From positions 111,726,001-111,790,000 of the forward strand of contig NW_024704742.1 in assembly GCF_018977255.1 (NCBI RefSeq): a stretch of 64,000 nucleotides of DNA. Direction: 5' to 3'. Source of the DNA: Callorhinchus milii (lineage: Eukaryota). Below, in pieces: positions 1 through 64,000 of this stretch; position 1 is the first letter of the stretch, and each line of letters opens with the position of its first letter. The translations under genes and the position numbers were made by a program. The notes beneath the pieces are model-generated. The model was not told where the DNA came from. It did not search any database and saw only the letters and a program-made list of their open reading frames with translations.

Positions 1-914
1 CAAAAGCATGGGAGAAATTTCAAGGAGTTGGGATGTGACAATGGGGCAGCTTGTGAAACAATTGTATTAGTGCTTATTGCCAGTCATTTTTATAATAATA
101 ATCCTTGTATTTGGTATAGTGCCTTTCATGTCGGTTGTCTCAAAGCACTTCATTCTAAAATTTACTGTCAAATGTTGTGACTGTGCATATATTTAGGCGA
201 ACAATCATTGGGAATTCCAATGGGATTCCTTACAGATCACTTGTTATGATAGAAGAAATAAATGAGCCCTTCCCCTGGATGTTGGTTTAGAAGTAATGTT
301 CTTCTACCAAAACACAATCAAAACAACTTGCACTTATATCATACCGTTCATGTGCGTAAACATCCCAAAGCGATGTGCAGAGATGGAGTGGGATCCTAAG
401 CATGGTGTGAGATAGCAAAACTTCAGTCAGAGAGTCAGACAGGCTTTGAAAGCAAATATGGAGTAAGAGAGGCTGAGGCATTTAAGGATGAGGCATTGTG
501 TTTGCAATTTCACCCACCAATTGTGGGATGGCGGGATAGGGTTAGAATGAACTTAAGAATTTTCCATAATTCTACAGTCTTAAATTTTAAACAAAATGGT
601 CATAAACGTTAAGATGCAAAGGGATTTTGGACCATTTTTGTAACAGTGGGATTGAAAACAATGGTATTTGTAATGGGATTCAAAAAGGACTTGTAAATAT
701 AAAGTCCTGCCAATAATCAGATATATGTCATTCATCTTTAAGGACTCCACTGTAATACATCCGGAAGGAGATCACATCCTGCAGCTTGGTGTGACACACA
801 TCTAGCATTTATGACAATGTCAATATTTCTGAATCTTCCACAAATCCCATTTGTGACTCCAACATTTTACAACCCAGTGTCATTGTGGAGAGTTGTCATT
901 AATTGCATTTAATT

Positions 915-1300
915 ATAATAATATGTAATCCTTGCTTTCAATACAGCATCTTATCATATTGTGTGCCTCACAAGTTTTCAAACTGCTGTGCCTGTGCATT
1001 TATAGGTGAACATGAAAGCAATTTATTCACAAACACCCATGAAGGGAATGACTAATCTTATCTGGAGTAATGTTGGCCAGAACACCAGGAGTAACTCTCT
1101 TCTTTAGAATTATGCAACGGGATCCTTAACATCCACTTGAACAGGTGGGCAGGACCTTAGTTTAATGTCTCATCTAAGAAGACAGCACTTCCAACAATGT
1201 AGCACTCACTCAGCACTAGAACTATAAGCTCAAAATCTTGATATGAGGTTTGACCCCACAACCTCTGACTCAGAGGAGTCTGAAGCAACTGAAGCAAGCT
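915..1300 (-). mobile_element. Old Deu-domain SINE
   Basis: gggatccttaacatccacttgaacagg...tttaatgtctcatc...ctctgactcagagg. Confidence 0.7.
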
Positions 1301-2438
1301 ACCACAAAGCATGGAAGACTGACCACGTATTACTGAGCCACTGTTCCCTTATTTCATCTGTGCTGCAGTTGTTACCAGGGGAAAAGCTTGTGATTTCCTG
1401 CAAATTATACAAATGTGTCTAATGGTCAGTGGGATGGCACACACTCTCAAAGAGTATTAACTGTCACATACTTAGAAGGAGCCTTTCAACCTGGATACAC
1501 TGGGAAATTATACTAGGTTAATACATTCAGATTACTTTGGAAGATTACACTCAGTTTGGATCAAGCTGATCCCAACTGAATGCGATCTCCTAGCATTTAC
1601 ACTTGCCCCTGTCCTGACCCTGGTCACATGCCAAATAGGATTGACTTACCAAGCTGCTGCATGTTGAGGATTCCTCAGGGAGGATGGTGCTGGTTGCAGC
1701 CATCATTAACTGCAGTGAGAACATGGAAGCTTGGATCACAGTGAATTACTCTGTGCTGTTCAGACCGGAAATCTTATTTTGCAATGAATGTACTGGAGTT
1801 CTCTGGCATATCACAAGCAGCATTTTGTATTGGGAAATGAGTGAGAATTAGCAAAGGGATTAAGGGGACTGCTTCCTCGCTAAATGACCTTGCCAGTGGG
1901 AACTTCTAATCGAATTTTCCCTTTAAATTTAAGTAAATTCACTACACAGAGGCGCTTGACTGCCAAGGTCAGTAGGTTTACTGACCAACAGAGAATTACC
2001 TTCTGAAGGTAACATTATGGAGAAAGAACATTATATTTGGAGGAACATGGGTTATATTCAGTGCATCAACTGCAGTGAATTGAAAATGTGATGTTTCATG
2101 ACAGATTTGCTGACTATTGAATGGATCATCCAATCTGTTATATAAAAGTGAAATTTTACCCCCAGGATTTGAAAAATGATGGTAAATTAGTTATACATGT
2201 GCTCATTAAACCTCAGAGTAAATCTTTTACGTGACATCAGAACAGGAATAGACCAATGGATCAGTCTAAACTGGATTGCCATTTTTGTTACTTCATGGCT
2301 GCTCTTTTAAACACCATTTGCTTATAGTGATTTTTTTTTTAATTTGGGGGATTGTTGGCCAAGACACTGGGAGAAACTCCTTCTTCTTTTACAAATAGTG
2401 CCATGGGATCATTGACGCCCACTTGAACAGGCAAGATA

Positions 2439-3039
2439 CAACAACAACAAAATTACATTTATAGAGCGCCTTTCACGTCGGGAGGACATCCCAAAGCACT
2501 GAACATTCAGGTGTCGTGGCCTGATCATGGGGGAGGGGTGATGTAAAGGTGAGGGAAGGCAGAGGGGTGGGAATCCGACCAAAGGCACGGTTGAAGAGAA
2601 GGGTCTTGAGACCGGCCTTGAAGGAGGCAAAGGAGGAAGCGAGGTGAAGGGACTGTGGGATGGAGTTCCAGAGTGTGGGGGCAGAGAGGCTGAAAGCCCG
2701 GCCATCGATGGTAGGGCGGGTCAGGCGGGAGCCATGGAGCAGGCCGGAGCCCGCTGAACGGAGGGAGCGGGCAGGTTGGTAGGGAGTCAGCAGGTCAGAG
2801 AGGTAGGAGGGGGCAAGGCCATAGATGGCCTTAAAGGTGAGGATGAGGATCTTGAACTCGATCCTCTGGAGGATGGGGAGCCAGAGGAGTCGGGCGAGGG
2901 TGGGAGTGAGGGGATCGCGGAGCCTGGTGCATGAAAGTACACGAGCTGCAGAGTTTTGGATGATAAGCAGCTTGTGAAGGGAAGAGTTGGGAAAGCCGAT
3001 GAGGAGGGAGTTCCCGTAATCAAGCCTTGATGTGACGAT
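2439..3039 (-). mobile_element. L2 3' fragment nested in an old Deu-type SINE
   Basis: (CAA)n tail followed by L2 C-terminal coding similarity. Possible TSD AGATA at 2434-2438 and 3040-3044. Confidence 0.9.
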
Positions 3040-3299
3040 AGATAGGTTTTCAGTTTAACATTTCATCCAAAGGGCAGCATACCTGACAATGCGGTGCTCC
3101 CCTTTTAAATGTCTCAATCGATTATGTGTTTGTGGCCTTCTAGCTAAGTGTGTTACACATTTCCACAGCTTGTTTTATGGAGGAATATTGCCTGATTTTA
3201 CTTGTAACTGGTGTAGCTCTAATTTTTAGGTGATCTCTCCTTATTTGAATTTATCCTTTAGAGAAGAATCATTCCCTGTTTACATTATCAATTACCTTT

Positions 3300-3585
3300 A
3301 TTGGTCCTTTGGATGAAACATTAAAACAAAGTCCTGCCTGCTTGTTCAGGTGGACGTTAACAGCACTATTCAAAAGGAGAAAGGAGTTTCTCCCAGTGTT
3401 CAGGCCAGCAATTCCCCAGATAAAACAAAAATGGACATTGATTCATGGCTGTGTATGGGACATTGCCGTTCTTAAATTAGCTGTCATGTTCACCAACAAA
3501 CTGCACAATCACATTACAATCAATCCTGTGAAGTGCTTTGATATGTCCACCTGATGTGAAAGCCACAATATTCCATATTATTATT
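3300..3585 (+). mobile_element. Old Deu-domain SINE fragment
   Basis: ctttggatgaaacattaaa...gttcaggtggacgttaa...gggacattgcc. Confidence 0.7.
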
Positions 3586-4454
3586 TAAAAAATCTCAGTC
3601 AGATCACCCTTCAACCTTCAGCTCACAATCAGGCAGTGTTTCCTTTCTGTATATTGGAGTGTGAAAGGACATTCAAGGAAAGGGAATTTAAGAAGGAGTA
3701 TGTTTGAGTGTAGATTACCATCAATCCTGTTGTTTGCTGGACAGCACTGCATTTATCTACTGAAACCCATGTGCTACTGCTGTCTCCGGCGGCGTGCCAA
3801 ATATCTTAACCTTTTATATGGCAACCACTTTCTTCATTCTACCTCAGTGAAATTGGCACCCCTGCCAACTGTCTCTGAGTTGGTGTCAATGTCGAGGGCA
3901 GCCAGCAATGTCACTCAGACCTTGTGCCTCCACGCTGGCCAAAGGCCAGCTGCTGTGCTCACACCATCTGTATCCATGACAAAATTCACTGAGTTCTTAC
4001 TGCACGTCTCTGATGATAACAACCCTAGATGTGTGGAGTGGAACTGTTGTCAAATATCCAGGTCCAAGCTACCAAGAAAGTAGTTTCTCTACCTGAAAGT
4101 AACAGAAATGTATATCGTCATCAACATGTAAGTTAAACGTAAGTATTCCAGTATTCTGATCCCCCTCCCTCCCTCCCTTTGTTGAAGACATATTTATTTG
4201 ATCGTGCTTTTGATCATCTTCCCACCTCCCTGCTCTTTTCGGCTCCCATCCCCAGCTGAGTGCCCAGCCAGCATTGTCAAGTGCTTTGAAATGTCCTCCT
4301 GGTATGAAAGGTATCATTGTAAATCGTATCATATTCCTTATTTTCAGAAAATGTTTCTCACATGTTGGTATCATGTTTGTAAAATTAATAGTGATTTAGT
4401 GAATAAGAAAAAATAAATCATTGTATAAATTGTATATTGTATTGTACAAATCAT

Positions 4455-5015
4455 TGGTGAGACCATACATAGAGTACTGTGTACAGTTCTGGTCGCTGCA
4501 GTACAAAATGGATATTGGAGAAATTGAGAAAATACAGAGGGCAATCAAAATGATTGAGGGAATGGAAGGACTGGACTATGAAAACAACTAAGTAAATTGG
4601 GTGTGTTCACACTGGAAAAGAGAAGATAGAGAGGCAATATGATTGCTGTCTTTAAGATTCTAAAGAGGCAAGACAATATAGATCATGACAGGCTGTTTCA
4701 ACTTGTCCAGAATAGTAGAACCAGAGGACACGGCCTGCGACTGAAGGGGGACATTCAGAACGAATTTACGCAAATACTATTTCAGTGAGCGAATAGTGAA
4801 CCTGTGGAATAGGCTCCCTAGGGAGATGGTTGAAGTAGGAAGCATTGATTATTTCAAAGACAGATTAGATAGTTTTCTTTTAGGATATAACATTATGGGA
4901 TATAGTACATAGGTAGTTTGGGACATATGTGCATGCGACTGTCAAGAAGATGGAAGGCGAACTAGATGGACCTTGGTCTATTTTCATCTAGGATTTCTTA
5001 TGTTCTTATGTTCTT
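4455..5015 (+). mobile_element. CR1 3' fragment
   Basis: RPYIEYCVQFWS, RGNMIAVFKIL and RIVNLWNRLP-like translation; ttcttatgttcttatgttctt tail. Confidence 0.88.
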
Positions 5016-5087
5016 AAAAAAAGAAACAAAAGAATGGTCAAGAAATGGAATTGCTGTATTTAAATTCACTACGTTTTATTGATTGTG

Positions 5088-5418
5088 ATAATAATAATAA
5101 TAATAATAATCCTTGCATTTGATATAGCGCTTTTCACGTCGGGAGGACGTCCCAAAGCGCTTCACAGAACACACTGTAAAGTGAATTGACTGTATATTTG
5201 TGGGCAAACGCGGCAGCCAATTGCGCACAGCAATGTCCCACAAACAGTCATAGATTGAAAATGACCAATTTATTATTGTTTTTGGTTTTTGGAGGGATTA
5301 TTATTAGGCGTGTGGAGTAAGGAAACTTGCCCAAGGTTTCGCCCTGACCTGCCTGGAATTGAACTCAGGTCTCTCGCTTGCAAAGCGAGTGCTCTTACCA
5401 CTGAGCTACAGGACTCCA
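5088..5418 (-). mobile_element. tRNA-Ala-derived SINE, short young subfamily
   Basis: Head with A box, ctcgc-TTTGCAA-gcgag anticodon arm and B box; Deu-like body; L2-like tail; (ATT)n. Confidence 0.92.
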
Positions 5419-5639
5419 CTAGATACAGATGTCAGAGCCAGTGTTAGCCTTGCTCAATTGATAGTATTTCTCAACTTTGAGCCTGAAGATGCAGTATTGG
5501 AGGAATGCCACACTGTTAGAAGTGTAACATTAAGTACCTTAGTGGGATTGCACGCTCCTGGTTTCAGTTTTACTTAACCCACCGCCATCATTAAGTCTCT
5601 GCAAATGTTTTTTTCTCCTGCCCCTGCCAGGTGAACTAC

Positions 5640-6140
5640 GGCAAACCTCAACACTTCATCCTTGATCCCTTCTTTTCCTCATTTACATACTCCCTCTTGG
5701 TGAGGTCATCTACAGATATGAGGCCAACTTTTACATATATGCAGACAACACCCAAATCCTTCAGTTATGATCAAAACTGTGATCTCCTCCAGCTGTGATC
5801 CCAGGACTACCGATGTTCTGTCCTCTGCTTGACAGACATCAAGGACTAGATGAGCACCAACTTTCTGCAGCTGAATGCTAACAAGACCAAAGACTTCCAT
5901 CAACGTCTTCTCACTTGTGGCTCCAGCCTCCCTAATTTCAACAGCCTATCCCTCAAACTTATTGAACATATATACAACCAAGCCATCAGGTTCAAACACC
6001 AGCTGTCCTTCCTACTCCATATCTGGTATCTGACAAGGACCGCTTTCCTTCACCTCTGCCACATTGCCTGCCCTCGACCATACCTCACACTCGACAGAGC
6101 TTTGAAAGGCGCTATATAAATGTAATTTTTGTTGTTGTTG
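5640..6140 (+). mobile_element. Highly degenerate L2 fragment
   Basis: Decayed YAD(N)T, NFLQLN and TAFLHL segments; tail gaaaggcgctatataaatgtaatttttgttgttgttg. Confidence 0.7.
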
Positions 6141-6308
6141 AAAATTGTTGATAGACTTTTTCACGTATTCGTCACCTCCCACCTTATTCATCAACATGGG
6201 GTTGCACATAATGTGGGTCAGAACATTGCTGCGGTGGAACAGAGAGAGGGCAAGAAGAGAAGATTGCACAGGAAACTCAACAGCAGAAGCCAAATTACCC
6301 AAGACGAG

Positions 6309-7100
6309 TACATGAGGGGAGTGTCACTTACCTACACGTGACCCAGGAACAGCACGTATCAAGGCTGCCCTGACGTGAGAGGAGAGAGAGCTGAGCCACC
6401 TGATTGAGGATGACCTGTGCAGCATGCCAGCTGTCAGCACAGCTTTGACAGCAGCTTTAAGCCTCTGCACCACGGGTTCCTTTCAGGCACAAGCAGCCAT
6501 AAGCCTGTGCTCAACACCTTGCCTCATTGAGGAAGCAAACGGAAAGACTGCACAGTAAATGTATGTTTTTGTTTTTTTAAAAGAACACCAGAGCGAAAGT
6601 AGCAACATATTTTCAATGCAGAGAAGATCCCAAAAGTGCAAGGGCTGATTGATTGCATGCACGTAGCAATATACACACCTGCCTTTAATACTAAGCCCTT
6701 TGCAAATCTTCCACTCATTCACTGTACAGATGGCGTAGGACTGCTTAGGCTACAAACATCAATGCCAAATATCCTGGAGGGACATATGACTTTTTCAACT
6801 TCAGACTACCACTGTTTAAGAACTCTTTGAAGGACCAGGAGGATGGATGGCTGGCTACTAAGGGACTTGGGGTATACAACGATGCCTGACTAGTGACCCC
6901 ACTTTATCATTTCCATATCCCAGCTGAGATGGAAGTCACCCAGGCACCTGCCAGAAACAAGAAAATTATTGAAGATACCTTTAGAGTTCTGAAACAAACA
7001 TATCAATGTTTGGATAGGACGGGCTACCCTCCAGGACATGCCTCACTAGTTGGACAAGACCATTGTAACTGTGATCTTTTACATCACATGACAATAGACA
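6309..7100 (+). pseudogene. Decayed Harbinger/PIF (HARBI1-like) DDE transposase
   Basis: Motifs in the expected order across frameshifts: YLHVTQEQHVSRL, TAALSLCTTGSFQ, PKVQGLIDCMHVAI, AKYPGGTYD, GWLLRDLGY, LVTP, IIEDTFRVLKQTYQCLDRTG, CDLLHHM. Confidence 0.85.
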
Positions 7101-8368
7101 AGGTATTGCCAGTACCAATGGAGAAGAAACAACAAAAAAGAACATACATTTTTATGATGCTTTATCACACTAAAGTATCTCAGAGTTCTTCACAATTTAA
7201 TCGTTATCAAATGTAGTTACTGTTTCTGTACATAAAAGCGACAGCCATTTTGCACCAGCAAAACATTACATATAACCATTAAATTTATGAATACATAGAA
7301 TGATAGAGAACAGAACCAGGACAACAGCCCAACTAATCCATGCTAATCTGGAGAATTGTTTGCCAGGAGATAGATAGGGCAAGGTGGAAAAAGAAGGGAG
7401 GGCCAGTGTTTAGGATTCACAAGTTTCAGAAGGTTTACATTTGGCAGCAAAACAGCCTGCATTAATTCCAGAATAGTGCACACAAAGGATGCCAGCATGT
7501 GAAATTCATATAAATACAGAGGTAGGCAGATTAGCTTTTAGTTTTGGCAAATATTGGATCCTTCTTTGTAAATTTTATAGTTAAGCAAATAATTTTTAAA
7601 GCAATATGTGAATAGGTTCAGAGATAGGAACATTGAATTGGATTTGACTGGAAAAGTCACAGAAGTGTTTCTTTACGGTTCATCTAACTGGTCCCACAGT
7701 AAACAAGATCATTCTACAAGTTACAGATTTTCCCTCAGCTTCTCCACAAGATAATTGAGTTACCTTTAACAATGTTGTCGCTTTCCATTTTCTGGGTCTT
7801 TTATGCAATCTTGATATTTTTTCACAGAATCAAACAACGAGGGATGATTCTCTGATTCTCATTAAATATACTGTGACTGAGGTTACAACAGAATATTTCT
7901 GTAACAAACTCACGTTGTCTTGTTTGGTAAATTTAATGACCAGTGGACAATCAGACATTCTGACTTCCAAGATTAGAAATGTGATTTATCCATTCATGGA
8001 TTAACCTCTTTCCACCCTCTCCACCCACATCCCTCCCACTGCAACTTGTTATAATTTCTGTAAATTATTCCAGGGCACTGCTGATGACAGAACAGCCAGC
8101 CTGGCTAATTGGAGGATCTGGAAGGGTAGACCAGTCACTGGGGTAGCAAGTCATCCCACTTAGCTCCTGTTAATCCTGCAAGCCAAAGCCCTAATGGGTA
8201 GGGTGGTCCTAGCTGTAGAAGCATTGGGAACGCTTGTCAGAAAGCAATATCAATGGCAAGCTATGCAGTTTTAGCTGATTATTCCCCAGCAGTATCCCAA
8301 CACACACTCTAGTTGAAATCATTGTCTTGTCTCTTTATGCATTCTGTAAACAGGATCCTGCAAGGACA

Positions 8369-8492
8369 AGAAATGCTAATTTCGATGGATTTTGATAGTA
8401 GAATGCAGGACTGTACAAAAGATATGAGATAAACCATTGGCTCTTGGTTCTTTTGCATTCTACTACCAAAATCCATTGAAATGAGCATTTCT
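8369..8492. repeat. 39-bp inverted repeat (MITE-like hairpin)
   Basis: Arms at 8369-8407 and 8454-8492 pair at 36 of 39 positions. Confidence 0.85.
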
Positions 8493-8704
8493 AGGTCTCA
8501 TATGGCTTTAGTCACAGTAACAGCTTTCTGCATAAAAAAATTTTGTTAGTACAAGGCAACTCAAACATTTGAGGTTCTCACCTCTGCTTTTATGAAGAGT
8601 GATTTCTAAGAATCTGCCTGCAAGGCATTAGCCCAGAAGATCTAAATGCATGTAGTAGGGGAATCTGAGAGACAGCCCAAATAAGGCACACACAAGATGA
8701 CTCA

Positions 8705-9027
8705 GAGGGGACCTCACAGAGGTGTATAAAATTTTAAATGGTTTAAAAAAGTAAATTCAGATCATTCTTTTGGATGCAACAAGATAAGAGGACATAGGTT
8801 TACAGTTGTAAAGGACAAATTCAGGACAAATACCAACCAGGAAGTATTTTCTTTACATAGAGTGTCATCAACAACTAGAACAGGTTGTCAGGAAAGGTGG
8901 TAGAGGCCTGGATATTTAAAAAAGGCAGCTTGATACTGTGTTGTGGGAACAGTAGGATGGGTGTTTTGGAAGGATGGGATTGGTTGAGCTGAGAGTTTTC
9001 TTCATCCAGATCAATCTTGTGATCTTA
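8705..9027 (+). mobile_element. Old CR1 3' fragment
   Basis: RGDLTEVYKILNG-like translation; atcttgtgatctt tail. Confidence 0.7.
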
Positions 9028-9334
9028 TAAACATACAGTTAATTAACTTTACAGAATATTCTATGAAGCGCTCTGAGACGTCTCAAAGATGTGATAAGGT
9101 CCTATATCAACTGCAAGGATTATTATTATGATAATGTTATCCTAGAATGTCATGGGGGGGTGCGGTCTCCTGTTAACCCTGCAAGCCAAAGGCGGTCTCT
9201 CGTGGGATTGATTGACCAGGGCATCTTTAGAAGCAGAATGTCCCACAATGTGATAATTAAGTGGGGCGGATATGGGGGGTCATGAATAAGTGATGATAAT
9301 TATCACATCAATTATACATGGCCCATCTTTATAC

Positions 9335-9540
9335 TCCCTCACGCCTGACCCCTCTCTCACACCTGACCCTTTCGCTCATACCTATTTCTCCCCATACAAT
9401 GCCCCAGCTCATATCTGATTCCCCCCCCTCACACTTGATCTCTCATACCTGACCCTTACTCTTAGCTGACCCCTTATACCCGTCTCTCACTCATACCTGA
9501 TCCTATATACATTCCCAGCCATACCTGACCACATGCTCAT
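9335..9540 (+). repeat. Degenerate minisatellite (ctcaYacctgaccc-like unit)
   Basis: About 8-10 diverged copies of ctcacacctgaccc/ctcatacctga. Confidence 0.6.
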
Positions 9541-10049
9541 TAAACATCCTGAGTAAGGATTTGGTCATTCCTTGGCTGTTTTGTGTTGATTCATACATCA
9601 TCTGTCACTAGCTGCTCTGGTGCCACGTACTACAGGCAGTGAGGAGACAGCTATTACATCACTTCAGTCCTGAACAGGCCAATGGCCTTAGAGTTTGTCT
9701 GCTTGCAAGCTCTGTTGGTATTTGTCTGCAAATCAATTTCTGGCCTGTTCACAAGAGTGCAGTCGTTAACAAACAGCAAAGTAGGGGATATCAGATGGAG
9801 AGTCCCCACACCTAGCTGTTTCCTGCAGTAAGAGAGAGGAAAATGTAGCAAGAATCCCCCTACATACCCAAATGCTCTCATTCACCTGCTCAAGGCTGGT
9901 CACAGAGTGATGTTGACAGGCTCGTAGGGCTGGTTCTCCACCCTGTGTGTACCCCATAGATAGTGTGTAGCGCAACAAGACCAATACAAAGGAAACAGAT
10001 AGCATTGAGGATTCAAGCTTCACATTTGGATTTGAATCAAGGTTATCAA

Positions 10050-10375
10050 TGGAGTCCTGTAGCTCAGTGGTTAGAGTACTCGCTTTGCAAGCGAGAGACC
10101 TGAGTTCAATTCCAGGCAGGTCGAAAACTTGGGCAAGTTTCCCTACTCCACACACCTAATAATAATCCCTCCAAAAAAAACAAACACAATAATAAATTGG
10201 TCATTTTCAATCTACGACTGTTTGTGGGACATTGCTGTGCGAAATTGGCTGCCGCGTTCGCCCACAAATACACAGTCAATTCACTTTACAGTGTGTTCTG
10301 TGAAGCGCTTTGGGACATCCTCCCGACGTGAAAAGCGCTATATCAAAATGCAAGGATTATTATAATTATTATTAT
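10050..10375 (+). mobile_element. tRNA-Ala-derived SINE, short subfamily, apparently inserted into an older Deu-type SINE
   Basis: tggagtcctgtagctcagtggttagag...caaggattattat. Old SINE sequence continues at 10378-10680. Possible TSD TTATCA. Confidence 0.92.
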
Positions 10376-11773
10376 CACTCCCCCGCAGTACCCCGGGAAC
10401 ATTGCATTGCTGGAGGTGCTGTCCATCAAAAGCAGGATCCCATTTGCTTGTTCATTCGTTGGATATTAAAGATATCACAAAACTATTTAAAAGGAGAAGG
10501 GAGTTTGTCCTGATGAATAAACTTCCAGTTCCAGGTAAACCTCCAGGTAAATTTATCATTCTCCACAAGACTATTTGTGGGACTTTGCGGACTTCAAAAT
10601 AATGAATGTGTTTGCCTTCAAAATAGTGACTAAACATGACAGTAATTACTGTAAAGGGCATCTTGAAGTGATAATTATTTTCCATAAAGGTGAAAGTTCT
10701 TTCTTTACTATGATAAAGATCAGAGTTGTTTAAGATGAATGGATATATGCTGCTTATTTAAAGAAAACAATCTTTGTTGTCTTTTAATATTAATTTAAAG
10801 CATCACAAACTAAAGACAAATGAACCTCTTTCAGTAGTCTTTCATATTTTTTATTGATTATAATCAGATGAACCTTGAATGTATCTCATGCAAAGCATAG
10901 GATGAGTCAGAGATGGCTGACAAGAATATTTGAGCGCTGCTACTTGTTGGCACACCATGGAGGTGTGAAGTGAGGCAGCTGTGCTGATAATAGCAAGACT
11001 GAATTCCAGCCACTGACCATCAGAACAAATTAATCTGCTTTTGTAATGACAGATGAAGAGCGAGCTGCCAAAAGTAACATTTCAGTTTGATTGGTACTTT
11101 TCTGTAAAACAAAATTGCAACCCAAACAGTTTGTTTTCCAGCGCATAAAATATTTATTTCTTGCGCTTATTGCTGTCAGTCTTACTCCTCTTCTGGAGTC
11201 TTTCATGATTCAGCCCTTCCCGAACACAATCATTCTCTCTCTTGCATTTTAGTTTGTGAATCTACAAAGAGCATAACATAATGGATTTGAAAATTAACAC
11301 TATTCACATCAAACAGTATCTGTGGCTTATCTCTGGAGACCTCCGTAACTCTATCCCTCATGTCTTTTTATACTATGCTATGCAAACCAGAGTACTCCCC
11401 ATTTCTGGGGCAATCTTATTTGCAAATGACAATATAAATAGCTTAGATCTGGATAAAAATTAATTCTAACAGACCCATCCATGATGTTCTCTGGAAGGAT
11501 ACACTTCATTGGTGCTCTGCAATAATACACTTCACATAGTAATTGGAATTATCCCAGAACCTCATAGCTGAAGGCTGTATAAAGACGACCAAAGGGGAGT
11601 AGAAACATGACATCCCAGGCCTTGGATGTGCTGTGGTTGAGCAAATGGACCCACTGTTCATGTACAGTTTAATAGTTGGTGTGGCCTTATAATAGACTTA
11701 AAACTCATATTATTATAAAAATTCAATCTGATAAATATCAGCGAACATAACCTCAGAAGGATGGTAGATCTTG

Positions 11774-12135
11774 TGGAGTCCTGTAGCTCAGTGGCTAGAG
11801 CATTTGCCTCGCAGGCAAGAGACCTGGGTTCGATTAGCATGTTGAGCAAGTTTCCTTATTCCACACGGCTCTGTTTATCTAGCAGTAAGTAGGAACTTGG
11901 CTGTTAGTCAATTGGTGGATCACTTTTCCCGGCATAATAATTCCTTNAAAAAAATTATAAATTGGTCACTTCAATCCAAGACTGTTTGATGGACACTGCT
12001 GTGTGCAATTGGCAGCGACATTTCATCCACAAAATATACAGTCAATTCACTTTACAGAATATATCCATGAAGCGCTTTGAGACATCTCAAAGACGTGATA
12101 AGGCACTATATCAATGCAAGGATTATTATTATTAT
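11774..12135 (+). mobile_element. tRNA-Ala-derived SINE, long subfamily
   Basis: Family head and tail plus an extra ~60-bp block, ctgtttatctagcagtaagtaggaac...ttttcccgg. Confidence 0.9.
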
Positions 12136-12199
12136 CTTGTCTGATCAATCTCATTGACTTTTCTGAAGCGGGGCCCACCCAGTTTGGCTGTGAGAAGTC

Positions 12200-12630
12200 A
12201 TATGACATAGTGTGTCTTTCTAGACCCTTTGAAAGGTGTTTGATAAAGGACCACATTAGAGACTCCTTCACAAACTGATGTCAATGGGTATCAAGAGCAA
12301 GTCATGGACTTGAAATTGGCTGAGTGGAAAGAGAGCTAGGTCTAAATACAGGGAAGTAGAAAGCAGGGTGCCTCAAGCATCTCTATTGGAACTTGCCCCT
12401 GTTATTTGTATACATTAATGATGTAGATTTATAGACCAAGTGTAAGGTAGTTAAATTTGCAGATGACACCAAGTTAGAGTGAACAGTGGAATCAGAGGAG
12501 GCAGCAAAGAACTCGCAAACAAAGTTTGCTGTGGGCTGATGACTGGCAAACAAGTTCAGTACAGATAAATGAAAGACACTGCATATAGGAATTAATAAGA
12601 GGTACATGTATTCCATGGATGGGACAGGAC
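12200..12630 (+). mobile_element. Old CR1 RT fragment
   Basis: Decayed FDK.PH, YIND.D and VKFADDTK segments. Confidence 0.7.
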
Positions 12631-12866
12631 TCATGGCACAATGGCCCTGCTTCATCCTTTTCTTGCTCTCAAGAAATAGATCTCATGGTTTCTCGCACTC
12701 TACAGAACAATGTTGCCTCCAGTTGGACAGTACAGTATTACCATTAAATGTAGGGTAGTCATGCGTATCTAAGAACATAAGAACATAAGAATTAGGAGCA
12801 GGAGTAGGCCATTCGGTCCTTCGTGCCTGCTCCGCCATTCAATAAGATCATGGCTGATCTTCTCAT

Positions 12867-15840
12867 CTAACTCTGATTACCTGCCCTATCCCCATATCCC
12901 CTAATCCCTCTATTTTTCAAGAATCTATCAGTCTCAGCCTTGAAAATGTTCAAGGACTGAGCATCTACAGCCTTCTGGGGTAGTGAATTCCATAATTCCA
13001 TCCTCTGAGTGAAGAAATGTTTCCTCAACTCTGTTCTAAGAGGCTGACCCTTAACTTTAAGACGGTGACCCCTGGTTATAGATTCTCCTACCAGGGGAAA
13101 CAGTCCCTCTGTGTCTACTTTATCCAGCCCTTTAAGAATCTTATAAGTTTCAATAAGATCCCCCTAATTCTTCTGTACTCTAGAGAATACAGCCCTAGTT
13201 TATTCAGCCTATCCTCATAGGTCAGTCCCCTCATCCCAGGAACTAACCGAGTGAATCTACGCTGCACCCCCTCTAGGGCAAGTATGTCCTTTTTTAAATA
13301 AGGAGACCAAAACTGCACACAATACTCTAGGTGCGGTCTCACCAAAGCCCTATACAGTTGCAGCAAGACTTCCCTACTCTTATATTCTAAACCTTTCGAA
13401 ATGAACGCTAACATGCCGTTCGCCTTCTTAGTTGCTGCTGCACCTGCAAACTAACTTTTTGGGACTGGTGTACAAGGACACCCAAATCCCTTTGAATACT
13501 AACACTATCTAACTTCTCCCCTTCCAGAAAATAATCTGTTCTTTTATTCTTGCTACCAAGGTGAATAATTTCACACTTGCTAACATTGAATTCCATCTGC
13601 CACCTACTTGCCCACTCCCCTAGCCTATCTATATCTTGTTGCAATCTTTTTGCATCATCCTGAGAGCTCACTCTGCTACCTAGTTTAGTATCATCCGCGA
13701 ATTTAGACACATTACATTCAATGTCCTCGTCCAGATCATTGATGTAAATGGTAAATAGCTGAGGCCCAAGCACTGATCCTTGTGGCACTCCACTAGTTAC
13801 ATCCTGCCAATTCGAGAATGATCCGTTTATCACTACTCTCTGCTTTCTACCCGATAGCCACTCTTCTATCCATGTTAATATTTTCCCATTAATCCCGTGG
13901 GCCTTGATCTTGAGTAACAGCCTTTTGTGTGGCACCTTGTCAAATGCCTTCCTAAAATCCAAATATACCACATCTACTGGTTCCCCCTTATCCAACCTGC
14001 TGGATACATCCTCAAAAAATTCTAAAAGGTTAGTCAAGCATGACTTCCCTTTTGTAAAGCCATGTTGACTCTGCCTAATCTTTTTATGGTCTTCCAGGTA
14101 TCCCATAACTACGTCTTTTATTAAGGACTCAAGAATTTTCCCTACAACTGACGTCAAACTAACTGGTCTATAGTTTTCCCTATTTTCTCTCCCACCCTTC
14201 TTAAATAGTGGAGTTACGTTTGCAATCTTCCAATCAATGGGAACTTTTCCAGTATCCACAGACTTTTGGAAGATTATAGACATGCCATCCACTATCTCAG
14301 TAGCCACCTCCTTTAAAACTCTCGGATGCAGGCCATCCGGTCCAGGGGATTTATCGGTTTTAAGACCCGACAATTTACCTAGAACCATCTCTTTACTAAT
14401 GTTAATCTCCCTAAGTTGCTCGCTAACATTGTCTTCTTGGTCCTCTATTTTTGGTATGTTTCCAGTGTCTTCTACGGTGAAGACTGTAGAAAAATACTTG
14501 TTTAATGACTCTGCCATGTCTTTGTCCCCTATTATAATTCCTCCGGTCTCTGCCTGTAATGGACCCACATTCACCCTCGCTAGCCTTTTCCTCTTTATAT
14601 ATTTGTAAAAACTCTTGGAGTCTGTTTTTATGTTCTTTGCTAGTTTGCCCTCGTAATCTATTTTCTCCCTCTTGATCAATTTTTTGGTCCTCCTCTGTTG
14701 TTCCCTAAAGTTCTCCCAATCCTCGGGTTTACTACTCATCTTCGCTGTTTTATAGGCTTTTTCTTTTGATTTGATACTTTCCCTAACTGCTCTAGTTAGC
14801 CATGGCTGCACCACCTTTCCCATGGCATTCTTATTCCTCAAAGGAATATGTGCTCGTTGGGAATTTTGCACTATCTCCTTGAATGTCTGCCATTGCTGGT
14901 CTACCGTCAAATCTTTAAGTTTAGTCTCCCAGTTTATTCTGGCTAAATCCTCTCTCATACCAGCAAAGTTGGCTCGATTTAAATTGAAGACTTTTGCTTC
15001 AGACTTAACTACTTCCCTCTCTAACTTAACGCTAAATTCCATCATATTATGATCGCTTTGCCCGAGAGGAGCCTTAAGTTCCAGTTTGCTGATCAGCCCT
15101 GTTTCATTACACAAAACAAGGTCTAATATGGCTTGTTCCCTGGTCGGCTCCTCAGCATATTGATCTAGAAAATTATCTCTAATACATTCTATAAACTCCT
15201 CTTCTATGTTACCTTTCCCAATTTGGTTGTCCCAGTCTATGTGCAGGTTAAAATCACCCACAATTAGTGTCTTTCCTTTGCTACATGCTCCACTAATCTC
15301 TTGATTTATACCTTGAGCGATACTTTGACCACTGTTTGGGGGTCTATAAACTACTCCCACTATAGTTTTCTGCCCCTTGAAGTTACGTATCTCTACCCAT
15401 ACTGACTCTACATCTTGCTTTTCAGATTTAAAATCTTTCCTCTCTACTGTTTTTATCCCATCCTTTATTAGCAGGGCCACTCCCCCTCCTCGTTTACCAC
15501 ATCGCCTATCTTTCCTATATACCACGTAGCCGGGAATATTCAGTTCCCATCCCTGATCACCCTGTAACCATGTCTCGGTGATGGCTACTAGATCATACCG
15601 GTTTGTCTCTATTTGTGCAACTAATTCATCTATCTTGTTACGAATGCTTCGTGCATTCAGATATAGCGCCCTTAATTCTGACTTCCGGCTATTAACCCTA
15701 TTCACCAGCACTCTATCACTGTACTTCCTTTCCCTGCTTGACACACTTTGCTCCTCTCCCTTGTTAATCTGCTCTCTTTCTATTGTTGATCTCAAGTTTA
15801 ACTGTGGTGGACTATACTTTATGTTTTTACCTCCCCCCCC
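12867..15840 (-). pseudogene. CR1 ORF2 (APE endonuclease + reverse transcriptase) with two 1-bp deletions near the C-terminus
   Basis: Endonuclease motifs YLNARS, ITETW, YRPP, GDFN, SDHN; RT motifs [25 protein letters not shown]. Frame shifts at ~13435 (expected QQATKKANGML) and ~13162 (expected RGDLIETYKIL). The restored frame ends at TAG 12867-12869. Confidence 0.9.
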
Positions 15841-16773
15841 TTAGTAGTTTAAAGCCCTTTCTACCTCCCTATTTATTTGCGTAGCCAGGACATTTGTCCC
15901 AGCCCTATTTAGTTGGAGCCCATTCCTTTGGAAAAGCTCCCATCTTCCCCAATACTCGTGCCAGTGGCCCATGAATTGGAATTCCTGCTCTCCGCACCAC
16001 TCTTTTAGCCAGGCATTCAGATCTATGATCTTCTTTTGCCTGTACCAATTAGCTCCTGGCTCAGGTAACAGTCCCAATATCATCACTTTGGAAGTTCTAT
16101 TCCTTAGTTTAATTCCCAATTCCCGGAACTCGCTCCTTAACTCGTCCCTACTGGTCCTACCAATGTCATTGGTCCCTATATGTACCATTACGATTGGATC
16201 CTCTCCCTCATGCCTCAAATTTATCTCCAGCCCGGCGGTGACATCCTTCACCCTGGCCCCAGGAAGACAACAGAGTCTTCTTGTCTCCCTGCTACGGCTA
16301 CAGAAAACTGTATCAGTCCTCCCGACTGTCCCATCCCCAATAAGAATTACATTTTTAACCTCCTGCACAGGGGTGTTGGGGTCAGTTTGCCGGTCTTCCT
16401 CGCAGATTTCCTTGTCCACACAAGTTGTCAATATTTCATACCTGTCAGACAAGGCTAAAGTCTGGGATTCTTCAGCCCCTCTCTTTCGGGAACGCTTACC
16501 TGCCCGCCTGACAGTCACCCAGTCATGTCCGTTGCTGCTACATTCTTCTTCCTTGGGACTCAGGGGAGTGTCCAGCTCCAGGATAAAACTGTCCAGGAAG
16601 TTTCCTCCATCCCTAATGCTGCGCAGTGTCGCCACCCGAGACTCCAGCTCAGCTACTCTCAGCTGGAGCTCTCTGATTTCCAGACACTTGCGGCAGACGA
16701 AGTCGCCCGGACTTAAGGCGCCCTCCATTGACTCCCACATGTGACAGACCTCGCAGTTTACCTGCCACACCAT
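15841..16773 (-). CDS. CR1 ORF1 protein (CxxC zinc-finger-like region, coiled coil, SGNH/GDSL esterase-like domain), ~310 aa
   Basis: CEVC...CRKC, heptad repeat LQLRVAELESRVATL, then motifs VILIGDG, CCLPGARV, VHIGTNDIG, NAWLKEWC, GLQLNRAG. First ATG is at 16773; the ORF track starts at an upstream GTG. Confidence 0.9.
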   Translation of the reverse strand: MVWQVNCEVCHMWESMEGALSPGDFVCRKCLEIRELQLRVAELESRVATLRSIRDGGNFLDSFILELDTPLSPKEEECSSNGHDWVTVRRAGKRSRKRGAEESQTLALSDRYEILTTCVDKEICEEDRQTDPNTPVQEVKNVILIGDGTVGRTDTVFCSRSRETRRLCCLPGARVKDVTAGLEINLRHEGEDPIVMVHIGTNDIGRTSRDELRSEFRELGIKLRNRTSKVMILGLLPEPGANWYRQKKIIDLNAWLKEWCGEQEFQFMGHWHEYWGRWELFQRNGLQLNRAGTNVLATQINREVERALNY

Positions 16774-17767
16774 CTTCACAAACTTTATATTGATACAAAG
16801 ATATATAGCCTGCCCCCACTTCCCCCTCTGCACCTAATTCCCACTCTCACCAAATTCCCTCACACTCTGGCCTCGCCTCACTCCGGACGTAGCTCACTCT
16901 GGGCTCTCGGCTCGACTTTATCTGATAAAGTCCGAGGTACCAGTTCCACACTGAACAAAAACTCCAAAAAAGCCATTATTCCATGGATTGGCAATCGTTG
17001 GTTACAATCTGTGAGCTGGATGCCCAACACAGCAGAATCAGCTTCTCAAACTTCAACACAAAGAAGAGTATTGGGGGAGCAAACTCTGACCCATTGACCC
17101 ATTTGATATACTAAATATTTTGAGCCCATTATTTCTTAATGCATTTCCTGAGAAAGGTGACTTTACTTGCCTGATTTTCATGGCATGAAGCACAGAAGAA
17201 TCGTAATATTTCTTAGTCATTTCTCTTTCCTCTGTGTGGACCTACTGTTTAGACTGAGTCTAGTTAGGTCACAGACACACAATCAATTAAGGGAAGGAAA
17301 ATTTGAGCCACAATATTGTAGTGCTGCACAGCTTCCTAGCGACTGAACCCTGAAAAATAATCATCTACTTGAGCTCGAGTTTTGGGGTAGGAGCAAATAA
17401 ATGTACAAAATGCTAGAAACAAATTACCCATCAGTGTACTCTAAAGTTGTCAGTGTAAATTATGCTAGGGTCTTAAATATCCATCAAATTATTTTGGTTG
17501 TCAGTGAGACCAAACTTTGTGCAAGATTTCGAGGGAAAATTTAGGACACTCAAAGGTCGGGCTTTACTTTATAATTCAATCAACACTCCAAGATGTTTGA
17601 CATGCTAATAAACATTCATCCTATTGCACTATAGTTTTCTTTTCAGTCTGGCCCAATTTAGTGAAAACTAAAGCAAATGTGTTACAAGCATGTTATTTTT
17701 CAGACAGCTGTTGAAGCTCGCTGACTTGTGTTACAATGAATATTGGGCATAATCTTGGCCACATCTA

Positions 17768-17945
17768 CTACAACAACAACAAAATTACATTTGTATAGCG
17801 CCTTTCACGTCGGGAGGACGTTCCAAGGCGCTGGACAAACAGAGTTTCGGACCCGAGCTGGGGGTCGGGGTCAGGGAGGGTGGAGGCCGGGGTGGGGGGA
17901 AGCAGGGAGATTGAAAGCACGGTCGAAGAGGAGGCTTTTGAGGGG
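17768..17945 (-). mobile_element. L2 3' UTR/tail fragment
   Basis: caacaacaacaaaattacatttgtatagcgcctttcacgtcgggaggacg. Confidence 0.85.
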
Positions 17946-18911
17946 GTGTCTATCATTGTTTTGGTGAATACTTCGGAACCTGTTTCTGTTTCTTCTGTGT
18001 GGATATTAATAGCTTAAGTAATTTTAGTAGTATTAAAAAGACTGGTGATATTTAGGCCAGAGATACGACCACCACTTTTTTTTGGCCAGCCGGGTGTCTG
18101 ACACATATGGAAATCCAACTCATCATCGTGCTTAAGAGTAACCAAACCAAACTGAGAGTTCCATGCTTGCTGCCTACACATGGGACTTCTTGTGTTTGGC
18201 ATGCATCATGCTTACTTAATTCTGGAGAGTATTAGGCACAGGTTGGCAAGAGCAAAAGCTTGGAGACCCTAGTGTGTGTGTTGGGGTACTGCTGGAGTCT
18301 AACTAACTAAAATTGCACCACTATCGCTATGAACAAGTCAGAAATATTTTTCTTCAAATTTTAATCAAATTCCCTTTTAAATGCTGGACAATCATTTAAA
18401 GTCACATTCTATATTCTTACAGCTCTGTGTAAAAAATGTCTTCTGACCAAACAACTATTTTCTTCTGGTGCTAATTTTCTGTCCCCACCAGCTGTCAAAA
18501 CTGTTCATAATCAAACTGTTCAAAACTGTTCAAAAACTCTATTAAAATGGTTCTTAATTTTGAAAACTTCTATTAGATCTCTTTCCTTCTCAACAAAATC
18601 CCTGACTTTTTAAGATTACTCACTTTGGTCATCACTGGTATTAATTTTCCACTGTACCCTCTCCATGGGTTAATTTAAATATCTCTATCATGTCATCCCT
18701 TAACCTTAACCTTCTCTAAGGAATGTAACACTTGTCTGCCTACGCTCGTCATAGATAAACCATAGGGCAATAATCTACGCAGTCTTAGTCTGTAAACTCA
18801 TTTTCTCTTAAAATTTGAGGTGGCACAAAATTGGGGAAAATTCTTAAACGCACCTTTATTTGAGTTCAGAAATTGGCTTCCAAATTAAGCCAGAATTTAA
18901 GGCTTTTCCAT

Positions 18912-19032
18912 ACATAGAATCATAGAATTATACAGCACAGAAGGAGGCCATTCAGCCCATCGTGCCCATGTCGGCTCTTTGAAAGAGCTGTCCAAATTAA
19001 TCCCACTTCCCTGCTCTCTTCCCATAGCCTTG
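18912..19032 (-). mobile_element. CR1-type 3' tail
   Basis: catagaatcatagaattatacagcacagaaggaggccattcagccc. Confidence 0.75.
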
Positions 19033-20213
19033 CACATGTGCACGATGACTGGATGGGAATTTGGACCTGTTGTTTTCAATTGCGCACTTCAATTGCACAA
19101 TGGCTAGAGGAAATTGTTAGGCGATGGAAGAAATGAACACAGGAGGGGCATCGTGCTCAGCTGTTCAGCCTTGTAGCACCCATCCTCCCATGATGCTGGT
19201 GTGATTTATGATGTACATTCAGCCCCACTAAAAGCTTTGTACTGGTGGAGTGCAGCCACACAGCTGGGATTGTGTTACTTTTTCAAAGCCACAAGTAGGG
19301 TGTAAGGTAATCTGGCACCATGAAACCCTTCAGATGTCTTCCTTCTGAACCAGGTTTGTGGGTGTGCTCTGCCAACAACTAAAGATGTGGGCTTCACAGT
19401 GAGATTTTTATCTTAACAGGTGGGAAATGCAAGAAGCAGCAACAAGACCATCTTGGTGGAGACAAAGTGAAGTACTTAAAATAAACTTGGTGCTCAGACA
19501 AGGACAGGATAACCTTGCAGAGATGATTATCTGTTTTGCTGCCATTTCGCAATACAATCTTGTCTGCAACCGTCCCTTCCTTTCAGCTCTTCCTGCAGCT
19601 TTAGACTGAGGGTCAAATCATCCAAAAGCACAGATGCAGGATAAAAAGATTAGTTTTGTTCTATTAAAATGGATATTGGCCATTATTTTGGGCCTGTGTA
19701 CACTTACATCACTGCTGCTGAAATCAATCTGTCTCAGTATATTTTATCACATTGCCAGCCTTATAACAAAGTACAATGCAACATCTTCCAAAATTCAAGT
19801 TAAATGCTCCAACATAACATAAGAAAGAATGAATAAAGACCACCCAGTGCATCAGACCTATTGCTTCCACAAATTATGCACAATCTGCTGTCATAAATTC
19901 ATTCTCACCTAATTAAAATAGTGGAAGAAAGTTCTATGTGCACACACCGTCAACACTCAATGCTAGTTAAATTCTAGAATATCTACCCTTACCCGCAATG
20001 CACTGCAGCACCCAGGTCACCACAAACAACATTCCTACCCTCAACTTCAGGAGTTCAGGAACTCTAGATGGTCTCTCACTTCCACAATAATAGATATTTT
20101 CTTGGATTGATTTGAATTGAAACACTATTATATGATGATTCTCATCTAGTTGGGTTATAAGCAAGGTAACATTCTGAGATTTTGTTGTTGGTTGGACTAT
20201 AAATGATTTAATG

Positions 20214-20597
20214 AATAATAATAATAATTCTTGCATTTTGATAGCACCATATCACGTCTTCAACATGTCTCAAAGCTCTTCACAGAATATACTGTAAAGT
20301 CAATTGCCCATGTAATTTTTGGGTGAAACGTGGCAGCCAATTGCGCACAGCAGCGTCCCACAAACAGTCATGGATTGAGTGACCAAATGTTTTTTTTAAT
20401 TTTATTTTTTTGAAGGGATTATTCTCCCGGAAAAACAATCCGCCAATCAACTAACAACTAGGTTCCTACTTACTGCTAGGTAAATATAGACGTGTGCAGT
20501 TAGCAAACTTACCTAACATTTTGCCCTGCCCAGGAATCGAATCCAGGTCCTTTCGCTTGTGAGACGAGTGCTCTAACCAATACGCTACAGGACTCCA
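20214..20597 (-). mobile_element. tRNA-Ala-derived SINE, long subfamily
   Basis: Contains the ggttcctacttactgctaggtaaata block; the head ends ctacaggactcca. Confidence 0.9.
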
Positions 20598-20619
20598 TGA
20601 TAGAATCAATACTTAAAAG

Positions 20620-20852
20620 AGGAAATTTCACCTAGTCCTAGCCTTTAGCTCATTTTATCTTAAAATTTAAGATGAAACAGAAGAAAATCTTATTTTGGAA
20701 GCTGGTTGTCTAAGGATATTAAAAATAAATGGCTTCCAAATTAAGACTGAAGTTAGGAATTTTCCATAGTGCTGCACAATCTTGCCATTTCGTCTTATAA
20801 GTTAAAGTATGAGACAAAATGGTCTTATAGTCTAAAACAAGGTGGAATTTCA
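20620..20852. mobile_element. Degenerate MITE with ~40-bp imperfect TIRs
   Basis: gaaatttcacct at the left end versus aggtggaatttc at the right; related fragments at ~550-620 and ~18780-18912. Confidence 0.6.
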
Positions 20853-22328
20853 AACCAAGTCTTTTAAGCTCTCATTCAATCTGAGGGACTCTTTCTAACT
20901 GCCATTATTGACTGCTTGCACCACATTTTGAAAACATTTTGATAGTCTCTTTAATTATCTGAGATATCCAAATAATCAAGCAGAAAAAGTGAGACTGAAA
21001 TTAAATTTCAAAGTCTACTCTAGAGCCAGAAGGGAACACAAAAGACGAAGTGCTCAGTTTCACTTCTTGTTTCAAGAAGTGCTGCAGAGACAGGCTGGTA
21101 GTGTTGAAGCTGACTTCACAAGCCTGCGGTCACAATTTGAGTTCCAGGCATACTTTGTGACACATTTCATCCGGTCTCAGATGTGCCATTAGCTGCAACA
21201 CCTCGTGGTAGAAGACTCTGTTTTCTTTCAGCTAAAGGAAAATCTGGCAAAGATCACCCCACTGGGCAGCAAGCACCCTTTCTGTTGACTGAGCAGGCAA
21301 GGCACATTGGTATGAAAGTCAGCGTCGACGCCACAATTTACTTATGCGTCTGCTCTAATTAAAGAAGGTTCCACCGTGGAGGTGAAAGGCCCCATGAGGT
21401 GAATAAACTGTGAGAGGGAAAAATCAGGAGGAGAAATATGTCAATTAAGAAAGAAATATGGAAAAATCCATCTATATGCAATATTATTACAAAACAATTC
21501 TTAACATTGTTGTGATTCTATGCAGACTGTTGCTTGGTCCACATTTGCCCCACGTTTAGTAAATTGTTTAATCACAATCATTTTGTTGTATACACATCTG
21601 CAACATTTGTAACATTCTCAGTAAACATTACAGTTACAGATGCTTTGGGCATTTATCACAAACTCACTGATATTGCTAGACTGATAACTCAGGTATGTAT
21701 TATCTTATTGAATGGATGAAAGTATTACAGATCTCTGCCATTAATTCAGAGAGAGATTCTCTGCAACTCTTTGGGGATTATGCAATGATCTGGTCTCTGC
21801 TCTTAGCCCATTGTAGATCAATGAATGACTGTTGGAATTCTGAATGATCACATTATATAGTTAAATAGCTACATTAACTTTCACAGGCTCTCATATCCCC
21901 AAACAATAGCACCAACTCCTATGAGGCCTCTGTGTTATTCTGTCCTAATACATTGGGATTTGTGGTATTGTGGTAAATATAGTGGCCAAAAAGATGGTAG
22001 GATAAGGGAGTATTATCAGGTCTAATGTAATACCATTGGGTTTGGATTGTGCCAAACTGAATCATTTTCCTGTCAGTAACCATATGTAATTGTACTTCCA
22101 AGATTCTGTAACAGCCCAAACTTTATTTCAATTGTGAATTCAAGCTGTTGTATCTCTTATGATTGTCTTATGTTGACTGTGATCTTATGGAACAATGACA
22201 TACTGTCCATGGCTCTACAATGTTCTAAAGGATTTTAGAATTAAATGCTGTAAGCACAGTTTCAATACTGTAGGTTGCAATGAAAATTGATACGCTGTAA
22301 TGTGTGTAAAATAAAAAGGTGGCGCTGT

Positions 22329-22717
22329 TAATAATAATAATAATAATAATCCTTGTATTTGATATAATGCCTTATCACGCCTTCAAGACATCTCAAATCA
22401 CTTCACATAATATTCCATAAAGTGGAGTTACTGTATATTTTGTAGGTGAAATGCGTCAGCCAATTATACACAGCAGTGTCCCATAAACAGTGATGGATTG
22501 AGTGACCACATTATTAGTATTTTTGTATTATATTATATTTTTGAAGGGATTATTACCCCCGGAAAGCTATCCGCCTATCGATTAACAATCGGGTTCCTAC
22601 TTACTGCTATGTAAACAGCCATGTGTGAAGTAAGGAACCTTGCCCAAAGTTTCACCACACCCGGGAATCGAACCCGGGTCCTCTTGCGAGGTTTGTGCTC
22701 TAACCTCTATGCTATAG
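22329..22717 (-). mobile_element. tRNA-derived SINE, long subfamily
   Basis: (AAT)n tail, internal block, cccgggaatcgaacccggg B-box arm. Confidence 0.85.
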
Positions 22718-23721
22718 GGTTAGTGTACGTGCAGCAAACAAAAGTATAGGAAATGTCATTTTACTGCATGGTGAAACTTTAGCCTCAACTCCTATATCAT
22801 AACATATGATTAGTCAGCCCTCGATGAGCAATTTCTCTGTTAGGGTGGATATAACCCACTTAAAGTTTTGGCATTTTGACTCATTGATGTAGGGGATATC
22901 ATCAGCTGCAGCAGCAGTATCTAATGCCCATGTCTGGTTGCCCTGACAATGTGGTAATGCTTGATGCTCCCATGATGGTACAGTAAACTCCTAGGGATTT
23001 ACTGGGATTTACAGGGATCCGGAATTGGGACCAAACCAGACAGGACCTAAAACAGAATTTGCGCTGTCCTGTGCTGGTGTAGATACCACTGGCCTCACTC
23101 TCCTGTCACATGCCCCCACCTCACCGTGCTTGCTGGCCTTCAGTGGCCAGAGATATCCACTTTGATTCAGTTTGAATCCTATGCGCAGAAGACAGCTTAT
23201 TCACTTTCTTCCGCTTGCAGGATTCAAACCATTATATTGCCGCTACCAGCAATTACTGCCATTTTGCATCACGGAAAAAAACCAGCGCCGAAAAATGACA
23301 GTAAATTCCAGTACCAGCATTGTAATTATACTTAACCAGAAATTGCGGCTTGCTGATTATCCCCCTCATTGGTCCGACTTCCCCTCATTGGTCCGACTAT
23401 GGGAATGGAGTTTTAGGATTTTGATCCATCGGTGACGGAGGTGCAGCCCTATATGTCCATATCAGATTATCCCTGTTGAATTGGACTGCAACCACCACTA
23501 CAATGATGGAGCTAACAGATAAGGATATTTGCTGGGACAATGACCTCTTCTCCTGGGAGAAATCCAATTGGTTTGGATGAAGAAGGCCCTTCGGCTCATC
23601 TGATCTCATTCCTACAGTCACTTCTTCCATCCCCCAACTTAGTGCTCCACCACTAGGATGCTACTCTGCATGAGGAGCGCTATATAGATGCAAGTTGTTG
23701 TTGTTAATCCTATTATAAATA

Positions 23722-24155
23722 TATAATAATAAACCTTGTATTAGATATACCGCCTTATTACATTGTCGATATGTTTCAAACTTCACAGAATATACTAAAG
23801 TGGATTGACTGTGTATTTTTGGGCAAAATGCGGCAGCCAGTTGCCCACAGCAATGTCTCACAAACAGCCATGGAGTGAGTGACCAATTTTATTTGGGAGA
23901 TAGTTGGCCAGAACACCAGGAGAAATGCCCTTCTTTTTCGAAAAGTGCCAAAGGATCTTTAACATCCACTTGAACAAGTAGACGGGGCCTCAGTTTAACA
24001 TCTCATCCAAAGGCCTGCACCTCTGACAATGCAACACCCCTCCAGCACTGCATTGGAGTGTCACCTTAGACTGTTTGATTCCAAGTCCCTACGTGGGGCT
24101 TGAACAACCTTCTGACTCAGAGACGTGAGTGCTATCACTGAGCCTCTGATACACT
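23722..24155 (-). mobile_element. Old Deu-domain SINE (SacSINE1/AmnSINE1-like), near full length
   Basis: Head ggctcagtgatagcactc...tctgagtcagaaggttgttcaagcccc; Deu-like core tttggatgagatgttaaactgaggcccc; L2-like tail. Confidence 0.8.
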
Positions 24156-24902
24156 GGTCTAATTAGAACATACTCCACCATGACACCATCAAGTTGTTTT
24201 TTTAAATGAGTCCAGCATCCTGGTCTCAACCACACTTCCTGGCAACCTGTTCGAACTCATTCATGTCTGTTCTTTCATTTTCAATATAAACTGAATTTTC
24301 AATATTGCATCGAGAGACTCGTGACATCAAATCTAAAAGCAAATATGTTAGGCCAAAAAACAAGTCAAGAAAATTGGTTGACAAGCTGCCAGCGTACAGC
24401 ATTATGGTAAGGGGAAACTTACTTTAGTCTGATAAACTACATTAATGTTTTAATTGTGGTGAATCTATACATGTATTGGACTATAAATGTACATTTATGC
24501 AGAAATAAATGTCAATTATACCATCTTATTTGATAGTACAAGTGTATGCATTAAGTAGTTGGCAACACAATCTTATTTTGTCATGTTTTATTGTACAGTT
24601 TTAAATTAGCTAAGTTTTTCTTAAATTATGTGTCTCAAAGAATTTGTTGAAAAAAATGAGCTTGGGCTCTCATTTTTCCAGCTCGATTTTAAGTTTTTAT
24701 TTAAAATGGCTTCAAGCAAAGACAACAATATTCACATTGTGCTTTCTTATGAAAAGACTAAATTCTCCTCTTAAATAGGGCACCCGGGTTCCCAATCAAA
24801 CCTCAGAGCAAAACCTGCATTCAGCATGGGGAATTACACACTAATGATGCATGGACTCATTTAAATATTCCTCATACATTCATCTGCTGGCTGGAGTCCA
24901 AA

Positions 24903-25200
24903 ATGGTGGTAGAGCAGAGCAGAGCTAGACAGCACAAAGGCTGTCTTCATGAGGCAGAAGTTGACCTTACAGAGGAAGTGCTCAGGAACAAAGTGAAACT
25001 GTTTGGCATTGCCAGCAAGGGTTCCATCTCAACGGTGCTTAGCAAGACCTGGGAGAAGACTTGTGCCAAGATCAATGTAATTCCCAAATCGAGAGGACAG
25101 GGGATGAGTGCACTTTAATGATGTCAGTCGGCATGCAAAGAAGAAAACACACTTGCTAAATGAAAGGCCATTCACAAAACGAGAGTGGACCACCTTCACT
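24903..25200 (+). pseudogene. Decayed Myb/SANT-like (trihelix) DNA-binding ORF of Harbinger type
   Basis: EAEVDLTEEVLRNKVKLFG...KTWEKTCAKIN, then after frameshifts RTGDEC, FNDVSRHAKKK and SGPP; NAIF1/MSANTD-like pattern. Confidence 0.7.
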
Positions 25201-25924
25201 GCACTTGGCAACAACTAACATAACCACAAGACAATGGCCCCACTGAACCTATCTCTGAAGCACAACAATTAGAGTTTTCTCTGCAAAGTGGAGCCTGGCA
25301 AGTATCTATTTGGTAAACAATACCACATTCTAAAATGACTTGAATTAAAAATTATAATTAACGTTTCTTCCTGGAATGAGTCAACTAATTTATCTGAGAA
25401 GATTTTATCTGCCTGTTGTTGCAGTTCAAGTTAACCAACAGTAGCAGAGATATCTCTACTTAAAAAAAGACAGAAACACAGGATGTAAGCTATATAATTG
25501 AAAGAAGAAAGTACTGACCACAGGCACTACTGAACTGCAAACTCACAAAACTCTTTTCTGTTTTCTTTCCATCCAGGACTGGTGAATACATTGCTGGTAT
25601 CCACCCAGGTCCACACCCTTTGGTTCTTCTGCCAAGCCTTTGGTAGCTACTGGTTCAATGCAGATGAATGCAAGGTACTGAGTACAGGAAATGAAACTGA
25701 GAGACGTATGCCATGGTATTCCACGGATGGGATAAAACTTGCCAAAGGGAAAGTTGAAATAGAGCTAGGAATCTGAGTTGACTTGTTGCTCACCATATTT
25801 AAACAGTGTGAGGTAGAAATAAGAAAGGCAAATAGGCTGCTGGGCTATATTGCCCAATCAGTTGAGTCAGCTCCTCAGAGGTCATCATTAAGCTGTGTAA
25901 TATTCTGTTTGGGCTGTATTGGCA

Positions 25925-27910
25925 GACATCAGCCTGGCTCACTTGGTAGCACTTGCACCTCTAAGTCAGAAGGTTGTGGGTTGAATTCCACCTTGGGATT
26001 TTGACTCAGTCTAGGCCAGCATGCCAATGCAATGCTTGGTTTAATGTCTCTTCTGAAGGACAACAATGAAATCCTGGAGCAGCATTGCATTGCTGTCTTT
26101 TGGATGAGACATTAAACCAAAATCCCATCTGTTTGTTGATGTTGATGTTAACGATCCTATGGCATTATTTCAACAACAACAGGATTCCATTTATAGAGCG
26201 CCTTTCATGTCGGGAGGACGTCCCAAGGCGCGGGACAGTTGGGTCAGGACCCGAACAAGGGGGAAAATGGTCAGGGTGAGGGAAGGGAAAGGAGGGAGCG
26301 AGGAGGGGGGAAATGGTCAGGGTGAGGGGAGGGAAGGAAGGGGGCGAGGAGAGGGTAGAGAGTTGAGAGGGGAGCTGAAGGCATAGTCAAAGAGAAAGAT
26401 CTTGAGACCGGCCTTGAAGGAGGAAAGGGACAAAGCAAGGATAGAGTTCCAGCGCCTAGGGGCTGAGAGGCTGAAGGCCCTGCCACCGATGGTAGGGCGG
26501 CTGGGGCGGGGGATGTGAAGCAGACCGGAGCCAGAGGAACGGAAGGTATGGGCAGGTAAGTAGGGGAATAGTAGGTCAGAGAGTAGGAGGGAGCAAGGCC
26601 GTGAATGGCCATGTAGGCGAGGATGAGGATCTTGAATTCGATCCTCTGGGGAATGGGAAGCCAGTGGAAGTGAGCGAGGGTGGGAGTGATGTGGTCGCGA
26701 AGCCTGGTGCGGGACAGTACACGAGCTGCAGAGTTCTGAATGACCTGCAGCTTGTGGAGGGAGGTGCCAGGAAAGCCGGCGAGGAGAGAGTTCCCATAGT
26801 CCATCCTTGAGGTGATAAAGGTGTGGACCAGAGTTTCAGCAGCGTGAGGGGTGAGGTATTGCCGTAGTCTGGCGATGTTTCGGAGGTGATGGAAGGCGGT
26901 GCCAGTTGTGGTGCGGATATGAGGAAAAAAAGACAGCTCAGGGTCGAACAGAACCCCGAGGTTCCTGATTGGCTTTGAGAGGTAGAGAGTGCAGCCTTGG
27001 ATGGTGATGCTGTCAGCGCCAGAGTGCGGAGGCGCTGACACCAGCCAATCAGGAGGGCCTCGGTTTTACGCACGTTGAGCTGAAGAAAGTTGTCTCTCGT
27101 CCAGGACTCGATGTCAGACAGGCAGACTGTCAGGACATCGGTGGTCATGGAGTTGAGGGTAAGGAGGAAAAGTAGAGTTGGGTGTCATCCGCATACATGT
27201 GGAAGTTAACCCCATGTCTGCGGATGATGTCACCAAGGGGGAGCATATAGAGGGTGAAGAGGAGGGGACCGAGGACAGAGCCCTGAGGGGCACCGCACGA
27301 GACAGTGCGGGGGCTGGAGGAAAAGCCGTTTGTGGAAACAAAATGAAGACGGTGGGAGAGGTACGACCTAAACCACTCAAGGACAGGGCCTTGAAGGTTG
27401 AGGTGGGAGGACAAGCGGTGGAGGAGGATAGCGTGGTCGACCGTATCGAATGCCGCCGATAGGTCGAGGAGGACGAGGAGGCAGAGAGAGCCCTGGTCGC
27501 AGATGGTCAGGATGTCATTGGTGACCTTGATCAGGGCAGTTTCTGTGCTATGGGTAGCACGGAAACCCGACTGAAGCGGTTCGAATAGTGTATGGGTGGA
27601 GAGGAAAGAGCGCAGCTGGGAGGCGACAACTCTTTCAAGGACCTTGGACAGGAAGGGACGGTTGGAGATGGGCCGGTAGCTTTCACTTTCAAAAGTGAAG
27701 GGAATTTCTCCGGGTGTACTTACCCAATCACCCAGATTCAATTTGTCACTGGTCATTTGTGGCTGTTTGTGCGACATTGCTGTGCATAAATTGGCACAAA
27801 CTTTGTTCACCGACAAAATAGTTACTACAGCTTACAGGAAACTCTGGCAAGTGTTTTAAGATGTTCTTCCAACGTGAAAGGTGTTTAGCAAATGCGAGGA
27901 TTATTAGTAT
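25925..27910 (+). mobile_element. Old Deu-domain SINE split by the 26171-27682 L2
   Basis: Head and core at 25925-26170; the remainder (gggaatttctcc...gacattgctgtgcataaattggc...aggattatt) at 27687-27910. Confidence 0.75.
26171..27682 (-). mobile_element. 5'-truncated L2 LINE (RT to tail, frameshifted) nested in an old Deu-type SINE
   Basis: ORF pieces 27145-27816 and 26271-27041 closely match the protein of the 50.7 kb copy. (CAA)n tail at 26171. Confidence 0.95.
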
Positions 27911-28809
27911 TTATTATAGATTAATGAATCTTTAAGAATATAGGAAGAAGAATTCTTCACTGCAGTTGACTGGCAGCTTTCCTGCAAAAACTTACTCATC
28001 TAACTTTTTCAACTCTTTCATAAGATTTGTGTAAAGATGTCTTTTAATTCTCCTCGGTCTTGGCATTTGTGCTTGTGTGTCTTTTAAGGCTATTAATAAT
28101 CCTTGTATTTTGATAAAGTGCCTTATCACGTCTTCACAACATCTCAAAGAGTTTCACAGGGTATACTGTGTACTTTGTGGGTGAATCACTCTGCCTGTCA
28201 ATAAACTCATTTTAGTTTAATTTTCTAAAGCTTATGTTCCATTGTAACATTTTGTCTTATGATACAGATTGGGATGCAGTTGGAGTCAATGAGATACAAT
28301 AATAATTATCAAATATTGCATGGTAAAGTCCTGAGAAAAAACAATAGAAAAGATATATGTTACCGAAAAAAGGGCACAGTCCTAGTTCCTAAAAGGTGAT
28401 ATGCTTTTAGATTTTGTATGTATTCCTTAATATAAGAAAGATTCCTCAAAGGCTTTTGAGTTATAACGATTATGATCTATGAATCTACTGTTGAGGTCAA
28501 TCAAAATAATAACTCAAATGGTTAATAATAATTATCATCCTCGATTGACAAATACAGCCTAAAAGTATGATGATGATTTGCGAAACATGATTTTCCCATT
28601 TTATGGGCAACATAATTTATTTTTAATACTTCATTCATTACGTGGATTTTGAGGAATCTCTCCTCTGACAAATCTCTATCATAATGATATTCTGTGCACA
28701 GTTTCTTGGACTTTCCCACAATGCTTCTAATAATGGGATAAATCCTGAAAAGTTTTAAGTTGGACACCATTGTCTATATATTTGTGTCCTTGCCTGGTTC
28801 TAATCTTAC

Positions 28810-30229
28810 CTTTCCCATCGTTTGCACTTCGTGTTCACTAACGTCATCTCCTCTAGCCCCAGTACTGTCACATGCGGCATCCCGCAGGGCTCTGTCCTTG
28901 GTGCCCTCCTCTTCAAAACGTACACCCTCCCACTCTGTGATGTCATCCACAGGCATGGGGTCAATTTCCACATGTATGCGGATGATACCCAACTCTATCT
29001 CGACGCCTCCAGCCTCGACTCCAGGACCACGACTGTCCTGGTTAATTGTTTGTCAACATCAAGTCCTGGATGAGAGCCAACTTCCTCCAGCTGAGTTTTG
29101 GGCAAGACAGAGGCCCTCCTGCTTGACTTCTGTCAGTGCGTCCTCACCTCAGCCACTGGCACTATCACTATTCATGGCTGCACTCTTCACTTCACCGAGC
29201 CAATACGGAACCGTGAACCTCTGTTTGACCCTCAGCTATTTTTCAAGCCCCACATTCGTGCCATGACCTGTTTCGCCTTTCCTGAACTCCACGACATTGC
29301 TCGCCTCTCACCACAGGCCACCGAGACCCTTATCCATGCTTTCATCACGTCCCAGCTTGACTACGCCAATTGCCTGCTTGCTAGACTTCCCAACTCTTCC
29401 CTTCACAAGTTGCAAATTATTCAGAACTCTGCAGCTCATGTCCTCTCCTGCACCAGGCTCCAGGAACCTATCACCCCCATTCTTGCCCTTCTTCACTGGT
29501 TCCCCATCCCTCAGAGAATCGAGTACAAAACCCTCATTCTCATCTTCAAAGCCTTCCATGGTCTCATTCCTTCCTACCTCTGCGACCTCCTAACACCATA
29601 TCTGCCTGTCCACTCCCTCCACTCGGCGGACACCTGGAGTCCTGTAGCTCAGTGGTTAGAGCACTCGCTTTGCAAGCGAGAGACCTGAGTTCAATTCCAG
29701 GCAGGGTGAAACCTTGGGCAAGTTTCCTTACTCCACACGCCTAATAATAATCCCTCCAAAACAAAACAATAATAAATTGGTCATTTTCAATCTACGACTG
29801 TTTGTGGGACATTGCTATGCGCAATTGGCTGCCGCGTTCACCCACAAATATACAGTCAATTCACTTTACAGTATATTCTGTGAAGCGCTTTGAGACGCCC
29901 TCCCGACGTGAAAAGCGCTATATCAAATGCAAGGATTATTATTTTTTATTACACCGGCCTGCTTCAGGTCCCCCGCACTTCCCTACCCACAATTGGAAGT
30001 CGAGCATTTAGTTTCTCTGCCCCCACACTCTGGAACTCTATTCCGCAAACTCCCCGTCGCACCTCCTCTCTTGCCTCCTTCAAGTTCCACCTGAAGAGCT
30101 TCCGCTTCAACTGTGCCTTCGGCCATCCTCCCAATCCCACCCCACCCATCCCCTCCACCCCTGCCACCCACGATTATCCATTGGCTTGGGAAGTCTTTCG
30201 TTATACAAGTATAATTTGTTGTTGTTGTT
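28810..30229 (+). mobile_element. Degenerate L2 copy interrupted by a SINE
   Basis: PQGSVLG, YADD, LDYANC and LHWFP motifs in ORFs 28822 and 29098; (TTG)n tail at ~30217-30228. Confidence 0.9.
29635..29950 (+). mobile_element. tRNA-Ala-derived SINE, short subfamily, inserted in an L2 with TSD ACACC
   Basis: ACACC at 29630-29634 and 29951-29955; the L2 sequence rejoins when the SINE is removed. Confidence 0.95.
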
Positions 30230-30764
30230 TAAACCATATACGAGAAACAACAAAGTCTTAACAACAACAACTTGCATTTCTATTGCGCCCTGCACATGTA
30301 ATAGCATCTTGGAGCACTTGAAGAATATAAGATCAACACTAAAAGAATAAGGCAGGGAAGATGGATTCTTTTTTTACATACACATAGACAGTGTTAGAAT
30401 ATGGGGGAGGGTTTACCAAGAAAAACTGTTGAATTTAAGTTAATCACAGCATGTGAAAGGGAACTGAAGAAAGATGATATTAAAGGGTACAGAAAAAGAG
30501 CAGAGGAATAGAATTATGGTAGATATCACAAGACTGGGAACAAAGTTGAGTACAGATGTGGTGGGCTGAATACCTCCTTCTATGTTGTAATCATTCTACA
30601 ATTCTATACAGTCAGATGCAACTTAATAATCCTTGCATTTGATATAGCTCTTTTCACATTGGTAGGACGTCTCAAAATACTTTACAAGTTATATTGCAAA
30701 GTGTAGTGACTGTGTATTTTTAGGCAAACTTTATACACTTGTAGTATTTTAATCCTTTATAATG

Positions 30765-31940
30765 GCCTCTTACTTTTTCCCTTTTTCCCTCTCAACCTTC
30801 ACTTCACCCCCTCCTGCTCTACCTCTGTTAACTTCTCCTTCCTCCTCTCCTCCCTCAATCTCTCCCTCCACATCCACTCCTGCACCCACGTCCAGGGTCA
30901 TCCCCTCGATCTGGCGATCACCCGGGGCCTCACCATCTCAGACCTCACCATCACCGACAAAACCATCTTGGACCATTACTTCATATTCCTTAACTCCTCA
31001 ATCCTTTTCCCCACTGCCACCCAACCCACCTCCATCTCCTACTACCCCTGGAAAAAAATCTCCCCCACCTCTCTCTCTTTGCTACCTTGGAGTCATCTAA
31101 ACTCCTCTCCCTCTGGGCTTCCTCCCGCAATGACCTATGCTCCTCGGTCACTCTCCTCCACAACTTTCTCTCCACCACTCTTGATGCCCTTGCTCCTTTC
31201 ACTTCCCGAACTACCTCTTACACACAGAAGTCACCCTGGTACACTAACTGCCTTTCTGCTCCCTCAAGGGTGCGGAACACACCTGGCTCAAATTTAATTT
31301 AATGGCCCATCGCCACTCCCTTCACAAATCACTCCAATCGGGTTTCCGTGCTGCCCACAGCACAGAAACAGCTTTGGTCAAGGTGACAAATGACATTTTG
31401 TCCATCTGAGGCCAGGGCTCCTCTGCCTCCTCAACTTCCTTGACCGCTCTGCTACCTTCAATAACATTGACCGCTTACTCTACCCTTCTCCAAAGCCTCT
31501 TATTTCACCTCAACCTCCATGGTTCTGTCCTTGAATGGTTCAGATCCTACCTCTCACACCGTCTCCACTTCATCTCAACAAACTGTTTCTTTTCTTGCCT
31601 CCGCACCGTCTTGTGCAGTGTTCCTCAGAGCTTCGGCCTGCTTCACATCCCTCAACTTGTCCACCCCACCATTGGCAGGTGGGCCTTCAGCCACTCTGCC
31701 CCCACCCTCTGGAACTCCATCCCACAAGCCTTCTGCCTCGCCCCTTCCTTTGCCTCCTTCAAAACTCCTCTCAAGACCCTTCTCTTCGACTGTGCCTTCG
31801 ATCACCCTCCTTCCCCTCCTGCCCTCCACTTTTCCCAATCCCGACCCCCAGCTCAAGTCTGAAACACTGATTGTCCAGCGCCTTGGGATGTCCTCCCTAT
31901 GTGAAAGGCACAAAACAAATGTAATTTTGTGGTTGTTGTC
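30765..31940 (+). mobile_element. Internally deleted L2 copy (endonuclease C-terminus, RT start, 3' end)
   Basis: PTHVQGHPLDLAIT...DH-like segment at ~30880-30985; QSGFR/HSTETAL at ~31335-31400; then a jump to the GRWAFS region and tail after ~31628. Confidence 0.8.
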
Positions 31941-31961
31941 GTAACTAGAATTAATGCAGAA

Positions 31962-32321
31962 TGGTGTCTCAGTGGTTAGAGCACTTGTCTTGCAAGCGAG
32001 AGACCTGGATTTGATTCCCAACAGGGTAAAATGTTGGGCAAGTTTATTTACTCTGCAAGCCTCTATGTACCTAGCTTTAAGTAAGAGCCCAGTTGTTAGT
32101 CAATTGGTGGATCACTTTTCCAGGGGTAATAATTCCTTAAAAAAAAAAAAAAATTTGTCACTTCAATCCATGACTGTTTGTATGACACTGCTGTGCGAAA
32201 TTGGCTGCTGCATTTCGCCCACAAAATATACAGTCAATTCACTTTACAGCACATTCTGTGAAGCTCTTTGAGACTTCTTGAAGACACGATAAGGCGCTAT
32301 ATCAAATGCAAGGATTATTAT
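31962..32321 (+). mobile_element. tRNA-derived SINE, long subfamily
   Basis: ctcagtggttagagcac head, internal block, caaatgcaaggattattatt tail. Confidence 0.85.
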
Positions 32322-34939
32322 TTTCTCTTTAGATAAATAACATAATCCCTACATTTAATACAGGAAGCTTCTTCAAAGCACTTCACAGGATTTAACTGTA
32401 AATTGTAGTGACTGTGTAAGTTATAGCTGGACACAGAAGCCAATTTACGCAATGTTCCACAAACAACCATGGATTGAATGACCAATTTTATTTGGGGGAT
32501 CGTTGACCAGGACTCCGGAAGAAATGTCCTTCTCTGCCCACTTCCCCAACTGTGCATGTTCAGTAGTGGTGAGGTTAACAGCAAAACAACAGGAATTACA
32601 TGTTCCCACAAACAATTTGTACTCTCCTGAAATGGATATCTTAAACTCTCTCATCCTTCTATGACAGACCTCTCTAGGGTAAAGGTTACAGCAGCTTTAT
32701 GGTGTCACAAACGGCACAAACAAATCAAAACCACGACTCAAATCGCAAGTAGCCCTTAAAAATGTGTGGGTTTCCCCCTCCCTGAACTTTATTATAACCT
32801 TCAAACATTGTGGATATATCATGATTATTAATATGAAAGCATATTCCAGAGTTAACACTCTCAATGTGGAGCTAACCATGACCGTGGCTTACACCAGCAA
32901 ACAACCATGTAAAATCTGTTTTCCTGTGCTTTTGTTCTATTGGTTTAGCTGCCAGCTAATAGAGAGGTGCTACCTGGTGGAATCAGAGGCTGGGAGCGAT
33001 GAGGTGAGAGCAGGTAATTACTTTATTATTTATTGATGCTAATTATGGAATAGAACTATCACATTTACCTACAAAACCAAGAGTGGCTACAGAGTTTTTT
33101 GCATTAATTCCTGTGAATTGTTTTGAGACTGCTTTTCTGTCGTGAAAAGCGCTGTATAAAACACAAGGTTTGTTTATTTACTTAGGTAATAAGCTCATAA
33201 CATTTCCTAAAGCCATTTCTGTGTTATTTAACACAAGGCACAAGTAAAGACTTACTGCAAATTTTGCCTGAATGTTTCTGTTATTGCACCAGGATGAAAA
33301 TCATACAAGAGCCACGAGGCATTATTGGATCAGCAGAATACAACTCTGAGGATCAACTGTGTGGCTTTAAGTGGAAAATCAATGCAACAGTCAGCCCTAG
33401 TGCAAGCAGTGATCTTTGTGACAGTCACAAATAATAATAAGCCTAAAGAGGAAGCTGGTTTTCCCAAACAATATAGTTGCCACAATCAAGCGACCGCATC
33501 TAGTAATCTGGTCTCAAGAAGCAAAATGAGTGGACATTGCAAAACCTCATAATCTGCTGGGAGGATCAAAGACGTCAACAGCTAGAAAAACGAAAGCAGA
33601 AAAGACTTTGAGGTGAACAATTCATCAACCCTTGGAAAGTCAGATGCTTTCAAATACACAGGCACTAGATGTGTCAAAAGTTATCTATAAAATGCATTGA
33701 GATATTGTGACCTAGAGGTGCTATACTAAATATGAGAATTATTCTTAATATTATAAATCAGAGAGGAAACCCATTTGTATTTTCACCATGGGTTGGGCAA
33801 ACATGAGAGTTAGAAGACAAGTGTCAAGGACATCATTTGGATAGATGTATATATAAATCAAGTACTGGCTATCAGAGCCAGAATTTGTTTGTGGAAAAAG
33901 TAATACATCAATTAAATCGGAAATGAATACAGTTATACACAAAACTATTATAACATATATACAATTTGATTTTTAATTAAGAATCCATTGTGTATTAATC
34001 TTGTCCTGAAATATTCATGTCCAAGATGCAATAGACAATTAGTAAGTGGCAATATATAATGAAGGAGGTTGCTAGGGAGACTGGGTGGCACATTGGGTAA
34101 TCATACTGGTGTTTTACCTCCAGGATCTGTGTTGAAATACAACTCAGGTTGATGAGGCAAATGTAATCTTCCTCTGCTCTCTTTAAGGATCTGATATGAA
34201 ATAAATTTTGAAATTCTTAGAGCATTGTGAACATTTCCACTTGTCCGAGAATTGCTGTCTCTGAGGGACATCAATGAGCATGCTCCTTCTTGGCTGTAAT
34301 TTCTCTTATCAATGTAAAGAACAAAGTGAAACTGCATCTTTTAATCTCTGATCTTTTAATCTTGCAAAGAAAAGAGGCGGAAGGCATTTTAAAAGATATA
34401 AAAATGTAAGAAAGCCGGCACAGGCACGATGGACCGAATGGCCTCCTTGTGTGCTGTAATATTCTATGAAAGAGGATTCAATGAATTTTTGAACTACGAA
34501 TTGTATTGTAATCATACTAAATACCATATTGTTTGTCTGGAATGAGATGGGAATCTCTGCATCTTCACTTTATTTTATTTCAAATAAACTTCAACAAAGA
34601 AGCTGCTTATCTTTTTGTTCTTATTCTGTATTGTACACCACACTGTTATACTGAAGTATATTCCTCAAGTATCTAACTGAAACGGAAGCAGCTCCTTGCC
34701 CAATGTATTCTATGAACATCTTCTTTGATGTTCGGTTCTCTCGTATTGCAGACTCTTGAGTCATTTTCAAGAATTCTCAAGCTCTTTGGGATGTTTTCCT
34801 GATGTGAAAGGATCTATATAAGTGTAAATTGTATTGTCCAAAGCTGCAGGTTATTTCACAATTGCTCCACTTGCATTGAATTTTGACTACAGTCAACAGC
34901 ATTTGTAAAGTCACGTTTGTGATTTTTGTTTTCTTTCAG

Positions 34940-35098
34940 GGGCCGATAGTACCAGTCAGGAATGTTCAAACCACATTGCTGGTATGTATTGGATGGGCGT
35001 GGATCTTAGCTAACCAAAAGGCAGCCCGTGCCTCCATAAGGAGCCGGAGGAACTGCTTCATAGAGCCAAGAATCCCCAACTGGATTGTTGCATTAATG
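34940..35098 (+). other. Candidate internal exon of an unidentified transcript
   Basis: tttttgttttctttcAG acceptor, G|GTGAGT donor, 159 bp, open in one frame; no protein recognised. Confidence 0.3.
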
Positions 35099-35275
35099 GT
35101 GAGTTGCAGTTTGCATATACTGCATTGGGAACTTCACTGTAAAATCCATGAATGGGATATCACAAATCTCTAGCTGCCAAAGTCCAAAAAATGAGGCAGT
35201 AAGCAAAATGCATAGGCACAGGTTCAGGCTTGTACTAAGTTCAGGCTTGTACTTAGCCCAAGCCTGAACCTGTAG

Positions 35276-35861
35276 AGGCTTGACTCTGCAAGCTCATTGC
35301 TTGTCAGCCTTCCCAACTCCTCCCTCCACAGGCTGCAGATAATCCAGAACTCTATAGCCTGTGTCCTCTCCCGCACCAGGCTCCGTGACCCTATCATCCC
35401 CATCCTCACCTGACTCCACTGGCTTCCCATCACACAGAGAATACAGTTCAAGTTCCTGGTCCTCACCTTCAAAGCTCTCCATGGTCTTACTCCCCCCTAC
35501 CTCTGCGACCTCCTAACCCCCTACCATCCTGCCCGCTCCCTCCGTTCAGCGGGCTCTGGCCTGCTTCACATCTCCCGCCTCGCTTGCCCCAATATTGGTG
35601 GGCGGGCCTTCTGCCACTCCGCCTCCACCCTCTGGAACTCCAGCCTGCATTTCCTCCACCTCGCCCCCTCCCTTGCCTTCTTCAAGACCCATCTCAAGAC
35701 CCTCCTCTTTGACCGTGCTTTTGATTTCCCTGCTTCTCCCCCTGCCCTTCACTTTCCCCGATCCCAACCCCCAGCTTGGGTCTGAAACTCTGTCTATCCA
35801 GTGCCATGAGACACACTCCCAATGTGAGAGGCCCTATACAAATGTAATTTTGTTGTTGTTG
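35276..35861 (+). mobile_element. L2 3' fragment
   Basis: Similar to the C-terminal part of the other L2 copies; ends aatgtaattttgttgttgttg. Confidence 0.88.
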
Positions 35862-37819
35862 TACTATTTTACATTATCCCGCTGGCTCTTTTTTCAGTCT
35901 TTCTCATCTTGGGAATTGAGATTTGCTATTTGTGAATCTCGCTATCCAATACTTGCAAACTTCTAATTCACAATTAATGCAATAAATGCAGGTCACAAAT
36001 GTCTCTTTTTAAATCTCTTGGGTGTCACTACTTCCAGAGGCGTGGAGAATAGAGCATAAGAGAAGTCAGCAATCAGAAAAGGTCATTCAGCCCCAAAGCT
36101 CATCAATCTGGTTCATTAAATCTTCCATTCTGGCATCTAATTGTATTATGAATGCTGAATCTCTCTCAATGCATCACTAAAGGTGCACTCCATGCTAAAG
36201 AGGCAACAGAACAACTTTCTTGACCTTGCAACCCTGTCACTAACGTTAGAGCTATTGCCAAAGGCAGCACTACAGATGCTTATTGTAGTCTTGATCTGTC
36301 CCATATTCTGAGGCAAGCAAGCCTGTTATGTACATTAGCTACCTGGCTTCAGGCAGCATTCAAGAGTTCAGGTGTATATCCTAAATATATCTCTCAAGTG
36401 TATATTGTTCCAGAGTGCTCCACTGTCCATGTGGAAGTGACAACACTTTGCCACTGAATACTGAATGTTACCTCTGATTGTTGCATTTTTGTGTGTTTCA
36501 ATATGGTTTGGGGGTGAAATTGCAATTGATGATTTGTTAATTATCACAATGTTAACATTGTGGCTAATGCAGGTACGTTGATAAATTAAAGTGTTTCTCC
36601 TCTGCCCCCATTATACACAATTCTACATGGGACTGAGAAAGTAAATCCAAAACAATACGTTCAGGTAAACTGAAGCAGCAGAACAATCAGGCCCAGGTTG
36701 AGGAATATAAAAGGAAATTTCATGATGGACACTAGGAAATATTTCTCTACACGGAGGGTAATTAACTACTGAAATGGGGTGCCAGGAAGGATGATTATGG
36801 GCTTGGCCTTGGACTCATTTAAGAAACAGCTCGATGCTGTAATTGGATGATAGTAGGGTGGATATTCTGGAAAGACCGGATGCAATGAGCTGAAAGATCT
36901 TCTGAATCAGAATTTCTTTTTACAGCTATAGCTACAATTTCAACATTGTGATTTTCTGATGATAAAATTGGTCACTCACCCATGGCTGTTTGTGAGACAT
37001 TGCCATGTGCAAAATTGACTGCCACATTTGGCCACAAAGTAACCACAGTCACATCACTTTGCAGTGTATCCTGTGAATCATTTTGAGGTGTCTCGATAAT
37101 GTGACAAGGCGTTATGTCAAATGTGAGAATTATTAATATAATTATGATGGGTTGGATCCAAAGCTCACCAGTGGCACCCATTGGATATACCAGTATTTTT
37201 TCGACCGGTGATTAGTGAGACACCAGATTTATTCTGATATTTTTTGTTGAATTAAACTGGAACACCACTAACTGAAAGTACAATGGCAAGCACTACAGAC
37301 TAATTTTGAGACCAACCATTGTGAATGAGTTGAAATGGGGACCAGTCCTCACTTATTGACTGATTACATTGGCTGCATTTATCAATGATCAATTCTGATT
37401 AGTTTTGTAGTCTATTTGATAATTAACACCAATGTTAATTCATCTGTGTTAATTAGCTGATCACAAGTCAGCCATTTGTTCTCTAAATTGGTGATTTCAA
37501 ATGCTGGTTCCAGATTTTAATTTGCATTATATTATTTGCAAATGTAAAAGAGTCTGGATGTCATTTGTCCTTTCAGTCATCTCTTGGCAACAAGCACTTG
37601 CAAAACACATCAACATTTATTTTACATACATTAACCTCACAATGATTTGATCAGAATACTTTGCAAAACTAAATCATTCACATTTTGGCCATGTGCTATT
37701 TGATGTTTGTAGTTTATTAAAATAATGTTCCTCCTCCAATTTTTCTCCCACATCTACTGGGATGTTATGTGTCAGCACCTCTCCTGTACCTGACGCAAGT
37801 AGTCTTTCTCTATCCTGTC

Positions 37820-38059
37820 TATAATATAATCCTTGCATTTGGTATACTGCTTTTCACATTTTCTAGACTTCTCAAAGCACTTCACAGAATATACGTAAAG
37901 TGAATTGACTATATATATTTAGTGGGCGAAACGCGGAAGCCAATTGTGAACAGCAGTGTCCCCCAAACAGTCGTGGATTGAGTAACTAAATTAATATTTT
38001 TTTTCTTGAGGGATTATTATCAGGTGTGTGGAGTAAGGAAACTTGTCCAAGGTTTCGCT
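37820..38059 (-). mobile_element. 5'-truncated SINE, short subfamily
   Basis: Tail and body match the family; the tRNA head is absent. Confidence 0.8.
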
Positions 38060-38284
38060 CTTATATATGTGTATATATCATTGTTTCTTTCTTATCACTG
38101 GCCAACCCCCTTACCTTCCTCACTCTCCCTTCCTCCCCTTTCCCTTGCTCGGCATACGACATTGTCCCTGTAAAGCTTTCCGAGATATTACCTTACATGA
38201 AGGGCACTATAAAAATGCAAGTTGTTGTTGATTGCTTTCTCCCTCCATACCCCAGGATAAAATGGCTGATTCACTTCAGTATCT

Positions 38285-38610
38285 CTTCCTTCTGCTCAGC
38301 AGACTCTGGCCTGCTCCATGTCCCCCACCCGGCTGGTCCACCTTATCATTGTCGGTCGGGTCTTCAGCTTTTCTGCCCCACCCTTTGGAATTCTATCCCA
38401 TACTCCTTATGCCTCGCTCCCTCCCTTGCCTCCTTCAAGGCGCATCTCAAAAACCTCCTCTTCGACTGTGCCTTCGGCCACCCTCCTACCCTCCCTGTCC
38501 TCCACCATCCCCGATCCCGACTCTCAGCTCGGGCCCAAATTACTGACAGTCCAGCACCTTAGAATGTCCTCCCGACGTGAAAGACTCTATACAAATGTAA
38601 TTTTGTTTTG
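38285..38610 (+). mobile_element. L2 3' fragment
   Basis: ccctttggaattctatccc...cctcccgacgtgaaagactctatacaaatgtaattttg tail. Confidence 0.85.
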
Positions 38611-40799
38611 TATTGTAAAACAATGCTATGCACAAATTGGCTGCTGCGTTCACTACAAATACAAATACAGTAAAATCCTGTGAAGTGATTGAGACATCCT
38701 TCTGGCTTGAAAGTTGTCGTATGAAATGCGAGAATTTTAAGGATTGTTTCCTTCTGCAATTTACAGGCTTTTAAAACCCCTTTAATGCTTGGCACTTAAC
38801 TCTTCTTGACTTATCTCATCTTCTCTCCTCTTTCAAACCTTGGTAGTGTCCTGTAGATTTGACATTCACTTGAATTTCATGATTTAAAAAAAATTGTGAC
38901 AAGAAAGCTATTGTAACATAAGGTCCTTGTTGTCCAATCCTGCAGTGATAACTTCAATGGTATAGTTAGATGGGCAACAGTTCATTTCAAAGCAATGCTT
39001 ACAACAGCTGTGAGACAGATAGACGTTATAGTGAAGGGGTATAACAGAGAATTGTATTTCAAGATGACGCCATCATTCAAAAAAGCTGTGAGGTTTGTGT
39101 ATCATCCTCAGCAGTCATGCAACGTGCAACATGCAAAGTGTAACACAAGTAATGGAGTGTCCAACAAGACAATAACACACTGAAGTGGGAGAATTGCGTT
39201 GAGATCTTGTGGTTTATCAAATCTCATTAAACTTCAGGATGAGCTAACTCCATGAAGCACACTTCAATCCATTATTCTTTATACTATATACAGAGGGAAG
39301 TTGTGCAGCGTTTTCTTGGAGAGAGAACAAGTTTCCTTAATTTTCTTCAGACTTTTGCTTTTGCTGGCAGTGACTGCCACACAGCAGATGGTAGGCTTCA
39401 GGACTGAATGCAATAGCTTGAACCAAAGTTCTGTTGCATCACATGCTCTGAACCACAATGACAGTGAGTTTTATTTCACTGATTGTCATAGAGGAATAGT
39501 GTGTCCTGCAAGCATCTTAGATAGCATTAAACAATGGCTTATACTTTTCGTACCACAGAGTTAGCTAAAAAAATTGAACATTATTGAGCAGATGTAAATT
39601 TAATTGAAGAGCTCCTGGGAAGGGCTAAGCTGTTTGCAGAGGCCAGGTTTACTTGACTTACCTGCACTGAAATACCACAAGTGCATCTGTTGACCTGATA
39701 TATTGCGGAAACCAGTGGTTCCTGTATCAGAGTGTTGCAAGCAAGCAGGGCTGAATTATACTGTTGGTTCCCCACTTTTCTGTGTTGGAATAAAGCAGAG
39801 AGCACTATTGGCGCACACTTAAAAACACACATTACCAGCACTAACTGTGAACCAAATGTCAAAAGTGTTTTGAGTCAGTGAAGAATACATAGAAATATTC
39901 AGCTTTTATAACAATACAGAAAAGTGAGGGCACCTAGAAACTTGTTCAACTTTGAAAAGAAAGTTTAAAGAGTAAACTTGGCATCAGTTGCAGTTATACC
40001 ACAGCCGGTGTGAAGCCAAAGTGGCACAAAACAGCCTCCTTGTGAAAACAACGTCAAATGAAACAGACATCATGATGCTGGAATAATTTACAAGCAGGAA
40101 ATGTTTTACTTCTAATACTGGCTTGAAGTTAAGCTGGTAGCTGGTGAAGCAGCGCTGAACTGAATGGCAGGAATGGCACCACTCCTCAATCAAAACCAAA
40201 AAAATGCAACAATTTGAATCTTCAGAGGCTTTGGGCAAAACCATTCTCCTGAAGTTCAGCATTGGGGGTTGGTAATAGTTGAGGTGGTGGTGGTGGTGGG
40301 ATGGTAGAAGGTTGCTGCCAAACCTATCATTAAAGATATGTTATTTAAGGACTGGTTTTAACTAAATTTTTAGCCCTTTGATAACTATCACATAACTAAT
40401 GATAGTTATCACATCATATTTACCTCATAAGAAAATGTGCTTCCCCAACAGGTAATCAGACCCATATAATATAATAATAATCCTTGAATTTGATATGCCA
40501 CCTTTTCACTTCACTGAGATGTCTCAACATGCTTCACGGGATTTTACTGTGAAGTGTAGTGACTGTGTATTTGTAGGTGAAAGCAGCAACCAATTTACAC
40601 AAAATAATGTCCCACAAACAGCCATGAAGTGACTGACCAATTTTTTCTGGGGGATTGTCAGCGAGGACACCAGGAAAAACTCCCTTCTCTTTTCGAGCAG
40701 ATATCTGAAGGAGTGCTATGCCCGCAGGAGAGTATATTGAATTCTAACAATTTTGTGGTTTCTCCATAGAGCAGAGCAAATTCTGTACAGTGTCTGTAC

Positions 40800-40988
40800 A
40801 GATGCTGGATCCATTCACACCTTCATGAGTGAGGTTGATAGATTTTTGGTAGGTCAGGGTATTAAGGGATATGGGGAAAAAGCGGGAAATTGGAATTAAA
40901 AGGATTAGTTGAGGTACAGATCAGCCATGATCTAATTAAATGACAGAACAGACTCGAAGGGCTGAATGGCCTACTCCTGTTCCTATGT
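40800..40988 (+). mobile_element. CR1 3' UTR fragment
   Basis: agatcagccatgatctaattaaatg...gctgaatggcctactcctgttcctat, homologous to the 3' UTR of the full-length CR1. Confidence 0.85.
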
Positions 40989-42864
40989 CTCGAAGCGGTG
41001 AGTATTTTACTGGATCATAAACCTTTTTTTCTGCCCACCCTCATTATAATACAGTCCTTTGGGAGCCAAGCACTTAGGGTGTTTTAATGAGTTATGCGGC
41101 ATAATGAATGTCCCATAACATAATATAAAAATTCCAGAACCAGTAGCCTTCTGATGGAAATGGGGCTGGAACAGAGAGTCTTCTAATGAGTGTAGGGCGG
41201 TTAGGTCATTGCGTGTGAAATATTACTTATTTTGAGCTGCTTTAGTTTTAAACACAATGTTCTACCTCATACAGCCAGAACTCTTTAAATTCTTTCTAGT
41301 CTAATGCAGTCTGAAAGCATCACATGTACTGGTACCATTACTATTTCTGCTTCCCATGGTGTCAGAGTGCTATTAAAGTTCTGTTCCCAAAAGCTAATAA
41401 TTATTGTGTCACATGATGCAGTTGAAATGGTAAGATTTCATACAAGCTGTTCCTGCAGCAGCCCACACTGACTGCTTTTACAGAGCGGCATCCAGTGAAG
41501 AATGTCTAAAATAAAGTCCGAGCCCTGCTTTTCTTTCTGTGTTTCAATTCTTATCTGGAAATGACACAACTACACAAGCACTTTCATTATTGGCTGTGTT
41601 ATGTTGCCCCTCAGCAGATAATGACCTAAATCAGTTCACGGTATCTTAATGCTGTGCCGTCCGGATTTCATTGACGTTCTGGACATCACCATTACTGGAA
41701 GTGTTCCTACAGGAGACTGATAGATGCTAAAAATCCTTATCAGTTTCAACGGCTGAAGGTTGTGCCTGGAAAATATCAAGAGATTGAAAAGCTGCAATGC
41801 TTAATTCACATGCATTTGAGTATAGCTTTACTGTTACATGAAAATGTTTAATTCGTGCTTTTTTTAAAAAAAGCTCAGTTTTCAGGTATAATGTTGAATG
41901 CCACCAGATGTAACTCAGTCTTGTGGGAGTTGCATAACAAAGCCCTGCACATGTACTAGTGAGTTCTGAGGCAGGATTTGCCTCACTGAACTGTCCAAGT
42001 GTGAAATGAATAATGATCCAACACCTCTGGAGTGTTAGTTAGCTAAGTTTTCCACTCGCAGAAGCAGAGCAGTGTCATTAGTCACAAGAAGAAAGCTTTA
42101 ACCTGTGCAATGCAAGTGAGATTGTGAGATTGTGTCAGGTTTATGAAGCCCTGCTGGTGATCTACTGTGGAACAAGGGCTTACAGTTTTAACGTGTTAGT
42201 GCTTGAAACATTTCAAACTGGCTTGGAAGATCCAAATATTTATTGTAATATTCCTAAATATCCTAATAGAAACATGAATATGTGTCAGAATTTTATATAT
42301 ATTTCCTATAGAAAATATGGTGTCTGATTTGTAGGATTTCTTGACCAGATTTGTTAATAAGGAAACCAGCTAGAATTCCCATTAATTTGCAGGAAATTTG
42401 TTCTGGAAGACAATCACACCAGTGATAATGTGAGTTGGCATGACCTAACTCCGTTTACTGCAAGGAATATCCACTGCAAAACTCAGATACCCTTATTAAG
42501 AAATCTCATGAAGAAATACTGCAAATGTATGGTATGAATAAACAATGTCACCAGTGTGTATCTACAAATATGAAAGGTTGTTACTCAAAACATCCTAAAG
42601 ATAGCTAGACTATAAAAACAAGTAGCCTTCTAGATCTCTCACAACCTTCTCAAAAACATACTATCACTAGTTCTTGAAACTACTATATTGTAATACTGAT
42701 AGTAATCTTTGGATTTGATTTAACACCTTTAATGGTGAAATGTCACATAGCATTTCACAGGTGATAACTGTCAAGCATATTCACTGCGATTTGTGGGCAC
42801 ATCAAATCACAGCAGTGTCAAACAGCAACCATAAAGGAAATTAACAATTTATCTGAAGCATTTT

Positions 42865-43116
42865 TCTTGCACCATTGAACACCTCTGATCTTATCCTACA
42901 CCTAATTTTTTCCTTTGTCTTTCGTTCCCCCCTACACCCCCACCTGTGCTTGTCCTTATAAACTACTCCCTTCCAAAATCCCCCAGTTCTGATGAAAGGT
43001 CATTGACGTTAACTCACTTTCTTCTCTCCATAGATGCTGCCTGACCTGCTGAGTGTTCCCAGTGATTTCTGTTTTTATTCAGATTTCCAGCATCTGCAGA
43101 ATTTTGCCTTTTTTTT
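42865..43116 (+). mobile_element. Penelope-like terminal repeat with a partial hammerhead motif
   Basis: ttctgatgaaaggtcattgac...ctctccatagatgctgcctgacctgctgagt...gatttccagcatctgcag, a pattern I recall from chondrichthyan Penelope-type repeats. Confidence 0.65.
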
Positions 43117-43340
43117 AAATCTTAAGTATTGTTGGCCAGTTGGCCTTTATATCTAAAAAGGAACAAGCCATGGGGCTATTTGGAATGGGCAGATAAATGG
43201 AACTGAAAGAATTGTTCTTCAAAAGAGCCAGCACATACACGATGGGCCTTCTTCTGTGCTGTAAATTCCTATGTTCTATGGTCCTAAATAGTGTCATGGG
43301 ATCTTTGACATGGTGGTTTAATGTCACTGATGGCTGAAAG

Positions 43341-43777
43341 GTGGCAATTTCTAATGGGATTCTGTAATAATGACTGTGGCAAATTGTGACTCCTTCTAGT
43401 AACTGTACGTACATCACACCACCCACGGGAAATCCACCCCAGCAACAGTTTATGTTAAAGCAAAGTTCCCGTGGGTTGGTGTAATGTACTTCCAGTTATC
43501 AGAAGTAGTAGTGAATTTGCAATTACTGCTCCGTCATAAAGAAAATCCTGTTGGAAATTGACACAATTTTGACTCCGTCGCAAATTGTCACTCCATCTGG
43601 TAACTGTACGTACATCACACCACCCACGGAGTAATCCACCCCAACAATAATTTATGTTAGAGCAAAGTTCCTATAGGTAGGTGTAACGTACTTCCAGATA
43701 TCAGAAATAGTTGTAAATTTGCAATTAATGCTCCGTCATAAAGAATCCTGTTGGAAATTGACACAATTTTGACTCCA
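43341..43777. repeat. Foldback element with a ~201-bp tandem duplication
   Basis: Units at 43379-43579 and 43580-43777; each is an imperfect palindrome. Confidence 0.85.
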
Positions 43778-44777
43778 TTCTTGAAACAATTCTAAATGTG
43801 CACCTCAGAGAATAAGCAGTATATTGAGGCACTGCACATGAAAATATGATGATTTTATGCCACTATCACAAGCCTCTCTGAAGTACTGAGTTTTTAAAGT
43901 GTTTTGATTTAAAATGTTGCTCAGATTAAAAAGCTCAACCAGAGGGAATAATTTTTGGCATTCTAAAGATTTGTAAAATTGTAAAATAATCACACAACAA
44001 ATGCTGCGAGTCTGATAAAATAAATCATGTCTGCTGCTTTGAGTGGCTGCTGGAACAAAGTGGAATAAATGGGACTCTTAATTTAAAAGGGAAATTTCGT
44101 GGACACAATTTTTTCATTTAAATGTTGCAATGATTTGTATCTGATTATCATAAAATTGTAAATCTGGCCAGTCTGTGCACTTTCTCACCACAAAAAAGAT
44201 AAAGGGATTGGGAGTAGAGTGCAAAAGTAATAGGTAGATTGCGAAATGAAACTGTTGTCTGGGAGATGAAAGGGAGTTTCATAATTAAGTGGGACGTCCT
44301 CCTGACGTGAAAGGCGCTATACAAATGTAATTTTGTTGTTGCAAGTGCCACAGCTTTGCACGAAATGAGCAGAGTTAGGGCACTGGAAAGGAATCAGCTG
44401 TAACCAAGCACTGTGTTAATAAACTTGAGGGGTTAAACAAAATGACTAATGTATTTTAACCCTGTTTGTTGCAGAAGATTAAACTCCTAATTGGATCATG
44501 ATTTTGATCCTAAAGAAACTAACAGCGTTTAACAGATGCTGTACTGACATGTCTGTTCACTTTCAGATCACAATGCATACGGACGTAAAAAATATGTGAT
44601 ATCTATCATATCGCTGAAAATCATCGTCCAATATTGTGGTCTTTAATTATCAGCCAGTTTGAAGTTTGACATAACTAAGGGAAGTCTCAGACCTGAATTG
44701 TTCTTTCAGCACCTTTAGCACATGGTTGAGTAAATCTTGATCAATCAACATGCGTTTAGCCACAAGAGCGGATATTG

Positions 44778-45085
44778 TGGAGTCCTGTACCTCAGTGGCT
44801 AGAGCACTCGCCTCGCAAGCGAAAGACCTGGGTTTGATTCCTGGCAGGGTGAAACCTTGGGCAAGTTTCCTTACTCTACACAACTAATAATAATGCTTCA
44901 AGAAAATAAATAAACAAAATAATAATTTGGTGACTCAATTCACGACTGTTTGTGGGACACTGCTGTGCACAATTGGCTGCCGTGTTTCATCCACAAATAT
45001 ACAGTCAATTCACTTTACAGTATATTCTGTGAAGAGCTTTGAGATGTCTGGAAGATGTGAAAAGCGTTATATCAAATGTAAGGTT
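44778..45085 (+). mobile_element. tRNA-Ala-derived SINE, short subfamily
   Basis: Same head, body and tail as the 10050 and 29635 copies. Confidence 0.9.
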
Positions 45086-45866
45086 TCTTTAATATTTTTT
45101 CTAGGAAGCAATCAAGAATTCTTAAATAGTGTACAGCAAAAAACAGGAACACGAGTGTTAGATTCCAAGAACAATTTAAAGATTCCTAACTGAAGACAGA
45201 AAGAAGAGAAGCAAAGTAGTCTTCAACGGGACTCAATGTTCCTGTGGACAGGAACAAAACCAAAGCCCACGCTCGGATAACAAGCATAAAAGTGGTTTCC
45301 ATTGAACTCGCAGCTTGATGCCGTGTTAAGCGGATGGTCGGGTGGCTATTCTGAAGGAATGAGATGGGCAAGGCTTTCTTCATCCAGAACAACCTTGTGA
45401 TCTTGTGAACTAATGTGCTGACGGCAACAGCACATTGTTAACTGAATTGGTGCCACTCCAGAAGTGAGATTCTGAGCAGTCTGCTGCTGATTCACACATG
45501 TACAGTTTTATGGGAGCCCTGGTGTTTCTTTTTAGTGTAAGTGGGAATCCTGGCTAATTATTCTCTCCATCAGTGTTTTTTATTGCTGTGCACAAATTGG
45601 CTGTCACATTTGCCTAAGAACACACAGTCACTGCATTTTACAGTTAACTCCTCTGAAGCGCTATGAGACATTTTGACAATGCGATAAGATGCTATATCAA
45701 ATGAGAGGATTATAATTATTATCCTGAGATGCTCAGATCAATTGTAGCTCTTCCACTGCTGAGCTCAGTTAATACTGACCAGGGATGAAACTTACAAACT
45801 CTGGTTTATATAGATCAGTGCTGCACCAAGTCCTGGCATTCAACCAACACTCAAAGGATATTGTAT

Positions 45867-46174
45867 ATAATAATCCTTGCATTTGATATATCACTTTTCA
45901 CATCTTCTAGGCGTCTCAAGCACTTCACAGAATAGACTGTAAAGTGAATTGACTGTGTATTTGTGGACGAAACTCGGCAGCCAATTGCGCACAGCAGTAT
46001 CCCACAAACAGTCGTGCATTGAAAATGACCAATTTATTATTGTTTTGTTTTGGAGGGATTATTATCAGACGTGTGGAGTAAGGAAACTTGCCCAAGGTCT
46101 CGCCCTGCCGGGATTCGAACACTGGTCTCTCGCTTGCGAGGCGAGCGCTCTAACCACTGAGCTCCAGGACTCCA
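45867..46174 (-). mobile_element. tRNA-Ala-derived SINE, short subfamily
   Basis: Reverse-complement match to the family; B box GTTCGAATCCC. Confidence 0.9.
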
Positions 46175-47694
46175 TACCTATTAGCTTTTGAGAGCAGTCT
46201 GGAAAAGTTCACATCAATTGCAGAACCCATTATAGATTGTCAACAAAGTTCTGTTGATTTTAGTTTTTTAAAAAGGTGGTTTACTGCACTCCAACTGCCA
46301 GATTCTAATGTGATAAAGTTGAGAAAATGGTGCAATGTCTATAAATTCTGAGTTATTTTCATTGTGGTGTGAAAAAGATGCAAAATGCACTAATGTATCA
46401 AATGCATCAAAATGTGTTTTAAAAATTAATGTTCTCGTAACAGAGCCAGGAATGTTGCTGTGTCGAGGCGGAGTGCAGAGAGTACAATATACAATACAAT
46501 TTATACAATAAAGTAATCGGGTTTTGCAGCCAGGGATGTGCCAACAAAATTACACCTGATCCAACTTCTAAAGGACATGAACAGGCTTATTAATGATTTA
46601 ATTCTGTCCTAAGGCTGATAACCTGGCTGTGGAGTGCAACATTTCCAATGGGTTATTGAGGCATGGCAATGCCAGAAAGCTCAGGTTACAACACTGGCAC
46701 CACAGTCATGGTCGAGACTGCAGTAGAGTAGTAAGCTATTACAGTACATAACAATATGACCTGTGTTTGATATAGAATATGGATTAAAATAAATTCTAAG
46801 AAGGCAGAGTTAATATCAATCACAAAGAAAGAAAAAAATTGGGGTCAAAAATGTGTTTCACAACAGATGATGCCACATCAAATTTGTTATGAAACATTGG
46901 ATTTCTAACCTCATTATGAGTACGCAGGCAGTTGAGAAATTGTTTACTTGGATTGTCAAGTAAAATCAGATGACCGAAGCAAAGAACAAATTAAACAGAG
47001 GTCAGTATTTACAAGAGAGCCCCTGAGCAACATTAAAGGAGTTTCATGGTGACCGTGATATCAAATTGGTTACAAGAGAACTCTGTGTGCTTTGTGTGGT
47101 CAACGGCATTGCACAGGTGTGAAAATTGGGCCTTGAACTCTGAAGTAATGAGATTGGAGGCATTTGAGCTACAGTGCTACAGATGCATGTTTAATATTTT
47201 AGTTGGGCAAAAAGAATGACTAATGAAAGGGTCTGCAAATGTTTTCTGGTCAGCTGGGTGTCTGACTCATGTGGAAAATCACCACCATGCTTAAGAGTAT
47301 CCAAACCAGGCATAGTCCCACATATGTAAACCACCTTCATATGGAAATTTCTGCTGTGTCTGGAATGGAATGTGCACTCAACCCCTAGATGGTTACACTC
47401 TGCTTACCTAATTCCAGAGAGTACTAAGCACAGGTTGTCGAAAGCCAAGGCTTAGGGCCCCAGAGTTTGCGTTGGAGAGTGTATTAGCAAAAATAAATGA
47501 ATTAAATGATAAGAGCAATATAATGTTACATACTATGACCTCACTAGTCAGAACTTGTTGCTGTCTAGAAAGGTTGCTGAAGGTAAGTGAAGAGATAGGC
47601 AAAAGGGGAATGTGGCGAGATGATATGATCGGGTGGGCAGACCATTTGATTTTAAATATACTATAGTAGCTGTTCTAGCACTTAATAATCATCA

Positions 47695-47910
47695 TAATAA
47701 TAACAATAATAATAATCCTTGCATTAGTATAGCACCTTATCACGTTGGAAGGAAATCTCAAAGTGCTTCACAGGAATTATTGTGAAATGGAGTGACTATA
47801 ATAATAATAATCCTTGCATTTGATATAGCGCTTTTCACGTCTTCCAGACGTCTCAAAGCGCTTCACAGAATATGCTGTTAAGTGAATTAAGTGTATATTT
47901 GTAGGCAAAC
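47695..47910 (-). mobile_element. Two tandem SINE 3' tails
   Basis: aataataatccttgcatt occurs at ~47710 and again at ~47803, each followed by the stem-loop region. Confidence 0.75.
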
Positions 47911-50668
47911 TTGTGCTTCACCAAGGTTGTGTCACCTAAAATTGCATCTAGATTCTATTGCAATGCCTGTAGCATTGCACTAATGCTACCTATGCCCCTT
48001 CCTGCCTGGGCTTGGTATGTCACGACAAATTGGGTAAGGGGGAATGCAAATAAGAGCACATGTGCGAGAGTTTCAAGAAGCAATTGCACCACAAAATTCA
48101 GGGCAAGATACAATTACCATAGCATCATAGTGGAATCACTGACAAGAGACTTCTGCCTCTTGTCACAAACATCCACAGACAGTCGGTCTGAAACAAAACA
48201 GAAACAGACAGTTTTATTGAAGAAGGAAACAACAAACAGCAGCCTTTAGACTGACAAGAAACCACACCCCATTGACCACACACAGCGAGATTTTAGAAAA
48301 ACAGCTTTCTGCATTTCGCCTTTTATCCAGTCATGTTGACTGAAGCAGCTCACCTGCCCTACAATACCCTCAGTTCAAATACATTTAGATTAAAATGTTT
48401 ACTCTTCTTATGTCTTCCATGTGGAATGAACTATGCAAAAATGATTTTTGAAAAAAATCTTTAGAAAAAGAAAGCTACCTTCACCAATGTAAACTATTGT
48501 TTCGCCCACAAAATATAGTCAATTCACTTTACAATAAAATACACTGTGAAGCGCTTTGAAATATCTTGAACGCGTGATAAGGCGCTACATCAAATGCAAA
48601 GAGTATTATTATTATGTTAAAGTACACTAAACTACACTAAAATTGGATAAACCTCTCCTAAAATTAAACTTGGTAGCAGCAATTCAAATCTGCTGTGATT
48701 TTTACAAGAATTCTGACTGTCTTTTGAAACAACACTTTACAAGGTGAAAATGTATATAAGCACAGTTCGTGTACCTACGTCTTCGTGTCTGTGAATACCT
48801 TGTGACCGAATTGGGAGCACTGCCTTGTTGGTACACTTACAGTCCTGCACATATAAAATGATTTACCAACAAGTGTTGTGTAACCATTGCGCTGTTTTCT
48901 AACTCATTATGAACTGCAAAAATAGCTGATAATTATCACAGAAAACACCTTATGAAATGTCACAGATTACGTATGTAACTTAGTTATTCCAAGTATGTTA
49001 CTCAAGGCAATAAGAGCTCAACATTTTGCAATCTATCTTGAGTCATTAAAAGCTAGAATACACAAACATTTTCAGTTCTTTGATATGCTGAAACAACTAG
49101 TGTTTGCAAACAGGAATTTCAGGTTTTGCAAGTCAGAAATTCCACAAAAAGAAACAAAAAGTTTTCAATATTTCAATTTCAAATCATTGTTTAATGTTAA
49201 AAAAAAGTCTTAAGTGTGTTAAGCTATGAATCTATATGAACTGGTTTATTTGTATAGCTTTTTTAGTTCATGGGGGTAGAGAGGAAGAATACCTCTTGTG
49301 ATGTACTGTGCACCCTGTACTCTCTCCCGCACAGGACACTGCAAGCCTATCACCCCCATCCTTGCTATGCTGCACTGGGTCCCTATGCCCCAGTAAATTG
49401 TCTTCAAATACCTCCATGAACTTGCCTCACCTAAAATTTGACATTTCAAATTTCCCTTTCCAAATCCTGTCAATGAGTCAGCCCGGTTGTGCTGTCATCA
49501 GCATTGCCCTGGAATACTGCAAACCCGCCTATCTCAGGAACTGGACTACTAAGACTCCCACAGTGGGCTGGCTTGATGCCTACATTCCATTACCAAACAT
49601 GTCACCTTTGAATCAGTTCAGCTCCACAGAAACCCGGCTTACCTCTCTCCCCTCAGGAGGACAGTCACTAGTTGATCATTTGACAACTAACAAATGCAGG
49701 TTTGAGCCCTCACTAAGTGGATGGTAGGTAGCAGGAACTCTTTGCGAAATTCCCGGCAGGCAACATAGCTCAGCGTGAAATGTATGAGAGCATTGCCACC
49801 ACCTTCCTGTCCATAGCTCAGATACACATCCCTCCCTATTAAGAGATGGTTCACCAGTTGGAGGTGCAGAGTTTAAACAGCAGCTGCTTACCTCTCTGCA
49901 GGACAATCAAGGTGGATTCCAGGTCTGATGGGCACATCAAGAATTGTGTATGAGAGGACACAAGATGCAGATTTCTGGTTGGTCGACAGCTTGTGCAGGG
50001 TGGAGATGGGGAGCTTGGCGAGCAAGGCATTTGAATAATTGACATTCAACAACTGTGTGAATGCCATTAGGATTAAGATCATTTTGATCATTTTTATTCC
50101 TGTGAAGATGTATGTATTAAATATATTAATACATTAAATGTATTAAATCTCTTTCCACTGCACATTTCTCATGGCAGATTCTGTTGCAGTCGGCACTGCT
50201 TGTCTTCTCAGTACAAGCCACAGTATAACTGGCCACATGGTAACAATTACAGACCACAACACACACTCTGCCTGTCGCCGCACACCAGACGGTCCCATCA
50301 TCAAATAATTCAACAAACTTACCACCACCTATTAAGGTTTTTATTCGAAACATCCCTCCAACCCCACTGGTTCAGCTTCCACTCCTGACCACTTTGACAT
50401 CTGTTGCTTACTAAAATGTTCTATGTAGCTTAGTCTGTTGAGCAGTAGAACTGGGACAAATTGTTCTGGGCTCAAAATTGGATCCTTCACCATTTCTAGG
50501 CCAATACAATCCCTGAAAGTTTCCTCCTTGATAATTTGATCTTTACCATCAAGCCAAAGGCCAAACAGGTGGGAGTGGTGCTCATGGACATATATCAATG
50601 CTGCAGTTGTCCTTTGCCATTCATTCTTGCTTTTTAAACTGCCCCCCCAACCCGCCCTCCATCTTAAT

Positions 50669-52208
50669 ATCAAGCTACCGGCCCATCTCCAACCTCCCCT
50701 TTCTCTCCAAAGTCTTGGAAAGAGTTGTCGCCTCCCAACTGCGCTCTTTCCTCTCCACCCATTCTCTTTTTGAACCCCTTCAGTCAGGTTTCCGTGCTGC
50801 TCATAGCACAGAAACTGCCCTGGTCAAGGTCACCAATGACATCCTGACCATCTGTGACCAGGGCTCCCTCTGTCTCCTCGTCCTCCTCGACCTATCGGCA
50901 GCATTCGATACGGTCGACCACACTATCCTACTCCACCGCTTGTCCTCCCACCTCAACCTTCAAGGCACTGTCCTTGAATGGTTTAGGTCGTACCTTTCTC
51001 ACCGTCTTCACTTCGTCTCAACGAATGGCTTCTCCTCCACCCCCCGTACTGTCTCATGTGGTGTCCCTCAGGGCTCTGTCCTCGGTCCCCTCCTCTTCAC
51101 CCTCTATATGCTCCCCCTTGGTGACATCATCCGCAAACATGGGGTTAACTTCCACATGTATGCGGATGACACCCAACTCTACCTTTCCTCCTCTACTCTC
51201 AACTCCACGACCACCGATGTCCTGACAGCCTGCCTGTCCGACATCGAGTCCTGGACGAGAGACAACTTTCTTCAGCTCAACGTGCAAAAAACCGAGGCCC
51301 TCCTGATTGGCTCACGTCAGCGCCTCCGCACCTCAGGCGCTGACACCATCAGCATCCAAGGCTGCACTCTCCACCTCTCAAAGCCAGTCAGGAACCTCGG
51401 CGTTTTGTTCGACCCTGAGCTGTCCTTTCTCCCTCACATCCGCACCACAACTGGCACCGCCTTCCATCACCTCCGGAATATCGCCAGATTACGGCACTAC
51501 CTCACCCCTCACGCTGCTGAAACCCTGGTTCACGCCTTTGTCACCTCAAGGCTGGACTATGGGAACTCTCTCCTCGCCGGCCTTCCCGCCACCTCCCTCC
51601 ACAAGCTGCAGGTCATTCAGAACTCTGCAGCTCGTGTACTGTCCCGCACCAGGCTTCGGGACCACATCACTCCCACCCTCGCTCGCCTCCACTGGCTCCC
51701 CATCCCCCAGAGGATTGATTTCAAGATCCTCATCCTCACCTACAAGGCCATTCACGGCCTTGCTCCCTCCTACCTCTCCAACCTACTATCCCCCTACCTA
51801 CCTGCCCGTACCCTCCGTTCCTCTGGCTCCGGTCTGCTCCACGTCCCCCGCCCCAACCGCCCTACTATCGGTGGTCGGGCCTTCAGCCTCTCAGCCCCGA
51901 GGCTCTGGAACTCCATCCCCCAGTGCCTTCGCCTTGCTTCCTCCCTTTCCTCCTTCAAGGCCGGTCTCAAAACCTTTCTCTTTGACCGTGCCTTCAGCTC
52001 CCCTCTCGACTCTCTTCCTCCTCCTCGCTCCCTCCCTTCCCTCCCCTCACCCTGACCATTTCCCCCTCCTCTCTCCCTCCCTTCCCTCCCCTCACCCTGA
52101 CCATTTCCCCCCTGCTCGGGTCATGACCCAACTGTGCAGCGCCTTGGGACGTCCTCCTGACGTGAAAGGCGCTCTATAAATGGAATCTTGTTGTTGTTGT
52201 TGTTGTTG
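50669..52208 (+). mobile_element. Young 5'-truncated L2-clade LINE with an uninterrupted RT and C-terminal frame (ORF 50598-52055)
   Basis: [64 protein letters not shown]; (TTG)n tail. Possible TSD TTAAT at 50664-50668 and 52209-52213. No endonuclease domain. Confidence 0.95.
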
Positions 52209-52599
52209 TTAATTAGTATTTCAGGTTTCTCCAAAGCAATTCGTATCTGCAGTATTAACCCAATATCAGTTCAGAGCTCACAGCAGTGACAGAATGAGAC
52301 AGGCAGATACATTACAGAATCCATACTCTTATCATTGAGGCAACTATTGAACTTCCAGGTAGCTGAGTCGTTTAGAACAATTAAAGACAATCTTATAACT
52401 GAATGTTTCAGATTAATGTAGTTGCACAGATAATATCCAGAGTTAATAGAATGCATACCCGAGGGCTGTGTTTTATGAGGGCAATCCACGTCAGGATGTA
52501 GTATATTATTTAAATGTTTTTTGTAGTGATTGTAAGTTATTGAACTCATAGCTCATTATGTGGTTTACTTTTAATAAAGTACTCCTCCGTTGATATGTC

Positions 52600-52935
52600 A
52601 AAATCATATATCATGTCAAAACATTTCAAAGCGCTTCACGCTATGAATTAATTTGAAGTTCAGTGACTATTGTTATGATGGCAACCTGACAGCTAATCTA
52701 TACCAGCAAAACTACACATACACATCTGAGCCAAATAACAAACTAATCTGGGAGTTTTTGTGTAAATTTGGATAGGGAGCAGTATTGTTCAGGATACCAG
52801 GAGAACTTCTTTGAAATTGTGACATTGTTACGTAGACACATTCCCTGCTTTACACTTTTCCTGCTCTATAAACTCCCCGACATCCACCTGAATCATTCCA
52901 AACAGGTTAAGAAAATCTTAGTTTAACATTTCAAT
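52600..52935 (-). mobile_element. Old Deu-domain SINE fragment carrying a 52-bp insertion
   Basis: caggataccaggagaac...catccacctgaa...gtttaacatttca. Confidence 0.6.
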
Positions 52936-53444
52936 GATATTGCAACTGGTTCAGTTTCAGGCTGTGCTGCCACTGCTCTTATACTCGAAACTCAACTAGA
53001 TTCAGAAACCACTGTGGGCTCATCCATAAAATGTAGTTGGTTCAATTCACATATGTTTTGCATTGGTACTAAAGTTCATTCAAGATTTTATCTTCCTTTT
53101 AGAACTATTACAAAGTCATAATAATGTGATTTTCTAAAGGCGTTTCTTCATTATAAACCCATAGCCACAGTGCTTTGTGGAAGACAGGGTTTCCATTCTT
53201 TAAATCTATCCCACACATAACATGCTGCTTGTAATTGTGCAGATGCTGAGAATGTTCTGGATTTGGTTTATTTGTTTTCCCTCCTCAACTTCAATTATTT
53301 TGTCTCCCCTCCCATCAGATTCTCTTTGTCCACATTGCCACAAATCTGTGGCAAAAAAGCACTTTAGCTTCAATACGTAGACACATTCCCTGCTTTACAC
53401 TTTTCCTGCTCTATAAACTCCCCGATCTACACACATTCACTCTG

Positions 53445-53845
53445 ATAATAATAATCTTTGCATTTGATATAGCGCTTTATCATGTTATTGAGACACCTCA
53501 AAGCGCTTGATTATGTATTTTGTGGGCAAAATGCAGAAGCCAGTATTTGCACATAGCATGTCCCACAAACAGCATGGAGTGAGTGACCAATTTTATTCGT
53601 TGGCTAGGACACCAGAGAGAGAAACTCCCTTCTCTTTTTGAATAGTGCTTTGGGATCATTAAAATCAACCTGAACAAGCAGTGGCGACCTTGGTTTAATG
53701 TTGCATCTGAAGGATGGCACCTCTGACAATGCAACACATCCCCAGCACTGCATTAGTATGTCATTTTAGACTATGTGATTCTAAGCCCCAATGAAGGGCT
53801 TGAACCCACAACCAGGCGAGAGTGCTCTACTGAGCCAGACTGACA
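53445..53845 (-). mobile_element. Old Deu-domain SINE
   Basis: Collinear with the 23722-24155 copy. Confidence 0.8.
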
Positions 53846-55556
53846 CACACTTATTATCTACTCTATTTCTTGGGGGTCAGCTGGGTATCTGACACATGCA
53901 GTAAACCTTCACTCTTAAGAGTATCCGTACAAAGCTGTATCCACACTTACCCTCTACACACACTCACTGATTTACACACACACGTGGCTCCCCTCAACAT
54001 TCATTTGTCAACACTCACATAGCATCTGCTCTATACCTCTATTCTTCAGTAACTTTATCACTGTAGTAGTTTTTCATTGTCACATAAACTGAATACTTTC
54101 CAAATCCGTCCAGTCTAGGAAGACAGGAAATTCCCAGCTGGCAATCAAGGAGTTAATGCAGTAACACCTATCTTAAAAATAAAGATAAGAAAATCGGAAC
54201 AATTTTGCCCCTGCCGATAACACTTAAAAAATGTTCAAATCCAATTATGGTGTGTGGGCACGTATTATGTAGGTGTAAGTAGGGCATTGTCTTCAGGATC
54301 ACAGGTGACATTTAACAGGTGACAAAAAGATGCCTTAGACCAGCAGGAGACAAGAATGACTGAACACCCTGGGGCAGCTAACAGCCTAGGATGAAGAATA
54401 TAAATGATTTGTTTTTGCTTCTGTTTCAGGGTCATGTGTTCCCCAATGGGGGAAGGGGAGGAGGGTAATCCAAGGCTTGTTCCAGCACCAACTGAGTAGA
54501 AATCACATTCTCTGAGATGGTCCCAAGTGGTGCTGGGTTTTTGGTCTGGAGCTTATTCTTATTCTCCATGGATTTATCATAGCAGGCGTTTGCCACCTAT
54601 GCTGCTTTACGGCTTCAGAAGATCCACAGTTCCTTGTGTGATTTGAAATAAATGATCCACAAGGAAAGCAACGGGAACTGCAAGGATGCAGGGTTTATTC
54701 TAAACTTTCAAGTGGGTTTGTTCTTATTAGAGGACTGTTATGGTGGACAATGGTGTGAAAAATTCAGTCCATGATGTGATGATCATCACTGGTTATAATT
54801 ATCATAATGTGAGACATTTTCTTTCTGGAGACAACCAGAGACGACCAGGTTAGCAACTACTGTGCAAACCAATCATTTCCCCACCCCGTGATTTGTAAAC
54901 TGGTCGAAAAGATGATCACCTCAGTTGTCAAGCTGGTTGCAGGTCCCAGTATTTCAATGCTGGTTCACAACTGAGACCTTCACTCTACTTTGAGAGTTAC
55001 ATTACACCGGTATTTCCTGAGCTGTCACTGAGCTCCAGGGATTTGCATAGTGGCAAGTTCAATGGCTGACTGAGTAGCTGCAGAAACTTGCTTTTGGGAT
55101 GAAACTATTGTACCAAGTTAGATAGTGGGGCTCAGGGGTTTCCCAAGGCAGTTATCAACATAAGAACTTACATAAGAACACACATAAGAACATAAATGCT
55201 TGATGTAAAAAGACCAAGGACCATCTAATTCATTTTCCACCTTCCTGTTGGTCGCATGAAATGTTATTAATTGGGACGTCTCCAGGAATGGAACATCCTG
55301 CATTGGGATGATTATGTAAGGATTAGGATTATTATCATCATTGCTGGTGGTAATTATCACATCATGTTACAGTATCACATTTTTCACCTCCAATATATTT
55401 CTATTGCCCACAAAATATACAGTCAATTCACTTTACAGTATATTCTGTGAAGTGCTTTGGACATCAAGTGCTATATCAATTGCGAGGATTATTATTATTA
55501 TTATTGGTTGCATTATTAACAGTCTGTACAAGGTCAACATTTTAGGTTTTTCCTTT

Positions 55557-55877
55557 TATAATCCTTGCATTTGATATCCTTGCAATTGATATAGCGCTTT
55601 TCACGTCAGGAGGACATCCCAAAGCGCTTCACAGAATATACTGTAAAGTGAATTGACTGTATATTTGTGGGTGAACGCGGCAGCCAATTGCGCACAGCAG
55701 TGTCCCACAAACAGTTGTAGATTGAAAATGACCAATTTATTATTGGTTTTGGTTTTGGAGGGATTATTATTAGGTGTGTGGAGTAAGGAAACTTGCCCAA
55801 GGTTTCGCCCTGCCTGGAATTGAACTCAGGTCTCTCGCTTGCAAAGCGAGTGCTCTAACCACTGAGCTACAGGACTC
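55557..55877 (-). mobile_element. tRNA-Ala-derived SINE, short subfamily, with a duplicated tail segment
   Basis: Near-identical to the 29635 copy; atccttgcatttgat is repeated at the 3' end. Confidence 0.92.
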
Positions 55878-58800
55878 TTAAACTCTTTTGGGTAGCAATA
55901 TGCAATATGATGGAGAGAGTTATGATAAATATCTTTCTGATCCACTATGAAAAGTGTAATAATCCCAAACCACAATCATCCAAATTAGCAATGGCAACAA
56001 AGTTAAGTGGTTTCTTAGAAAATTATGCAATCGTTTTTGTTCAGGGGGACAGGACAAATCAAGATTTTCAGGCAATGCGATATCTTTATAATAGCTCCTG
56101 TTTTAAGGCCAACTTTATTTTGACTTTTTTTTGCAACAATCTGAATCGTTTCCAACAGCCAACCCAATTCTGTTTGTTTATTGAGCAGACATTTTCAGCA
56201 TCTGTTGTTTCCTCGCAGGCAGCACACTGACAAAACAAAGCCTGAAATAAGAGTGCAGCTCCATTTTACAACCTCCTTTTACAAGAGGGTCCATCCTGCC
56301 TGTCCTCGGGTGTCATGTCTTAGTGCTATTTCCTTGTTTGATTCTATTTTGCAGTGAAAGTATGACTAGTTTATTTAGTAAACCCCAGAACAATACTTTG
56401 AGTTATGCCAAAGCAGTAGAACAAGAGGACACAGGTTCAGGAGTTGCAAAGGGCAGTTTCAGGACAGATACATTGAAGTATTTTTTTATCCAGAGTGTAA
56501 TTAATCACTGATGGGGAAAAGTACCACCTGGGTCTAGATTTACTGTTTGTGGCATTTTACAACATTCATAATTTGGCAATTTCTTTCAAATGCAGCCTTA
56601 ATTTTGAAGCTGTTTTTCTGTAATGCCTTTTAAAAAACAAAGAAAACTGACTTCAATAACAATATATCCTAGCGTTTGATTCAGTACCTTATCACATTGT
56701 CGAAACATCTCATAGTGAAGTATTTGTTGGCAGCAAACTTATGCACAGAAACGTCCCATAAACAGTGTTGAAGTCAGTGACCAATTTTATCTGGGGTCCA
56801 CTCCCTGGATAAGCAGCACCATTCAACATTTTCATACATGGTAAAACTAGGTTATATTTTGCAACTTAAAAGTAGCTTGAATGATTGATTTGCCTACGCA
56901 CTGAACCTTGACCAACCATTTGCCTGAATGTGTTCTATACTGTTCTATAGATATTCAATAGCAGACATATTAGACTGTGGAAGTATCAAATGGCAAAGGC
57001 ATCATGGCATAAATGCTGCACAGAGAGTAATCCATACCGTTCTCATTTTACTTTCAGAAACTGTCTGCATGCTGATGGGGATAAATATTTAATACATGTT
57101 CTTTTAAGCCTTGCTAATTCTGCTGTCTGGGACTGTGTTTTGGTTTTGTTGTTCCACCAGGGAGGATTCAGTCACTGTTAAGCAGGGTACAGAAATATTA
57201 CTGCATCTCATTATGCAGTTCTAGGATCATCCAATAGACACCTTCTTCGTGTTTTATATTAAGCTGCTGGAATGGAAGAAAAGGTATGATTTCTCCTGGT
57301 GGGCTGGGGCACAGTATCCTTTATTTTGGTTTGTCGATATGTTCCCATTCACATTGATGCCAGTCTAAGGTGAGCTCGTTGACAACTGGAGCTTGTGGAT
57401 GATGAGGCTTTGACAAAAGATTTTAATGTAAAACTGCCCCTTTCTACAGATTTATTCTAAATTGCTCAAATGGAGTCTCACTGTGATCCAGGCTATTGTG
57501 TGTCTAGTTTCTCAGTACTCAATTCAGACTATTACCAACTGTATTAAACTGGGATCAGTAGTGATATGGGATTGAGATCAGCTGGACCAGACTGTAATAT
57601 ATAATTAGAGCAAATGACAGCAATGCTACATGTTATAGAAGACACAAGTCTGATGAGCAATGTCGGTTTTGTAGGTTTTAATTCTGGATTTAACTTGATA
57701 ATTTAGGTGTCAGTCTGGTTCAGTTAGTAGCACTCTTGCCATTGAGTCAGAAGGTTGTGCATTCAAGTCCAAGTTGGAGCTTTGATGTCACATCATCCTC
57801 CAGTGCAGTGCAGGAGTTATGCTACATTTGTGGAACATTGCAATGCACAGATTGGCTGCTATATTCACCTGCAAAATGCACATTCACTACATATTACAGT
57901 AAATCCTGTGAAGGGCTGTGAAGCCATTGGTGTATTTCCACTGAAACACATGTTTCATGTGGCTGGTGTCACCGTGTTTTTTTTAAGTGCTCTGTGCAAA
58001 GTGACGCTGAACCATTCACAGTGGTTAAAAAAGTTCATCGTCTTTGAGCAGAGGCCTCACTGCTACTGGACCTTCTTACAACCAACAACAACTTGCATTT
58101 ATATAGCGCCCTCACGCAGGGTAGCATCCCAGAGCACTTGCAGTAGAGAGTGATTGCAAGAGTGTATTTCAGTATTAAGTATACTCCCTATATGAACGTA
58201 AAAATATACAGGAGCGCAAAAAAAATTATCTGGCTAATCCAAAAAAAGTTCAAAAATATCTCTGATACCCCAAAATAGCTCCTTTTGCCTAAAAATCCAT
58301 CCCACCGTATTATCTTTTATCATGAATTCATAAAACAGTATTATTTTAATTCTGATCGCCAAAGGCATTGTAGAAAAAAAAGCACAAGGATCTGAGTACA
58401 ATGCATCGCTTGGAGAGTTCACACACCTGAGTAGACATAAGTAGAGTAGGCATCTGGTAAACTTTATAACTTCTGTTTTATGCAGTCAGTTTGAGTTGTT
58501 GTTAAATTACCATAGGACTCTGGGATCTTTGCGACATTCTCTGCATAAAAACATCAGACAGACAGAAAAACAAGTGAGACAAGATGTAAACGTGTGTTGT
58601 CAGGGACTGCTTCCATTTCCTTTCCACATCGGGGAGCAAGACCCACATTTCTGTTTGCTCTTGTACATGAAAACAGACCCCTTGTTTAGCCTCAGCTAAT
58701 AATTTTATTATTCATGCTTATGGGAGTCCAGGTGGCTTTCTGCAGACATCTGCAGTTTTTACCTCCGAGCCTTTGGGTTTGAATCCTACCTTTGCCCACT

Positions 58801-59821
58801 CAATCACCTTTTTGCAGAGCCACAATGTAACCTGGCTTTTTGATGATGTTTCAGGGATTTTGGATTAGCATTACAATTCAGGACTGGTGCATTGCGTATG
58901 CTTTATGAAAGAAATATTGTCATGGGAACAACCTAAAAGGTGTTCATTGTCTTGCATTGAGGCTGTGTTGTGTCACGGGGGCCTATTAGTGCACATGTAG
59001 TAAATAGCAACAAGCCTGACTTTAAAATTGGTTTTGTAGAACTAAAGCTAGATAGGTAGCTGTTCCTAGTATTTGGCTGCTCACCCTGAGATGTTTTATT
59101 CACTGCTGAATTTTTTTTAACCTTGCAATCTTTACCATGCAACTGTAAATTCACATAGATTTACATCGACTACATTGCACGGAAACAGACCATTCGACTC
59201 AACCAGTCTGTGCTGCTGTTTATACTCTATAAGTCCAGCCCCTCCTTATTCCCTCCCAACCCATTCTATTCTCTTCTCCTTCATGTAAGTTATAATATTA
59301 GCTTCTCTTGTATATAAGATTTAGACTTTTATGTTCATGTATTATTAATAATTTTACATGATGACATATGTTTGAGGCTGGGTATGTACTTGAAGATATA
59401 TTTTTACAATGGTTTGAAAAACATCAAAAGCTTCCTCAAGAAATGTTTAGGATTCTGTAGAGTGAAAATTGTGACCTATGATTTGTTAACACTCTTGTCA
59501 ATGATCTCCTCAGTGAAAATTCTATGTGGTGCATATAATTTTGAAAACTGCCTTTGGGACAAAATATTGTCCCAAAGCCAAGATATGGAGGGCAGGGGGG
59601 AAGGTCATATTCGTAGTTAGCTTTTAGTAATACATGGAAAGATGAGATGTTTCCTAGCAGATGAAATCTGATAATTAATACAAAGAATCTGATATGAAAC
59701 AGCATTTCTCACATCATTGTTCTAACCTGAAGTATAGGAGGATCAGGGAATGATTTACCCTAGAAGAGGCAGAGTATTACTAAACTCCATAATAAACCAC
59801 AATGTTATATTACAGTGTAAC

Positions 59822-61170
59822 AATAACAACAACAACAATGAAAAAATTACATTTGGATAGCGCCTTTTACATCAGGAGGATGTCACAAGGCGCTAGACAG
59901 ACAGAGTTTCGGACCCGAGCTGGGGTTTGGGGTCAGGGAGGGTGGATGTCAAGGAGGGATGGAGAGAGATCGAAAGCATGGTGGAAGAGGAGGGTCTTGA
60001 GATGGGTCTTGAAGGTGGTAAGGGAGGGGGTGAGGCGGGGGGATTGTGGGATGGAGTTCCAGAGGATGAGGGCAGAGTGGCAGAAAGTCCGCCCACCAAT
60101 AGTGGGGTGAGCGAGGCGGGGACGTGAAGCAGGCCGGAGCTCGCTAAGCGGAGGGAGCAAGCAGGATGGTAGGGGGTTAGGAGATCGCTGAGGTAGGGGG
60201 GTAGCAAGACCATGGAGGGTTTTGAAGGTGAGGCCCAGGGTCTTGAGCTGTATCCTCTGTGTGATGGGAAGCCAGTGAAGTTGGGCAAGGATGGGGGTGA
60301 TAGGATCGTGGAGCCTAGTGGGGGAGAGGACACAGGTTGCAGAGTTCTGGATGATCTGCAGTCTATGGAGGGAGGAGTTGGGGAGGCCGACAAGCAATGA
60401 GTTTGCATAGTCAAGCCTCAATATAATGAAAGCACATATGAGTGTTTCGGCGGCCTGCAGTGTGAGACAGTAGCGGAGCCAGGCGATGTTGCAGAGGTGG
60501 GGGAAGGCAGAGCGGGTCATGGCGCAGCTGTGGGGTAGAAAGGCATAGTTGAGGGTCAAACAAGATGCCAAGGTTCTGGACTGGCTGAGCAAGGTGGAGT
60601 GTACAACCATGGATGGTGATGCTGTCAGTGACTGAGGTGAGGAGGTACTGATGGGAGTCAATCAGGAGGGCCTTGGTCTTGTTGGCATTCAACTGAAGAA
60701 AATTAGCTCTCATCCAGGACCTGATGTCTGACAGATATTCTGTCAGGACAGCAGTGGTCCTGGAGTCGGGGTGGAGGCAGAAAGGTAGAGTTGGGTGTCA
60801 TCCGCATACATGTGTAAGTTGACCCCATATCTGCGGTTGATGTCACCAAGAGGAAGCATATTGATATTGAAGAGGAGGGGACCAAGGACAGAGCCCTGAG
60901 GAATGCTGCATGCGACAGTGTGGGGGCTAGAGGAGAAATTGTTTGTGGAGATGAGGTGGAGGCGGTGTGAGAGATACAATCTGAACCAGTCAATGACAGA
61001 GCTGTGAAGGTTGAGGTGAGAGGAGAGGCAGTGGATGAGAATAGAGTGGTCGATGGTGTCGAAGTCAGCAGAGAGATCAAAGAGAACAAGGAGGCAGAGC
61101 GAGCCCTGGTCGCAAATGGACAGAATGTCATTTGTCACTTTGACCAGGGCTCTTTCTGTGCTGTGGAGCA
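59822..61170 (-). mobile_element. Degenerate 5'-truncated L2 copy
   Basis: [32 protein letters not shown] and LHWLP motifs in minus-strand ORFs; (CAA)n tail. Confidence 0.92.
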
Positions 61171-64000
61171 TTGTCATAACACACTTTGAATGTGTTCCAG
61201 CGTGAATTTGTTACAATGCAGGTGGACTGTGGATCCTATTTGCTGTGCATACCATACAGCCAACCAGCTATTGCACCAAATTGCTGACTTCCTTGTCATT
61301 CGATCATTGTCAGCATCACTTCCTGCTTTGCACATGCACAGCAAACAGGAACTGACATTGACAGCGATCCAATTACTTTTTCTTTAAGTGCAGGAACTGG
61401 CTGGTGCACAGGAACTCTTGTTATGTGGTTAGGATTTTAAGGATCTCAAGTATTTTATTAGAATGGGCTTCACTATATATCAATATAATGGACGATTTTT
61501 GTTCTGACAATGTTTATCCATTTCGAATCGTTTCCTACATTAATCAAATGACTTAGCTTTTTTTCAGTATTTCTCTCCGTTTCCATGGTTGTTCTAGTTA
61601 CACAAGCAATTAGCCTTGAATCAGATCAGTGGAATCATAATAACCTGGTTCTCGTAATCTCTGATACTTTGAAGAGCAAAAGGATTTCTTTGGCTCAGGG
61701 GAAAGCTTCTTACAAATCCCAGTACATTGGATTTGGGACCTTTATTAAAACTATGTAGTGGGCACACCCACACCCTATCCCAGAATAGATAGCTTCGAGG
61801 GTGAAAAACCAGAAAAAAAAGCAATAGATAGCACACTATACTTATGAAAAAATAAAGTTTTTATCGTCATGCTCTGTAAATCAAGCAACTTTACTCACAA
61901 ATTCATAGCAAAATTTAAATATTGAGGTGATAATTAGGATTAGGAATAACAAAATACTATCACAAGAGAGGTTCAGATGAAGCAAGCCTATTAGCCGATT
62001 TGATATCATCCTTTCACAATACCCACTCTACGAGTCATCCCATTATAGTCTCAAACTGTTTCTTAAATACGTCCAGCATTCTGACCTCAAACAACCCGTT
62101 GGCAATTCTTTCCGGCTGTTGATTATTAATAATAATCCTTTTAATTGATATAGGGTCTTTCATGTTAGGAGGATGAGGTTCTCATTCTCAAAAGCGCTTT
62201 ATAAAGTGCTTACTGTAAAGTATAGTGACTGTATTTTGCAATCAATTATTTTCCACGCAAAAAGATACTTCCTAGTGTCTGTTCTGAAATTCCCTTTCAC
62301 AACCCTGAATTTGGGTCATCTTGTCATGCCATATCTGTAAGTATTATTCTGGAGTCATTTTCTCTATCCAATACTTATATATCTCTATAAGATCCCTTAT
62401 GGCAGCTATCTTTTCAAGACTGAAGAGCCTTACCATGATCTAATCATTCTTCACAGCTCATCTCAGAGGTGGAGCCACCTCAGGCTTCTGGGTATCATCC
62501 TTGTTGCTGCGCTTAATTTTATAACTGCAATGGAAGGACGGCAGGGTGGCTATTCTGGATGAGATCGAATGAGCCGAAGGGCCTTCTTCATCTGAACCAA
62601 TCTTGTTTAACACAGCCAACTTTTTTTTAATATATTGTTATCCTACACATTTATACAAAGTGAGCAACAAGTCAACCCACCCCTAGGGTTAAAACATGTT
62701 ATATTGATGGAATACCCTTGCAAATGTAATCATTAATTGTGAGAGTTACAAATACACTGTGCAGTGGAGAGATAAGATGCCGGTTTGTGCATTTCCTCAT
62801 CCTGTAAGTTCCAGTGATCTGTCACACCACCATGGTAAAACAACACTTCCTGAAAGAGAGTGAAAGTCATCTCAATCTGGTCTTCTTGCACATAGTCACA
62901 GTGGGGAAAGGGAAGCCTGGAGCAGCAAAATGCTACATTACATGGGAACACGGTGGGGGGGAGAAAAATAAATAAAGAAGCAAACAGTGATTGAATATTC
63001 TTATTTTTGTTTCTTTTGAGGTTTATATCTGCCATTACTGTCATCAATTTGTTTCTCATGCCGAGTTTCCCCACAAAATTTACAGTCAATTCACTTTACA
63101 GTATATTCTGTGAAGCACTTTGAAGACTTGATAAGGCGCTGTATCAAATGCAAGGAATATTATTATTATCATGAGGCCCTACACAATGTGCTCAGCAGCT
63201 CTAAGTCAAGTAACAGAAAGGGTAGAGGTTACAAGATTACGACAGGACGGCTCACTGGAAATTAAAATCTATTCACAAAGTATGAAGGGAGCACTTCACT
63301 GAAAAATAATGCACTCTTTTAATGGTTATAATGCTCTTGTGTATGGTATATGTTTTATTAATTTTCAATGTTCATATCAATAGGCTGTACCCAGAATATA
63401 ATAATGATTATTAGTCTGTTTTGTGCTTTGGAAAAGAGAGAGCCTCAGGGCTACAGAGATCAAAGGCTCACAAGGACCTCAACATTGCAGCCTGTGCCCC
63501 AACTCTTTTGTTATTGCACTCCCGATCTGCACACACACAAATGGTAATGATTCAGTCTCATGCTGCATTTTCCATGTATGTTTCAGTCTCAGTTTTTTGC
63601 CCCATTTACACAACTTGAAAAACTTCAGGTTGCATCCTGCTGATGTAAACTGAATGCACAGCTAACAAGAACACATTGAAATGAAGCAATCAGATAAGCA
63701 ACTGTAATGCAACAGCAAGAACACTTTAGTACAAGACCTTATGCAGTGGGAGGTGTGATGAGAAGTTTTGTGGAAAGTGAAGCTTATGTTTTATTAATGG
63801 ATTGACAGCAAACTGTCGTAGCAATGTTAAACCAATCTTGTTTCTTTCAGGAGAATAGTCCATAACAACACATATCCCATAAAACTTTCATTGAAAAATG
63901 AGTAACTAGACAAATGCAAGTACTCACTTGCTCTTTCCTCCATGCTGACTTACAAAGGTAATCCATGCAATCTTAGCAGGTGTTGAATGAATGAGCGATG

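What the first reader, a model, noticed from the sequence alone, without database searches (positions are those of the whole stretch)
15795..15860. CR1 ORF1/ORF2 junction looks like a recoding site: U_UUA_AAC slippery heptamer, one in-frame UAA, a G8 run, and no early AUG
Seen: the minus strand reads GCT TTA AAC TAC TAA GGG GGG GGA GGT AAA... ORF2 is in the same frame as ORF1, separated by one stop codon. The first ORF2 Met lies ~250 codons in, after the endonuclease motifs. Established: U_UUA_AAC is a canonical -1 ribosomal frameshift heptamer, and here it is correctly phased in ORF1. Inference: either ORF2 is made by stop readthrough or non-AUG reinitiation, or the family has G7 (or G10) instead of G8, which puts ORF2 exactly in the -1 frame and gives a gag-pol-like ORF1-ORF2 fusion. 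As written, the -1 frame stops after five codons.
Basis: partly seen in the sequence, partly recalled or inferred. Interest (0 to 1): 0.7.

Follow-up and report, generated by a model that had tools for sequence, protein, structure and literature searches.

The report
Slippery frameshift junction in CR1 LINEs
A family of vertebrate jumping genes (CR1 LINEs) ends its first gene on a conserved "slippery" sequence and starts its second gene one base back, so the second protein is probably made when ribosomes slip; this particular copy is a broken one in which a G-run of altered length hides that layout.

Summary
A decayed, near full-length CR1 LINE (probably elephant shark) has U_UUA_AAC in phase at the end of ORF1, then UAC UAA, G8, and an ORF2 frame whose first Met is codon 266.

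The same-frame layout looks like a lesion of this copy. Both same-species contigs that span the junction in run X4 put ORF2 in the -1 frame. So do 10 of 11 related loci that show the endonuclease start.

The heptamer is conserved as DNA: TTA 14/14 and AAC 14/14, against TTA 2/47 in other conserved Leu columns. Of 107 distant ORF1s, 67 end in LN, GN or KN, which fit the three shiftiest heptamers. No hairpin follows, but a G-tract starts 7-11 nt downstream in 12/12 junctions.

Best reading: -1 ribosomal frameshifting to an ORF1-ORF2 fusion (0.72). Main rival: reinitiation; 5 loci have an AUG just past the stop. Against: G-run lengths in two related species are spread over all three frames, and nothing tests translation. 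Ten literature searches found no CR1 frameshift report, but the original CR1 papers were not available.

The parts
12770..16960 (-). Near full-length CR1-type LINE, decayed copy. The 5' end is approximate (about 16900-16960); no target-site duplication was found.
15841..16773 (-). ORF1, 310 aa: Cys-rich N-terminus plus SGNH esterase; ends ...ALNY-stop. Carries GDG and GLQLN where most relatives have GDS and GLHL.
   Evidence: 93% to a Callorhinchus milii UniRef entry; PF13472 32.8 bits, cut-off 32.9
15847..15853 (-). Slippery heptamer U_UUA_AAC in ORF1 phase
15841..15843 (-). ORF1 stop UAA, one codon after the heptamer (directly after it in 12 of 14 related loci)
15833..15840 (-). G8 run. Part of a conserved G-tract 7-15 nt after the heptamer; length-variable among copies; sets the frame of ORF2 relative to the heptamer.
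15658..15832 (-). AUG-less linker between the G-run and the endonuclease. This copy is 3 nt shorter at 15819/15820 than the spanning sibling contigs.
15049..15657 (-). ORF2 APE endonuclease domain (residues 62-264 of the ORF2 frame)
   Evidence: PF03372, PF14529
15043..15045 (-). First in-frame Met of ORF2 (codon 266), downstream of the whole endonuclease domain
13546..14193 (-). ORF2 reverse transcriptase domain (residues 550-765)
   Evidence: PF00078
12906..13441 (-). 3' part of ORF2, broken by two frameshifts (about 13441-13423 and about 13163-13124)
12770..12791 (-). 3' terminal 8-bp repeat, 2.8 copies (CR1-type tail)

Best explanation
CR1 LINEs with an esterase ORF1 make ORF2 protein mostly as an ORF1-ORF2 fusion by programmed -1 ribosomal frameshifting. 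Most ribosomes stop at the stop codon at or just after U_UUA_AAC and release ORF1p. A minority slip back one base on the heptamer and read on through a short linker into the endonuclease and reverse transcriptase. The pause probably comes from the adjacent stop codon and a G-tract 7-15 nt downstream, not from a hairpin. SHOWN: geometry, nucleotide-level conservation, no conserved AUG, the G-tract. INFERRED: the slip itself, the fusion protein, the role of the G-tract. The window's copy is dead: its G-run is one letter off the -1 layout, and ORF2 has two more frameshifts.
For: (1) Same species: the two X4 contigs that cross heptamer and linker have net +2 letters (record 17: one letter fewer in the G-run plus 3 inserted; record 18, 59 substitutions: two single insertions). 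Both put ORF2 in -1. One X8 contig also lacks one run letter. (2) Related loci: 15 of 36 cover the ORF1 end, 14 of 15 have TTAAAC there, and 10 of 11 that show the endonuclease start have it in the open -1 frame. (3) Synonymous invariance: TTA 14/14, AAC 14/14, Ala codon GCT 10/10, preceding T 13/14; four other conserved Leu columns use TTA 2/47; protein identities between the loci are mostly 15-70%. (4) 67 of 107 ORF1s end in LN (56), GN (10) or KN (1), against 4.9% heptamer-compatible dipeptides internally. The residue before LN lacks a T-ending codon in 1 of 56, against 18.5% before internal Leu (not corrected for kinship). U_UUA_AAC, G_GGA_AAC and A_AAA_AAC are listed among the shiftiest heptamers (PMC5009743, passage). 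(5) No Met upstream in the -1 frame, and none before the endonuclease in the window or L001.
Against: No translation, ribosome-profiling or protein data. In two related species (X17, X18) run lengths are spread. In X18 the depth-weighted classes are 242 (-1), 255 (+1) and at least 184 (0 frame); in X17 +1-type forms (202) outweigh -1 (138). No contig there spans heptamer to endonuclease. L028 has the heptamer but no stop and its endonuclease is not in -1; its ORF1 is also broken. L035 lacks the motif. 5 of 11 loci have an AUG at -1 codon 4-5, and L002 and L009 have one before the endonuclease. No significant fold downstream (z -1.8 to +1.7), whereas efficient -1 sites usually have one (own knowledge). 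40 of 107 ORF1s end otherwise. G_GGA_AAC and A_AAA_AAC are inferred from protein only. About 8 of the 13 loci are one bird-type lineage, so counts overstate independence.
Confidence: 0.72

Rival explanations
1. Termination-reinitiation. Ribosomes stop at the ORF1 stop and restart a few bases on in the -1 frame, at an AUG where there is one and at a non-AUG codon otherwise, as in SART1 or as proposed for L1. ORF2p is a separate protein.
For: AUG 2 nt past the stop in L003, L005, L008, L010 and an overlapping TAATG in L033. Precedents in non-LTR elements: SART1 stop-start, mammalian L1 (PMC5972666, PMC3708506, passages).
Against: No AUG at that place in L001, L002, L004, L009, L013, L023 or the window. 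Reinitiation does not explain the invariant synonymous codons upstream of the stop or the LN/GN/KN exchange. It could coexist with frameshifting in bird-type lineages.
Confidence: 0.14
2. TTTAAAC-stop-G-tract is conserved for a non-translational reason (RNA-binding site, transcription or processing signal, splice acceptor), and ORF2 is expressed some other way.
For: Conservation is at nucleotide level. The G-tract is among the top 2% of G4Hunter windows in all 12 elements.
Against: The motif always sits in ORF1 codon phase at the stop, with ORF2 in -1. The AG needed for a splice acceptor is absent in L023, L033 and the window, and the upstream bases are purine-rich.
Confidence: 0.07
3. This chimaera subfamily has switched to stop-codon readthrough: ORF2 is in frame (G8 or G11) and UAA is leaky.
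For: The window has ORF2 in frame behind one stop. G8-length and G11 forms occur in X17 and X18. The extra UAC codon before the stop is shared with P0001.
Against: Both spanning same-species X4 contigs are -1. UAA followed by G is a tight stop (own knowledge). The heptamer is kept intact. This copy has two further frameshifts.
Confidence: 0.04
4. There is no signal: Leu-Asn is conserved for the esterase fold, the heptamer is a by-product, and the frame is arbitrary.
For: The 9-mer is at chance level in the window. L308 and N309 are invariant in the protein alignment.
Against: Protein selection cannot fix TTA among six Leu codons in 14/14 or GCT in 10/10, nor the frame of ORF2 in 10 of 11 loci.
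Confidence: 0.03

Closest known systems
Esterase-type (ORF1 type IV, zf/lz plus esterase) vertebrate CR1 LINEs
   Same: Two ORFs, SGNH esterase ORF1, APE and RT in ORF2, 8-bp terminal repeat (PMC4120745 passages).
   Different: None of the CR1 papers searched by term mentions frameshifting: 0 occurrences in PMC4120745, PMC13343379, PMC4316615, PMC3905857. The founding papers (Haas 1997, Kajikawa 1997) were not held.
Viral -1 programmed frameshifting on U_UUA_AAC (coronavirus pp1a/pp1ab; retroviral gag-pol type)
   Same: Same heptamer class, in phase at the end of the first ORF, second ORF in -1 (PMC5009743 passage on shifty heptamers; the coronavirus assignment is recalled).
   Different: No stem-loop 5-9 nt downstream; a G-tract and an adjacent stop instead; non-LTR element.
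Dictyostelium TRE5-A and TRE3-A (APE-type non-LTR elements)
   Same: Stated to require a -1 frameshift for ORF2 (PMC5911963, figure legend passage).
   Different: Other clade and ORF1 type; their shift site was not compared here.
SART1 and mammalian L1 ORF2 translation by termination-reinitiation
   Same: Bicistronic LINE RNA; ORF2 start next to or after the ORF1 stop.
   Different: Those have an ORF2 AUG; here no AUG is conserved and the window family has none before the endonuclease.
Arterivirus protein-stimulated frameshifting (nsp1beta with PCBP)
   Same: A frameshift stimulated in trans by proteins (PMC5009743 passage). A short linear motif about 10 nt after the shift site and no structure (recalled).
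   Different: C-rich motif there (recalled), G-rich here; no binding protein is known here. A resemblance only, not tested.

Membership tests
CR1 LINE, esterase-type ORF1 | ORF2 with APE endonuclease and RT | tested here: met
   PF03372, PF14529, PF00078 above cut-off
CR1 LINE, esterase-type ORF1 | ORF1 with Cys-rich N-terminus and SGNH esterase | tested here: met
   PF13472 at 32.8 bits against cut-off 32.9; full-length alignment with 17 esterase ORF1s
CR1 LINE, esterase-type ORF1 | 3' end of short 8-bp repeats, no poly(A) | tested here: met
   8-bp unit x2.8 at 12770-12791
CR1 LINE, esterase-type ORF1 | RT groups with CR1 and not L2 in a tree | not tested
   No RT tree with references was built; assignment rests on ORF1, tail and 41-43% ORF2 identity to related loci
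Canonical -1 programmed frameshift site | X_XXY_YYZ heptamer in phase with ORF1 | tested here: met
Canonical -1 programmed frameshift site | Downstream ORF open in the -1 frame from the heptamer | tested here: inconclusive
   Not met in the window copy (stop six codons on). Met in 10 of 11 related loci. Frame met in 2 of 2 spanning X4 contigs, whose full letters were not shown. Unresolved in X17 and X18.
Canonical -1 programmed frameshift site | Stimulatory stem-loop or pseudoknot 5-9 nt downstream | tested here: not met
   z +0.45 to +2.21 in the window; z -1.77 to +1.67 in 12 junctions. Pseudoknots and long-range pairing were not modelled.
Canonical -1 programmed frameshift site | Trans-frame product detected | not testable with these tools
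   Needs reporter, proteomics or ribosome profiling
SART1-type stop-start coupling | AUG overlapping or next to the ORF1 stop | tested here: not met
   Absent in the window and 6 of 11 loci; present in 5 of 11

The most novel reading that the evidence does not exclude
Esterase-type CR1 LINEs from cartilaginous fish to birds share a gag-pol-like -1 frameshift that is driven not by a hairpin or pseudoknot but by the adjacent stop codon plus a fixed-distance G-tract, acting as an RNA G-quadruplex or as a site for a G-run-binding host protein. Distant lineages have swapped among U_UUA_AAC, G_GGA_AAC and A_AAA_AAC. This would be a natural G-tract-stimulated frameshift; a 2016 review says natural G-quadruplex use was not then known (PMC5009743).
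Probability: 0.3. Interest if true: 0.9.

Novelty: new variant of a known kind. Interest (0 to 1): 0.7.

Why it matters
CR1 is described as the dominant retrotransposon group in most vertebrates (PMC13343379, abstract start), yet the papers I could search do not say how its reverse transcriptase is translated. A -1 frameshift would mean that CR1 sets its ORF1p:ORF2p ratio as retroviruses do, and that ORF2p is made tethered to an esterase ORF1p, which would explain how it reaches the particle. It would also mean that annotations starting CR1 ORF2 at the first AUG can miss the N-terminus. The signal is about 25 nt long, so the claim can be tested directly in a standard reporter. A stimulator without a hairpin would be unusual in recoding.

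Tried and rejected
No genome is held for the window, so no direct tally of sibling copies was possible. The window has no second junction-bearing copy. No RNA holder listed among sequencing runs. Scans for relatives found nothing in viral contigs or prokaryote genomes. One search gave two weak viral hits (25% identity), not examined. So no DNA was obtained for GN- or KN-ending ORF1s. A search for longer, fused ORF1-ORF2 proteins gave only 2 host gene models (weak evidence by the tool's own note). P0193, a swallow model that joins ORF1 to ORF2, skips the junction and says nothing about it. Downstream stem: rejected; a small hairpin about 27 nt downstream in L008 and L013 is not significant. Splice acceptor: rejected, AG not conserved. 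Polymerase slippage in the G-run as the fusion mechanism: rejected, because the ORF1 stop lies 5' of the run. The second GTTAAAC at 15801-15795: differs in X17 and X18 loose ends, treated as chance. No target-site duplication over 6 nt. The two founding CR1 papers were not held under the ids tried.

Full report
OBSERVATION. ORF1 runs from Met 16773 to UAA at 15843-15841 (310 aa). An 810-codon frame follows in the same phase, with its first Met at codon 266. Pfam puts the endonuclease at residues 62-264 and RT at 550-765 of that frame, so a start at the first Met would lose the whole endonuclease. The -1 frame stops six codons after the heptamer. The 9-mer TTTAAACTA alone is at chance level (1 found, 0.88 expected).

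THE ELEMENT. It is a near full-length esterase-type CR1 LINE. ORF1 is 93% identical to a Callorhinchus milii UniRef entry, so the host is probably elephant shark (inference). The copy is dead: ORF2 has two more frameshifts near 13430 and 13150, and ORF1 has Gln where siblings encode the His of GLHLN (15913).

SIBLING COPIES. No genome is held, so I laid contigs of 4 of 24 listed runs on 15680-16020. In X4 (same species label) 4 contigs were laid and 2 cross the junction. Record 17 spans the whole stretch with 6 substitutions, one letter fewer in the G-run and 3 letters more at 15819. Record 18 has 59 substitutions and two single insertions at 15821 and 15829. Both are net +2, which places ORF2 in the -1 frame. 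These are two different indel routes to the same frame. The tool hid 60 substitution rows, so I could not confirm letter by letter that the -1 frame is free of stops in them. In X8 one contig (depth 53) lacks one run letter; most depth there ends inside the run.

RESULT AGAINST. In the related species X17 and X18 the run is hypervariable (-1 to +4 letters). In X18 the depth-weighted classes are 242 for -1, 255 for +1 and at least 184 for frame 0. In X17 they are 138, 202 and at least 110. No contig there spans heptamer to endonuclease, so these frames assume no other indel. Long G-runs slip in genomes and in sequencing, so these data neither show nor exclude a -1 master. One X18 joint removes a net 39 letters of the linker, a multiple of three (one contig).

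RELATED LOCI. A metagenome scan gave 36 loci. 21 end before the ORF1 terminus; 15 cover it; 14 have TTAAAC there and L035 does not. A stop follows directly in 12 of 14 (not L020, L028). Eleven show the endonuclease start. In 10 it lies in the -1 frame, open from the heptamer (L001, 002, 003, 004, 005, 008, 009, 010, 023, 033). L028, whose ORF1 is also broken, is the exception. None has ORF2 in frame 0. Upstream of the heptamer the -1 frame is open for 1-37 codons with no Met, so ORF2 has no overlapping upstream AUG. About 8 of these loci share a motif with a swallow ORF1 and are one bird-type lineage, so the counts are not independent.

DNA, NOT PROTEIN, IS CONSERVED. Across 13 loci and the window (L028 was noticed later and is not in this count) the last Leu is TTA in 14/14, the Asn AAC in 14/14, and the base before is T in 13/14, under Ala, His, Cys and Ser codons. 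L002 has G. Four other conserved Leu columns use TTA in 2 of 47, and another Asn column uses AAC in 4 of 12. Background TTA/Leu in six ORF2s is 0.03-0.24.

PROTEIN ENDS. Of 29 hits, 18 end in LN, 1 in LNY, and 10 otherwise, mostly partial or chimeric models. The alignment used 17 of these 29. Of 150 representatives, 107 reach the C-terminal helix and end within 25 residues: 56 end LN, 10 GN, 1 KN, 40 otherwise; the internal rate of heptamer-compatible dipeptides is 4.9%. The residue before LN lacks a T-ending codon in 1 of 56 (18.5% before internal Leu, p 1.4e-4; 13.8% at nearby positions, p 0.002; not corrected for kinship, and some rows are near-copies). The residue before GN is Gln (9) or Ser (1). 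Seven further proteins have KN near the same position followed by a tail, and GN and KN cluster in their own clades. LN, GN and KN are what U_UUA_AAC, G_GGA_AAC and A_AAA_AAC encode, three of the four heptamers listed as most shift-prone (PMC5009743, passage). The GN and KN heptamers are inferred; no DNA was found for them.

STIMULATOR. The 68-141 nt after the heptamer fold no better than shuffles in the window (z +0.45 to +2.21), and the 80 nt after it fold no better in 12 junctions (z -1.77 to +1.67). All 12 have a run of at least five G starting at +7 to +11 (nine at +11), and that stretch ranks in the top 2% of G4Hunter windows in each element (11 of 36 loci match the pattern). L028 also has G5 at +11. 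Whether the tract forms a quadruplex, binds a protein or only encodes a Gly-rich linker is not shown. Its Gly codon is GGG throughout, which favours an RNA role.

MECHANISM. Most likely (0.72): tandem -1 slippage on the heptamer, with pausing from the adjacent stop and perhaps the G-tract, gives a minority ORF1-ORF2 fusion. Geometry and conservation are shown; slippage and the fusion are inferred. Reinitiation (0.14) is the main rival: 5 of 11 loci have an AUG at -1 codon 4-5, but 6 and the window do not. Readthrough in this subfamily (0.04), a non-translational motif (0.07) and chance (0.03) are weaker.

WHAT IS KNOWN. Ten searches listed no paper on CR1 frameshifting. I read term-matched passages only, of PMC11835228 and PMC5009743 (first 300,000 characters held of each), PMC4120745, PMC5972666, PMC5911963, PMC13343379, PMC3708506, PMC4316615 and PMC3905857; no whole text and no supplements. 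TRE5-A and TRE3-A are stated to need a -1 frameshift, HeT-A needs a frameshift, and SART1 and L1 use reinitiation. The founding CR1 papers (Haas 1997, Kajikawa 1997; names) were not held and may already mention the overlap or a frameshift, so novelty in print is not established. Two unchecked notes of this scan reached a similar reading in other genomes; I do not count them as support.

VERDICT. A real and deeply conserved recoding-type junction, seen here through a damaged copy. It works like a viral -1 frameshift site but fails one canonical feature, the downstream structure. New variant of a known kind; interest 0.7.

Noticed in passing
window 27148-27831 (-), 50535-52052 (+), 60746-61210 (-); weaker matches near 12233-12725 (+) and 28759-29019 (+): Further RT-bearing LINE fragments of other families (30-44% identity to this ORF2; PF00078 in the first three). 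None matches this ORF1, so none gave a comparable junction.
   Followed up: partly
window about 16330-16340 (-), ORF1 residues 146-148; P0001: The GDS motif of the esterase reads GDG here and GDE in P0001, while 15 of the other 16 aligned ORF1s keep the Ser-bearing GDS or RDS; the serine may be lost in this subfamily.
   Followed up: no
window 15848-15871, runs X17 and X18: Depth rises to about 22,000-26,000 over the heptamer and the bases just upstream, against about 5,000-9,000 in the ORF1 coding region nearby, as if several subfamilies share only this short stretch.
   Followed up: partly
L002:681-690: Variant heptamer G_UUA_AAC followed by two stops, with an intact 973-codon ORF2 in -1.
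   Followed up: partly
L008:1231-1290, L013:3421-3480: A small hairpin about 27 nt after the heptamer in bird-type loci; not significant against shuffles.
   Followed up: partly
P0083, P0099, P0143, P0148, P0121; P0158, P0170: Five ORF1s have FF near the end (compatible with U_UUU_UUY) and two end in EN (compatible with G_GAA_AAC or A_GAA_AAC, imperfect heptamers); no DNA seen.
   Followed up: no
P0023, P0030, P0031: C. milii host gene models (eIF4E transporter, DONSON, DAAM2-like) contain pieces of this ORF1; probably annotation artefacts or exonised fragments.
   Followed up: no
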